From NCBI GenBank assembly GCA_032718475.1, contig JAUCBJ010001555.1, positions 26,825 to 90,824 of the forward strand: 64,000 nt of DNA, read 5' to 3'. A program made the position numbers and the translations under genes. Of the stretch, positions 1-64,000 are shown one piece after another. The DNA is from Nemertoderma westbladi. Lineage: Eukaryota; Animalia; Xenacoelomorpha. Under the pieces are notes generated by a model. That model had not been told where the DNA came from. It saw only the letters and a list, made by a program, of their open reading frames with translations, and ran no database searches. The first letter of the stretch is position 1; each line of letters opens with the position of its first letter.

Positions 1-489
1 TCCCTTTAGAAAGAGCTGCTTTATAAGCAGCCAATGCTTCTGGGCCTCTCGCCAGTATCTCTATCGGCAGTTTTTGTTCTTTTATATAATTAATTAAAAT
101 TTTTGGAAGTTTCAGTGTATTTGATCCACTTATATTCATAATCATAAGTCCCATGTCTCTGAATTTATTAACAATTTCTAATGTTGAAACTTCATTTAAA
201 CCCCAAATACTAACCAGATTCTGGGTTGTTAACTCAGAAATATCTACATCCAGTCTAAAGTAAAGTTCTTTCTCTTTATCTGAAAGAACATCAACAGAAG
301 ATATAATTATATCAGTTATCTTACCCTGGAGTGGTTTATTTATGGGACCAACCCATCCAATATACTCAACAATTTCCTTTAATTCTTCAGTTTTCTCCAA
401 TATACTTTCCACCTGTTCGACACTTTTCTTTCTTTCAGTTTGACCTTCACGGAACGTATCAATTACTGTAATTGTGCCGCCATTATCTC
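1..489 (-). CDS. Second exon of the WD40 gene (runs off the window): end of WD40 repeat, APAF-1-like winged helix, pre-ROC motif
   Basis: The acceptor cctttatacAG at 491-490 joins in phase to give HIITG|DNGGTITVID, completing the WD40 repeat. The frame is stop-free to base 1 and ends ...KLPIEILARGPEALAAYKAALSKG. Not listed in the ORF track. Confidence 0.8.
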
Positions 490-946
490 CTGTATAAAGG
501 ATAATTATTATTAAGCTGTCTTTCCACTGAGTTGACATCCAATATTACGATGAAAAATTATGGGTTGGAGCAAGATAAATTTTATTAATCAAGTTACAAA
601 TATAATTATAAATATAATTCGTTAGGGTCTCCAATATGCACCTACGGTCCCTATACGTTTCCCTGCCTATGTCTTCTGTTTTTTGGTTACAACATTTATT
701 CTGGTTTTAGTGCAATTTCCAACCGATATAAAGTCGTACGTTACGTTAGTCAATTCTGCAATTTATATTAGAATTTGTACTTTAGTGATAATGATAGCGC
801 TGAGCTACCGAAATATATTTATAATAATATTTGAAATTTGATTAATATATTTAACTTGCTCCAATCCAGAATTTTTCATCGAATATAACTGACATCTCAA
901 ACTTTCTTATAGTTAATCCAAAATTACGTATTATAGCAAGGATAAA

Positions 947-1221
947 CGGGCAATAGGCGGGACAATAGGCGGGTCAATAGGCGGGACAATAGGCGGGACA
1001 ATAAGCGGGACAATAGGCGGGATAATAGGCGGGACAATAGGCGGGGCAATAGGCGGGACAATAGGCGGGACAATAGGCGGGACAATAGGCGGGACAATAG
1101 GCGGGACAATAGGTGGGACAATAGGCGGGACAATACGCGGGACAATAGGCGGGACAATAGGCGGGACAATAGGCGGGACAATAGGTGGGACAATAGGCGG
1201 GACAACAGGCGGGAGAATAGG
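947..1221. repeat. 12-bp minisatellite (GGCGGGACAATA)n, ~22 copies
   Basis: Directly visible tandem units; explains the VPPI/LSRL ORFs. Confidence 0.95.
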
Positions 1222-1297
1222 ATGGTTAAAATTATAAAAATAAGTTTTTTGCATTATTTCTGAACCGAAGTATGAAGCTGAAATACAATATCTCACT

Positions 1298-1548
1298 GAT
1301 ACTGTATACTGTTAATATAAACAACTACTGTACCCGCGATACTGTATACTGTTAATATAAACAACTACCCGCGATACTGTATACTGTTAATATAAACAAC
1401 TACCCGCGATACTGTATACTGTTAATATAAACATCTACCCGCGATACTGTATACTGTTAATATAAACATCTACCCGCGATACTGTATACTGTTAATATAA
1501 ACAACTACTCGCGATACTGTATACTGTTAATATAAACAACTACCCGCG
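1298..1548. repeat. 35-bp tandem repeat (GATACTGTATACTGTTAATATAAACAACTACCCGC), ~7 copies
   Basis: Units start at 1338, 1373 and onward with 35-bp period. Confidence 0.95.
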
Positions 1549-1794
1549 AGATGTGGTCGATAATAGTCTCCAACAGTCCGCCAGCTCCAACAGTAGCACC
1601 CAAACCTACAGATGATACTTAATGTTTTATACGATTTGTACCAACAGTCTCCAAAGCTATAAAAACAATCCTTGATCAGATTGGATTGCACACATTTAAT
1701 TTCGAACGTAGGTAGACTCGGTCAAATATATTGGACTAGACGAACTACCAATTTAATCTTCGGTCTAACAGCAGTCAATAGTGCTGGTTTACAA

Positions 1795-2863
1795 GGCGGA
1801 GATAACTCCCTCTTGAAATGACTCCCCAATCGTCTCAGCCTAGGTTGAGAACACTCTCCACTCCCAGTTATCATAGTCTAGGCTTAGAACACTCCCCTTA
1901 GGCTGAGATGACTCCACTTAGGCTGAGATGACTCCCTTTAGGCTGAGATGACTCCCCTTAGGCTGAGATGACTCCCCTTAGGCTGAGATGACTCCCCTTA
2001 GGCTGAAATGACTCCCCTTAGGCTGAGATGACTCCCCTTAGGCTGAGATGACTCCCCTTAGGCTGAGATGACTCCCCTTAGACTGAGATGACTCCCCTTA
2101 GGCTGAGATTACTCTACATAGGCTGAGATGACTCCCCTTAGGCTGAGATGACTCCCCTTAGGCTGAGATGACTCCCCTTAGGCCGAGATGACTCCCCTTA
2201 GGCTGAGATGACTCCCCTTAGGCTGAGATGACTCCCCTTAGGCCGAGATGACTCCCCTTAGGCTGAGATGACTCCCCTTAGGCTGAGATGACTCCCCTTA
2301 GGCTGATATGCCTCCCCTTAGGCTGCGATGACTCCCCTTAGGCTGAGATGACTCCCCTTAGGATGAGATGACTCCCCTTAGGCTGAGATGACTCCCCTTA
2401 GGCTGAGATGACTCCCTTTAGGCTGAGATGACTCCCCTTAGGCTGAGATGTCTCCCCTTAGGCTGAGATGACTCCCCTTAGGCTGCGATGACTCCCCTTA
2501 GGCTGAGATGACTCCCCTTAGGCTGAGATGACTCCCCTTAGGCCGAGATGACTCCCCTTAGGCTGAGATGACTCCCCTTAGGCTGAGATGACTCCCCTTA
2601 GGCCGAGATGACTCCCCTTAGGCTGATATGACTCCCCTAATTGAGTTATAATTCATATCCGTACCTGTGCTATTTCCGTATATTGCAAAAATTAAACTGT
2701 TACCTATGTTAATGAGTTATCGTTTATTGTTTTGGTTAGAAAAGCCCGCCACTGTAACCTGCTCCTTTCCGTTAATTAAGAAATCTAGGAAGAAAACTGG
2801 GGGTGTTCTCAGCCTAGGCTGAAAAGACTGGGGAGTCATATTTGGTGGGGAGTTATCTCAGCC
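1795..2863. mobile_element. Non-autonomous foldback/MITE-like element with ~60-bp imperfect terminal inverted repeats (TIRs) and an internal 20-bp array
   Basis: Left GGCGGAGATAACTCCC...CTCAGCCTAGGTTGAGAACAC is inverted at right as GTGTTCTCAGCCTAGGCTGA...GGGAGTTATCTCAGCC. No clean TSD seen. Confidence 0.65.
1890..2638. repeat. 20-bp minisatellite (TTAGGCTGAGATGACTCCCC)n, ~37 copies
   Basis: Contiguous homogeneous units resembling the flanking TIR motif; no spacers. Confidence 0.97.
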
Positions 2864-5119
2864 TGTTACATCGGACGAACTACCAATTAAAATTTTTTTT
2901 ACAAAGTTTAAGTTGACTCGATATGAAACTGTTTCGAAAATTTCTACAATTTTGCTCCGATTTAAAGAGGGTTGGGAAAGAAGGTTAAACTCATGCATGC
3001 AATATGTAAAATAGACTGTAATGCCTGAACTGACCATAATTACATTGGGAAACTTAAACGAAAACATGTAAAACGCCACAACGAACATTATTTATGGAGA
3101 GTGTTAGAGTTTTTACTGACAGTGTTGGTGGTGGGCTTAAAATTTGAATGTAAATAATGGTAATTGGTAAATAAAATGTATCGATTTACAGTTATATGCG
3201 GTCTTATATAATGGCTATAAACGTTGTGGAATAACACAACACTGTATCGACAATGGCCACTTATTCGACGAATATAACGTTTTTAATATAAAATAATAAT
3301 ATAATACGAATATAACAGATTTGGCAACTCACGAAACTATTCAAATACGAACTAATTTATAGACATATTTTTATAATAATTTATTTTACCAGGAATAAAA
3401 CGACATTAAAAATTGTACTTTCTTTAATGAGTGACACTTATATACTTATATGAACTTACATTAATATTTTCCACACTCACTGTTCTGTACACTTGTAATT
3501 TTTGAAAAAGACACTTACTCTGCTATAAACAGTACAATAATTCCACACTTATTGTAACATGAGAAAACCTACCAAATCCAATGATACATTTATCAGTTTG
3601 CGGTGGTGGTCAATTTCAAAAAGGTCAGAGTATCATATTCTGTATCACTACCGGTCTAAATACTACAGTGTCAAGTTGTTCCAAACAGTATTCCAAACCG
3701 TATGAGTCAAAAATCAGCTCCCTACTGCACGAGAATTTAACTCGCAGAAATAAGCTGTTTCCTTACTAAAAATTGTATTAGTTCAACTCAGAGCAGAGGA
3801 CCCCATGTAACCGGAATTTTCAATTTTACATTTAAATTTTTACAAAAGTTTTATAAAGTGACTTTTACGAAATTGTTGCCTTCGTTTCGTTGCCATTTTT
3901 CCCATCAATAGTGATTTATTTTTTATATATTTGAAAGCTTGCATTGTGAGGATTCCAAATATGTATTAATGTCTAAATTTCGTTGGTAAACAGATGAGAT
4001 ATGGGCGTTCTAAGATTGCAAGAAGTATCTTTCATTATAATATACCAGTTATTTATGTATATGTGTAGCTATGCATACATAAATATAATAATATATTATA
4101 AATAGGATAAATAAATAGGATTTTTATCATAAAAATGATAAAAATAATATCACGTTCTAGAATGTTTGTATTTATATTAATTATAATAAATGACTTCCAG
4201 CGAATGAATTTATCACAATCTTTGAACGCCAGTATTATATATCAGCTGTTTTTCAACAAAACTCAAAATAAATTTATATTTGGAATCCTTACAACTCAAG
4301 CTTTCTAATAATGAGGAATGGTCGTGATGCAATGAGGGCGGCGATATCGCAAACTTTAAACGTCTATAAATTCAAAAAAGAAAATTCTACGTATCTCCAT
4401 GTTAAATAAAGTATGATAAAGATTGTATAAAAATAAGGTGGGGTGTGGGTTAGGGATGTCCCTTCTTATCTAAAATGACAGGTGTAATATATTATTATAA
4501 TAAGCCTTTGTTGTAAGTAATGGGACTGTGTGGCAGACTTGAAAATGAAAGTTTTTATTATACATTACCGGTTGTATTCTCTGTACAGTTACTTTACTGC
4601 ATTGCAGTACCGGTACGCCTATTGGCACCATTATAGTTTGTTTATTTAAGTAGAACTACCAGTTGGTTAAAACGCCATTGATACAAACCAATAACAAACA
4701 ACCTAACAGATAACTGAATACATAATATTATTAAGCTAATTGCTGGTTTTATTAGTTTATTTTTATGTTACATTATTACTGGAACCAAACCGCACCTAAA
4801 ACTATCCGACTACAGGGACTATGTTGTAATGGTCTATATTCTGATACCCCTATTAGACTAATTTAAATTTCGTTCCCATGGTACCCGATATTGGCAGGAG
4901 GCAGTGAAGGTAATGTTCAGTTAATCCGCATCATATCGGTAAGTAAATTATTAATTAAATAAAATTGAATTAAATAATAATAATTAATGTAATTAATTCA
5001 TTTTAAGTGTTATAATGATTATTACTTACTATGGTACGTGGTACGGTACTGAATTAGACCCTAGGCCCAATTAATTAATTTAACGTGTTTTAATAAAATA
5101 GGTCTATTTAATTAATTAC

Positions 5120-5972
5120 CTGTAATAATATGCCGGTTATCTTTACAGAAATCGACAGCACCGATGCGGCTCCCCGTTCCTTCAATCCGGTTGATAACCT
5201 CCCCAGTTACAGAATTTAGAATATAAATCAACCCGGTGTCCACCCCAACAGCAGCGATTCTGGATCCGTTCGGACTCAATACGATCCTCATGACCTTAGG
5301 AGTTGCTTCCTGTCTCCACAAGGTCTCCCCTGTACCAACACCGAAGCGATGGATCCCTCCTTCCCAATCTACCGACACCACTGACTCCCCATCCGGACCC
5401 CAACACAGACTCCAGACCACCCCACTGTGCCCCCGGTATTGATACAACATCTCCCGGGTTCCGGTCTCCCAAACTGTTACTGTTCCATCATCCGAACAGC
5501 TGGCCAACCGGGACCCGTTCGAGTCGAACCGAATACAGAGAACCGACCCAGAATGCCCCACCCAGTTCGTAACCTTATATTTCCCCCCAGTTATTGATAT
5601 AATAGAAATCCTCCCGTCGGACCCACAAGTTGCAATGACGTCCCGGTTGGAGGGATTTATATCTATTCCCAACCTCCATGTACCCTCCCCCCCACCAACC
5701 ACTAACTCCTCCCCCGGTACCTCCACTACGACCCTCCAACCGGTCGCTTCCCGCTCCCAGACAGTCACCAACCCCCCCACCAAGGTTCCCGAGACAACGC
5801 GGTTCCCGTCCGTAGAAACCGCGACTCTCCAGTAACCGATATAACCTCCGGATCGCGGTAGATCTTCCTTTTCGTAGAGAGTTGTTGAGTTTATGATACA
5901 GGGGAGGTTGTAAGACACAAAGACAACCTCCTCGGTACCCGGGATCATTTTGAGTTCCTCGATCGGCGCCAT
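5120..5972 (-). CDS. First coding exon of a WD40-repeat protein gene
   Basis: The ORF has several WD40 repeats (GHSGSVLCIRFDSNGSRLASCSDDGTVTVWE; GHSGVVWSLCWGPDGESVVSVDW). The last repeat stops mid-motif at ACA G|GTAATT, a phase-1 splice donor at 5119. Confidence 0.85.
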
Positions 5973-6806
5973 TGTTAGGGGGATTATTGAATCTAAAAGA
6001 TAAAATAAAGTAAATTGCCGCTAAATTGCTAAAGTACTAATAAGTATTACAGCGCTAGTAATTGTTATTAGATAGTCAGCGTAGCCAGTAATTATTTACT
6101 AGCTGTTTTTATTTATTCGGTTTGTATAAACGATCAATATAATATTTAATTTATTTTTAATGTTCCAGTAAAACAAAGTGTTCTAGAACCTTAATTGATA
6201 ACGAACTTGTTCTAGGAGATTAAAAAGTAGCGACAACTAGTTAGTTTAAATAAAATGTTCTAGAACAAAATAAATATGTTCTAGAACATGAATATTGAAC
6301 ATCCAGTATTTGTGCTACATACCGTAGTTAGTATAAGGTTTGGTATTTAATAAATATACGGAAGAAAACCTTTTCAAACTAAAATTTATTTAGTTTATTT
6401 TGCAGGAATTAGATGGATTAATTGGATGGAATTAGTTTGCAATTAGATAATTAGGAATTCATATAAATTAATTTAGAAATTCCAAACTTGTTTTCCTCGG
6501 TGGGCCAAATTTTGGTGCGGCACCAAATTTTGAAATCCTTTCAATAGTTCAATCGCTTGTGACAACTTATTTCTCGCGTTTTACAGGTTTATGGTTTATT
6601 TTAATACAAACCTTGTTTTTTTTCTCGGGAAAAAAAAGTTTTTATTATTAAATATTTGTTCTAGAACATAATTTTTTCAATAACAAATAGCTGACATTTT
6701 TCTTGAACATTTAAAAAAATATTATCAAAAATTAATTAGTGTTCATTTCGATGGTTTATTTGATTCAATTGCCGACTTGTTTTATTTTATTTGAACATAA
6801 TATTAT

Positions 6807-7344
6807 TGTGACGGGATCCAGGAGGGATCCCGATTTATCCGATGTGGTATTTAGTCCACGCGTCCCCGCCGTGTATAAGAGTGGAATAAAGATAACTGAG
6901 TTCTGAAGTTCGGTGTATAATAATAGGTTATAGGATATAGATATATTGTGAATTATACGGTAGGCGGGATACGGTAACTAAAGTCCCGTGATCCCCTAAC
7001 TAAACTAATTGACTGTACCCTACGCTAGCACTGCTGCACTGAGATAACTGAATCACTGATTAATAGGTTATTGGTTATATTGCACAGTGGCCTTACTGCT
7101 ACTCAATCGATGCCATTCCCCCCTCTGATTGGTTAATACCCTTGTTGGCGCCCCGTGGAGTATTCCCGTTCACTCCACCTATTTCCTCTGGGTTAGGGGT
7201 TTGGCCCCTGACCCTCTATTGTGTGCTTCCTTCCCACTCTTATTGGGATGGCACGAGTTGGTTAATTGCCCAATCTCGTGGCTCCCAATATTGCTTATCG
7301 GCTTACAACTTTATGGGGTGTTGGCGGGATTGAATAAGCTAACA
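6807..7344 (-). repeat. 3' LTR of BEL/Pao element 1
   Basis: Matches 23477-24014; the only difference I saw is tgcacAgtgg vs tgcacGgtgg. Confidence 0.97.
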
Positions 7345-7353
7345 CTCCCCCCC
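7345..7353 (-). promoter_or_regulatory. Polypurine tract of BEL element 1
   Basis: Minus strand GGGGGGGAG abuts the 3' LTR. Confidence 0.85.
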
Positions 7354-8054
7354 ATGCTATCTTCCCGGTAAGAAGATAGCATCAACCAAAAAGTGCGTTA
7401 CAATCCCGCTGGATCCCGATCTAGTATCGGGTGTGGGGTGGAATTCTTTTCTCTAGGAGCCGGTTTTCCAGGCCGCCCCCTATGGGTATGATAACGCTAC
7501 CCTGTGTGCCTGGCGTCTCATGTCGGGCCGATCGCGCTCACCTCTTCACACGACTTTTGTTTCCCCAACACTTTCGCCCTATCTCACCTTCACTCTCACC
7601 CTATCTCTCTCACATTCGGACCTCCCCGTCCCTTACTCAGCCTCTTATCCTCCCCCCCCCACACTCTAGAATCGCGTCCGCACTCTCTCTGCACTCCACT
7701 CTATCACTTCGATCCTCAACCTCACTTTGAGTGTTTTTATCTCTCCTGACGAACCTCCCCCCCCTCTCGTGCCGTCGCACTCAAGAAGTGTGAAATTGTC
7801 AGTTGTCTCGTCCATAGTGCCATAGTCAGTTATTCCCCCCAGTCCCACTAGCTAGTTGAGAAGGGTTGTATGACTATAGTACTTACTCCAAACGTATGTA
7901 TTTTACTGCTAATCACTACGTACGTACATACAAATTGCACTTATATGATTATTTGCATTAATTAAATTTGTACTTAATAGTTCGTACGTTACATGCGGCG
8001 CCTTCCAGGCGCACCACTTCCCAGTCTCAGTCTTATTCCCTCGTCTCCGGGAAC

Positions 8055-9256
8055 TTATCTGTTCCTCCTCACGTCCTCTTCCCTGGCCCGTTTCTTGGTT
8101 ATCACCGCTCCTCTGGCATCATCCGCTTTCTGCTTCCGGACCTTCGCTGCCACTTCCTTGCTGATCCCGGTCGTCGGCTCCTTGGGCGCTGGTGTTATTA
8201 AAGCCCGATACCGCTTCGCCGGTGGCCCCTCAGAATGGCCTGGTTGTCTCCCTCGTGTGGCGTCCCATAGGATCATTTTCATTGCCTTTGGTACGTGTTC
8301 CGCCAAGAAATCCCTAAACTCCCTCCGGTTCTCTGGTGTCCACCTGTCGAGGTACCGTTGCGTATTCATAACTCCGGCGAACGATGCCGCCGTTGCTACT
8401 TCTTGATAGGTAAACGGTAACCTTCGCTTTATGATTTCCATGTGGGTCTCCTGGTTTATGAGGAAGAAACCCCACTTGAACTCTTGGGCCTTCATGCGCT
8501 GGCGCGTCATGGCCCCGACGTCGGCCCACTCCTCGAACCTCGTGAACTTCTCCTCGTCGCTCATCCAGTCGCACTCGCGTCCGTAGTGCCCCCGAAAGTG
8601 GCACTTTGGACATCGGTTATGCAACCGTGGACACGCCCCCATCCTGTGACTTGGTTCTCTACAGTAGAGACAAAAGGTTCCCCGTTGGAACCGGTATAGG
8701 CAGCTGCTTTCCCGATGGGTCTGTCTCCCACAGTAGTCGCAGCCGAGTACCAATGTCTCGCGTCCCACCTCGTCTTTCGTCCCAAGCGATCTCCGCGGTC
8801 TATGGAGTCGCTGGTAGGCGAACTTCTCTACGTTGCTCTCCCTGTTTACGTCTATCTCTCCGCCCCTCTCGGGCATCGTCTCCCCGAATACTATCCGTGG
8901 TGCCGTTCCCGGTTGCTCGCCCAACCTGATGGTGCTCCCCGCGAAATCCATCGCCGGCTCCTCGTGCACCCAGGTCCGCTTGCCGGATCTGTTCCAGAAG
9001 GCCCTCGCCCCACTGGCCGTCACCACCCTTCCGCCAACCCAGTCCGTGTCCGAGTGGCCTATCCTCTCGATGGGCGGCATCTCTCCGAATTCGTCATCGT
9101 CGTCTTCCTCTTCCGGTAGTGTCTCCAATCCCGGTATCCCGATGGATCCACTATGTCCCTTCCCGCCTTGGCTCTCGCCCGTAGCTCTCCATCCCTCCAG
9201 CTCCCTTAGCTTCCTTGGCGGTTGGTCGCCCTCGGCGCCCGCTGGTATGGGTATCG
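8055..9256 (-). pseudogene. 3' half of the BEL element 1 accessory ORF: three CCHC zinc knuckles and a basic tail
   Basis: CDYCGRQTHRESSC, CLYCREPSHRMGAC, CPKCHFRGHYGREC; in frame with the 5' half once the Gypsy element and one TGTG copy are removed. Confidence 0.8.
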
Positions 9257-9419
9257 TGTGTGTAGTGGTCAACGAAAGAATAATATGATAAAACGAAATA
9301 TAATATTATTGCTGACTAACAGAATGAGATAACTGAATAAGCTGTACAGTATGAAGCAGTAGGACAGAGATGAAAAATGTAAGTTTTGAATATCCCGCCA
9401 AAGTCTCTACCCTACATAA

Positions 9420-10951
9420 CCCCCCCTCCAGCGTGCAAACGCGATCAGCCCGGAGAGAAGGTGGTCGGTGGGCGTCGGCGGCGGCCGAACCGGGAGAAAT
9501 TGGCCGAGTCCGGGATCAGCGGCGGCGTGGACTAGCATGGTGGCGTTGGCCAGGGCCTCCTTGGCCGCAGCGAAGGCGGAGGAGCAGTCGGATGACCAGG
9601 TAAAGACCGACCCGGCGGCGCCGGAGGCGGCTGCATGGAGTGGGGCAAGCACTTCAGCGATTCCGGGGGCGAAACGGTGGTAGAAATTGACCATCCCGAG
9701 GAACCGTTGGAGGCCGGCCTTGTCCGTGGGCGTGGCGAACTCGGTGATGGCGGTTACCTTGGAGGCGAGGGGAGTTACGCCGCGGGCGCTCACCGTGTGG
9801 CCGAGGTACTCGAGTTCGGGGAGGCCGAAACTACATTTCCTGCGTTGGACGACTAGGCCGTTGGCGACCAGGGCGCCGAAAACCTGTCACAAGTGCTCGG
9901 CGTGCTCCTCCTTCGTCTTGCTAGCCACCAAGATGTCGTCGAGGTAGACGAAGGCGCAGTCCAGGCCGCGGAGGACGCCGTCCATCAGTCGCTGGAATGC
10001 CTGCGCCGCGTTCTTCAGGCCGAACGGCATCCGCAGGAATTCCCAGAGGCCGAAAGGGGTGATGATGGCCATCTTGGGGGTGTCCGCCGCCCGCATCGGG
10101 ACCTGATGGTAGCCCCGGGCGAGGTCGATCTTGGAGAAGATCGTCGTGCCAGCCAAGCAGGCGTTGAAGTCCTGGATGTGGGGGAGGGGGTATTGGTCGG
10201 CCACGGTGGCCGCGTTGAGGCGCCTGAAATCGCCGCATGGACGCCAACCGCCCCCGGGCTTCGGCGCAATGTGCAGGGCCGACGACCACGGGGAATTGGA
10301 GCGCCGGATGATGCCGAGTTCTTCCATTTTGGCGAACTCGGCCTTGGCGACGGTCAGTTTCTCTGGGTCTAGACGACGAGCGCGAGCGTGAAGCGGGGGG
10401 CCTTCCATCACTATGTGGTGCTCCACCCCGTGGCGGTTGGCCACCCCGGGTTGGAACCGCGGGATGACGACCTCGGGGAACTCGTTGATGATGGCGTCAA
10501 AGGCGGAGATGGAGGCGACGTGAAGGCCGCTGACGCCGCTGTGGAAGGCGGCGGAGAAGGCTGGGATCACGTGGCCGTCGTCGAGGGAGATGAGGCGCCG
10601 GCTGCGGAGATCGATGGCGATGTTATGGGCGGCGAAGAAATCGGCTCCGAGGATGGCCCTGGGGACGGCGGCGATGGAGAACTCGAACCCGAAGTCCCGG
10701 GGGTGTGTTGTGCCAAAACGCATCCTGTGGGTGCGGTAGCCCCATGTAGAGATGGAGCTGCCGTTGGCCGCGATGAGGGGGGCGGTGGCCGGTCGCTTGC
10801 GGGCGGCGGCGTCGGCCGGGAGAACCGACACCTCCGCCCCACAGTCCACGAGGTAGACTATGCCTTGGTCGTCTCGCACCATGACAGTCTTCTTGGCTTG
10901 CCCCCGGGGAACGCCGACCGCCTGGGCTAGCGGCCGGCGTTGGCGTTTCCC
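9420..10951 (-). pseudogene. pol: Gypsy Pol (PR, RT; one in-frame TGA at 9887-9889; truncated near RNase H)
   Basis: LVDCGAEVS; WRPCGDFRRLN; FSKIDL; RMPFGLKNA; YLDDILV; the same frame continues after the stop (LQRFLGMVNFYHRF) and then runs straight into the PPT. Confidence 0.9.
10898..10951 (-). promoter_or_regulatory. -1 ribosomal frameshift signal: G GGA AAC plus stem-loop/pseudoknot
   Basis: Slippery heptamer at 10945-10951 in the Gag frame, followed by stem AACGCCGGCCGC/GCGGTCGGCGTT; loop GCCC can pair with downstream GGGC. Confidence 0.8.
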
Positions 10952-11763
10952 GACCTCGATGCGGGATGAGAACCGTCGGCCGGGCAGTCGATGGTGATGG
11001 GAACGGCCGAAGACGAAGGACACCTGCCGCGTTCGCAGCGGTGGGCTGCCGGACCGAAACGCCGGTGGTACCAGCATGTGCCGCTCGGGTTGTCGGCGGT
11101 GTTGCGCTGCTGCTGTGGCTGCGTGGTGGAACGACGGCCGATGACCGAGACCCTGGCAGTGGGGACGGTAGAAGAGGAGCGGGCCTCCAAGATGCGGTCA
11201 GCGTCGACGGCGAGTGCGTTGAGGTCCGTTTGGTTCGACCCGGCGAGGACGCCCCGGACCTCGGCTGGCAGCTGGGCCAGGAAGATGGCCCGCAGGAGCG
11301 TTTCCGGGTCGGCATTGAGGCCTCTAATGTGCCGGAGGAGGCCGGTTGGCTTGAAGTCGCCGAGGCCGGCCAGCGAGAGAAGTTCCGCATCTTTGCTCGC
11401 CTGGGTGCGGCCGAAGGCCCTGCAGAGGGCGGTCTTGATGCCGTCGTACAGGTCGTTGGCCGGGGGGTTGATGATGTCGGACCGGACCTCTGCGGCGACG
11501 GCGTTGTCAAGGCACGCGATGATGTGGTTGTACTTGGTGCTGTCCACCGTGATCCCCTTGACATCGAATTGGGCCTCCACCTGCCGGAACCAAACCTCCG
11601 GGTCGGAAGTCCAGAACGGAGGTAGTTTGAGAGCGACCGCAGAGATGGCGGCTGGGGTAGCCAGGGCGGCTTTTGCGCCGGTGGGGTTGGCGGCCAAGGA
11701 GGCGGCCATGGCGGCAGCGGCGGCTTCGGCGAAGGCCTGATGTTCCTCGCGTGTAAGAGGCAT
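10927..11763 (-). CDS. gag: Gypsy Gag (CsRn1-like; LKLPPFW...WFRQVEAQF; CWYHRRFG...C)
   Basis: Conserved Gag N-terminal motif and CxxH...C knuckle. Confidence 0.9.
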   Translation of the reverse strand: MPLTREEHQAFAEAAAAAMAASLAANPTGAKAALATPAAISAVALKLPPFWTSDPEVWFRQVEAQFDVKGITVDSTKYNHIIACLDNAVAAEVRSDIINPPANDLYDGIKTALCRAFGRTQASKDAELLSLAGLGDFKPTGLLRHIRGLNADPETLLRAIFLAQLPAEVRGVLAGSNQTDLNALAVDADRILEARSSSTVPTARVSVIGRRSTTQPQQQRNTADNPSGTCWYHRRFGPAAHRCERGRCPSSSAVPITIDCPADGSHPASRSGNANAGR

Positions 11764-11978
11764 GAGGACGAAGTAGGCGGGGAAAATAATCAGAAAGGGA
11801 GTCTGAATCTCCGGGTCACCAATGTAGTGGTCAACGAAAGAATAATATGATAAAACGAAATATAATATTATTGCTGACTAACAGAATGAGATAACTGAAT
11901 AAGCTGTACAGTATGAAGCAGTAGGACAGAGATGAAAAATGTAAGTTTTGAATATCCCGCCAAAGTCTCTACCCTACA

Positions 11979-13311
11979 TGTGCAACCCCGACGTCGACTG
12001 TTTCGGCGATCCCACCGTCCATCCCAATTCTCGCCCTAGAGACTCCCCCGAACTCCCTGACGAAGTCCAATGAAGTTTGTCTAGGCCCGCCTGTTCCTCG
12101 AAGCCGTAACTCTGTGCCCTGGCCTCCTCTTCCCTCTCCTCTGCTTCTATCCTCTCCCGTCTAGCGACTTCTTCCAGTCGCTTTGCTTCTCGTCTGTCCG
12201 CCTCTAGCTGCTCCCATCTCTGATATGGTGTATCTGTCTCCCCGTCTACCAGATGTCGGCTGTTGTAGTACACCGACTCGCCCTTCAGCCCCGGGTGGTC
12301 TACCAGACCGTCAAAGGCCACTTTAAAGGCTCTCCTGTAGCTTAGGGGTGATCCCGATAACAGAAATGCCCCTGGTTCCCTTTCGATAACTACGGTCATG
12401 AATAAGTTAAGCAAACTTATCATCATCCAGTCCTCCTGCAGGATATATCGCTTCTGATATACCTTTATCGCTCCTCTGCGAAACTGATATACCTCCTGCT
12501 TTCCCGGTCTCGCTCCCCACTTCAGCGAGTTCGCTAGTTCTGCTCCGTATTCTTCCCTAAACTTCCCCCAATCCATTGGTTTGTGGCATACGAGCCCCAA
12601 TAATTGGCCCATCGCCACCGCCCCGCATTGACCTGTGTTTTCGACCACCCCCAACCCATCCGGTGCCGTCATAGCCATAAAGACTTTCTGCATATCCAGG
12701 AGGTTGGTGGCGTCCGGACCGATGATCCTCTCCGCGTCCTCGCGAATCGCCGATCCCACTTTCGTCGTCGACTTCTCTCTTACTAAGACTTGTACCGCTT
12801 TCGGCAATCGGTCTAATTTCGGCCCGTCCTTCTTCCCATACGTCCCTAGGTCGAATAAGAAGATGTCCCAATTTGGCGCTGCCAAATGCAAGAGTATGGT
12901 CCTGGCCAACCCTGCCGTTCCTCGTCTCGAACCCGCTTCGTCTTCCACGGTTCCCTCGTCATCTAGGATCATATATCCTCCTCTGTTGACGGACTCTATG
13001 AATCTTTTCCAGTCCTTCCTCGGCGATTCCCTCGGATACTTCGGAATCCCGAACTTCGCCTCGTCTCCTTTCACCACGTAGTGGAAGTGTTGGAAGATCG
13101 CGTTGTCCAGCGACGGCGTCCCGTAGGTCCCGACCAACCGCTGTTCGTGCGCCTCCCGGAAGTGATCCTGCAGCGCTCGTGCCGCGTGACCCCTTTCCAA
13201 CCTCTCGTAGTATCCTCTCGTCTTCTCCTCTGGGTGTCTTTCGGTGAAATCCACCAATATTTCTTTTCCTCCTGACTCCGCCTTTCTCTTCCTGATCAGC
13301 TTACTCGCCAT
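11979..13311 (-). pseudogene. 5' half of the BEL element 1 accessory ORF: DEDDy/WRN-like 3'-5' exonuclease domain (disrupted by Gypsy insertion)
   Basis: ExoI YMILDDEGT, ILLHLA, IFLFDL, LPKAVQVLV...KVGSAIREDAERI (ExoII), LLDMQ, and ExoIII-like QKRYILQED. Confidence 0.75.
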
Positions 13312-13809
13312 TCCGAACACTACACTCGCTCACCTGCAGGGTGGTGCCTTACCAAGGCGCAATACAGATGAGTGAAGTATTTAAGATGTTTCGTACAGTT
13401 CGATAATGGCCTACTTTTCTACTTAACTGCGCCTTTCAAGCTTAATTTAATCTAATTAATTTCGGAGCTAGTAAATCAGCCTAATTTACAATTTCCGTCC
13501 GTTACTTTTATTATGTTCTAGAACGACTTTCCTTGTGTTACCACTATTTTTCGATTTTAGCCCTATTCTATTTATTTATTTATTTTGCTTTGATTCTACT
13601 GTCCTACTACTTACTACTGCCTATGGATTTATTCTATTCTCTCTCTGATCCATATTCTGGCCTACTCAGTGGGCCTATGCAGTACAGCAGTATGCGTCGT
13701 GTGGCCACACGATTTATCCAGCTGCACTCATATGCCCCCCTCTCGCTACTAACTCTACTTACTGCTAATTAATATCTATATCCTATTTACCCCTTTTATC
13801 TCTCGCTCT

Positions 13810-14672
13810 CTCTCTCTAACTAATGGTACTACGTACCTACTAACTCTAACTCTAACTAGGTACTACGTACCTACTAACTCTAACTAACTATTGGTACTAC
13901 GTACCTACTAACTCTAACTAACTATTGGTACTACGTACCCTCTAACTCTAACTAGGTACTACGTACCTAGTAACTCTCTAACTATCGGTACTACGTACCC
14001 TCTAACTCTAACTCTAACTAGGTACTACGTACCTACTAACTCTCTAACTATCGGTACTACGTACCCTCTAACTCTAACTAACTATTGGTACTACGTACCC
14101 TCTAACTCTCTAACTATCGGTACTACGTACCCTCTAACTAACTAACTCTAGGTACTACGTACCTACTAACTAACTAACTCTAGGTACTACGTACCTACTA
14201 ACTCTCTAACTAACTCTAGGTACTACGTACCTACTAACTAACTAACTCTAGGTACCACGTACCTACTAACTAACTAACTCTATTGGTACTACGTACCCTC
14301 TAACTCTCTAACTATCGGTACTACGTACCCTCTAACTAACTAACTCTAGGTACTACGTACCTACTAACTAACTAACTCTAGGTACTACGTACCTACTAAC
14401 TCTCTAACTAACTCTAGGTACTACGTACCTACTAACTAACTAACTCTAGGTACCACGTACGTACTAACTAACTAACTCTAGGTACTACGTACCTACTAAC
14501 TAACTAACTCTAGGTACTACGTACCTACTAACTAACTAACTCTAGGTACTACGTACCTACTAACTAACTAACTCTAGGTACTACGTACCTACTAACTAAC
14601 TAACTCTAGGTACTACGTACCTACTAACTAACTAACTCTGGGTACTACGTACCTACTAACTAACTAACTAAC
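13810..14672. repeat. Array of ~26 hairpin units (core TAGGTAC-TAC-GTACCTA plus (TAAC)n linker, ~28-36 bp period) inside BEL element 1
   Basis: I counted ~26 GGTACTACGTACC cores between the integrase stop and the extra ORF. Confidence 0.93.
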
Positions 14673-14794
14673 TGTGTATCTACTATTATTTTTATTTTAT
14701 TTTTATTTTTATTTGTGTGGGAAGGGCGTCTCGCCCTCAATCCCACCCCCCTCAGTCCAAAACTTGGACGACTAAACTTCACTCTAACTCCGCT

Positions 14795-16336
14795 TTAAGG
14801 TGCCCCTTCTAGAAGACAGCATTTACCTACCGCTCTCCTGTAGGTTTTTCTGTCCTTCGCACCTATCTTTCCACCTATCCGCACTTCTACCGATCGGACT
14901 CTTCCGTCCTCGTCGGAGTAGGTGCCTACAACTCTCGCCAACCGCCATTGGTTGTTGATGATAGTATCATCCGTGACGATTACGAGATCTCCCTCTCTTA
15001 ACTCCCTGTTTGGCTTCCTCCACTTGCTTCGCTTATGGAGCGTGGGTAGGTATTCTTCTACCCACCTCCTCCAATACTCTGCGCTAATTGCTTTAGCTAC
15101 TTTCCAACTTTGGCGGGAGTGTATATCATCTGGGTCTACACCCCGCATATCGATGGTCGCTGGCCTTTCCATCAGAAAATGGCTAGGCGTCAACACGTCT
15201 AATGACTCAGGGTCATCATTCTCCGGATATAGCGGTCTGCTATTAATGATCCCCTCGCACTTCGCAAGTACTGTTCGTAAAACGTCCTCAGTGACCATGT
15301 GGGTGTTCATTAACTTCGTCATTAGACGCTTTGAACTGCCCACCAATCTCTCGACGCATCCTAGTGTATGTGGTGCATACGGCGTCCTTCTCTCCCACTT
15401 TACTTGTCGTCTTCTCATGGCCGCCCTGACTTCTTCTCCTTCTAAGATGTCCAAGGCCTCTGCCATCTCACTCTCTGCGCCCACAAAGTTGGTGCCGTTG
15501 TCGCTGTATATCACTGCGATCGTCCCACCTTTGCGGTCCCTAAACCTTTCTAAGGCGTTAATGAATGCTGATGCGGTTGCATCTTGGGCGAGTTCTATCC
15601 CTACCGCCCGCGTATTGTTGCATACGAAGATAATACCGTAGCGTTTCTCCGTGTGTCGCATCACCTTGATCTTTATCGGCCCGAACATGTCCACACCGCA
15701 ATGCGTAAATGGCGGGTCGTGCTGTCTTACCCTACTCGCCGGTAGTGGCGCCATCTCCTGTACGGCTCGTTCCTTCTTCGCTCGTCGGCAGGTCTGGCAC
15801 TGCCCCACTACCGCTTTAACCTTCTTCCTTAGTTGTTTGACCCAATAGGTCCTCCTTATCTCTGTGAGGGTTCGGTTGGTGCCCCCATGCAGTATCGATT
15901 TGTGGGAGTCCCATATGATCTGGTGGACTATAGGCGATCCTGTGGGAATGATGATGGGTTTCGGTGGCACGACTATACTGTTGTTATATCCCACCCTAGA
16001 ATTCATTACTAGAATCCCATCCTCGTTGAGTTGTGGCGACAGCGTGATCAACTCGCTATCCCGTCGGAGGTGCTGTTGGTTACCGACGCGTTCCACCTCG
16101 TCGCCGTAGTTCTTGCGTTGTTCATAGCGGATCACTGCCTTGGCCGCTCCTTCCAGATCTATGGTTGTCCTGGTCTTCTTGTCCTTGCCGACTCCCGCAA
16201 GGAAATTCCCAAAGGCTCTCCAGTACGCCACTAGTTTCTTGGTCTTATACCAACTAGAACTGTAGCTGAGGAGTTTATCCGTCGGGTTATCGCACAGTTC
16301 CCTTCCTGGTTGCACGTCCCTAATCTCCCTCACCAT
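14795..16336 (-). CDS. pol: BEL element 1 integrase (frameshifted from RT-RH)
   Basis: HHCC zinc finger (HKSILH...CQTC), GVDMFGP, YSDNGTNFVGA, VERLVGS; BEL-type C-terminus (WVEEYLPTLHKRSKW...GDLVIV). Confidence 0.95.
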   Translation of the reverse strand: MVREIRDVQPGRELCDNPTDKLLSYSSSWYKTKKLVAYWRAFGNFLAGVGKDKKTRTTIDLEGAAKAVIRYEQRKNYGDEVERVGNQQHLRRDSELITLSPQLNEDGILVMNSRVGYNNSIVVPPKPIIIPTGSPIVHQIIWDSHKSILHGGTNRTLTEIRRTYWVKQLRKKVKAVVGQCQTCRRAKKERAVQEMAPLPASRVRQHDPPFTHCGVDMFGPIKIKVMRHTEKRYGIIFVCNNTRAVGIELAQDATASAFINALERFRDRKGGTIAVIYSDNGTNFVGAESEMAEALDILEGEEVRAAMRRRQVKWERRTPYAPHTLGCVERLVGSSKRLMTKLMNTHMVTEDVLRTVLAKCEGIINSRPLYPENDDPESLDVLTPSHFLMERPATIDMRGVDPDDIHSRQSWKVAKAISAEYWRRWVEEYLPTLHKRSKWRKPNRELREGDLVIVTDDTIINNQWRLARVVGTYSDEDGRVRSVEVRIGGKIGAKDRKTYRRAVGKCCLLEGAP

Positions 16337-19313
16337 CTGGGAGTATATCTCTTCTCCCTCTGAATCTCCCTTCTCCTTCTGATACTGGTTCCGAGCCCGG
16401 GTCCACCTTCCTCATCGGCGGCCAGGCCTCTCTATCGCTCAGAAATTGTGGCCCATGTTGCCACAATACTTCCTTCTTCAGGAAAGTGTGGCGTTCCACG
16501 CCCCTCGACAGCAAGTCCGCTGGGTTCTCATCTGTTGGGCAGTAGTGCCACCTTTCCAGTTCTGTGCTCGCCCTTATTTCGTCCACTCTATTCGCGACGA
16601 ATATCGGGTATCTCGTCTTTTCGTTGTGTAGCCAACCAAGCACTACCATGGAGTCCGTCCAGTAGTGTGTCTCCACTATGTTGGGAATTGTATCCACTAG
16701 GTAGGCTGTGGCTCTAACTCCTAGTCTCGCAGCTGTCAATTCTAACTTGGGAACAGATGCTGAATCTGGCGGCGTTGACTTAGCTTTGCTAAAGGCTAGT
16801 CTGGGCTTGTGAGGCCCCTCTCGTTGTACTAAATAGAGTGCCGCTCCGTATGCCTCTAACGACGCGTCGGAGAACATATGTAAGTCCAGATTCGTCATGT
16901 TCCCGTCCGGAAAATACACTCGCGGCATGTTGTATGTTCCCATCCTCTCCAAGTCTCCTGTCCATTTGCTCCACTGTTTCTTGATGTCCTCTGGTACCTC
17001 TACATCCCACTCATCCTTCAATTTATATACTCTCTTGAGTATCTGTTTCCCCGTGACTAGTAGTGGGGATGCTAGGCCTAGGGGATCGTATATCCTTGCT
17101 ATATACGATACATAACCCCTCTTCGTATGGGTGTCTGCGCCCTCCTGGCTCAGCTGATACTTCAGTTCGTCTGTTTTCCTATCCCACACGATTCCCAATG
17201 CCTTCTGCTGGGATTCCGTTCTCTTAATCGCCATGTCCTGTCCTTTGGCTGTTGTAGGGTTGTCCATGGTCGATTCTGGTTTCTTGTCTTCTATTTCCTT
17301 GATAAATTCTTCTGAACTGGATTGGAATTTGGTCAGGTTGAAGCCGGATCCTTTCAGGATGTCGCGAACCTCGCGCCCTGTTTCCAGTATCTCCTCAACC
17401 GTATTTCCAGACTCCATACCGTCGTCTACGTAGAAGCCGCGTCTGATCATATCGACGGCCCTACTGCTGTATCTATCTTCCTTCCCCTTTACCGTGTCTC
17501 TCACTGCCATAGTCGTCGTAAATGAGGACGACTTGGCCCCCATATTTTGTACTACCATCTTATACGCTGGTATTACCGGCGGTTCTTCTTCGCCGTTATA
17601 CCATAAGAAGCGTTGACTGTCACTATCTTCTTCCGTTACACGTACCTGGTTGAACATGCCTTCTATGTCACACGTGAAGGCGTGTTTCCCGTTTCGAAAC
17701 CTAAGTAACACCTCTATGCCCGAATTGTAAATATTTGGGCCTTCCAACAGGTAATCGTTTAAGCATTTTCCGTCGGTCTTTGCCGATGCATCGACTACCA
17801 TCCTCAGTTTACCTTTCTTTGGGTCTAATGCTACGTGGAGTGGCAGGTAGTATGTCCTGTCCGTATTCGGCTCGTCGACCGGTAACTCCACGGCCCATCC
17901 TTTCTCGACGTACTTCTTAATGGTTTTGTGAATGTACTCGTTCTTCTCGGGGCTCCGTTTTAGTGTTTGTTTCAGCTTGCGGAGTCTCGTGAGTACCATC
18001 CCTCTATTATCGGGTAGCGGTATCTTCGGTAGTTTCCATACCATTCCTATTGTATACCGCCCCTCATCACACGTCATCGATTCCTCCACGCTTTGTAGAG
18101 CCTGTTTGTCTTCTACCGAGGTCCCGACCCCGGTCTCTTTCAGTCCCTCAAAGTCTTGCCTGAGCAGTCTTTTAAGCTGCTCCTCTGCTCCCTCATCACC
18201 CATTTCCTGCATTGTTCCCGCGAACATGCATCCTGATGTCTCCGACATCCTGAATGGTATCTTGCTCTTAATTGGACCACTCAGCGTCCACCCGAATGGC
18301 GTTAGTATAGCCACCGGGTCGCTCTGCTTGTCTTCGCCGAAGACCGTTTGCATTCTTTCGTGGGCCGTCGGGCAGTCCATTCCTACTATGATGGATACCT
18401 TCCTAACGTCCACGTCTGGGATCGAGAAGTCAATGTCGTCCAGGAATTTGTATTGCTCGACCTCGATGTTGGTTGGCCGCCTGGCATTGATGTTAATTGA
18501 CTCTATTACTTGGATGGGGTCGATGGTTGCCCCATAATCGCATCCTGGTGCTACTGCTGCAATTGCGCACCGTCCTGTCCTCATCTCTAGGATCTCATCT
18601 TTGCTAGAGATGGTTGTTACCGCCATCCTGCTTGGCCTTGTTCTCAATCCTATTTCTTCGGCTACCCATTCCTCTACTAATGTGAAGGCAGCTCCGCTAT
18701 CAACCAGCATCAGTGTTGTTACTGATCGATTGCCTTCCCCGATCACTCGTACTGGTACTACTCCAAGTAGCACTGTTCCTCTCTTCTTCGCCCCTACTGT
18801 GCTCGTTGCCATCGTCTGGCCTCTCCTTTGGCCAAACTTGACCGGCTTCTCTTGGCATTCCCTGGCCTTGTGTCCACTCTTCACACATCGCGAGCAGATT
18901 TTATTGCTCGACGCGTAATCTATCTGGTCTTGCCTCGGTAGCGCCTGCCAGTACCTGCAGTTCATGGTTTTATGAAGCGCATTTGCGTGTAACTGGCATT
19001 TGCTCTTTGGGTCGTAGCCCTCTTTATACAATGCATTGCGTATCGCAGTTATGTTTGTACCAAAGTCCCTACTATTCTTATTGACTGGATTTGGCCTACT
19101 GGACGTACTGGGGTTATGTTTATTCATGTTGTTATTGTTCCCCTGTCCGTCCCTTGATGTTGTCTTATCTTCGTTTGTCTGTGGACTTGCAGTCCCCTGC
19201 GTCGCTGCATATGGCAATGATTGCCTGAGTCTCGGTAATGCGTTCGATGTGTTGTGCTCTGGTTTGGGCCTGTGGTGAGTCTGTCTTTGGTCCCTTTCCC
19301 AGGCTGTCTTCAC
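16320..19313 (-). CDS. pol: BEL element 1 Cys/His knuckles, protease, reverse transcriptase and RNase H
   Basis: CSRCVKSGHKAREC; LVDSGA; YYLPLH...LRMVVDAS; DIEGMFNQV; FYVDD; LHMFSDASLEAYGA; WTDSMVVL; NPADLLSRG. Confidence 0.95.
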   Translation of the reverse strand: MKTAWERDQRQTHHRPKPEHNTSNALPRLRQSLPYAATQGTASPQTNEDKTTSRDGQGNNNNMNKHNPSTSSRPNPVNKNSRDFGTNITAIRNALYKEGYDPKSKCQLHANALHKTMNCRYWQALPRQDQIDYASSNKICSRCVKSGHKARECQEKPVKFGQRRGQTMATSTVGAKKRGTVLLGVVPVRVIGEGNRSVTTLMLVDSGAAFTLVEEWVAEEIGLRTRPSRMAVTTISSKDEILEMRTGRCAIAAVAPGCDYGATIDPIQVIESININARRPTNIEVEQYKFLDDIDFSIPDVDVRKVSIIVGMDCPTAHERMQTVFGEDKQSDPVAILTPFGWTLSGPIKSKIPFRMSETSGCMFAGTMQEMGDEGAEEQLKRLLRQDFEGLKETGVGTSVEDKQALQSVEESMTCDEGRYTIGMVWKLPKIPLPDNRGMVLTRLRKLKQTLKRSPEKNEYIHKTIKKYVEKGWAVELPVDEPNTDRTYYLPLHVALDPKKGKLRMVVDASAKTDGKCLNDYLLEGPNIYNSGIEVLLRFRNGKHAFTCDIEGMFNQVRVTEEDSDSQRFLWYNGEEEPPVIPAYKMVVQNMGAKSSSFTTTMAVRDTVKGKEDRYSSRAVDMIRRGFYVDDGMESGNTVEEILETGREVRDILKGSGFNLTKFQSSSEEFIKEIEDKKPESTMDNPTTAKGQDMAIKRTESQQKALGIVWDRKTDELKYQLSQEGADTHTKRGYVSYIARIYDPLGLASPLLVTGKQILKRVYKLKDEWDVEVPEDIKKQWSKWTGDLERMGTYNMPRVYFPDGNMTNLDLHMFSDASLEAYGAALYLVQREGPHKPRLAFSKAKSTPPDSASVPKLELTAARLGVRATAYLVDTIPNIVETHYWTDSMVVLGWLHNEKTRYPIFVANRVDEIRASTELERWHYCPTDENPADLLSRGVERHTFLKKEVLWQHGPQFLSDREAWPPMRKVDPGSEPVSEGEGRFRGRRDILPDGEGD

Positions 19314-21063
19314 TATAGACTGGGTCCGTTATTAGTTCAGCCTCGTAATTTAAGAAGTTTGACATTTCTTCTAAACCTGGTTCCGCACCCTTCTTGTCTC
19401 GGGTGGAGAAAGCGATCTTCCTCCATTTGTTGCGCAGCCAGCTCGGTAGTGCCTGCGCTATCGTGGTGATGTTATTGGACGCGTTGAGCTCGTATGGCGC
19501 GTCTAGCGTCTTCAGCACGATCAGCGCCTTCTCGACTTTGTTAGCAAACGTCTTAATGCTAACGGGATTATCCTGTAGGCCACCCGATGTTATGCCTCTC
19601 AGCGTTTGCCTGATGATCTTGGCCGGGTGCCCGTATTCCCTATCCAGTGCCCGCCATGCTGTCGTGAAGCCGCCCTCTATTCCCTGATATTGCCTCACGA
19701 TGTCGTATGCTGGGCCTCCCGTGTACACTTGTAGATACTTTAGGCACTCCGCCTGCGTCAAGTTTTTTGTTAGTATTTCGTTACTATACATTCGCCGAAA
19801 CTGTAAGTATTCTTCCGGCCTGCTCCCATCGAATTTGAACGGTTCCACGGGTGGTAATTCGATCCTCGTTTTCAACGCATCGATCAACGTGGCCATCCCC
19901 ATTGCCTGCGCTTCTAATGGATTCGACGGGTGCTGTATAGTTTCCCCTGTCTGGTGCGGTTCGTCCGTCCTATTTCTTGATCTTCTCTGACTCGGATATG
20001 TCATCGGGGGTAGCGGCCCCCTCCATATGTCTGTATCACACGACCTGTTTTCATCTAGGGGTCTCGTTGTTCTTGTTCCTGTCGGGGTATATTGTTGATA
20101 TTGTGATGGGGGAATGTCACCCTGTCCCCCCCCCCCCACCGGTATGTCTGGTACTGGGGTTGATGTTAATATGTTGGGGCCCATACACCTATCCGCAATA
20201 ATTCCCCCCTCCCCTGGGTATATGTTATGTCCCTGCATGCTGTAGTCATACTGCTGTGCTGGTACCGGTATAGGCCTATCAGCTTCTGGCCTACTCGCCG
20301 GTATGTATTCCGCGACTTCCGGGTTTAATCCCGTTGTCCGCGCTATCCTATCGCCTACATTGCCTCTCTCAGTATGGCCTACGGTATGTGCAGTAAGACC
20401 TACAGTATGCCCTACAGTCTGCATGTGTTGCTCGGGATCGAAGTTTATTCTTCTCGAATAATCCTCCCCGCGGCTACCGTATTCTCGATCGGTAGGTATA
20501 TTCCGTCGGAAAGTTTCTCTTCGACCCCCCTCTCCACTGTTTTCATCTTCGTACCGGTACATCGCGTACCCCTCTCTCGGCGTGTAATGCGTCTCACCGG
20601 ATCGCATCCCTCCGGGGCGACGGCAATCTCCCGGAGTCCGACCCCACTGACTCTCCGTTCTCATCTCGACTACCGACGGCTCGCTGTCCGTCCTCGCTCT
20701 TCTATCGTTTGCGGCGATACTTCTACTACTGTCTTCCTCTCTTCTCCTATCAGTGGAATATTCCCGCTCACGAGATCTCTCGTCGACCTCCCGGTTAAAC
20801 CCCACTGTTCTTCTTTCCTCCTCTGATCGGGCTCGATGCTCCGTCTGCCCTCCCGCGACGTCAACCTGTCTTTCTCTGCTCGATCGCACGTCGCTGGGGA
20901 TACTCGCAATCCCCCTATTACTTTCCGTCGCCGGTTGTTGCGGTTTACCTTGTTCGGCCCTCGCATTGTCCGCTGACGGCTGTGGGACACTCTCTGCCCC
21001 CCCCCCCCCCCTCTCGCCGCTAACTCTCTGTTGTGGGGCCCTTGTAGCCCCCCCCCCCCCCAC
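19165..21063 (-). CDS. gag: BEL element 1 Gag (DUF1759-like capsid region)
   Basis: LPPVEPFKFDG...YLQFRRMY...LKYLQVYTGGPA...AWRALDREYG is typical BEL/Pao Gag. Confidence 0.85.
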   Translation of the reverse strand: MGGGGATRAPQQRVSGERGGGGAESVPQPSADNARAEQGKPQQPATESNRGIASIPSDVRSSRERQVDVAGGQTEHRARSEEERRTVGFNREVDERSREREYSTDRRREEDSSRSIAANDRRARTDSEPSVVEMRTESQWGRTPGDCRRPGGMRSGETHYTPREGYAMYRYEDENSGEGGRRETFRRNIPTDREYGSRGEDYSRRINFDPEQHMQTVGHTVGLTAHTVGHTERGNVGDRIARTTGLNPEVAEYIPASRPEADRPIPVPAQQYDYSMQGHNIYPGEGGIIADRCMGPNILTSTPVPDIPVGGGGQGDIPPSQYQQYTPTGTRTTRPLDENRSCDTDIWRGPLPPMTYPSQRRSRNRTDEPHQTGETIQHPSNPLEAQAMGMATLIDALKTRIELPPVEPFKFDGSRPEEYLQFRRMYSNEILTKNLTQAECLKYLQVYTGGPAYDIVRQYQGIEGGFTTAWRALDREYGHPAKIIRQTLRGITSGGLQDNPVSIKTFANKVEKALIVLKTLDAPYELNASNNITTIAQALPSWLRNKWRKIAFSTRDKKGAEPGLEEMSNFLNYEAELITDPVYSEDSLGKGPKTDSPQAQTRAQHIERITETQAIIAICSDAGDCKSTDKRR

Positions 21064-21468
21064 CCGCTACATTCTACTTCGCTACCTCTCGCCCCGCTAC
21101 TATATATCTCTCTAGTCGACACATCAACCCTACCACAGTCGGGTCTGTTCACCCCCGCCTCTCCCTCTGCTATTGCGTGGCCTTCCAGGCCCTCTACTCC
21201 CTGCCTACCAACTACGCGGCCTACCAGGCCCTCTGCTCCCTGTCTACTAACTACGTGGCCTACCAGGCCCTCTGCTCCCTGTCTACTAACTACGTGGCCT
21301 ACCAGGCCCTCTGCTCCCTGTCTACGTAGGCCCGACGTGTTTACATTAATAGCACCCATATTGGAAACGGAATTAATTTGCTCATTTGAAACAAAATTAT
21401 TTGTATTATTCTGCGCGACTACGTTATCTGAATTATTTTGTAAATTCGGGCTAAGATCATTATTTGAA

Positions 21469-23397
21469 TTATTCGAATTTTATTTTGCAGTTATTTTGTA
21501 GGTCTGAATTCGAGTTATTATTTTGATTATTTGAATTATTTTGCGTAACTACATCAATATTAGGATTATTTTCTACATTAACACTGGGATTGTTCTGATT
21601 TAAATTTAAATTACTACCACTAGGCAAAGTATTTCCTGCAATAAAGGTTTGATTAGTGTTATCCCATACGGTACTATTAATATCAACAACGTCTACAGTA
21701 CCAATATTATTATTACCCCCCCCGCTCGTACGGTCGCACCAGTCTTGAGTCTGTCGTGCGGTCCCTGTCAGTGGGGTATTAATAAATGTTTCTACGGCCC
21801 CCGGCTCCCTAAAAATACCCGAGCCGGCCCCGCTTTCAGACGGCGCTTTTTGCACGAGTTGCAACTCGTGCGCCCGTTTAATCTCATCTCCCGCAGACTC
21901 ACTCTGTTGTCTCTCTATTTTCTTGTTTTCTCCCTCAGTCTCTGCCACTCTTCTCTCACGCTCCCGGGTGTCCCTAATGGCCGACTCTGCAGCACTCTTA
22001 ATACTCTCCCTTCGTCTCACTTCGCGCTCCTTACGTTCCTTTTCCTCTCTCGCCTCACGCTCCTTGCGTTCCGCCTCACGCTCCTTGCGTTCCCTTTCCT
22101 CCCTTGCCTCACGCTCCTTGCGTTCCCCTTCCTCTCTCGCCTCACGCTCCTTGCGTTCCTTTTCCATTCTCGCCTCACGCTCCTTGCGTTCCGCCTCACG
22201 CTCCTTGCGTTCCCTTTCCTCCCTTGCCTCACGCTCCTTGCGCCCCCTTTCCTCTCTCGCCTCACGCTCCCTACACTCCCTTTCCTCTATCTCATCATAC
22301 TCCCTTAGGCTTTTCAAAGCCCTTTCGGCCCTCTCTCTTGTTTCTTTAAGCAATGCCGTTTCCCTCTCTAACCGCACTCTCCCTTCCTCTAGCCGTTCCT
22401 TCATTTCTCTATGATCTTTCGCTGCCATGCTGAGACGATATTCGGCACCTATCTCTCTCACCGCTCTTCCTTTCGCGGAGGATGTAACAGACTTATCGGT
22501 TACGACGGATTTCCCCCGCCTTCCCGACCTACTGATTTCCCCCCGCTTCCCGGAGCTTTCTCCGACCGACGAGGCCGAATCCTCGGGGTTAACCTCGGAT
22601 TCGCCCCCTTCGGGTTCCCTCCAGCCTACTGGTTTTACTCCCCGGGCATCGACCAAGTATGGCCCTATGTACACTGACGCTACACTAGGTTCCATACTCC
22701 CACACTCCCATAGTTCAAACAGTTCCCCGGCAATCCCGTGTGCTCTCGTTTCGGCTAGTTCTCTTTGCCCAAAACGTATTAGGTAATTTATGTGTCTATC
22801 CGACTCACCTAGTCGCTTTCTCAGTCTCACCTCGTCTACCTTCGCCCCTTCCTTCTTGGCGTCCTTTATCATCCTTCGGGTCGCGTTGTAGGCCCGTCGA
22901 AGTCGCTCTGATACCCCGACGTCCTCGTCGCCGACCTCTCCTCCGGCCCTCCGGGTTCGACGTCGTACCGGCGGCTCCACCGTCGCCGTTCCGGTGGGCC
23001 GTCCGTCGCCCTCGGCCTGTTGCTGGCCGGCGACATCGGTACCAATCTCTCCTCCGTCTCTTCGCGTCCGGCGTCGTACCGTCGGCCCCACCGTCGCCGT
23101 TTCGGTGGGCCGCTCGTCGCCCTCGGCCGGTAGCTGGCCGGCGACATCGGCGCGCCGTTCTCCGTCTCGTGTCGACTCGTCTCTTTCTCCCTCGACCTCG
23201 TTCTCTCTATCCTCCGGCTCGAGTCCCTCTCCTCTCAACTCGGATTCTGATTCCAGACGGTCCCCCTCATCTTGGACTTCCGGGTCACCCGTTACCGATC
23301 GCTCCGGCGTCGTGGGCCTATACCGCCTGGTCGCGGCCTCGCGGATCGTTTGATCTTCGTCCGGGGTCCGCGTCGGTGTCTCGCCCGATTCACTCAT
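21469..23397 (-). CDS. BEL element 1 polyprotein, N-terminal low-complexity/coiled-coil Gag extension (frameshifted from downstream parts)
   Basis: Starts ~80 bp inside the 5' LTR; has (REAREERERKE)-type repeats and an Asn-rich tail that continues in another frame into ORF 20670-21359. Confidence 0.75.
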   Translation of the reverse strand: MSESGETPTRTPDEDQTIREAATRRYRPTTPERSVTGDPEVQDEGDRLESESELRGEGLEPEDRENEVEGERDESTRDGERRADVAGQLPAEGDERPTETATVGPTVRRRTRRDGGEIGTDVAGQQQAEGDGRPTGTATVEPPVRRRTRRAGGEVGDEDVGVSERLRRAYNATRRMIKDAKKEGAKVDEVRLRKRLGESDRHINYLIRFGQRELAETRAHGIAGELFELWECGSMEPSVASVYIGPYLVDARGVKPVGWREPEGGESEVNPEDSASSVGESSGKRGEISRSGRRGKSVVTDKSVTSSAKGRAVREIGAEYRLSMAAKDHREMKERLEEGRVRLERETALLKETRERAERALKSLREYDEIEERECREREAREERGRKEREAREERERKEREAERKEREARMEKERKEREAREEGERKEREAREERERKEREAERKEREAREEKERKEREVRRRESIKSAAESAIRDTRERERRVAETEGENKKIERQQSESAGDEIKRAHELQLVQKAPSESGAGSGIFREPGAVETFINTPLTGTARQTQDWCDRTSGGGNNNIGTVDVVDINSTVWDNTNQTFIAGNTLPSGSNLNLNQNNPSVNVENNPNIDVVTQNNSNNQNNNSNSDLQNNCKIKFE

Positions 23398-23476
23398 CTC
23401 GTTTGTGGCTGATGATTCGGCTAGCTAGGTTACAGTTCTTGATGTTCAACTAGGGCGGCAGCTCGGATTTAGTTAC

Positions 23477-24014
23477 TGTGACGGGATCCAGGAGGGATCC
23501 CGATTTATCCGATGTGGTATTTAGTCCACGCGTCCCCGCCGTGTATAAGAGTGGAATAAAGATAACTGAGTTCTGAAGTTCGGTGTATAATAATAGGTTA
23601 TAGGATATAGATATATTGTGAATTATACGGTAGGCGGGATACGGTAACTAAAGTCCCGTGATCCCCTAACTAAACTAATTGACTGTACCCTACGCTAGCA
23701 CTGCTGCACTGAGATAACTGAATCACTGATTAATAGGTTATTGGTTATATTGCACGGTGGCCTTACTGCTACTCAATCGATGCCATTCCCCCCTCTGATT
23801 GGTTAATACCCTTGTTGGCGCCCCGTGGAGTATTCCCGTTCACTCCACCTATTTCCTCTGGGTTAGGGGTTTGGCCCCTGACCCTCTATTGTGTGCTTCC
23901 TTCCCACTCTTATTGGGATGGCACGAGTTGGTTAATTGCCCAATCTCGTGGCTCCCAATATTGCTTATCGGCTTACAACTTTATGGGGTGTTGGCGGGAT
24001 TGAATAAGCTAACA
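23477..24014 (-). repeat. 5' LTR of BEL/Pao element 1
   Basis: TGTGACGGG...GCTAACA, followed by TSD ATTAT. Confidence 0.97.
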
Positions 24015-25608
24015 ATTATAATTGTTCTACAGTAGCTACCATTTAAAATCTCTAAAAAATTTATTGAAAAAATGCTGTAAAATTAAAAAAAAAACGCCTC
24101 ACACATCGGCTATGTAAAAGTGCCCCTTCAATATTACCCCTGTTTTATTGTTAACAACTGTTCTATTCCTATTAGCTATAAAAGTACAATTTTATTTGTT
24201 ACACATTTATTAGCGGGATTATAACTATCTCTAATGCTGGGCTACGGCAATAAAAGTTATTTTGCCCTAGTAGGGCAAAATAACCATGTTATTCCCTCTT
24301 AGAAGTAGTGAAGTGTTACATACTGACATACAAACATAGGAACCGGTAATGCTGCTGTACTCGTCTTAGGTCTCTTGTGTGTCACATCAGGTGCAAATCA
24401 GGCATTCAGACCACCAACTAGTTTTGTATTTCATGTGAAAATATTTTTCATGAATTTCTTAAATTTTATTTGTGAAAATATTTTTCGTGGAATTTCTTAT
24501 ATTTTATTACATGTGTTGAAAGAGCATCGAAGTAGAAAATGTTTGCAGCTTTGTATGTAATTTGAGCAAAATCCATGCTCAATAGTAAACTCAATATATT
24601 TACTCAATAGTAAATAACTTAATATATTCTTAATAAACTTAATATATTCCAGAACCATTAAATTATTTAACATTGAGTAAGGCAGCATCAGGAGGACGAG
24701 TACAGTAATTAGAACCCCAGAACTACGATAGCAATATAGTTTGCTAATAATTTACTTTAATAACTATTACAACAATCCGGTTAAGGATATTGTTGGTATA
24801 AATTGAATTGCACTAGCACATACAGAAATATAAGTAAAAAAAGTACCAATTTAAGAATAAAATTACGTATTATATGGCAAAAAACGTAGGGCCTAGCACA
24901 TTTTTTTCAATATTCTCTCGACCCTTTATTAACTTCGCTGGCGCTCGGGAAATAAAATAACTCGAGTATAGTGGAAAAAAGTTGTAACTTTTATTTTCCT
25001 AAGTACTAAATACTTAATTATACTAATAAAACGTATTTAATGTAAACAATACCGTCTGTGGGTAATGGATACATGACTTGTCCACCAAAAATACTATTCA
25101 ATTAATTCAGCCAATTTAGTTATATATCCCATTTGAAGTTTATGCAATATGTTACCCCTAGCGGCCAATATAGGAAAATATAGAAATTTTAGAAAGTAAA
25201 CAATTTAAATAAGTTTGACATCAATTTTTACTAACAAATTCGGGTGATTTTTGATGATCGAATCTTACGGCGATTGGATGAATTAAGCCTAGAGCTATAC
25301 AACACACATGACACAGTAATGTTTTACCTTGGAACTTGGGTGTTATTATTCCCTTGGGCAAAATAACACCTATGCAATTAATGAAATAAAGTGAAACACA
25401 CCGAAAATTTTCCAATTCCCTTGGGAAAAATAAATATAAACACCCCCAAAACTTTCCAAGCCCCATTTTGTAAACTCTTCCCCCAAACAATGCCCTTTTA
25501 GAATCTGTAAATAGTTGTTAAGGGACAAAAATAATCGAAATGCATACCATAATAAATGTGTAACAACTGACTTATTCCCCAGAAGTTAGTTATTTTCCCA
25601 GTTATTTA

Positions 25609-25664
25609 ACCCGCGGGCAGGAAACAACCCGAGGGCGAAGCCCGAGGGTGTCCTGCCCGCGGGT
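25609..25664. repeat. GC-rich hairpin (14-bp stem) enclosing a GGGCGAAGCCC mini-hairpin; probable transposon subterminal motif
   Basis: ACCCGCGGGCAGGA...TCCTGCCCGCGGGT are perfect reverse complements. Confidence 0.6.
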
Positions 25665-26266
25665 ATTCTTATAGCAAATCGCAACTCCAAACACAGAAGA
25701 AAATCCACAACAGAAAACAACAATTTTAACTGTATTGTCAATAGAGATATAATGTAGACATAGTCCGGCAGCAGAGTGAACCTGCGATTTTCCACCCATA
25801 AAATGTTTCATCAGTTTCGTGACCACAATACCATACCAATCGATATTAGGTCGCTCTCTCAGCCTTGAGCAATTTGAATAAAACGTGTTTCCATGTCAAC
25901 AGCGACAGCGAATGAGACCCTAGCAACCGCTATTATAAACACTCAATATCTAGAAATTTTACACCAAATTAGTTTCTATCGATGATTGTCAATCCAATGA
26001 ACCCGGTCCCGAACCACTGTTGTCATAGCAACCGTTGTTAAGGGGAGTAATCGTCAGTCAACGCCATAACTACCACTAATTTAAGCATCTCATTTAAGAC
26101 TCATATAAGAACATAATGATGCAATGATCCAACGCAAGAATAATATAACTGAATCAGAATATAACTGAATAACTGAAAATATCTAACTTCTGGGGAATAA
26201 GCATAGAAGTATTTAAATTTGTTATTAATAGAAATTGTTTCCAACTTTATAACTACATGTAAAAAT

Positions 26267-26333
26267 GGAAGCAGGACAATTCGGTCCCGGACAATTCGGT
26301 CCCGGACAATTCGGTCCCGGACAATTCGGTCCC
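26267..26333. repeat. Foldback/Mutator-like terminal tandem repeat (GGACAATTCGGTCCC)x4
   Basis: 15-bp units organised like the TIR at 41432; the matching end was not found. Confidence 0.6.
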
Positions 26334-26349
26334 GTTTATTTTGTGTTAT

Positions 26350-28920
26350 CTTCCTCACTCCGTCTCCCTCACCGTCCACAGATCCTCCTGTACTTCCCAC
26401 TCCGTCTCCACACACCCGCCACCGATCCCCCCCATACCTCCCACTCCGTCTCCTACACCCTCCACAGATCCCCCCATACCTCCCACTCCGTCTCCTACAC
26501 CCTCTACAGATCCCCCCATACCTCCCACTTCGCCTCCCACACCCTCCACAGATCCCCCCCATACCTCCCACTCCGTCTCCCACACCCTCTACAGATCCCC
26601 CCATACCTCCCACTCCGTCTCCTACACCATCCACAGATCCCCCCATACTTCCCACTCCGTCTCCTACACCCTCTACAGATCCCCCCATACATCCCACTCC
26701 GTCTCCTACACCCTCCACAGATCCCCCCATACTTCCCACTTCGCCTCTTACACCCTCCACAGATCCTCATGTACTTCCCACTCCGTCACCCACACCCTCC
26801 ACAGATCCTCCTGTACTTCACACTCCGTCTCCCACACCCTCCAAATATCCTCCTGTACTTCAAACACAGTCTCCCACACCTTCCACAGATCATCCTGTAC
26901 ATCCCACTCCGTCTCCTACACCCTCCACAGATCCCCCTATACCTCCCACTCCGTCTCCCACACCCTCCACAGATCCTCCCGTACTTCCAACACAGTCTCC
27001 CACACCTTCCACAGATCATCCTGTACATCCCACTCCGTCTCCTACACCCTCCACAGATCCCCCCATACCTCCCACTCCGTATCCTACACCCTCTACAGAT
27101 CCTCCTGTATTTCCCACTCCGTCTCCCACACCCTCCACGGATCACTACATACCTCCCACTCCGTCTCCTACACCCTCCAAAGATCCCCCCATACTTCCCA
27201 ATTCGCCTCCCACACCCTCCACAGATCCTCCTGTACTTCCCACTCCGTCTCCCACACCATCCACAGATCATCCTGTACTTCCCACTCCGTCTCCCACACC
27301 GTCCACAGATCCTCCAGTACTTCCCACTCCATCTCCCACACCCCCCACAGATCCCTTCATACCTCCCACTCCGTCTCCCTCACCCTCCACAGATCCTCCC
27401 GTACTTCCAACACTGTCTCTCACACCCTCTACAGATCCTCCTGTATTTCCCACTCCGTCTCCCACACCCTCCACGGATCACTACATACCTCCCACTCCGT
27501 CTCCTACACCCTCCAAAGATCCCCCATACTTCCCAATTCGCCTCCCACACCCTCCAAAGATCCTCCTGTACTTCCCACTCCGTCTCCCACACCATCCACA
27601 GATCCTCCTGTACTTCCCACTCCGTCTCCCACACCGTCCACAGATCCTCCTGTACTTCCCACTCCGTCTCCCACACCGTCCACAGATCCTCCTGTACTTC
27701 GCACTCCGTCTCCCACACCCGCCACAGATCCCCCCATACATCCCACTCCGTCTCCCACACCCGCCACTGATCCCCCAATACCTCCCACTCCTTCTCCCAC
27801 ACCCTCCAAAGATCCCCCCATACTTCCCACTCCGCCTCCCACATCCTCCACAGATCCCCCTATACGTCCCACTCCGTTTCCCACACCGTCCACAGATCCT
27901 CCTGTACTTCGCACTCCGTCTCCCACACCCGCCACAGATCCCCCCATACATCCCACTACGTGTCCGACACCCGCCACTGATCCCCCAATACCTCCCACTC
28001 CTTCTGCCACACCCTCCAAAGATCCCCCCATACTTCCCACTCCGCCTACCACACCCTCCACAGATCCTCCTGTACTTCCCACTCCGTCTCCTACACCCTC
28101 CACAGATCCCCCCATACCTTCCACTCCGTCTCCTACACCCTCTACAGATCCCCCCATACCTCTCACTTCGCCTCCCACACCCTCCACAGATCCTCATGTA
28201 CTTCCCACTCCGTCTCCCATACCCACCACAGATCCTCCTGTACTTCCCACTCCGTCTCCCACACCATCCACAGATCCTCCTGTAATTCACACTCCGTCTC
28301 CTACACCCTCCACAGATCCTCCTGTACTTCCCACTCCTCTCCCACACCCTCCACGGATCCCCACATACCTCCCACTCCGTCTCCTACACCCTCCACAGAC
28401 CCCCCCCCCCATACTTCCCACTTCGCCTCTCACACCCTCCACAGATCCTCATGTACTTCCCACTCCGTCTCCCACACCATCCACAGATCCTCCTGTAATT
28501 CACACTCCGTCTCCTACACCCTCCACAGATCCTCCTGTACTTCCCACTCCGTCTCCTACACCCTCCACAGATCCCCCCATACATCCCACTCCGTCTCCCA
28601 CACCCTCCACAGATCCTCCTGTACTTCCCACTCCGTCTCCCACACCGTCCACAGATCCTGGTTCTTCCAACACCGTCTCTCACACCATCCACAGATCCTG
28701 TACTTCTCACTCCGTCTCCCACACCTTCCGCAGATCGTCCTGTACTTCCCACTCCGTCTCCCATACCCTCCACAGATCCTCCAGTACTTCCCACTCCGTC
28801 TCCCACACCTTCCACAGATCCTCCTGTACTTCCCACTCCGTCTCCCAAACCCTCCACAGATCCCTCCATACCTCCAACTCCGCCTCCTACACCCTCCACA
28901 GATCCCCCATACTTCCCACT
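26350..28920. repeat. 42-bp C-rich minisatellite, ~60 copies
   Basis: Unit ~CCCACTCCGTCTCCCACACCCTCCACAGATCCTCCTGTACTT; produces long ORFs in several frames. Confidence 0.95.
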
Positions 28921-28940
28921 GGTGGGTTCTACCCTTATTA

Positions 28941-30420
28941 TGTTTATGTAACATTTAAATGCAGGTGGCGGGAAATTCAAAATGTATTCTAGCTTAGGAT
29001 AAGTACGACTAATATACTACTGAATTACCGATATACAGGATAAACTTAATTTACCTTTTGCATGATCTAACTATATTATTAAGATCACAGCATGGCGCTG
29101 CGAGTAAAGTAAATTACTTGTTTTTGAATTATTTTATTTTCTAATTCAATTACGAATACAATAAATGGCTGAAGCTATTAACCCAGAGGATTACTTGGAC
29201 CTCACTGCGGACGAAATAGATGAACTCGACCGAGCCGCATTAAAAATCCACTGTACAAATGCCGGTTTACAGTTTAATCCTCGCACATCGACAGCTAATT
29301 TACGCAAACAGCTGTACAGAATCCTCGAGTTCGAGGCCGAGGATCCTCCTCAACAAACCGACCTGGCAAAATTCCTTATGCAGATGGAAGAACGCCGGGA
29401 ACAACGCGAGGAACAACGACGTGCAGAGGACGAACAGCGACGTCGCACTGAACGTGCAGAGATGCTACAATTAATGGGGCATATACACCGCGTTCCTCCC
29501 AATGTTCCTGCCGATATTAGGCCGACTCAACCGCATCTACCTCGTCATGATCTCGCCAGATCAGCGGCCTCTCACCCTCCGTCGATTTTAAACCTGAATA
29601 CATCAGTTGGAGCATTTCGCCGTTGGCGTACAACTTGGGACGACTATGCAACTCTCGTACATCTTGTAGAATTCCCGGTTCCGGAGCAACTAGCGGCATT
29701 CCGTCGCGCTTTACACCAAGATGTACAGGACGTTCTGTCGCACATCGACGTCCAACCCGCCGAACCGGGAAATGCGATATCAATCAATGACAGACTCGAT
29801 GCAATCGCAACTTATTTCCAAGAAAAACGTGACTTAGGACGTGAACGCGAAGCTTTCGAACGCCGAATCCAAACGCCCGGAGAAACTTTCGACCAATTTC
29901 TCTTAGCCTTAAGGAACCTAGGGCAGGATGCCGAACTTTGCAACCATTGCTTCGACCAACGTCTGGCAGATAGAATACGTGTTGGGCTACGAGACGAGGA
30001 GATCCGCCGACGCCTCATGGCGATTCGTCCATACCCACACCTTGATGACGTCATCGCATTCTGCCGCCGGGAGGAGGCCGGCCGTAAATTCGCCAACCCA
30101 GGAGCTACAGTAAACCGTATAAAAGGTAATACTTACAAAACACAGAAAGAGTGTCGGAGGAACTCGCCAGACTGGTCACGGCCTCGATATCGTAGTAAGT
30201 CCCGTGACTGGATTCCACAACATTTAAGGAAGAAATGTCTACGGTATGTGGTAATGACCTACATAAGGACATGTCCACTTGCCCTGCAAACGAATCAACC
30301 TGTTCCTTATGCAAAAAGACCGGACATTGGGCCAAAGTTTGTAGTTTGAAATGGGATAAAATGTATTTGAAAACCCCATCTTCCAATGTTGGTTACATCG
30401 AATCCTCAGTGGAGCCCAGA
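28941..30420 (+). mobile_element. Truncated Gypsy (Mag-like) element: 5' LTR, PBS and gag only
   Basis: TG...CA segment 28941-29092 followed at once by TGGCGCTGCGAG (tRNA-Ser-like PBS); gag starts at 29165; no pol or second LTR. Confidence 0.75.
29165..30349 (+). pseudogene. gag: Gypsy Gag, frameshifted before the zinc knuckles
   Basis: FRRWRTTWDDY, RRIQTPGETFDQFLLALRNL, RLADRIRVGLRD; the knuckles CGNDLH...CPA...CSLCKKTGHWAKVC lie in another frame (30235-30453). Confidence 0.85.
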
Positions 30421-30518
30421 TCAACTTGCATATCATTTTATATTTCATTTTAACCAAATACGACACTCTCAACAAGCATCTTAAAACTAAACAGACATTT
30501 TTTCTTTAATGGGGTGAT

Positions 30519-30893
30519 GGAGCCGTAAGGTAAGCCGTACGGTCGGAACCGTAAGGTAAGCCGTACGGTCGGAACCGTAAGGTAACCCGTACGGTCGGAG
30601 CCGTAAGGTAAGCCGTACGGTCGGAACCGTAAGGTAACCCGTACGGTCGGAGCCGTAAGGTAAGCCGTACGGTCGGAACCGTAAGGTAAGCCGTACGGTC
30701 GGAACCGTAAGGTAACCCGTACGGTCGGAACCGTAAGGTAACCCGTACGGTCGGAGCCGTAAGGTAAGCCGTACGGTCGGAACCGTAAGGTAACCCGTAC
30801 GGTCGGAGCCGTAAGGTAAGCCGTACGGTCGGAACCGTAAGGTAACCCGTACGGTCGGAGCCGTAAGGTAAGCCGTACGGTCGGAACCGTAAG
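30519..30893. repeat. 26-bp tandem repeat (GGAACCGTAAGGTAAGCCGTACGGTC), ~14 copies
   Basis: 26-bp period; contains palindrome CCGTACGG. Confidence 0.95.
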
Positions 30894-33800
30894 GGTTACC
30901 CTAAAGACAATTTTACAATTTTATTTCACATTTCAACTATATTAGGATCATCTTCCAGTGAAATAAATGGTAACCCGAGAAAAATCAATTTGAGCGCCTC
31001 TCTTTCACAAAAAATGGGAGGGAACTTTCGTTGTATATGTATGAAATGTTATGTTATGAAATTATATGTTATGAAAATATGATATGACGGGACAATATTG
31101 GTAATTATAACTATCTATTATATCGATATAAAACAATGCGTTGTTGCTCTCCTACCCGGACCAGCGACCCAGACGAAAGGATTGAGTAAAATAACAAGGG
31201 CCGTCCATCATAAGGGAATAAATCTATTTGGATTTCTATTAGTTTTATTTTCAGTAAGGCATCTGTGATGAAAGATACTGTTACTTTATTTCACGCCGTG
31301 ATATATATAGCACCCGTGACATATAGCACCCCATAGCCAATCATTGAGTTACTTGGTTTCACGGCATATTTCACGCCGACTTGAAATGATTATTATTATG
31401 ATTAATAAGTAGATTTTTTAAAGCAATAATTTATGTTCTGTTTACATTCAGATTTTGTATTAATATCAAAAGGCTTGAATCATTTAATAATCCATGGCTC
31501 AATGCACTTATTCTAATTATGATTTTATTTTCCTATTCCTTTCCTATATCTAAGATCTATTGTATTGTAATGTAGCGTAGCCCTACTTGACTTCCATGAA
31601 AATAAAATAAATATATCTTATATCTATGGGACTTTTTATCTGCGGCCGGGTGAAATAGTGTAACTTGGAATATCCACATCCACTGAAGAATGGTATATGA
31701 AGGCAATTTAAAGGAATACATTTATTGTTTTAATTCTATATACATCCATTCTGATTACACAATGCCAGGCCCACAAACACCATTAGTTCTTAGTTCTGAA
31801 GATTCGGTTGGCCTCTTCAATTAAAGTGTAATAAGGTAGTTGACGAAATCACGAGCTTGCAACCTAACCGTCATATCGCCATTTTTATTATCAATTAAAT
31901 TGAGCGTGTATAATCAAAGTAGCTTCGCCCCCGCCTCTGAGTATAACTAGCAATGTAAATGTACCGGAGTTTGATTTCAATTAAAGAGACACTTGAAGAC
32001 TTCCATTATACTGTAAATTAATCATATAATAGAATATCAGTGGTGAATAATGTAACCTTGGATACTACCATAACTAATAGACACAGTTCGACTGACCTAG
32101 GGGATTGTCTGTGTTGGGATCAGTGGCATCAACACTTGAGAGGCCGTGGGACCCAAGTTATACCAACACCATACATACACGCGTTACACAGCCTCCGGTT
32201 CGATGTCGATTCAAGGACGTCTCGATTCCAACTGTGTTGGATTCGTTCTTCCATGATGGTCGTCAGTTGTTACGATTGTACGACGGTTTTTTTTTACATT
32301 TTAAATGAATAAATTATTTGAAAACAAGAACAATAAAACAGAATTCAGGGCCGAATCTATCCTGCGATGGCTTGTAAGTAAGTAGGCTCTAGTTGACTAA
32401 TTTTATGAAAGTCACTTTGGAATAATCTAGGCAGATCATGCGAGCTTATCTAAATATCATCCTTTCCTTTGTATTGAGATGAGAAGAGGGTTGGATAAAT
32501 GTTTTGTAATAAAAAACGACCAGTCCATTATTTTGAACTCTTCTAGGTCTAATTCAGTGAGGTACTGTAAACAACAGCATTATGCTCTAGGCTTACATCA
32601 ATGAAGAACATGATATTGTCAGTCTATGGCTCTCTGTTATTGGTTGAAGAAAAGGGTCTTGTTTTCACAATATGACTGCGGAAAATTTTCGCCCCCTTTG
32701 CCAATTCTCCCCCCCCCCCCCTCCAACAAAAAAACATAAAAAATAATATTTCAAAAATCGCCCCGTGGGCCTACACGCCTATGATTCTACCCAAAAATCG
32801 CCCCGTGGCGTGGGCCTACACGCCTATGATTCTACCCAAAAATCGCCAAGCTACATTGGTATCTATTATTGTAGAATGCCACATTTAATTTATCACAAAG
32901 CACAATGGAAATTAAACTTTATGCTGACATTAAACAATATTGTAGGTTTCTGTAAAATTCAAGAAACCAAAGGATTTATTAACGAAGCTTAGGCTTTATG
33001 AGTAACCCTATTACTTTCCACAGTTTCTAATGATTACATCAGTAGAACCTGGATAAATATTTCATAAAGACCGACTGGGGTGGGTTTCATGCAAATATAT
33101 TCTCGGCGAATTACTATGTTTAATTTAATGTTAATTTATCAAAAAAGGGACAGGAGCAGGTTACATTGACACATTATTCTAACCAAAACATTAAACAGAA
33201 GTCAATAGAAAAGGTTGCAGTTTTATTATTGAGAGTAATCAGCGGTTATTTCCGTAGATTTTTCCCCTGGAGAGCCAGGGATGAATTTTGTTTGCGTCAA
33301 AAGAGCCTTTTCTTTTACTGAAGCCTCCCTATCTGATAATGGGGGCGTTTCTCTTTAATGGCATAAGTTTAACACGGATCTTTAACTATCTTGTATTGGT
33401 GTTAGCTTTAGCTATAAACAAGTTGTCATTTTTGTACAATGGCAGTGTGATACTTGACAACTTGATTCTGCACCTCATTCATACCCCACGATACTGTTCG
33501 AGAACGCTATAGACACAAATACGATAATTGAACATGTAAAAATACAAAACCCATAGGCTTTTTGTTTAGGCTTTCTGTGAAATGGACGACTTTTTGCAGA
33601 AAGCCTAATTTATCATAAAAAACTGTTCACAGATATCTAAAGTTTTAATGGTATTCGAAGGTTACTTTTAATATGCACGTGGTGTGAACGAAAGGCCCTG
33701 AAAATAACAGAATACACACCTTTAAAATATTACAGAATATGCGATGTTGTGTTAGTAACCATGACGTTCTCACCTAGACCTGAATGTCCAACTTACTAAG

Positions 33801-34409
33801 TGGCGCTCAAAAAGAAACCCTAATTGAATGAATATATTAAGGAACCATTCAAAACAGTATAATAATCCTTCTGAAATACTTAAATAAAACCTTGTTGCTC
33901 TGTTTATCTAGAACAGGTTTTTATCGTTTATGTTGTCGGCTATTTCTTCACCAGTGATTATAATGTCGTGTGAATTTTACGACCCCATGTTGAACTGATG
34001 GGCTTTCATGTCTTTGTGTCTATTGATTAAGACGCACCTCCCCTCGGGCTATTGAGGTGCCTTTTGAGAAGTACAGGTTGGCCTGCTGGAGACCAGATGC
34101 AGCCTGAATGTAGTAAACTCATCAAACATCAGCATTGTCTGTTTGTACAGTATTCTTGTAGTGGGGCCAAAATGAAACGGAAATTCCGCCTTTACATGGG
34201 AATTTCGTGTCAGTACACCATGTTCTTTCGTCAGAAAACAAATGGTTTTTTTTAGTTTTAAGTAACCTTAATTAATACCCAACTTATTTCGTTGTCCTTG
34301 TTTAATCAATTACCTTTAATTTACATTTCTCTGGGTACAGAGGTACCTAAAAATAGTGTCAGTGAAGTGACGCAAAGTGAATCAAAGAGACTAAGTAAGC
34401 ATCACGGTT

Positions 34410-34510
34410 CAGAGGAGAAGGGAATTGTTTTAGAGGAGAATGCACTTGTTTTACAGGAGAAGGCACTTATTTTACAGGAGAAGGCACATATTTTACAGGA
34501 GAAGGCACTT
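34410..34510. repeat. 21-bp tandem repeat (TTTTACAGGAGAAGGCACTTG-like), ~5 copies
   Basis: Directly visible. Confidence 0.8.
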
Positions 34511-35810
34511 GTTGTCTTACATTGAAATAGTATACCTTTTGTTACTTTTACCCCTTTATCAACAACGGCAATGGCTCACGTAACCCATTGATCACTCTAT
34601 CCGGATCTACCCTGCTATACTGTCACCTAAAGCTACCGATCACTGTAACCGCTGCGCTGGGTGGATCAGCACTGACAGGAGGGGCAGCACTGGCTGCTCA
34701 AGGACAGTGGAATTAAGAACTTGGAAAATGTCTGGATATCTCGGAGCGCCATTGTTTTTGGTGCTGTCTGGATTGCACATTAGTGTAAACCGATCATGGC
34801 AAGACCACTCATCAGGAACTGCATTGGTAAATGAAATCACTTCTCACTTACTAATTGAACCCCATTCATATACTGTAGTCACGTGTATCTCTCGAGTAGG
34901 GTGCTCATAACTGGATCTCGGACTAAAAACGATGATAACAAATATGTTTAATTCATAATTATTGAACGGATTTTAAGGTTTATAAAATATAACAAATACG
35001 AATAATTTAATATGCGGCGCACAGAGTATCTAAATTAACATGAACCACCAACATTGAAACTCATAAATTTATTATGAATATCGAAACAGGTGCTGCTAGC
35101 TATAATTAATGAAGTACCTACTAGTAATTAAATATTATTTAAACAATCAAATAAAAAAAATAGTAAAATCTAACATCATGGCATACCAACATGGCAAAAG
35201 GACTGCTCTCTTAAAAAATATATCTGAAAGCTTTCGAACTCTCATCGTTCAAAAAGGCAATAATGCTTATAATGCTTATTTCTATTATAAAAATATATTA
35301 TTATGGGATCTTATGAGTTCTTTTCACTCAGTGTGTACTTTGTACTGTACCATGCCGGTATGTTATTTGTACTATACCTGAATGCTGAACCTGGTACTGG
35401 TACTATACTGCGCACTGCGCAGTCAATAAATTCAACTAAACTAAACTAATTTATTATTCCGGCTCTGTATCGTATTTTTTAGCCGCTTGAATTATTTTTT
35501 GAACGAATTTCAATGAGCTAATCAGTTGTACCTGGTTTTCTTAAATATAAATTTAGGACTCACGTACACCATTTGGTGGAGAGTAGATCTATTTAGTTAA
35601 TTGAAGGAACGGAATAAATAAATTGATTAAATGGTTGTGAATTGTTGAATAAGTTTGCGCAGTTATTTGTACTGTACCAGGAACTTCTACCATCTACCAG
35701 TGAACCCACTTAAATATAAATTGGAAAAATTGTACATTTTTACTGGGAACACTCCTTACTGCAAAATTTAGAAATAAAGGTAAATAAAAATAAATAGAAA
35801 TTAATAAGTC

Positions 35811-36590
35811 TTACAAAGAATTCCAGGGCATATAGTAAGGTGAAATAGTTGTCGGTTGGGCTTGATTCGATTGTTCACTAGCTAGTATATTAACTGGACT
35901 GGTTGACTGCTCTACTACTTTGGGTCTAACAACAATGGGAGTCGTTGATTGGTTGACCTGGTCGTTCCTGACCATCTCACTTGGTGGAACCATTGCTGGT
36001 ATAGGTATCTCACAACGGTTCTTTTTCGCTGGCGATTTCAAGGAAACCAACTTCGGTTCGTCTTTCCCTTCTAGGAGGTCGCTCATAAATGATATATAAA
36101 TGACGGCGAGTTTAAGTGTTTGAATGCGACTGATGGATTTCTCGTGGTGGAAAATGGGAACTTTAGTTCTGAGTTGATCGAATGCCTCATTCAAACTGAA
36201 CATTCGTTTCCTTTCACGGAGATTAGCGGCTGTTCGTTGTATTGGGGTTGTAACGCGGCGACGTTTCCTTTTCGTCGTTATTGGGAAGTTGGAGGGAAGA
36301 ACCGGAGGCGGGAAAGACATTAACGACGGGTCTCGGAAACAGGCATACCCGTTGCTAGGGTAACCAGGTGGTGGGAGCATTGCATCGCTGTAGGAAGACC
36401 ATGGTTGCTGATAGGCGCCGATCGGTCCACAAATGTTGTTATTATGATTTACCATCGCCGAGTTATCCACATTCAGACTATTTTCAACCATAGTTACCGT
36501 GGTGTTATATGTATATTGGAAGTTGTTGTTGTTTGTAGTATTGTATACAAGATCAGGGTTAGCATTAAACTCTTCCATAGTGTATGACAT
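35811..36590 (-). CDS. Fer3: Fer3/Nato3 (FERD3L)-like bHLH transcription factor, single exon
   Basis: [64 protein letters not shown] closely follows the Fer3/FERD3L bHLH consensus. Confidence 0.88.
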
Positions 36591-36685
36591 TTAGGTTGTG
36601 TCTGATCTTTCTGTTTCTTTGCAAAAAAACTATTTACTAAGATTGTTAATAATAAATTAATGCTATATCTCGCAAAAGACTCATT

Positions 36686-36786
36686 TTTTATATAAATTAA
36701 CTCACTATGTTTTAATTTATTTATGTCGTTATTGGACGACAATAGTTAGGCTGATCGGGCTATTCAAGCATCAGCTTCGCCATTGG
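36686..36786 (-). promoter_or_regulatory. Candidate promoter of the Fer3-like gene (TATA plus two CCAAT boxes)
   Basis: Minus-strand TATAAAA at 36686-36692, ~100 bp before the ATG; CCAAT at 36731-36735 and 36782-36786. Confidence 0.45.
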
Positions 36787-39657
36787 CTAGTTAGAAATGA
36801 TTTATTGCATTACCATAACTGACTGAAGGTTGGTTGGCTGTTTGGCATACTGTGTGTACAATTGGGGCCCTTTGTTGTTTGTACTGGATGCACTGAACTC
36901 ATGTGCTGCGTGGTGCGTCACATATGTGTATGATAATTCTTTATTTTGACTTTCCCCTTCCATTTTCCCCAATTCACACTTCCGGCGGCGGCAACTGGAA
37001 CCTGGCTTCTACTGCGGGAGTCCTGCTTTACGGTTAACAGCCAAGATCGGGTTCCATCTACGGTGTCTACTTTTAGAGTTTAGTTTATCAATAATTAAGA
37101 AAAGTTTTATTCGGCCGCTAGGCCAGGGATTACCCACAAAGTCTGACGACCTACTTCCAGCGCAATCAGTCACCCTAAAAATATAGTCTCCAGAAGATAT
37201 AATTGGTACTCACTTAGTTACCATGTAGGGAAGTATGCGAGGCAGAGAGCAAGTCAGTTTCCAGCGAACTTTTCCGTAGTTCCACCAACGTGAAACTCCC
37301 CTTTCTTTACCAACAAGGCGAGTTTGTAACTTTCCTGCATACTCCATCATATTTCTCGTTACAAATTGCTCCACTAATTCACCACTCCCACTCCCTATTC
37401 TTATACGCCACAGTGCCCACAGTAATGTATATCATGTAATAAATATAAAATAAACCAGTATACCTACTTGTCTTTGAGTTTCTTCATCTTATTTAAGTAT
37501 CATTGTTCACCTGTATTCTGACCACGAGGTTGTGGGCGGTCTACCTGGGTCCGAAGTCCAACCGAAACTGAGACAGGGGGGGGGGGGGGGGGGGGGGGGC
37601 TGGACGCATATCCCAACTTGGCAAATTAATATCCGCCTCAATTTAGGGAAAGGAGCAGGTTACAGTGGCGCGATATTTTAACCAAAACAATAAACTAAAA
37701 ACAATAGAATAGGTTACAGTTTTATTTTTGGAAGTAATTTCCCCTGGAGAGGGGTACATTTTTATTGCGCCGAGTCCACCCCCCCCCCCCCCCCCCTGCC
37801 GAAACTACTTCATGTAGCATAAACCTCTTTCAACTGTAACGGGAATGTGTTTCCTATAGAGATAATGGCTTATGATCGATAGACTGGAAAGGGGCGTCAA
37901 AGCAGTTTAAAGTCTACGCCCCATGTGCCTTAATCTAATCCATATTAATCCTGTTATTATGCGTCACTAAGTTATATTCTTAAATTTCATTGAAAGAACC
38001 GATTCTGAATTACAAAGGGGTACATAAAAATAAAATACCCTGTCTAATTTGGTATAACTTTACTCTCCACCAACACAGTTTAGCTCCAATAGGTGATAGA
38101 ATTGAGAGTTTAAGACGCCATTACGTTGGGGCTGATTTAATCAAGTCCTACGGCTATGAATTAATCACTATCAACCGATTGCTTCGCTTTTCAAGAGAAA
38201 CCTGGCCCCTGGCAACAACGTCATTCCCGACATTTTATGTGTTGCGCAGCAACATACTCAGTATACAATTCAATGAGGGGCATTACAATGCAGGTTATTG
38301 CTGTAGGACACTTATATTATTTTGTTGAAAGGTTATGTATGTTTATTGCTGCAGCGCAGCAGCTTTGAAAGTGTCCGGATACTCCGAACGAGACAAGCCT
38401 ATAGTGCTGAGAATGCACTGAGAGGTTCACACTTCGCATCAATTGCAATACCGCCCAAAATTCCGCAAAAATTATTACATTAGACCGCCATGACTTGGGG
38501 TTAAGGTTATGTAACACTTTTCATCATGATTTATGGCAAAAACAAACAAACATAATACATATTTTATCTAAAAAATAAACATTTTCTCATGTATATTTTG
38601 TATAAAAGTACGGATTTCTCTCATTTCAAGCTTTTGCAGATTTACCATTGTTGCCTGTTCTTCAAAAGCTTGAAATGTATTATATTCGCACGCGCCGGCC
38701 CATTATCATCAAGCAGAAACGTGATTGGCGCAAATTTGTGGTGCTGCTTCCCAGTGGATAGTTACTGGTATCTCTTTGTTTCATTGTACTTTCCATCTCC
38801 CTTTGGGAATTCAATCTCTAAATGACATCTCTTGTATTGGCCTCCTGATAATGCCTCCCTTCGTGAGGCGAATTATCAATTAACATTAATGTTTCTGCTA
38901 ATATTGCTTCTTTCCGAAACTTTTTATTCGAGAACCATTACTTTATGTTCTGCGTCGTTCTCATTAGGTCCTGCTGCATCAGTAGGTCCTTTGGTGTGGT
39001 GTCATGTCCTGGTGTCGTTAAGAGATAAGGTTACAGCAGTGCACAGTATTAACATGTTATTCTAACCAAAACAATAGTAGTAACGAAAGTCAATAGCACT
39101 TAATCAGCTGTAAATAGAAATGAAACCTGCTGTATTACGCAGGACCAAACGATGTAGGACCTAATGACGCAATACCCCCCTGCTTAGTGCTGCTATAGTG
39201 GGGGAGCTATAGTGACACAGTCTACATAGCATTCATAGCAAACGTTCAAACTAAACGTTCAAATAAACGGACATATTTTTGATGAGAAACTTCCATTGTA
39301 TTAAATTGAAGGGGTTGCTTGTTTCTATTGTCTAGTCACAAAAGCCACCAACACCGGGACCCATGATTAAGTAGTTACTGGCGCCATTGTAGTAGGTGTG
39401 TATATCTACCGTGCTAACCGGTCATACATGAACAGAAGCAGAATGATTGGTTCAGAACGCCGTTCCTTGTACGTCACTGTCACTAAAAATCGTTGTTGTT
39501 CCCAGGAAAGTCCTTCTTCTCTTACAATCTCCGATCATATTGATCCGTCAATTACTTTGCATTCAACCACGGCAGTGGTGATGGTAATGGTTTTATGATT
39601 AGAAAATCTATGAATAATAATAATTAGAGTTTATTGCCTGGTATATAAATGTAAAGC

Positions 39658-39689
39658 CATGACCTACTATAGATAGGATGTAGGTCATG
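39658..39689. mobile_element. 32-bp mini-MITE with 10-bp TIR CATGACCTAC and 7-bp TSD GTAAAGC
   Basis: GTAAAGC|CATGACCTAC...GTAGGTCATG|GTAAAGC. Confidence 0.65.
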
Positions 39690-40049
39690 GTAAAGCGATA
39701 TTATTTACTGGGGATACTTTATTAACAGTGTGTCGTGTGTAGCGAAGTTAATAAAGGATCAGGAGCATGACAATTATAGAAAAAGGCATTAAGAATATTC
39801 CTAAATTAATTATTGGTATTGGTATTGATTGGTACTGCTACTTTATTTTCGTTTCTACTGTGTTCTAGGTAAGTACTCCTCACGCCCTATCTTTTTTTTT
39901 TTATAAAATAGCAAGTTTTCCAGTTTTTTTTCATTCGAAAAATTTGTTTTGTATTCATTTGATTTGTATTTACTATTAAGTGCCTGTAATAAAAAAAATC
40001 AGAATAATGGGTATTGGCTTGGTTAGTGACTAGGTATCGCAAAGTGATG

Positions 40050-40435
40050 GGGTGACTACAAAACAAAGACCCAAATAATAAAGACCTGCATAATATTGTA
40101 AGATGTAGTAACATTCGTTTATTGTTTTTGTTCCCCCAACACGCCTCTGTAAGCTGCTCCTTTACTAACCTGCTCCTTTAAATAGCAATGACACCTAACG
40201 ATCTTTGGAAGTTGGGACCTGTACAAAACAAAGATGTAAAGTCGAGTTACGTTACGTAACGCAACTTTACGTCCCAAAGAGAGTTGGGTCCCATTGCCAT
40301 AGAGCGTTAGGTCCCATAGCCATTTAAAGGAGCAGGTTAGTAAATAAGAAGGTTACAGAGGTGTGTTGGGGGAACCAAAACAATGTTAACACTTGTGTTT
40401 TGTACAGGTCTTTAGTCTTTGTTTTGTAGTCACCC
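40050..40435. mobile_element. Mutator-like palindromic MITE with 9-bp TSD AAAGTGATG
   Basis: TIR GGGTGACTACAAAACAAAGAC; long nested inverted repeats; TSD at 40041-40049 and 40436-40444. Confidence 0.85.
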
Positions 40436-41431
40436 AAAGTGATGGTATGTATTATGTTGATGCATTCCTGGGCTACAACTTGGTTGAAGGCGATTCCTTA
40501 AAGTCTAGCGAGTTTTAAGTACATTTGTAAAGGTCATCTTAGGTCAAAGGTCAAGTTGTAATTGCTCATTTAAATAAAGCAATTCCAATTTCATAAATAG
40601 TTAACGGAAACCCATCTTCATTAATCTATAGTCGTATATATATAGTATAAAATCTTTAAATAAACAGAGCCAGTTAAAATGAATATACAACAATGTCGAC
40701 ATTATTGTATTTCCCCTTCCCGTTTCTGTTGTTGTAAACTTTTTAATGGTTTGACCTACGGCCTCAAGTTGAGTCTCGTTTCGGAACAACTAAAGCATAA
40801 GCTTCGCAATAAAATGTAGTTACAATGTCTATCTGGTGTAATAAAGGTCTGCATGTAATTCAGTTTGTCTTTTGTGACCTTTTACTTGTATATGAGAGTT
40901 GAAGTAACGTAGAGGAACAGTTTTATATTTGTAATAAACATAATTTATTGTGATCAATATAAAACATTTAGCATTAAGACGTAGCCAATTGGGAGCCACC
41001 AATAATACATCAATGATTGCTCATGTTTGCAATTATTATGGTTCATACCAACATTTATCTGCATGTTATCATAATAGGGCTGGTGCGCGAAAAATTGTGG
41101 GGCTAGAAACATTCGAATAAGGGGTAACAATGTGCTCTGAATCGAATGGAGGGGTGTGTTTTTTGTAAAAACACGAGGAAACGGTCTAAATGGCGGGTTT
41201 AAGTAAGAGCGGGAAGCCAATTTTGAAAATCGGCTGTGATTGGATGCTACATATTTGACGTCATTACGCAGTGCATTACGCTGTGCAATTTTTTCGCGCA
41301 CCAACCCTATTATATGTCATAGGGTCAACTCAAAAAAATGTTGCAGACTATCGAGCTGTTTAAACAACATCATGGAAGGCAAGCATCGTGTGTTGCCTGT
41401 CGATTTGTGGGTTTATAGCGAATGTTTATAG

Positions 41432-42736
41432 GGATCTAGGACACTTCCCCCCCGGACACTTCCCCCCCCGCCCAAGTAGGACACTTCCCCCCCGGACACT
41501 TCCCCCCCGGACACTTGCCCCCCGGACACTTCCCCCCCAGTTAAAGTGTTAAAAATAATCTGGGTGCATCAAAGCAATAAACAAAAGTTAAAGATGGTTA
41601 CAGGACAAGTTGTATCTAGACAAGTTTTTTCAAAATTATAAAAGAAACATTTTTATAATCCAATTTTGTTTGTTTTTCTTTTAATTCCTTTAATTTCTTT
41701 TAATTTCTTTTAATTGGGGGCTGCCGCCCCCAAACCCCCGCTTCTTTTGTTGGGGGCTACCGCCCCAAAACCCCCGCTTCTTTTCTTGGGGGCTGCCGCC
41801 CCCAAACCCCCGCTTCTTTTGTTGGGGGCTACCGCCCCAAAACCCCCGCTTCTTTTCTTGGGGGCTGCCGCCCCCAAACCCCCGCTTCTTTTCTTGGGGG
41901 TTATCGCCCCCAGGCCCCGGCATTTCCCTGAATGCCCGTGGTGAAAGACTTAAGACCACTTTGAAATAATTAATTCATGTTTGTATCATCAGATAATAAA
42001 TTGACTAAGCCTAAAGTATGAGCTGTATTGAATGTTAACCAATTTAATATATAAATTACTACAATATTATATAATTCAACAAAATCCTATTAAAAATATT
42101 GCAAGTAACCAGGAAATTTAATATGTAGTGTATATAATATCTATATAGTATGTATAGTAGTAATATATATATCAATATGTAATGCTGAACACAAAATACA
42201 GGTCGACCGACGCATGTCGATTTTACCCTGGAGAGGTATAATTTTGATTGCAACAATAATATTCATCCCCATCTGCTACAATTTGAAGAAGACTATTACA
42301 TAATATTACCTATAATTAAAACAATTAATTATTATAATTCTATAGTTAATAAAAACAGTATATCATTCCGGGGATGGAATTTATAGGTCATCTAATATAA
42401 TTAATTGTTTAAAGATTAGCAAACAATACGATGTAATTGCATTGATAAAACCCATAAATAAAACTTGGATATAAAATGTAAAATCGGGATGCAAAAGATC
42501 ACTTTCTGAGCTACGAAAGGAAAATTGGATACAACTTATCTGGATACAAGCGGTCCGTTTACCTTACAAAATGAAAAACACGAATGTGCGAAGTTAAGAA
42601 CAGTCGGGGGGGAAGTGTCCGCGGGGGGGAAGTGTCCGGGGGGGAAGTGTCCGGGGGGGAAGTGTCCTACTTGAGCGGGGGGGAACTGTCCGGGGGGGGG
42701 GGGGGGAAGTGTCCGGGGGGGAAGTGTGCGAACACC
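41432..42736. mobile_element. Foldback/Mutator-like non-autonomous element with tandemly repeated TIRs (GGACACTTCCCCCCC)n and an internal 36-bp array
   Basis: Repeats at 41439-41540 are inverted at 42605-42730; 8-bp direct repeat GTTTATAG on both flanks; 36-bp units at ~41713-41905. Confidence 0.85.
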
Positions 42737-43814
42737 GTTTATAGTGATGGGACCGGTTGGTAAGCTTACTGTTTTGTTTAGTAATAGGACTAATATAATG
42801 GCTGTTAAATGTTAACAGTTAGTAGGTGGTAGTGGTGGGGCAAGGAAGGTTTGAGCGACAGTGTTATTATCAAACTTTTTGAGGTAGAGTAGAGTGTAGA
42901 GAGGCTTCCTCCCTGCCTGTCAATTTCCACCGACTGAAAATTGAAATTGCACCAACTTAAATTGAAACGGTTCAACTGTGCATGTATTAGTAATAATTTA
43001 TATTATTAATAAAAAATAATAATTTATTACATTGGAAAATAACTAGAACTCATTTTCGTTATTCTCGAGACATTTTATTTACCGATCGTCAGAGAGTTTA
43101 ATAAAGGGTCGAGAGAATATTGAAAAAAACATTCTACGTTTTTTCCCATGTAATACATCAATTTATTCTTAAATTGGTACTTTTTGTTGCTCAATTCTTT
43201 AATAAAAATATAGAACGATATAGTGTTACAAAATAATTTTAACTGCAGTATTTTACTATATTGCTTCCATTCATTCATATATAGTCACTGAGATTCAAAT
43301 TATTGTACTCTTCAACTCCTAAGCGTTGCCTTATTAAAAGGTTTAATGTTCTCGAATATTAATTACGTAACTAGGGGGCCGCTTAACTACATAAATCAAT
43401 ATTGGATATAGAGTTCGGTTTTGGAGTACGCACACACTAAAGTTGCAATAACTTTTGAGTGTGTGAATGGATTTTGCTCAAATTACGTGCGCAACCCTAT
43501 GGGTTACTTTATCTCATTAGGGAAAAACGTGAAACTTTTTCTCCCGATTTTGGGGTATATTCGAGCGAAAAAGTAACAATTTAAGAATAAATATTATATT
43601 ATATTTATATGCGGTGGTAATTTTAATAGTATTGTAAATTTTTATTAAATTATTAAATTATTAAAACTAAGTATAAATATTTAATACGAAGTAGTAGGCT
43701 ACATTACTTTATAAAAGTTCACAAAAAATTTCAATTGAACAATTATTATCTTTTTAATTATTTGAATTGAATTCTATGTTTTTTTAAAGGAATCCAGTTC
43801 TTAATTACTGTAGA

Positions 43815-44492
43815 TACTACTACTACTACTAGGATCGGCATGCTGCATTGCAGCTGCATTTTTAAGAATGCTGTGCCGGCTTATCGACAAAATTGCACCG
43901 CCACAACTCCCTATCACCCATGACATTTGCTAGATCGTCCGCATCTTCAAGGCCAGTGTCCTTTAAGATGCGTCTCAAGAAAGTCATGGGCTGTCCACCA
44001 TGCTTATTCACTCCATGAGGCTGCCAAAGTACAAGATTATGCACTGGCTGGTCCTCACGGCGAAAGCAATGTCCTGCAAAGCGGAGGCGATTTTGTTCTA
44101 GTGTCAAGCTTGGGGGAACCAATGAGACACCGCCAATGTTATATAGTGTCTGGTTGGAGATGTGTGCATTGTACTTGACACAATGAACCCGGCGTAGCAT
44201 TCTTGTGAATGTGCCATCCAGAGATTTGGTGTCCTCAGCAGTTAGAGCCCAGCATGGACTCCCATAGAGGAGTACTGGAACTACTGCTGCTCTAAATAAA
44301 CGGACCTTAAGTTTCCGATTAATTCTCGGTGACTTCCAAATCCTGGAAAGCCTATTCAGGCTGCCCATGCCTTTCCCTTACGTATTCGAAGGTCCTCACC
44401 TGACTTCCGGATCCATGATCCCAGGTAACAGAAGTCATCCACATGCTCAAGCATACCATCTTTTGAGCTTATGCTCATCCGATCAAAGACTT
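43815..44492 (-). mobile_element. 3' fragment of an RTE-clade LINE (RT C-terminus) with (TAG)n tail
   Basis: LEHVDDFCYLGS, then a frameshift, then KLKVRLFRAAVVPVLLYGS...RLRFAGHCFR...DRELWR; tail at 43815-43831; ends where the LTR of element 2 starts. Confidence 0.88.
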
Positions 44493-47400
44493 TGTTAAAC
44501 AACCGCGACACCTATACTAACAGCAGAACTGTTGAACAGACAAATACCCGTATACCTCTCTGCCAACCTAATGAGCTCTCGCCTAACCAATAACAGAATA
44601 AGACACAAAGACTGCTCTACTGTTAAGTAAAGGGGATCAGGAGCGTGCTATTACTAAATTGTAAAGGTTGCTAAATACAAAACCGCTACTTACCGTTGGA
44701 TGGCGCTAATCTGCCGTCCGCTAATATATTTTACTAAATTTACACAGCTCCTGCAAAATCGCTTGTTCCTTTCTCTACCGATCGCTCGATAGAGAGCTAA
44801 CTGTTCGAATCTATGAGCCACGCGGGAATAACCAAAACAATAAACCCGAGTCGGCTCCCTAAGCTTACTTAAGACGAGTGCGAGGGGCTTTGCACTCAGA
44901 GTATATTCTTACGCCTAATTTTACTACTGTTGAAGTACGCTAATGCCTACGTCTTTTCTAATCGCGAATACTGGGGTTTCCCTAACGGAATGTGTGAATG
45001 CGAGAATATTTAAAATAATCAAAATTGGTACAGTACAATGTCTTTCGTAGGTGATACCACTCCGGGTCTAAACTTGCCTGCAGCTGACTTTAGGCCAGCA
45101 ACTTACTAGTGTCTTGCGTACTGACTACTGCGATCTAGTTTATTGCCCGCTAATGCAAATAACCGCTCAGCGTGAATAGTTTACGGTACTCTAAATTATT
45201 ACCTTAGCTACTCTCCGCTATGCTGCGTACTAATTCTTAATTTTACTAATCAATTACAGTCACGAATATGTAACAGCGCACTAATTACTAAGAGTTCCAG
45301 AATGCGTAATTCTAATTTATTACAGTGCCGGATTAAGCCTCTGGTGGCCCTAAGGCACATTTTAGTAATTTCCAAAAATGGCCCGAAAATTGATATATTT
45401 TTGCAAACCATTTCAAAAGAAAAAGCTGCTAAAAACAACTGAAATTGTTGCGAATGATATATAAAGTATTTTCGTTGGATGACTGCGTGCCAATAAGTAC
45501 TTTGCAAGAATAGTTTTCATCAACAATTGTAACATTACTAAGCGGGATATTATGCTATTCTTATAAAACCTTTGCTATAAAAAGTATAATAGAGCTTCAT
45601 AAACTCTTTGTTCGAAAAATATAGCACTTTTTGAGCAGGTCGGTTTTTTTCAAAAATTATATAAATTGTGAGGCATTTTATATGTAAAATAGCTCATGTT
45701 TAAAGATCTGTAATACCACCTGCATTAAAGTTCTTGGCTCAAGACTTTGGTAAAATGGACCTAGATGTGTAGGCTATCTTCTATGAAAACTTTAAAACAA
45801 TTTTATTAGCACAAAATTATTGTTTTTTAAAAATTTATGGGGGTTTTAGTATGTCCGGGCTATATTTTGGTAATCTAATATTTTGTGATAGACAAAGTGT
45901 AGTAGGGTACACAATCGGTTCTAGAATATCCAAATGGCCATGTTTTACAAAACCAACGATAGTATTCCTAAAGCTGCTGAAAATTTGGTATATGTTTGAT
46001 GGCAATTGAGTAAAAAATAAAATAGTAGTAGGGAATTGAGTGATGAAAAAAGTCAAAATTGACAAACTGATAAAAGGGTTTGTTATACAGAGAGTTATAA
46101 ATGTCAGCAATATATATGTTGTTGAAAAGAGCTGTTTTGAGGTAAAAAAAATAATTCCATCTTGAAAACCGATCTTATGAAAGCCCTTCTATCAAACTAC
46201 AAAAAAATTGTGTAAATTTTCGAAAATTTCATTTCTGTGGGGGTTATAGTTGGCCCCCTTAAGGCTGACTGGCCCCTGTAGGCATTTAACAATTTTGATC
46301 GGATCGTGGGAATGTGTTATTTATTTGCTGTAGGGTACTTATACAGGGTACTTAACTACAGGGTAGGGCCTACTTATCTTTACAGGACTTGCTGAGAAAT
46401 ATAACACACCAAAAGTGTGGGGCTCAGTGCAAAGATATAATATTTCTGATCTAGATTTGGACTTGCTGAGAAAGTAATGTTCTTCGATAAGAGAATAGTC
46501 TCGGAAATAAGCACTTTTTGTCACTAATTTTAATTTACCCAAATTAATTTACAGTATGCTGTCCGAGAGTTTTAGGTTTGGCAGGAATTGCACCTAAAAT
46601 GCCATCGAATGCAAAATTCAATACACGAGGGCAGAACATCTGAATTTCGGTTAAATTAAATTACAGGAGTGACAAGAATTTATTTCTGACACGTTTTTTT
46701 TTTATCAACAACTATTTTATCTACAACTAATTATGTGGTTGTTCTGATAGTTTAAGAGCATAACGACAAATAATTAAAATTAAATTGAAAAGAAAATGCA
46801 ATTAAATTCTCCATTGTTCATAATTAGCACTTTAAAGTTTTTCTGCCCATGTTATATTATTTCCCTGCCATCAAGGTCTCGAACTAATAACACAGCACCT
46901 GTCGGTCGACTGAGCTAGAATTTTGCACTTTCTATCTCAAATTTAGGGATAGAAAGTAGTCGAAAGATGCACTTTCTTGCTCTGTTTTCTACAAATTTTA
47001 GAAAATATTTTTTTCACAGGAATGACTCTTTGAGAAAAAAATGGCCCGTATTTTCGGCTGGCCCTAAGGCACGTGCCTTATATGCCTTAAGGTTAATCCG
47101 GCACTGATTTATTACACAACAGGTTTCGCTAGTAATAGCCTAAAATGCCGTATTACTTTGACCTAATCAGTAACTATTTGTTGTAACTAAGAAATAGAAA
47201 TCAATCAAAAGGAAAGGGGGCGCCTACCTAAGCATTCGTAATCATAGGCACACTTCAGTAACACACCAATCAGCGTCAGCAATCACAGATCACAATAGCA
47301 CGACTTGCAATTATACAATCTGCAATTATATAATTCGCAACATAATAATTCGCAATTGACTAATTCGCAATCTACTTACTTCGCAACTTACTTACTTACC

Positions 47401-48531
47401 GTAAGGTATGCAGGCCCCTCCCGGGTACATCTAGGCTTCCTAACTAACCCAATTCCTGCCCCCTAATACTAAATAGAGACAAAACCTTGGATCATCAGCC
47501 CCCTAATTACTGTACCGGCGAGCGGTCTCCAACCCACAGTCCAAACTGCCCGACCGCAACTTTGACCCCCGCCAGCGTTGCCCGCTTTTGAATCCTCCGC
47601 TCTCCCTTAGTCGCTCAACCCCCCGATGTGCCCACCGCCCACTAGCGCCTTAGCCCTCCATTATGCTAATAGCTACCGTAGCGGCGCATGCAAATCACAA
47701 AGTCTGACAGTCTCAGAAATCCCTTAGGATTATTGCGCAGAAAAGAATCACATAGAACCATTAATCAAAAGGTAGAAATCATAGTTCAGTTGTAATTAGC
47801 AGTAATCGAAGGAATTAATTGAGAAACACAAGCAAGAGTAATCGCACTAGCAAATCATTTCAAGAAAGTAATCAAAATTAGCAAATTGCAGAAAATACGC
47901 TAAAATATCCGTCAAAAAAATGAATAGAGACAGCTCAGCAAGTACAAAGGTGATAGCAGATCATGTGAGGGATAACAGTACACAGTAAGGCTCTACCGGC
48001 ACACCGCCAATTTATAGGTGATCCGGATGGGGTGATGCAATAGGGTGACTCAATCGCTCTCCTATTGGCTCTCCAGTCCGTGCTAGCATTAGACCAACCT
48101 GGAAGCAGTTAGTCCAATAAGGAGGCCGGATTGTAGTCCTATTGCCTGCCCAAACCTCGAATTATTACCATATATGGTAATGGTTCACGTCCCTGGCTGC
48201 TGAATGGCCAGGACAGCGTCCCTATATGCTAGCCCTATTGATGCTAATATCAGCAAGCACAAAATCCAGGGTCCGAATAAACTTGCTACCCTGGGACTAT
48301 CTACATATATCCTAATACAAAATTACGTAGGTAGGGCTACATATTATACAAAATGGATGGATTCAAAATATATGGGCGTTTTGGTTTCCCTATCTAAATA
48401 TCACTGCGCTATTATGCCTTATCTAAAATATTATGCTGCACAACGGACTAATATTGCGTACAGTATAACGGACTAATATATTATACTGCATAATGGCTAA
48501 TAATGTGGATACAGCGCCATATACCGTAACA
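44493..48531 (-). repeat. Putative long (~2.25 kb without the hAT insert) 3' LTR of BEL element 2
   Basis: TGTTA/TAACA ends, promoter motifs and an abrupt junction with the RTE fragment; no second copy available to confirm. Confidence 0.55.
45323..47106. mobile_element. Non-autonomous hAT DNA transposon inserted in the LTR
   Basis: 14-bp perfect TIR CAGTGCCGGATTAA, 8-bp TSD ATTTATTA, subterminal GGCCCTAAGGCAC repeats, no ORF. Confidence 0.92.
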
Positions 48532-49921
48532 CCGCTCCAAGGGAAATCATATAATGTTTCCCTCCAACTGTAGAAGAGTATAAGGTGATGTATACAAACA
48601 AAATAAATTTCTTCCAAATAATCTAAATACTTGATACTATAAATCCTACTATTTACAAAATATTGCTATAGATATTGCATAATGAATTGCATACAAATTA
48701 AATTTACAAATATTATCTCTCTCATACAAATTAAATTTACAAAATATTGTTTCTCGTTCTTACTACATAATGATTACTACATACAAGATCAAATTTACAA
48801 AATATTACTTCCTTTATTTATTTACAAATTGACGGTCTACCTATTGAAATGGAACATGGCTAGGACAATGTCCCCCATTTCCCATCTCAAATTAACGATC
48901 AACATTAACAAGATAAACTAAATATAAACGTATTTGAGGCTAAATTTTTAACTAAATTGCATTAAAGGCCGATAATCAAATTAAATATAAAATACGTAAT
49001 AATTTCTTTCATTTTCGGACTTTACTTAATTTCTTATAAAAAACGCAAATCATCTTGGTTTGATGATTGCTCAGGTAAGTGAAAGGAGTAAGCCAAACCC
49101 GCGGGTTTGTCTCCCCAATCACTTCCTTTGCCTCTTTCAATAAACTTTAGAGCAAATAAAGTCATATACACAAAATCAAATATAATATAGGCTCAAAATC
49201 ATATTTCCAACGGACTATAAAATAAAATTATTTCCTTTCAATATTTTTCGGCCTTCGAAAATAAAACTCTAAAATATGGATACGACTAGTGTATATGAGT
49301 CCAGTCGAATGATTGATCAAAACCTACGATATACATCAGAGCGACGATGATGTATATGTCTAGAGTTTGTCGCTCCGTGATAATATAGTCTCATCGGCTA
49401 ACTCCTGGGTCTCTCGGGCTCGCTCCTCTCGTTTGTCCCCTCCCCAGATACACCAGTCTACCCCCTGTAGACTCTGTTGACGGCGTCCTTGAGGCGTCAC
49501 TTCCCGGAACCGGCGACGACGTTCCCTGGGCACCGACTATCTCCCGACTGGTGCTCCTCCCTCGGCCTCGTCCCATTTGCCGTGTCCCTGTGGGCGCCTC
49601 CGCCAACTCCTCTTTCTTCAACTATAGAATGGAACTGCTCGTCCTTGGCTTGACGCTTGCCAAGGACTCCTCCTTCTGGTACTTGCCGCGAGCTGTGAGC
49701 TCCGGCTGTTGTCTCTGTGGGCGCGGCGGTCCTGATCCTCCACTCGTTCAGAGGTCAATGACCCCAAACGAGTCTCCTGAGGCCGCCAATTGTGCGCTGG
49801 GTAATAATTATAGACGTATATATCAGAGCGACGATGATATATAAAGGATTGGACATATTCGGGCTTAATAATGCGTTCGTCGAAACTTCCCGAAATAATT
49901 TGGAGTAAATATCTTTTCGAA

Positions 49922-49953
<32 letters not shown>

Positions 49954-49957
<4 letters not shown>

Positions 49958-50238
49958 CTTTCGCCGAAGTCGATACTGATCATCGGGTCGCTCATCGGGT
50001 AACCTCCCTCGTTATATCTAAGGAACTGGTGAGCTTGACAACGCGTTAATATCGGTTCTGGATGTTGCTCGTCTAGTCGGTCGGGAATCGTGGGTTTGTA
50101 TTTCCCATTTAGCTCCATCACCGACCGCCCATGGTAGTAAACGTTCGAATCTTTACATCCCGGTCGCGCGAATGGTAACTCCGCCTCCTCTCTGGCAGTA
50201 AATCCTCTGCGCGGTTGCGCTCTAATATCCTTCTCCAT
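49954..50238 (-). CDS. Small ORF (94 aa) of unknown function in the 3' region of BEL element 2
   Basis: ATG-initiated, GC-richer than flanks, same strand as pol; stop codon runs into a ~30-nt A tract. Confidence 0.35.
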
Positions 50239-51007
50239 TATGCCCCGCGTATATACATATATATCCCAATAAGTGTTCCGTTACGCAAACCAATTACACT
50301 GTGGGTAATCAGTTAGATGTCGCCGAAGGACAGACCTCCCGAACCCCCCCCCCCCCCCCCCCCCCGCTGCCTTCCAGCAGTTCAGGTTCGACTCTCTAGA
50401 TCCCGTCTCTTCCTAACTAACTATCCTCTAACCTATTCCCATGCATAGCGCAAAAACTTTGGAGATAAACTGGCCGTGACCAACTCACTTTTTGATGCCC
50501 AAACTACTCCCATTACTCGTACTAAACTACAGTAGTTAGAAAGGACCATAGCCACAATACTCGACTATACCAAACCCACAGGTTTGATAATCGAACATCA
50601 CACATCCTGCAAACTACTGAGTGGGGTCCATGTACGCCTCTGGTGCTACTAACCTTTAGCACCTTAGTTGCACTGTTGGCACCAATCTGTGGAAGTTGCT
50701 AAACTCAATTTACACTCCTACGTAATATAGCCGTCACCATGGTTTCTAAATGCTATTTTCCAGGCTTCACGACTTTTCAAATTACTGTTTATCTATAGAC
50801 GAATTCTAAAACGCGTCTATACACAGCGTCTGGAATTGTCATGGGTTCACTTTTCTAATTTTAAAATTTTTTCCAAAAATTTTGAAAATAAAATTTTGTT
50901 TTGATACCCACCAGACAAAACTCAACGCAAATCACCACAACCCCGCTCCTATGCATCTCCTTGTATTTGCATACGAGGAATGCATACGAAGTGAGTTGCG
51001 TCTAACA

Positions 51008-53716
51008 CTAATTCTGTTTTGAGGCAGGAGACAAACTATAATCTCCCGTCTCGATACGTGTCTCCTCTAATAACACGATATCTTGGACCGGTCGGTCCAA
51101 GGTGTGTAAACCATTAGTTTTACACTTTTTTGGGTGCGGACACTTGCACCTAATTTTCACAGTGACTGTGCGCACTATGTTTTGCACGTCTGGGTGTGTG
51201 TGCAAGATAACTCCAGTCTCCCAATACTTTCTCTTGACAATCGGTTCGGTTATCAATACGTAGTCTCCCCTTTGGAGACTCCGAACCGTTTTGTACCACT
51301 TTGTTCTGGTGGATATGGTGGGAAGATAGTATTCCTGCCAATATTCCCAGAATGTGTACGCCACAAATTGTGTTACTTTCCAGCTCTTACGACTATATAG
51401 GTCGGCACTAATGGGTTCTGATGCCGGCACAAGAAATGCTGGACTCTGCATTAGCAAATGATTCGGCGTTAATGCAACACCGTCTGGCAACATAGCTATC
51501 GGCCTCGAGTTTAATGTATGCTCGATTTCAATGAAAGCTGTAACCAGTTCGTCGTCGGTAAGTTGTTTGTTCACAGGCAATGTTTTAGCAATGGCCTGCT
51601 TCACAGAGCGAACTAAACGCTCCCAACTTCCTCCTCTCCAAGGACTTTCTGGAGTATTAAATCTCCACTCTACTCTTTGCGGCAAAAGTGCTGCAGAAAT
51701 TTCCTTATTCTGTGCTGCTTTATGAGCCGCGTTCAACTCGCTATTCCCTCCGACAAAGTTTGTACCCTTGTCAGAGTAGAACGCCTTTACTAGTCCTCTC
51801 CTGGCCATAAATCTCTTCAAGGCCAGGAGCAGAGATTTGGTCGACATGTCTGCCACACGCTCAATGTGTATGGCTCTACTAGCCATACATGTCAGTAGCA
51901 GACCCCATCGCTTGTGGGTCAGCCGTCCACTCTTTGCTTCAATCGGACCAAAACAGTCCACCCCTGTATTCGTAAAGGGTGGGTCATATGCCTGCACTCT
52001 CGCTTCCGGGAGTTCAGCCATCTCCTGTTCCAATACTCTGGCGTTCACCCTCTTGCAAACCAGACAGGCGTCATACATAGTGCCGACTGCCCTGCTTGGC
52101 TGCAATAGAATGAATCGCTGTCTCGCTGCCGACAAACAGTGTAACTTTCCCGCGTGATGCAACCTCTTGTGTATATCCCATAGAATCGCTCTTTGCAATT
52201 CTATTGGGTGACTAGGGATTATCACTGGGAACCTAAACTGTGAGTTTATGTCGACAGTCTGGATTCTCGATCTATGACAAATCAAACCCTTATGGATTAA
52301 TGGACTCCATTTTCTAAGGGGTTTATAGAGAACTGGTCGTTGAGCCGATAATAGATGGAATTCTTTCGGGAAGGCACACATTTGATAATGCTTCAAATGC
52401 TTTAATTCCGCTTGATCAATCTCATCCTCTGTCAGAGGTTGTTTCAATTTCCGAATTCGCTCACTATTGGTGCTCAATGGTTCTCTCAAATGTTTCGAAT
52501 GTTTTAAACAAAGGTACAAAATGTATCGGCTTAACCACGCAGTTCTTTTACAAATTGTCAGCCAAGAGGCAGACGAATTTAGTAATTTGTCATAAATACT
52601 GCATGACTCTAATGCCAGCGACGGTTGTCCGCTAACTAATGGAAGTTTCGAATCCAAACCCGCAGGTTTGGAAACCAAAGGCTCCATTTTGTCGGTCATT
52701 TTCTGTCCGTCACTTACCAACTGTGACTCTGGTTTAGTCTGTAAGGGTGGTTTTATGTCATAACTTACCCTTCCTGACCTAGTAGTCACGTAAGTCTGTT
52801 GGTCTGACAGGTCTCCGGGCCGCTCCAATGACTCTTCAGGCCGCTCCAATGACTTAAGTTTGGCTTTAGACTTCGACTTAGAGACTTTCTCCACCTTGAC
52901 TTCTGCATCTTCAGGCATCGGATTGGTCACTATCTTTAGTCGCTCCGGCCAATGTTCCTGTGTCCTCGTTAGAAAATCAGGTCCATGCAACCAAAACTCC
53001 TGCGACTCTTCCTGACAGAATTCCGCCAGCATTGCACCTCTCGAAGTTATGTCGGCCGGGTTTAACACTCCCGGACAATGTCTCCATTGTTCCTTCGTCG
53101 AAAAGTCAACGATCTGAGCGCGTCTATTGGCCACAAATGTCTTTAGTGCAATATTGTCGGCCGCAATGTATACTAACACTAAGGATGCGTCCGTCCAATA
53201 GAACAAGGTCAATGTCGTGTCTAACTCCTCAGTTATTTGCTTACTTACCTCGACTGAAACTACAGCCGCCTGTAACTCTGCACGAGGGACAGTCATGTAT
53301 TTGACCGGCATTGTCTTTGATCTAGAAGTTACAAAGGCCGTCTCAAACTTGTCCTGACTTACCTCTCGGCGAAGGTAGGCTACCATACCAAAGCCGGTGT
53401 CACTTGCGTCACTGAACAGATGCAGCTCTAAATCAGCTGGGAATACCAGCTGATTTGGAAAGTAGGAACGGGGTACGTCTATATTTTTCAATAGATGTAA
53501 CTCGGCTTCCCACTCTCTCCACTGCTTTGCATGTATAGGAGATATTGGTTCGTCCCACTCTAGGTCGGACAACCAAATTTTCCTCATGCACGCTCGTGCC
53601 TGTAATATTACCGGACTGATAAAGTTCATCGGGTCAAATAGTCTACTTAAAGTCGATAAGCAAATTCTCTTTGTCAAAACTTTGTCTGGGCTACTGGGTT
53701 CAAATCTAACTCTTAC
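51008..53716 (-). CDS. pol: BEL element 2 RNase H and integrase (in frame with the upstream ORF across one TAG)
   Basis: LHLFSDAS, NPADITSRG, HHAG...CLVC, GVDCFGP, YSDKGTNFVGG, WERLVRSVK. Confidence 0.95.
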   Translation of the reverse strand, partial: VRVRFEPSSPDKVLTKRICLSTLSRLFDPMNFISPVILQARACMRKIWLSDLEWDEPISPIHAKQWREWEAELHLLKNIDVPRSYFPNQLVFPADLELHLFSDASDTGFGMVAYLRREVSQDKFETAFVTSRSKTMPVKYMTVPRAELQAAVVSVEVSKQITEELDTTLTLFYWTDASLVLVYIAADNIALKTFVANRRAQIVDFSTKEQWRHCPGVLNPADITSRGAMLAEFCQEESQEFWLHGPDFLTRTQEHWPERLKIVTNPMPEDAEVKVEKVSKSKSKAKLKSLERPEESLERPGDLSDQQTYVTTRSGRVSYDIKPPLQTKPESQLVSDGQKMTDKMEPLVSKPAGLDSKLPLVSGQPSLALESCSIYDKLLNSSASWLTICKRTAWLSRYILYLCLKHSKHLREPLSTNSERIRKLKQPLTEDEIDQAELKHLKHYQMCAFPKEFHLLSAQRPVLYKPLRKWSPLIHKGLICHRSRIQTVDINSQFRFPVIIPSHPIELQRAILWDIHKRLHHAGKLHCLSAARQRFILLQPSRAVGTMYDACLVCKRVNARVLEQEMAELPEARVQAYDPPFTNTGVDCFGPIEAKSGRLTHKRWGLLLTCMASRAIHIERVADMSTKSLLLALKRFMARRGLVKAFYSDKGTNFVGGNSELNAAHKAAQNKEISAALLPQRVEWRFNTPESPWRGGSWERLVRSVKQAIAKTLPVNKQLTDDELVTAFIEIEHTLNSRPIAMLPDGVALTPNHLLMQSPAFLVPASEPISADLYSRKSWKVTQFVAYTFWEYWQEYYLPTISTRTKWYKTVRSLQRGDYVLITEPIVKRKYWETGVILHTHPDVQNIVRTVTVKIRCKCPHPKKCKTNGLHTLDRPVQDIVLLEETRIETGDYSLSPASKQN

Positions 53717-56700
53717 CTAGAACTTATCTGAGTTCGGGTTCCAAGCGAGTCCCAGTACTCGCGCCATGGGGATTGGTTCTACCCCCAATTCTATGTCTCC
53801 GCTCCCGCGATCTTTCACCGGGAACGATTCTAATAGGGCCTCCGAATTGGTAGTGAACTTGGTCAGAGGAAATCCCCCTGTAGCCAAGCACTCCTGCAGG
53901 CCGTGAGCCACTTCTATGGCTTGTTCCGCCGTGTCCTTGGACACCAATCCGTCGTCCATATAGAAGTTTCTCAAGATGGACTCGATAACCTCTACTGGGT
54001 ACTTACCAATCTGGGCTGTTGCCGTTTTCTTTAAAACGAACAGCGTGCCATTCGGACTATCGCGGGCGCCAAATATCCTAACGTACATCTGGTATGTAAC
54101 CACTGGGCCGGATAAGTCTTCATTCTCGTACCAGAGAAAGCGAAGGCTATCCTGGTCTGCCTTACAGGCTCTTACCTGGTGGAACATCGCCTCGATGTCA
54201 CAAGTAAATGCGAATCGCCGCTGTCTAAAACGCAACAGTATTCCAATCAAATAATTGTTCAGGTTGGGACCATCCATCAACTCTGAATTCAGGGACATAC
54301 CTCTATAGACTGCTGCGCAGTCGTTGACTACTCGGACTTTGTCTGGCTTGTCAGGGTGAGTCACATAGTGGTGTGGAAGGTAATAAGTCTGGTCTGTCAC
54401 TAAGTCAGGGTCCTCTACCTTCCCAGCAAATCCCTTGGCAAAATAGTTGTTGATCTGGGCGCAATACTTCTCCCTAATGTCTGGATTCTTCAACAACCGA
54501 GCCCTTACTCCGTTCAATCTTTTCAAGGCTAAGTTGTAGTTGTTCTCCAACTTAGGTGGTTGTCGACGCCACAACATTCCAACTTCAAAATGTCCAGTCG
54601 GTAGTAGACGTATGGTATCTTCCATCATCTCCAGCGACCGTTTCTCATCAGTAGACATGGCTAGGTCATATCCACCGGGTTCCATTGCGTCCCTATCCAG
54701 CCATTCGACGGTTCTGGCTCCTGTCTCGAGGTCCTGGCGTATCAATTCCTTCTGTAATTCCTCCTCACTGTATTGGAAAATGTCTAGGTCTCGATATTTA
54801 GCCACCTGACCCTCCACTATGTCTGTATAAGTCAAAACGTTAGTCAGATAAGTAGCGTGGGCCGCTGAACCAGACCCACGGGTCTGATAACAGTAGTCCT
54901 CGGGTTCACTATCTGTCCGGTCGTTATGAAGTGGTTCCGACAACCTAACATTATCGGGAATCAACTCCTCGTCCGACTCGCTAAAGTCACTATAGTGGTC
55001 AATACAGGTTCTCCTAAACTCGTCTATGTCTGGTGGTTCTACTAATGGTGGTTCAGTTATAGGCTGTAATTCATCGTATCTGTTCATTGGCTTGTCGCCA
55101 CCTGTAAACTCATAAGACATGGGTACTCTTGTATACCAACCTAGTATGGTCCTATGGGCATGTGGTCCATTGACATGCAGCTCAGCTGGTTTCGTTTCCC
55201 ATATCTGGTGTGCGATCAGCTGTTCTGCACCAATCAACATAGAAACATTCCTATAACCTACCTGGTGTCTGGGTATCCTGAGCTTGTCAAAATACTCCTG
55301 TGCTATGGGACTCATCGGCGGCACCTTACCTAACTGCCTGCCGAATCCCTTCATAGCTAGACACTTAAATCCGTCCAATGGCAAAGCTTTCCGTTCTTGT
55401 CGAGTGTGTTGGTCTCTCGGAAGTAGGGAATCAAGTTCTACCGAAATTCTGTGTCCCTTGAGGAATCCTACCCCATGCATAGACTTCAACTCTATTTGGA
55501 TCTCCTCTGCGTCCTGGAAGCTAGAAACAGCTCTCGCCACTTCTTCGTCGATATAAGATAATGTGGACGCAGTGTCCAACATCACATATATTTGCTTCGA
55601 TCCCTTATCGCCAGTGAGTTTCACCGGAATCACGCTAAATATTTCCGACGTGGCCGATGATAAATACGTCCGCGCGCTGGTTGATGAACTATCCGCGGTG
55701 AAACCTTGGCAGGTCACCTCTCTTGCGCTCAACTCGCCATCCTCATCCGACGAACCTGGTTGGTAACCATCGTCTTGGATGCCAGTGTACGTATTCCTCC
55801 TTATCGATACGGGTTCTTTGCTCCCCTTCCTTTGAGGATTTCGCTGTAAGTAACGGTCCGTTGGGGTGTGGAAATCCGCATGTAGCAACTTGTGATGTAG
55901 TCTGCCGCATTCCATGCATCCGTCCTTGCTGTTCGGGCACTGCCGCCGTACATGACCTGGCGCAAGACATGCCCAACAGGTGTCCAACGTCCGCACTTGA
56001 ACTCTTCTCTGTTCCGAATTTAATTCTTTGAACCGTCTGCAACTATCTAACTTATGGTCGTCAGATCTTACCTCCTTTAGTAAACAGTATTGGCAACCTA
56101 CAAATCCATCCGGCAACTCCTGTTGCTTTAACCTAGGTCTATCTAACCGCTCACCTGACCATACTCGCGAGTCTGATCTAAAGGATGGGGTACTCGAATT
56201 ATATCTGTCTACTGAGTTATAAGTCACAGTGGTCCTATCATCGTCAAAACTTACCATAGACTTACCGGTAACAGGTTTAGACTCCCTCATATTCTCCTCT
56301 GAGAAGTTTGATTTCATCTCTGCTACTGCGTCTGTGGCTATCATGTCATGAATATGCTGAAGTGTCAATACTTTACCTTGGCCCTCCAACTTATTCTCTA
56401 ATTTGCGCCATTTCTGTCGATAACGCATGTTTAGACGTCTTATTACGCTTTTCAAAACTTCGGCGTGATCACCATGATGAGGTAGATTCACCGTCCTCAA
56501 GATGTCCAATGCGTTCGAAATAGCGTTCGCTAAGTTCAACAGCTCTAACGGAGTTGTAATCCTTCTGCCCTTACCCAAGTCTTCTACTATCGACTGCGCC
56601 ATCTTGGTTTTATTCCCGTAGATGTCACTAAGCGTCTTCATTGCTAACTCAAATGCCCTTTCATTGCCGACGAAGTTATCAGCAATGGCTCTAGGTTCTC

Positions 56701-59428
56701 GATGGAGCATCTGAAGCAAATAGTTGAACTTCTCGTTGGGAGTAAAGGTGCTGTTGGTCAGCTGCTCGTCGACATAGGTTATGAAAGTCCTCCAGTGCTT
56801 ATGGTTGCCCATAAACTTCTGGGGTTGTTGCGTCGGCAGTCCTTGCCTAGCAGCAAACTTACCTATGTCCCTAAGGGTTGCGTCGTTCCGGGTTAACAAA
56901 TGGTTTAGTTCCGCAGGGTTGTTAAGTCTGGTCCTTTCCCGGTGGTTCCAACTTACCTGCTCCGCGTCCGTCCTTCTTTCCTTATAGTTTCGGGACTTCT
57001 GACGTCTCATGTCTTCCTCTTCATCGCTTGACTCGGTGTCAGTCCTTAGCGCTCGCGATGGTTTGCGCGCCGAGGCCCTGACCCAAGCTTCCTCAATAAA
57101 TCTTTCCGCCGAATTTTCGAAATTGGGATTATGGATATTCGGGACAGGCGTCCTTACCTGAGGTCTATGTGGTATAGTCTCCTCCGATATGCGTACTCGT
57201 TGACTAGGTTGGACTTTATCTAACTCAGGCCTGCTAGGATTAGAATTACTCCTTACCTGGGCTGCTTCCTTTAACCGTAGGTTGCTAAGCATGTCCGTTA
57301 TAGGTTGGATGTGTGGCGATATAGCTTGCACTAAACTAGCACTTAACTCATCCCTCGTAATAAATTCCTGGCTAGGGTTCTGTTGTATAGTCGGCTCTAT
57401 CTGAGTAATCCGCTGTCTCTCATATGATCCCTCTTCCGGTTTAACCCGGAAGTTCTCCGTCGAACTGGGTCGGCGCTCCGTCCGCGTATTCCAAACCCGC
57501 GGGTTCGGTTCGCCCAATACTCGGCCCGTCGGAGTTTCTTCTCTAAATTCTTCGTTGTCGCGTTCGGTGTATAGTGGAGCGGTGTTCTGATGCCGTGGAT
57601 TCTGCGCGATAGGTGAAGCACTAATACCAACTGGCGTGCGATATGTAGAGAATGGTTTAGCGATCCGTGTACTCGTAATAGCTGGACCGGGTATAGGAAT
57701 TCTGGTCGTCGTCGACTCGCGTATGGTCGGAGTTCTCGCTTCCTGTTCGGCCTTCTGCAGTGCGAACAGTTCTCGCAACTCTGTCCCTACACTCGCCCCA
57801 CATTCTTCGATCATTCGCATCCCCTTCTCGGCGATTTCATTCGCCTTCCTAGTCCGTTCTTCGCTTTCTAAACTTAATCTCGCACTTTCCAACTGCGCCA
57901 GTTTACGTTCTTCTTCTTCCCTCGCTCGTCTCGCTGCGCCCTCTTCTTCCAGTCGCGCCTTTTCTTCATATAACATCTGTCGCTCCTTCTCGATCTCGAG
58001 TTCGCGTTCCTTGCGTTCGCGTTCAAGTTCGAGTTCGCGTTCTTTCTGTTCGCGTTCGAGTTGGAGTTCACGTTTCTTCGCTTCCTGTTCGCGTTCGAGT
58101 TCGCGTTTCTTCGCTTCCCGTTCGCGTTCAAGTTGGAGTTCGCGTTCTTTCTGTTCGCGTTCAAGTTGGAGTTCGTGTTCTTTCTGTTCGCGTTTCAGTT
58201 GGAGTTCGCGTTCCTTTCGTTCGCGTTCCGCTTGCTCACGCTTACCTTTGTCTTCCAACTCCCGCAACTTTGCGTCTAACTTACGTGCGCGCTCCCGTTC
58301 CCGCTCAGCTTCCTTCCGTGCTTCCGATGCACGCAAAACTTCCGCCTGCTGTTCGTCTAGTCGGCGTCTTCTCTCCTCCGCCGAGTTGTGAGAAACAAGG
58401 GATCTAGCACATATAACTTTCCCTCGCGCGTGACTAACCTGGGAATCGCCACTGTCTCTGGATGCGTCGTCGGGTGGAGTTAACGTCCTCTGTTGAATAT
58501 TCTCCGTCGTCGGTAGCACCTGGCCAGGTACCACCACTCCATTCTGCATCAGCCAGCTAGTAACTTCCCTCTGATAACGGCGCTCTTCTTTATCTTGGAT
58601 TTCTTCTCGCTCCACTAAGTCTCTTAACTCTGCGTCACTCACCTGAGTCGCCTGCGTTTGTGATGCCCATAGCAGCCAGTTCTCCGTCCTAACTCGTCGG
58701 AATCGCTCCGATAACTCGCGGTGCTCCAACAAGGCTGCTAAAACCCTGTCGTAAATCCTCGTCGCCACGTCGCTCGACTGAGACTCTACTGCCTTCTTCG
58801 CTAGGACTGCAAGCTCCTCCGTCTGCTTGAATAACGCTGAGTTATATCCTCTTCTAATCTCTACTAACCCTTCCCGTCCGATGTTCGCTGAGTCGGCTAA
58901 CATCTTCCTTACCTTGTCCGTCGTCCGAGTTATATGTCCGGCGTGCGCGCGAAGTTTCTTCTTTATCGCGATATCAAGTTCTCTCTCGCTTACCTGACTC
59001 ACACTCGGTGGACTTGAAGGATTATTTCGGGAACTACGGGTACTCCTAACAGCTGTTGGGATCACGGCACTTACCATACCCACAGGTCTGGAAACCGGGC
59101 TCCGGGCTCTCGCTTCTGCTACACTACCCTCCCTATCACTCACCTCTGTCCGGGCTGCTGTGCGGTCCTTCCTTACAGTAGTGGTAGGGGATCCTAATAC
59201 TATTACCTGAGGTAGTTCTTCTTCCTCACTAGTCACTGTCTCGTCCTCCTGTTTACTTACGTCAGCGTCGCTCGCTGCGTCGTCATAGTCAGCATTGTCG
59301 TCAACAGTAATATTTACGCTATCGTCAGTCGGCGGTCCAGCCGCCGTCTCATAGCTGTCCTCTAGAGCCTCTTTGTCTGAGACACTCATAGTCTTAATAA
59401 TGTTTGCCTTCCGGCAAAAATCTCGCAA
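53717..59428 (-). CDS. gag-pol: BEL element 2 Gag-PR-RT polyprotein (1903 aa)
   Basis: Coiled-coil N-terminal extension, DUF1759-like Gag, CWACLAPGHVRRQC/CMECGRLHHKLLH, MLDTAS, YYLPHH, DIEAMFHQV, FYMDD. Confidence 0.95.
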   Translation of the reverse strand: MRDFCRKANIIKTMSVSDKEALEDSYETAAGPPTDDSVNITVDDNADYDDAASDADVSKQEDETVTSEEEELPQVIVLGSPTTTVRKDRTAARTEVSDREGSVAEARARSPVSRPVGMVSAVIPTAVRSTRSSRNNPSSPPSVSQVSERELDIAIKKKLRAHAGHITRTTDKVRKMLADSANIGREGLVEIRRGYNSALFKQTEELAVLAKKAVESQSSDVATRIYDRVLAALLEHRELSERFRRVRTENWLLWASQTQATQVSDAELRDLVEREEIQDKEERRYQREVTSWLMQNGVVVPGQVLPTTENIQQRTLTPPDDASRDSGDSQVSHARGKVICARSLVSHNSAEERRRRLDEQQAEVLRASEARKEAERERERARKLDAKLRELEDKGKREQAERERKERELQLKREQKEHELQLEREQKERELQLEREREAKKRELEREQEAKKRELQLEREQKERELELERERKERELEIEKERQMLYEEKARLEEEGAARRAREEEERKLAQLESARLSLESEERTRKANEIAEKGMRMIEECGASVGTELRELFALQKAEQEARTPTIRESTTTRIPIPGPAITSTRIAKPFSTYRTPVGISASPIAQNPRHQNTAPLYTERDNEEFREETPTGRVLGEPNPRVWNTRTERRPSSTENFRVKPEEGSYERQRITQIEPTIQQNPSQEFITRDELSASLVQAISPHIQPITDMLSNLRLKEAAQVRSNSNPSRPELDKVQPSQRVRISEETIPHRPQVRTPVPNIHNPNFENSAERFIEEAWVRASARKPSRALRTDTESSDEEEDMRRQKSRNYKERRTDAEQVSWNHRERTRLNNPAELNHLLTRNDATLRDIGKFAARQGLPTQQPQKFMGNHKHWRTFITYVDEQLTNSTFTPNEKFNYLLQMLHREPRAIADNFVGNERAFELAMKTLSDIYGNKTKMAQSIVEDLGKGRRITTPLELLNLANAISNALDILRTVNLPHHGDHAEVLKSVIRRLNMRYRQKWRKLENKLEGQGKVLTLQHIHDMIATDAVAEMKSNFSEENMRESKPVTGKSMVSFDDDRTTVTYNSVDRYNSSTPSFRSDSRVWSGERLDRPRLKQQELPDGFVGCQYCLLKEVRSDDHKLDSCRRFKELNSEQRRVQVRTLDTCWACLAPGHVRRQCPNSKDGCMECGRLHHKLLHADFHTPTDRYLQRNPQRKGSKEPVSIRRNTYTGIQDDGYQPGSSDEDGELSAREVTCQGFTADSSSTSARTYLSSATSEIFSVIPVKLTGDKGSKQIYVMLDTASTLSYIDEEVARAVSSFQDAEEIQIELKSMHGVGFLKGHRISVELDSLLPRDQHTRQERKALPLDGFKCLAMKGFGRQLGKVPPMSPIAQEYFDKLRIPRHQVGYRNVSMLIGAEQLIAHQIWETKPAELHVNGPHAHRTILGWYTRVPMSYEFTGGDKPMNRYDELQPITEPPLVEPPDIDEFRRTCIDHYSDFSESDEELIPDNVRLSEPLHNDRTDSEPEDYCYQTRGSGSAAHATYLTNVLTYTDIVEGQVAKYRDLDIFQYSEEELQKELIRQDLETGARTVEWLDRDAMEPGGYDLAMSTDEKRSLEMMEDTIRLLPTGHFEVGMLWRRQPPKLENNYNLALKRLNGVRARLLKNPDIREKYCAQINNYFAKGFAGKVEDPDLVTDQTYYLPHHYVTHPDKPDKVRVVNDCAAVYRGMSLNSELMDGPNLNNYLIGILLRFRQRRFAFTCDIEAMFHQVRACKADQDSLRFLWYENEDLSGPVVTYQMYVRIFGARDSPNGTLFVLKKTATAQIGKYPVEVIESILRNFYMDDGLVSKDTAEQAIEVAHGLQECLATGGFPLTKFTTNSEALLESFPVKDRGSGDIELGVEPIPMARVLGLAWNPNSDKF

Positions 59429-60443
59429 AAGTTCGAGATATAATTATAATTTAACCGAAATACGGTCAAATTAATTGTCAAATAATCAGTTGGTCCAAAA
59501 TGTCAAATAAATTCGCAATGCAATATTGTGAATTTAATGGGGTATATAGTTATAGCAAATACTAGCACAATATTTAAACAAAAATATTATTATATAGCTA
59601 CTATATAATATTAAATACCGGTATAGCACAAAATAACCTTGAATCTAATACAAAATATTCAAAATAAACTTGCCACCCGAATATTTCTAATTTTATATAT
59701 AGCTCTAATCAACGTAATTTTAATTTCAAATATTATACAGATTATATGTATCCACTAGCGCGTGGCTACATCTTCGGGTTGCGACTCTCTCTAACTCTCT
59801 CTCTAACTTGAGCGATTCAAAAACCATGGCCGGCTAAACCTAAATATCCTAACTAATAAATTGAGTTCAGCTTCGCAGTTAAACAACCGGTAATTTTTTA
59901 CTGCTTCCACAAACACAGTGGTGCCAACAGAACAACTAACCTTGTTTGCTGTGAGATTCCACGTCCGCGTCCAAAGATTCAGTCCCTTCGCTGATTGCAA
60001 ACCGAACCCGCAGACCCACACGAACCCCAAACTCAGAAGTTCCGTCTTGCCATGTATCTCCAGATGGTATAAAATAACTAAACGGTTACCTAACATACCG
60101 GTACAAAACTCTAGAATTTTACAAAATAATTTTGACCGAAACTGAATTCTCGCAAACCTAGCTAAAATTTTCAAAAAAAACTTACTAATTACAATTTGCC
60201 CTAAGGCCTAAGGAACTGCTGCATTCGCAATTAGTAAAAACGCACCACCGTACATCCACTGTATGCAGTACAGTAAGTAAAACAGTACACCAACCTAACA
60301 GCCTAATGATACTGTGTGTGGTACGGCAAAACAAATGTCCCTTCTACCGTACGCAGTAACAGCAATCAGCCTAATGTACTACTGTACTATCGTACGCAAC
60401 CAGTGAATACAGTAATCTAAACTAGCAGCCTAAGAATACTCTA

Positions 60444-63400
60444 TTTAGTTTAGTTTAGTTTAGTTTAATACGCCAAATGCAAATTAAAATTAATACATAC
60501 AGCACATAAATTCTTATAAAACACAATGAACTGGCAAATCTATAAGGATTCTACGCATATGCGTATATTTCTTTTATGAAGTACTGCAGGTAAGTTACAT
60601 ACATTATAGGTACAAACATATAACATATTACAAACATAAATAAACAATAAACAGATAGTGGGGTTCAAAATTATACGACGTAGATTGTAAGTAAAAATCA
60701 CAATGTTGATAATTTTACATATTGCAATAAAAAATAAACATAAAAGGCACGTTATGATTAAAATGTTTCTATTAAGAACGATACAGTAAAAACTTCGATG
60801 TGTGCAATAATATTAAAAAAAACAAATAAAAAATAATAAAAATAATAAAAAATACCGTGCACTTCATATGAAAATATTAAAAACAAAGAACCTGATATTT
60901 AATTAAGTAAAAATTGTAATTACAATGATACAAAAGAAAAATTTAATTTAATATAAGTACCGATGGAATGTAAACTGGGCAGTGGCAACTTGTCTAACTG
61001 GTATATCACTATAAATATTCATTTTGGACTTCATGGCACAATCAAGACGATTTTTAAATAAGTTTACACTAGGATTACCATGAAAATCTCGAGCATTAAC
61101 AACATTCTCATCACATTCCATAAGTTTATCACACGAGACGCAAAACTGTTAGTGTGGAACAAATGTTGACCCGCGGTGTTTCGTTTGTACAATGTCAGTG
61201 ATGAACCTCTTGTCGAATATGAGTGACGCTGGCTTCTGAGTTCAAAAAAGTTACTATAGTCTACGTTATCAAGTTTGTGAACAAACTTGTATGTTGATAT
61301 CATATCCGCTCTAGCTCGTCTGTAAATCAGTGTCGGTATTTTAAGTGAACGAAGACGCTCCTCATATGACAGATGCTGTAGTGAAGGTACCATACGGGTT
61401 GCGCGGTGTTGCACTTGTTCTATGTGCTCGATATCCTTTTGAAGATACGGTGACCATACAACTGTACCATATTCGAGTAGCGGACGAATTATAGACTTAT
61501 ATAACTTGGTAAACATTATCGGTTCCATAAACGTGAATGTGTGTTTTACTAAGTTAAGAATACGTGTCGCACGAGCAGCAATATTAGAACAATGAGCGGA
61601 GAATGACATATTGGAACTAAAAGTAACACCAAGGTCTTTCTCTTCGCATACTGCATCCAGAACTGTGTTAGACATGTAGTATGGCGTTGATGGATTTCTA
61701 CGACCAAGGTGAAGTATTTTACACTTTGAAAAATTAAACTGTAAGTGCCATTTGTTTGCCCATTCAACAAGCCGGTTTAAGTCTGCTTGCAAGAAGTTGG
61801 TGTCGTCCGTACTAGAAATTTGTCTGTATATTTTCGTATCATCTACAAATATCTTACAACAAGATGTGATCATATCAGGAACATCATTAACGAAGATCAA
61901 GAATAATATTGGCGCAGTAACAGTCCCCTGAGGAACGCCACTGGTCACCATTCGAGTCCCACTTAATACTCCATTAACCCTAACAGTTTGGGTACGCCCA
62001 GTAAGAAAGTTACCTATCCAAACTAAAACGTTGCCCTTTACACCATAACTCTCTAATTTATGCAGTAGCAGGGTGTGTGAGACAGTGTCAAAGGCTCGTC
62101 TTAGATCGAGATACACAACATCAGCTCCAAGAGAATGCAGTTCATCTACAAAGTTGCAGAAGTCTTCCACTACTTCTAGTAACTGTGTAACTGTAGAACG
62201 GTGAGCACGAGCTCCGTGCTGGGCATCAGTGAAAATATTATTTCCTTCAAAATGACAAATAAGTGCATCACGAATAAACTTCTCACAGACCTTAGCCAAG
62301 ATACAAGTAAGGGATATGGGACGATAGTTATCCGGGTTATGTTTAGGAGGTTTCTTTAACAAGGGACTGATAATTGCAGTACGCCAGTCGTCCGGAACAA
62401 CACCAGAATCAAAAGACAACTGGAATATAAACTGACATGGGACTGCAATGACCTCGGTTAACTCTTTCAGTATTCGACTATGTAGTTTGTCGGGGCCAGC
62501 AGACTTGGTAGGATTCAAATCAGATAACAACTTCATCACATTTTCAATAGAAACGTCAACATTCTCAAGAAGGGGAATATCACGCTCAAAGGTTGGGGGG
62601 TCAGGTAATGGGTCACTGATGCCGTCGTCAGAAATAAACGCAGCAGAAAATGTGTCACTTAGAACTTCCGACATTTCAGACTCCGTGGTAACAGTCTGAT
62701 TCCCTGTACGTAATGGGCCAATTGGGTTGCAACATTTTCTTTTAGAATTAACGTAAGACCAGAAAGCCTTAGGATTGGAACTACAAAGTTCAGCAATACG
62801 TTTTTCGTGATTTGATTTCGACACTCTACATGCCCTACCAGCCGTCTGTCTGGCACTGACATATCTATTACGGTTGCGCTCAGTAGGATATGTCCTCCAA
62901 CGTTGAAAAAGCACTTGCTTCCTCTGAACAGCAGAAATTGCAGTCTGTGACATCCAGCGTTCCCTAAAAGATGAACGAGCATTTACAATGGGGACATACA
63001 CATCTTGGCCAGTTAAGAGTTCAGATTTTAATATAATCCATGCCTCATCAGCAGATAAATCGGTAAACCTATCAGACCAGTCAATATCTCGCAATGAATC
63101 ACGCCAATCAGCAGTATCATACCTAAGGTGAGTTATCAAGGGTTCAGATATACACATTATATTAAGTTTACAAAATGTAATACCATGATCTGATTTACCA
63201 ATGGGACTAAATACACGGACATCTGAAACTGCATCGTGTGATTTAGATATAAGTAAATCAAGTGTAGAATCTGAACCATTATTCGAAAACCTAGTAAATT
63301 CATAGACATGCTGTGTAAAATGTCGATCTAAAAAAAAATTTAAAAATGCACGCTCAAAGGGTCTCGCAAGTGGTTTGAGAACAAGTTGCTCCCAATCTAT

Positions 63401-64000
63401 ATAAGGAAAATTGAAATCACCCAGTAAAAATAATTCATTATTGCTGGTATAACTACTTATTGCATCAATAAGAAAATGTAAACTAGCATTATTTATGTCC
63501 GTAGATGAGGTAGAGCGGTATATACATGTAACTACAAACTTTCGGCCATTATGAAAATTAATTTCAGCACAAACATAATCTGAGAAAATGACATTACCAA
63601 GGTCAACTTGTTGCACCCTGGAAACTGAATACATTGACGAAATTCTAATATATAGAGCAACCCCACCCCCAAACAAATCACGATCATCCCGAAATAAATG
63701 GTATGGACCAAGCGATAGTACTTCATCTGGGATCGAGTTGTCTACCCATGTTTCAGTTATACCAATAATGTCCGGTTTTAATAAGGCGACTCTGACTTTA
63801 AGTTCAGTCAGCTTATTTCGTAAGCATTGTGCATTTAAATTTAAAACCTTAAAACCACCATCGATTGACCATTGCTCCTGTTCTGCATTAACATTGACTC
63901 CTTGTCAATCCTGATGTCGGAATGATTGATGAGATGGAGTCGGAGGAAGAGTGGATTCGTCCAATTGGTTTACAGTATCATCTGGGATGACGTTTTCCAT
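60444..64000 (-). mobile_element. CR1-clade LINE (end of ORF1, ORF2, 3' UTR, (CTAAA)n tail); continues beyond the window
   Basis: APE endonuclease plus RT ORF2; (TTTAG)4 on the plus strand at 60444-60463. Confidence 0.92.
61064..63904 (-). CDS. CR1 LINE ORF2: AP endonuclease and reverse transcriptase
   Basis: The frame is open from 63904 (NAQCLRNK...IIGITETW...GGGVALYI, LLGDFNFP, SDH, KSAGPD, YRPISLT, GVPQG, FVDD). A small frameshift near 61110 displaces the usual ...SVNLFKNRLD end. Confidence 0.92.
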   Translation of the reverse strand, partial: QGVNVNAEQEQWSIDGGFKVLNLNAQCLRNKLTELKVRVALLKPDIIGITETWVDNSIPDEVLSLGPYHLFRDDRDLFGGGVALYIRISSMYSVSRVQQVDLGNVIFSDYVCAEINFHNGRKFVVTCIYRSTSSTDINNASLHFLIDAISSYTSNNELFLLGDFNFPYIDWEQLVLKPLARPFERAFLNFFLDRHFTQHVYEFTRFSNNGSDSTLDLLISKSHDAVSDVRVFSPIGKSDHGITFCKLNIMCISEPLITHLRYDTADWRDSLRDIDWSDRFTDLSADEAWIILKSELLTGQDVYVPIVNARSSFRERWMSQTAISAVQRKQVLFQRWRTYPTERNRNRYVSARQTAGRACRVSKSNHEKRIAELCSSNPKAFWSYVNSKRKCCNPIGPLRTGNQTVTTESEMSEVLSDTFSAAFISDDGISDPLPDPPTFERDIPLLENVDVSIENVMKLLSDLNPTKSAGPDKLHSRILKELTEVIAVPCQFIFQLSFDSGVVPDDWRTAIISPLLKKPPKHNPDNYRPISLTCILAKVCEKFIRDALICHFEGNNIFTDAQHGARAHRSTVTQLLEVVEDFCNFVDELHSLGADVVYLDLRRAFDTVSHTLLLHKLESYGVKGNVLVWIGNFLTGRTQTVRVNGVLSGTRMVTSGVPQGTVTAPILFLIFVNDVPDMITSCCKIFVDDTKIYRQISSTDDTNFLQADLNRLVEWANKWHLQFNFSKCKILHLGRRNPSTPYYMSNTVLDAVCEEKDLGVTFSSNMSFSAHCSNIAARATRILNLVKHTFTFMEPIMFTKLYKSIIRPLLEYGTVVWSPYLQKDIEHIEQVQHRATRMVPSLQHLSYEERLRSLKIPTLIYRRARADMISTYKFVHKLDNVDYSNFFELRSQRHSYSTRGSSLTLYKRNTAGQHLFHTNSFASRVINLWNVMRMLLMLEIFMVILV

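Follow-up and report, generated by a model that had tools for sequence, protein, structure and literature searches.

Which protein is encoded by the extra gene that a BEL/Pao-type retrotransposon of Nemertoderma westbladi carries between its integrase and its 3' LTR, and what could this protein do for the element? We addressed this question in a stretch of 64,000 nucleotides (the window), in which the extra open reading frame (ORF) lies in sense orientation in the slot that is usually occupied by env and is split by a second retroelement.

The element and its third gene

Apart from the target duplications and a tandem array, all features with coordinates given here are on the minus strand. The element is bounded by a 5' LTR of 538 bp with TG...CA ends (23477..24014) and a 3' LTR of the same length (6807..7344) that differs from it at one position, and a 5-bp target duplication flanks the whole (24015-24019 and 6802-6806). 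The gag region consists of three overlapping ORFs in differing frames, the last of which contains DUF1759 (19165..23424). It is followed by gag knuckles, protease, RT and RNase H with Peptidase_A17 (16320..19328) and by the integrase with DUF5641 (14795..16411), so that pol has the order protease-RT-RNase H-integrase; the frame of the integrase differs from that of RT, and this is a frame break in the present copy. An array of units of about 32-34 bp separates the integrase from the extra ORF (13812..14737), and a polypurine tract adjoins the 3' LTR (7345..7352). DUF1759 (43.9 bits), Peptidase_A17 (138.4 bits) and DUF5641 (86.1 bits) exceed their Pfam cut-offs, and as we take these domains to be markers of BEL/Pao elements, the element is filed as BEL/Pao type by its domains only. 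Its length is about 14.5 kb without the nested insertion, and its family is young and highly repeated. The gag of this copy has two Cys-His boxes rather than the triple box that is characteristic of BEL/Pao Gag; since this box is described as absent in the named member Tas (PMC554778), we treat it as descriptive and not as defining. A search with the integrase yielded a single contig of 1.5 kb with 34% identity, too short to reveal a third ORF.

The extra ORF is present as an N-terminal piece of 444 codons without a stop (11980..13311) and a C-terminal piece of 401 codons followed by a stop at 8057-8055 (8055..9260). Between them lies a Gypsy element (9261..11978) with identical 156-bp LTRs, a 4-bp target duplication and a TGG-type primer site; it encodes protease, RT and a gag with DUF7041, and an integrase ORF was not seen in it. 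This insertion is young and splits the extra ORF in the present copy. The first-pass annotation had claimed that removal of the Gypsy element and of one TGTG copy fuses the two ORFs in frame, and coordinate arithmetic agrees: the pieces share their reading phase across the insertion and add up to about 844 codons. The total of about 845 residues given there holds, and the lengths of 448 and 405 residues for the two pieces deviate by a few residues. Each of the five alternative frames contains 6-26 stops per half. Moreover, at least 5 of the 15 joint contig matches listed (14 further; flanking sides of 23-39 letters, likeness cut-off 85%) omit 2722 bases (net) at the insertion point. Because these contigs skip exactly the Gypsy insertion, uninterrupted copies of the ORF exist; they come from the DNA runs X1, X3 and X4, which represent two studies since X1 and X3 share one sample. 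The earlier view of a single accessory ORF that takes the place of env is supported, and the uninterrupted family copies that were to be looked for have been found.

The gene also appears to be tied to its element. Deep coverage runs from the ORF through the 3' flank and reaches to less than 50 bases from the polypurine tract, no terminal repeats were found flanking the ORF, and its synonymous codon use resembles that of gag-pol of the same element (0.11 and 0.09; two further elements of the window gave -0.06 and -0.04). The 31 contig pieces listed (15,196 further) comprise 9 Gypsy pieces, which were left out, and 22 pieces derived from BEL; among the latter, gaps occur in 1 of 17 ORF pieces (221 substitutions, 2 gaps) and in 4 of 5 pieces from the non-coding flank on the 3' side (12 gaps against 39 substitutions), in a comparison in which the pieces are selected and non-independent and the flank itself is indel-prone. 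Deletions inside the ORF are also present in some low-depth contigs. We therefore read the extra ORF as a permanent third gene belonging to a repeated family of BEL/Pao type, interrupted in this copy by a Gypsy element.

Domains of the predicted product

At about residues 100-300, the N-terminal piece contains a DEDDy-like domain, which is followed by a charged helix that is predicted to form a coiled coil (about residues 366-405). All three exonuclease motifs proposed earlier are at their places and collinear over 180 residues: ExoI with D117 and E119 (12952..12969) and ExoII with D192 (12736..12762) fall on invariant columns of PF01612, and the ExoIII variant contains Y289, E293 in the usual Asp column and the adjoining D294 (12430..12456). 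Of the four catalytic acids, three are retained, as is the ExoIII Tyr; the fourth column is occupied by a different acid. Since ExoIII reads Y289-x3-E293, with the Asp one residue later, instead of Y-x3-D, we call the domain DEDDy-like rather than a canonical member; taken alone, the ExoIII region is at chance level (score reached by 350 of 1000 shuffles). The earlier reading of an RNase D/WRN-type domain is supported, with ExoIII as a variant.

Different methods point to the same family. In an ESM Atlas language-model search, the best matches scored 0.94-0.95, and 24 of 30 matches belonged to the PF01612 set. A profile of 64 PF01612 (RNase D/WRN-type) sequences gave 11.7 bits over residues 100-196, that is from ExoI to ExoII, a score reached by none of 1000 shuffles and by none of 94 other ORFs of the window; this profile was the best of four tried, the other three scores being reached by 1, 96 and 2 of 1000 shuffles. 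The sequence also matches, in the correct order, 9 of the 13 columns conserved in the family; 2 of 300 shuffles did as well. Standard libraries gave a different picture: the domain had no match in Pfam/NCBIfam at E values up to 10 and did not reach the PF01612 cut-off. A phmmer search against 1.84 billion representatives revealed no real relative, nor did searches of PDB sequences, phages and viral, metagenome and prokaryote contigs; the N-terminal piece had no relatives among proteins of near length and the C-terminal piece none among longer proteins, and an exact look-up found none of seven proteins. The sole all-against match, a 14-fold repeat protein, covered a stretch of only 19 residues and was rejected as spurious. 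In the comparison of profiles, hhalign gave a probability of 80% for the 64-sequence profile; the single-sequence fold model had a pLDDT of 36 and found no match in a structure search. An alignment-guided model (pLDDT 70) superimposes on PF01612 proteins with a Z score of 13.3 and an rmsd of 3.4 over 183 aligned residues; it was built on the PF01612 alignment and is not counted as evidence because this is circular. The individual tests are weak but concordant and lend the predicted exonuclease assignment moderate support. We consider it very probable that the N-terminal domain is DnaQ-like, and we would expect, with less assurance, that it is catalytically active, D117, E119 and D192 together with E293 or D294 holding the metals.

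The C-terminal piece consists of an acidic linker, three CCHC knuckles and a basic tail. The knuckles have the pattern CX2CX4HX4C, are located at 8741-8700, 8672-8631 and 8612-8571 with spacings of 9 and 6 residues and are, judged by this pattern, real, as the first-pass annotation had it. The ESM Atlas leads for this piece are zf-CCHC, DUF8363 and AIR2-like proteins (best 0.88); for an origin of the knuckles from gag there are weak pairwise matches only (E 0.004 and 0.010). The predicted product bears no resemblance to env: a transmembrane anchor is absent from the two ORF pieces (highest 19-residue hydropathy 1.3 and 0.57), and with 0 and 1 N-x-S/T sites they do not have the make-up of an env-like glycosylated ectodomain.

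A candidate self-primer and possible functions

The primer-binding position of the element, the nine nucleotides after the 5' LTR (23468..23476), does not start with TGG and pairs with the LTR, nucleotides 363-371 of which are its exact complement (23644..23652). A complement of at least nine nucleotides arose in 20 of 5000 shuffled LTRs; the LTR-leader RNA folded as a whole gave a z score of only -1.68 (12 of 200 shuffles). In the ICTV description, the BEL/Pao primer site has 18 nucleotides and matches the 3' terminus of tRNA-Arg or tRNA-Gly. There are no tRNA genes in the window, and an Rfam scan of 6500-24500 gave no match. We regard the nine-base pairing as a candidate self-priming signature that is new here; it tilts the reading of the third gene towards the processing of RNA ends or primers.

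Our best guess, and a tentative one, is that the third-gene protein trims the 3' ends of element RNA. The product, predicted to be a 3'-to-5' exonuclease of the RNase D/WRN type that bears three zinc knuckles, might be expressed from a spliced or subgenomic RNA; a candidate splice acceptor lies near 13334. It would likely act on 3' ends that are left unpaired in RNA of the element itself: the knuckles would hold the single-stranded RNA, and the nuclease would chew back to the border of the duplex, which is the weakest step of this proposal. The self-primer formed by pairing of the LTR with the first bases after it would be a candidate substrate, since RT could extend such a pairing only from a flush 3' end. 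Processing of element RNA 3' ends is also one of the roles proposed for the DEDDy ORF3s of rotifers, which are reported to show no significant departure from neutrality (PMC5408684). In Tf1, the self-primer is described as being made by RNase H alone (PMC7175516), and the one case of self-priming that has been worked out thus needs no exonuclease. It is tempting to speculate that a self-priming BEL/Pao lineage encodes its own primer-maturing enzyme, which would trim LTR RNA to the border of the duplex with the primer-binding site and so yield a tRNA-free primer. We hold this narrower idea to be a long shot; if true, it would be a new way of starting reverse transcription and the first job assigned to any retroelement DEDDy gene.

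Close behind the trimming of the element's own RNA ranks an anti-silencing function, which is possible and somewhat less likely: the nuclease might destroy or mis-trim piRNAs, siRNAs or their precursors and thereby shield the transcripts of the element. The related host DEDDy enzyme Nibbler is described as trimming piRNA 3' ends (bioRxiv 2020.07.08.193029); in rotifers, however, copy number is reported not to be clearly linked to ORF3 (PMC5408684). A young and highly repeated family would suit such a function, and a separate third gene could presumably work without being packaged. The candidate self-priming signature in the same element provides a concrete substrate to be weighed against small RNAs.

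It is unlikely that the protein is a non-catalytic adaptor in which exonuclease fold, knuckles and coiled coil would bind, route or chaperone element RNA in the manner of Egalitarian. The exonuclease domain of Egalitarian is not known to be active. Egalitarian is described as an RNA-binding adaptor for dynein (10.1101/2025.08.03.668247). An adaptor would fit the altered ExoIII, and the extra knuckles might compensate for a gag with two boxes instead of the usual three; the retention of three catalytic acids and the ExoIII Tyr, with a fourth column that is still acidic, argues against it. Even less probable is a real ORF whose N-terminal domain is not DnaQ-like and resembles the family by chance: the silent standard libraries, the low pLDDT of the single-sequence model and the four profiles tried speak for this, but the Atlas and profile searches, two differing methods, concur, and the motifs are collinear. 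Proofreading or trimming of cDNA 3' ends beside RT finds no support and is very unlikely. Polymerase proofreading domains belong to the DEDDy domains (PMC5408684) and could be useful for a genome as long as 14.5 kb; however, the ORF is separate and unfused to pol, the knuckles would point to RNA, and there are many substitutions between copies. That the ORF belongs to another repeat sitting inside this one copy, in which alone its linkage to gag-pol was observed, can hardly be credited given the lack of terminal repeats around it, the continuous coverage towards the polypurine tract and the shared codon use.

Comparison with known systems

The first-pass annotation knew of no such fusion in BEL/Pao elements, and our literature search found no exonuclease ORF in this group either, although Repbase, GyDB, subscription journals or supplements may hold one. 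The element shares LTRs, the order gag-PR-RT-RH-IN and specific Pfam domains with described Belpaoviridae/BEL-Pao elements, some of which likewise have a third gene after pol; the described genomes are 4.2-10 kb long, carry an env-like gene in third position and have a primer site for tRNA-Arg/Gly (PMC8742986, PMC554778, PMC3118150). The present element is longer and differs in its non-env third gene, the lack of a TGG-type primer site and the two Cys-His boxes of gag. As in Tf1/sushi elements, its own LTR RNA can pair with the primer-binding position, with 9 perfect pairs here and 11 paired bases in Tf1, which is of gypsy type and makes the primer by RNase H (PMC7175516).

With RNase D, WRN, EXD2 and Nibbler (mut-7) of PF01612, the extra ORF shares the D-x-E of ExoI, the Asp of ExoII and, in order, the conserved Lys, Gly, Lys, Trp, Gln and Tyr columns. 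It is 14-22% identical to 61 aligned bacterial members, from which it is set apart by insertions after ExoI and before ExoIII, by the Glu in the ExoIII Asp column and by three fused CCHC knuckles; no HRDC domain was seen. In Laccaria and Ectocarpus, Dada DNA transposons have been described that combine a CCHC finger with a DEDDy exonuclease, but there the DEDDy domain sits inside the DDE transposase (PMC3706591).

A close parallel is provided by the bdelloid rotifers, as the first-pass annotation had stated: DEDDy ORF3s are known from their Juno/Vesta LTR retrotransposons and Athena/Terminon elements (PMC5408684). There as here, an RNase D-like DEDDy gene, a predicted one in our case, forms a separate sense ORF after pol that replaces env, and the acidic motif is varied. 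The rotifer carriers are gypsy-type or Penelope-like and the carrier here is of BEL/Pao type; the rotifer motif is DEED, and the domain studied here has Asp as its third acid and Glu in the fourth column; the rotifer ORF3s are described as having no coiled-coil and transmembrane parts, in contrast to the predicted coiled coil here, and, compared by description, CCHC knuckles are not mentioned for them (PMC5408684). As the nuclease domain lies wholly within one unbroken stretch, it can be assayed alone. DEDDy third genes have so far been seen in gypsy-type and Penelope-like elements of rotifers, and a BEL/Pao carrier would mean that a third retroelement lineage has acquired an enzyme of this class, in this case as a fusion with nucleocapsid-type knuckles that a highly repeated family has preserved intact.

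The extra ORF and its carrier

The BEL/Pao-type element on the minus strand (6807-24014) is bounded by 538-bp LTRs (6807-7344 and 23477-24014; TG...CA ends). Given a single mismatch between the two LTRs and a 5-bp duplication on either side of the pair, it is a recent and complete insertion. Its order is gag-PR-RT-RH-IN, with Pfam matches to DUF1759, Peptidase_A17, integrase and DUF5641. The element spans 17.2 kb, or about 14.5 kb without a nested Gypsy element, and is thus longer than the 4.2-10 kb given for genomes in the Belpaoviridae ICTV profile (PMC8742986). Five overlapping ORFs in differing frames share gag and pol, and this copy is therefore probably broken at several places. The element opens with a 651-codon ORF (21469-23424, minus strand) that lacks a Pfam match, encodes a long helix of Glu/Arg-rich repeats and is probably the front part of a very long gag. 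A tandem array of ~32-34-bp units (13812-14737) lies between the integrase and an extra sense ORF that precedes the 3' LTR.

This extra ORF (13311-11980 and 9260-8055) is split by the nested Gypsy (9261-11978; identical 156-bp LTRs, 4-bp duplication), which is young and probably non-autonomous: it is only 2.7 kb long, with a pol that extends no further than RNase H and no integrase ORF seen. The first-pass annotation had proposed that the two pieces fuse in frame once the Gypsy is removed, and indeed 444 and 401 stop-free codons, about 844 in total, flank the insertion in the same phase; the remaining frames of the two halves contain 6-26 stops. Moreover, contigs of uninterrupted copies were found: at least five junctions, among 15 listed out of 29, skip a net 2722 bases at the Gypsy site. 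They come from the public sequencing runs X1, X3 and X4, which represent two samples from separate studies; the window itself may derive from one of them. Because these contigs skip the insertion, we conclude that the extra ORF is real and uninterrupted elsewhere. Summed contig depth, which does not equal copy number, is about 9,000-79,000 in bins wholly within the ORF pieces as compared to less than 800 over the Gypsy interior; the ORF therefore belongs to a highly repeated family. Some low-depth contigs carry deletions within the ORF, as decayed copies would give.

Of 32 indels, the 12 listed map to non-coding stretches of the element (7) or to the Gypsy (5), and none of these 12 lies in the extra ORF. 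One of them sits 11 bases upstream of the ATG at 13311, consistent with translation beginning there. In a set of 22 contig pieces, selected and non-independent, gaps occur in 1/17 from the ORF versus 4/5 from the 3' flank (Fisher p 0.003). A candidate splice acceptor lies at 13334 (minus strand), ~21 bases ahead of the ATG, with pyrimidines at 8/15 upstream bases. In X5, a run labelled as another organism, seven low-depth contigs match the ORF and its flank (7400-13700); they may reflect a relative, prey or contamination.

Elsewhere, the window holds a second, distant BEL/Pao-type gag-pol (51008-59443, minus strand; 1908 and 902 codons), whose triple Cys-His box is complete. A paired LTR was not found for it, and 46000-51008 contains no minus-strand ORF above 111 codons. 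Two host genes lie on the minus strand: one for a WD40-repeat protein (5112-6020), beside the 3' LTR, and an intronless one for a bHLH protein (35811-36590). There are long tandem arrays of 42 bp (26356-28990, reading as Pro/Thr/Ser-rich repeats) and 20 bp (1739 to about 2800). By eye, we recognized a gag-like ORF without Pfam match (29165-30349, plus strand) and, on the minus strand, a LINE fragment (43862-44377) and a 946-codon LINE endonuclease-RT ORF (61064-63904).

The predicted exonuclease domain

Standard searches with the extra-ORF protein did not find an exonuclease domain. In the ESM Atlas, the best matches (0.95, 0.95, 0.94) are unnamed fungal clusters of ~213 aa, followed by a plant cluster (0.94), 34% of whose members carry PF01612; the same PF01612 set is common to 24/30 matches. 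Shuffles attain 0.95 once in 100, a rate measured on whole proteins. Four profiles were built from bacterial PF01612 genes: scores were attained by 1/1000 shuffles for forty mixed genes, 96/1000 for two EXD2-like genes and 2/1000 for 120 EXD2-like proteins, whereas the combined profile of sixty-four (11.7 bits) was equalled by 0/1000 shuffles and 0/94 other ORFs of the window. Its match runs through residues 100-196 and takes in both ExoI and ExoII; each of the remaining three profiles matches just a portion of this stretch.

The first-pass annotation had read ExoI, ExoII and a variant ExoIII. In a global alignment, D117, E119, D192, K244, W265 and Y289 occupy invariant columns, and 9/13 conserved columns match (2/300 shuffles do as well). 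The column of the ExoIII Asp holds E293, with D294 adjoining, and the ExoIII region by itself scores at chance level (350/1000 shuffles). For the combined profile, hhalign gives a probability of 80%. Single-sequence prediction of the N-terminal piece yielded no usable model, and the fold guided by the family alignment (pLDDT 70, Z 12-13 to DnaQ-like structures) is circular, as the model was built on that family. As judged from the sequence, the protein very probably holds a predicted DEDDy-like exonuclease domain, and it is rather probable that this domain would be catalytically active; a chance match of the motifs is unlikely.

The domain is followed by a charged helix (~residues 366-405), an acidic stretch, three CX2CX4HX4C knuckles, in agreement with the CCHC knuckles noticed before, and a basic tail. 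The knuckles resemble those of gag weakly and, with plain retroviral spacing, differ from the BEL/Pao triple box as described in PMC554778. No transmembrane segment was found in the protein, which rules out env.

Possible functions and known systems

Directly downstream of the 5' LTR there is no initial TGG, which the nested Gypsy does have at its own primer site. The first 9 nt of the BEL/Pao-type element past this LTR (23476-23468, minus strand) are perfectly complementary to LTR nt 363-371 (23652-23644), a signature of self-priming. Such a complement is equalled by 20/5000 shuffled LTRs, and the 14-nt duplex energy of the pairing is attained by 21/1000. A second predicted helix flanks and prolongs the pairing; the whole predicted fold reaches a z of only -1.68.

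It is tempting to speculate that the protein trims the 3' ends of the element's own RNA, the function that we tentatively prefer: the knuckles would bind single-stranded RNA, the nuclease would chew it back as far as the duplex, and the self-primer would be one candidate substrate. A role in counter-silencing, by analogy with Nibbler (bioRxiv 2020.07.08.193029), is possible but doubtful. Less likely still, the protein might be a non-catalytic RNA adaptor, a reading that fits both the change in ExoIII and the reduced knuckles of gag. Proofreading is very improbable. Least credible is that the ORF is a separate nested repeat; its synonymous codon use follows the host element's gag-pol, which suggests long residence.

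The pairing of primer site and LTR, known here from sequence, resembles the self-priming of Tf1, for which a cut by RNase H between bases 11 and 12 is described (PMC7175516). DEDDy ORF3s have been described in the rotifer Juno and Vesta elements and in Athena/Terminons (PMC5408684; PMC6431247; PMC5718144); according to PMC5408684, their activity is undemonstrated and they show no clear departure from neutrality. Dada DNA transposons bear a DEDDy domain as well (PMC3706591). Third genes of BEL/Pao elements are described as env-like (PMC8742986), and the main text of a 2011 survey contains the word 'exonuclease' 0 times (PMC3118150). The suggestion that this fusion is undescribed in BEL/Pao holds for the literature searched, with Repbase, GyDB and supplements outside the search. 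The third gene, DEDDy-like and joined to three knuckles, is a real feature of this BEL/Pao-type family, which also bears the signature of self-priming. DEDDy third genes were known before from other retroelements; what appears new is the BEL/Pao-type carrier and the three-knuckle fusion.
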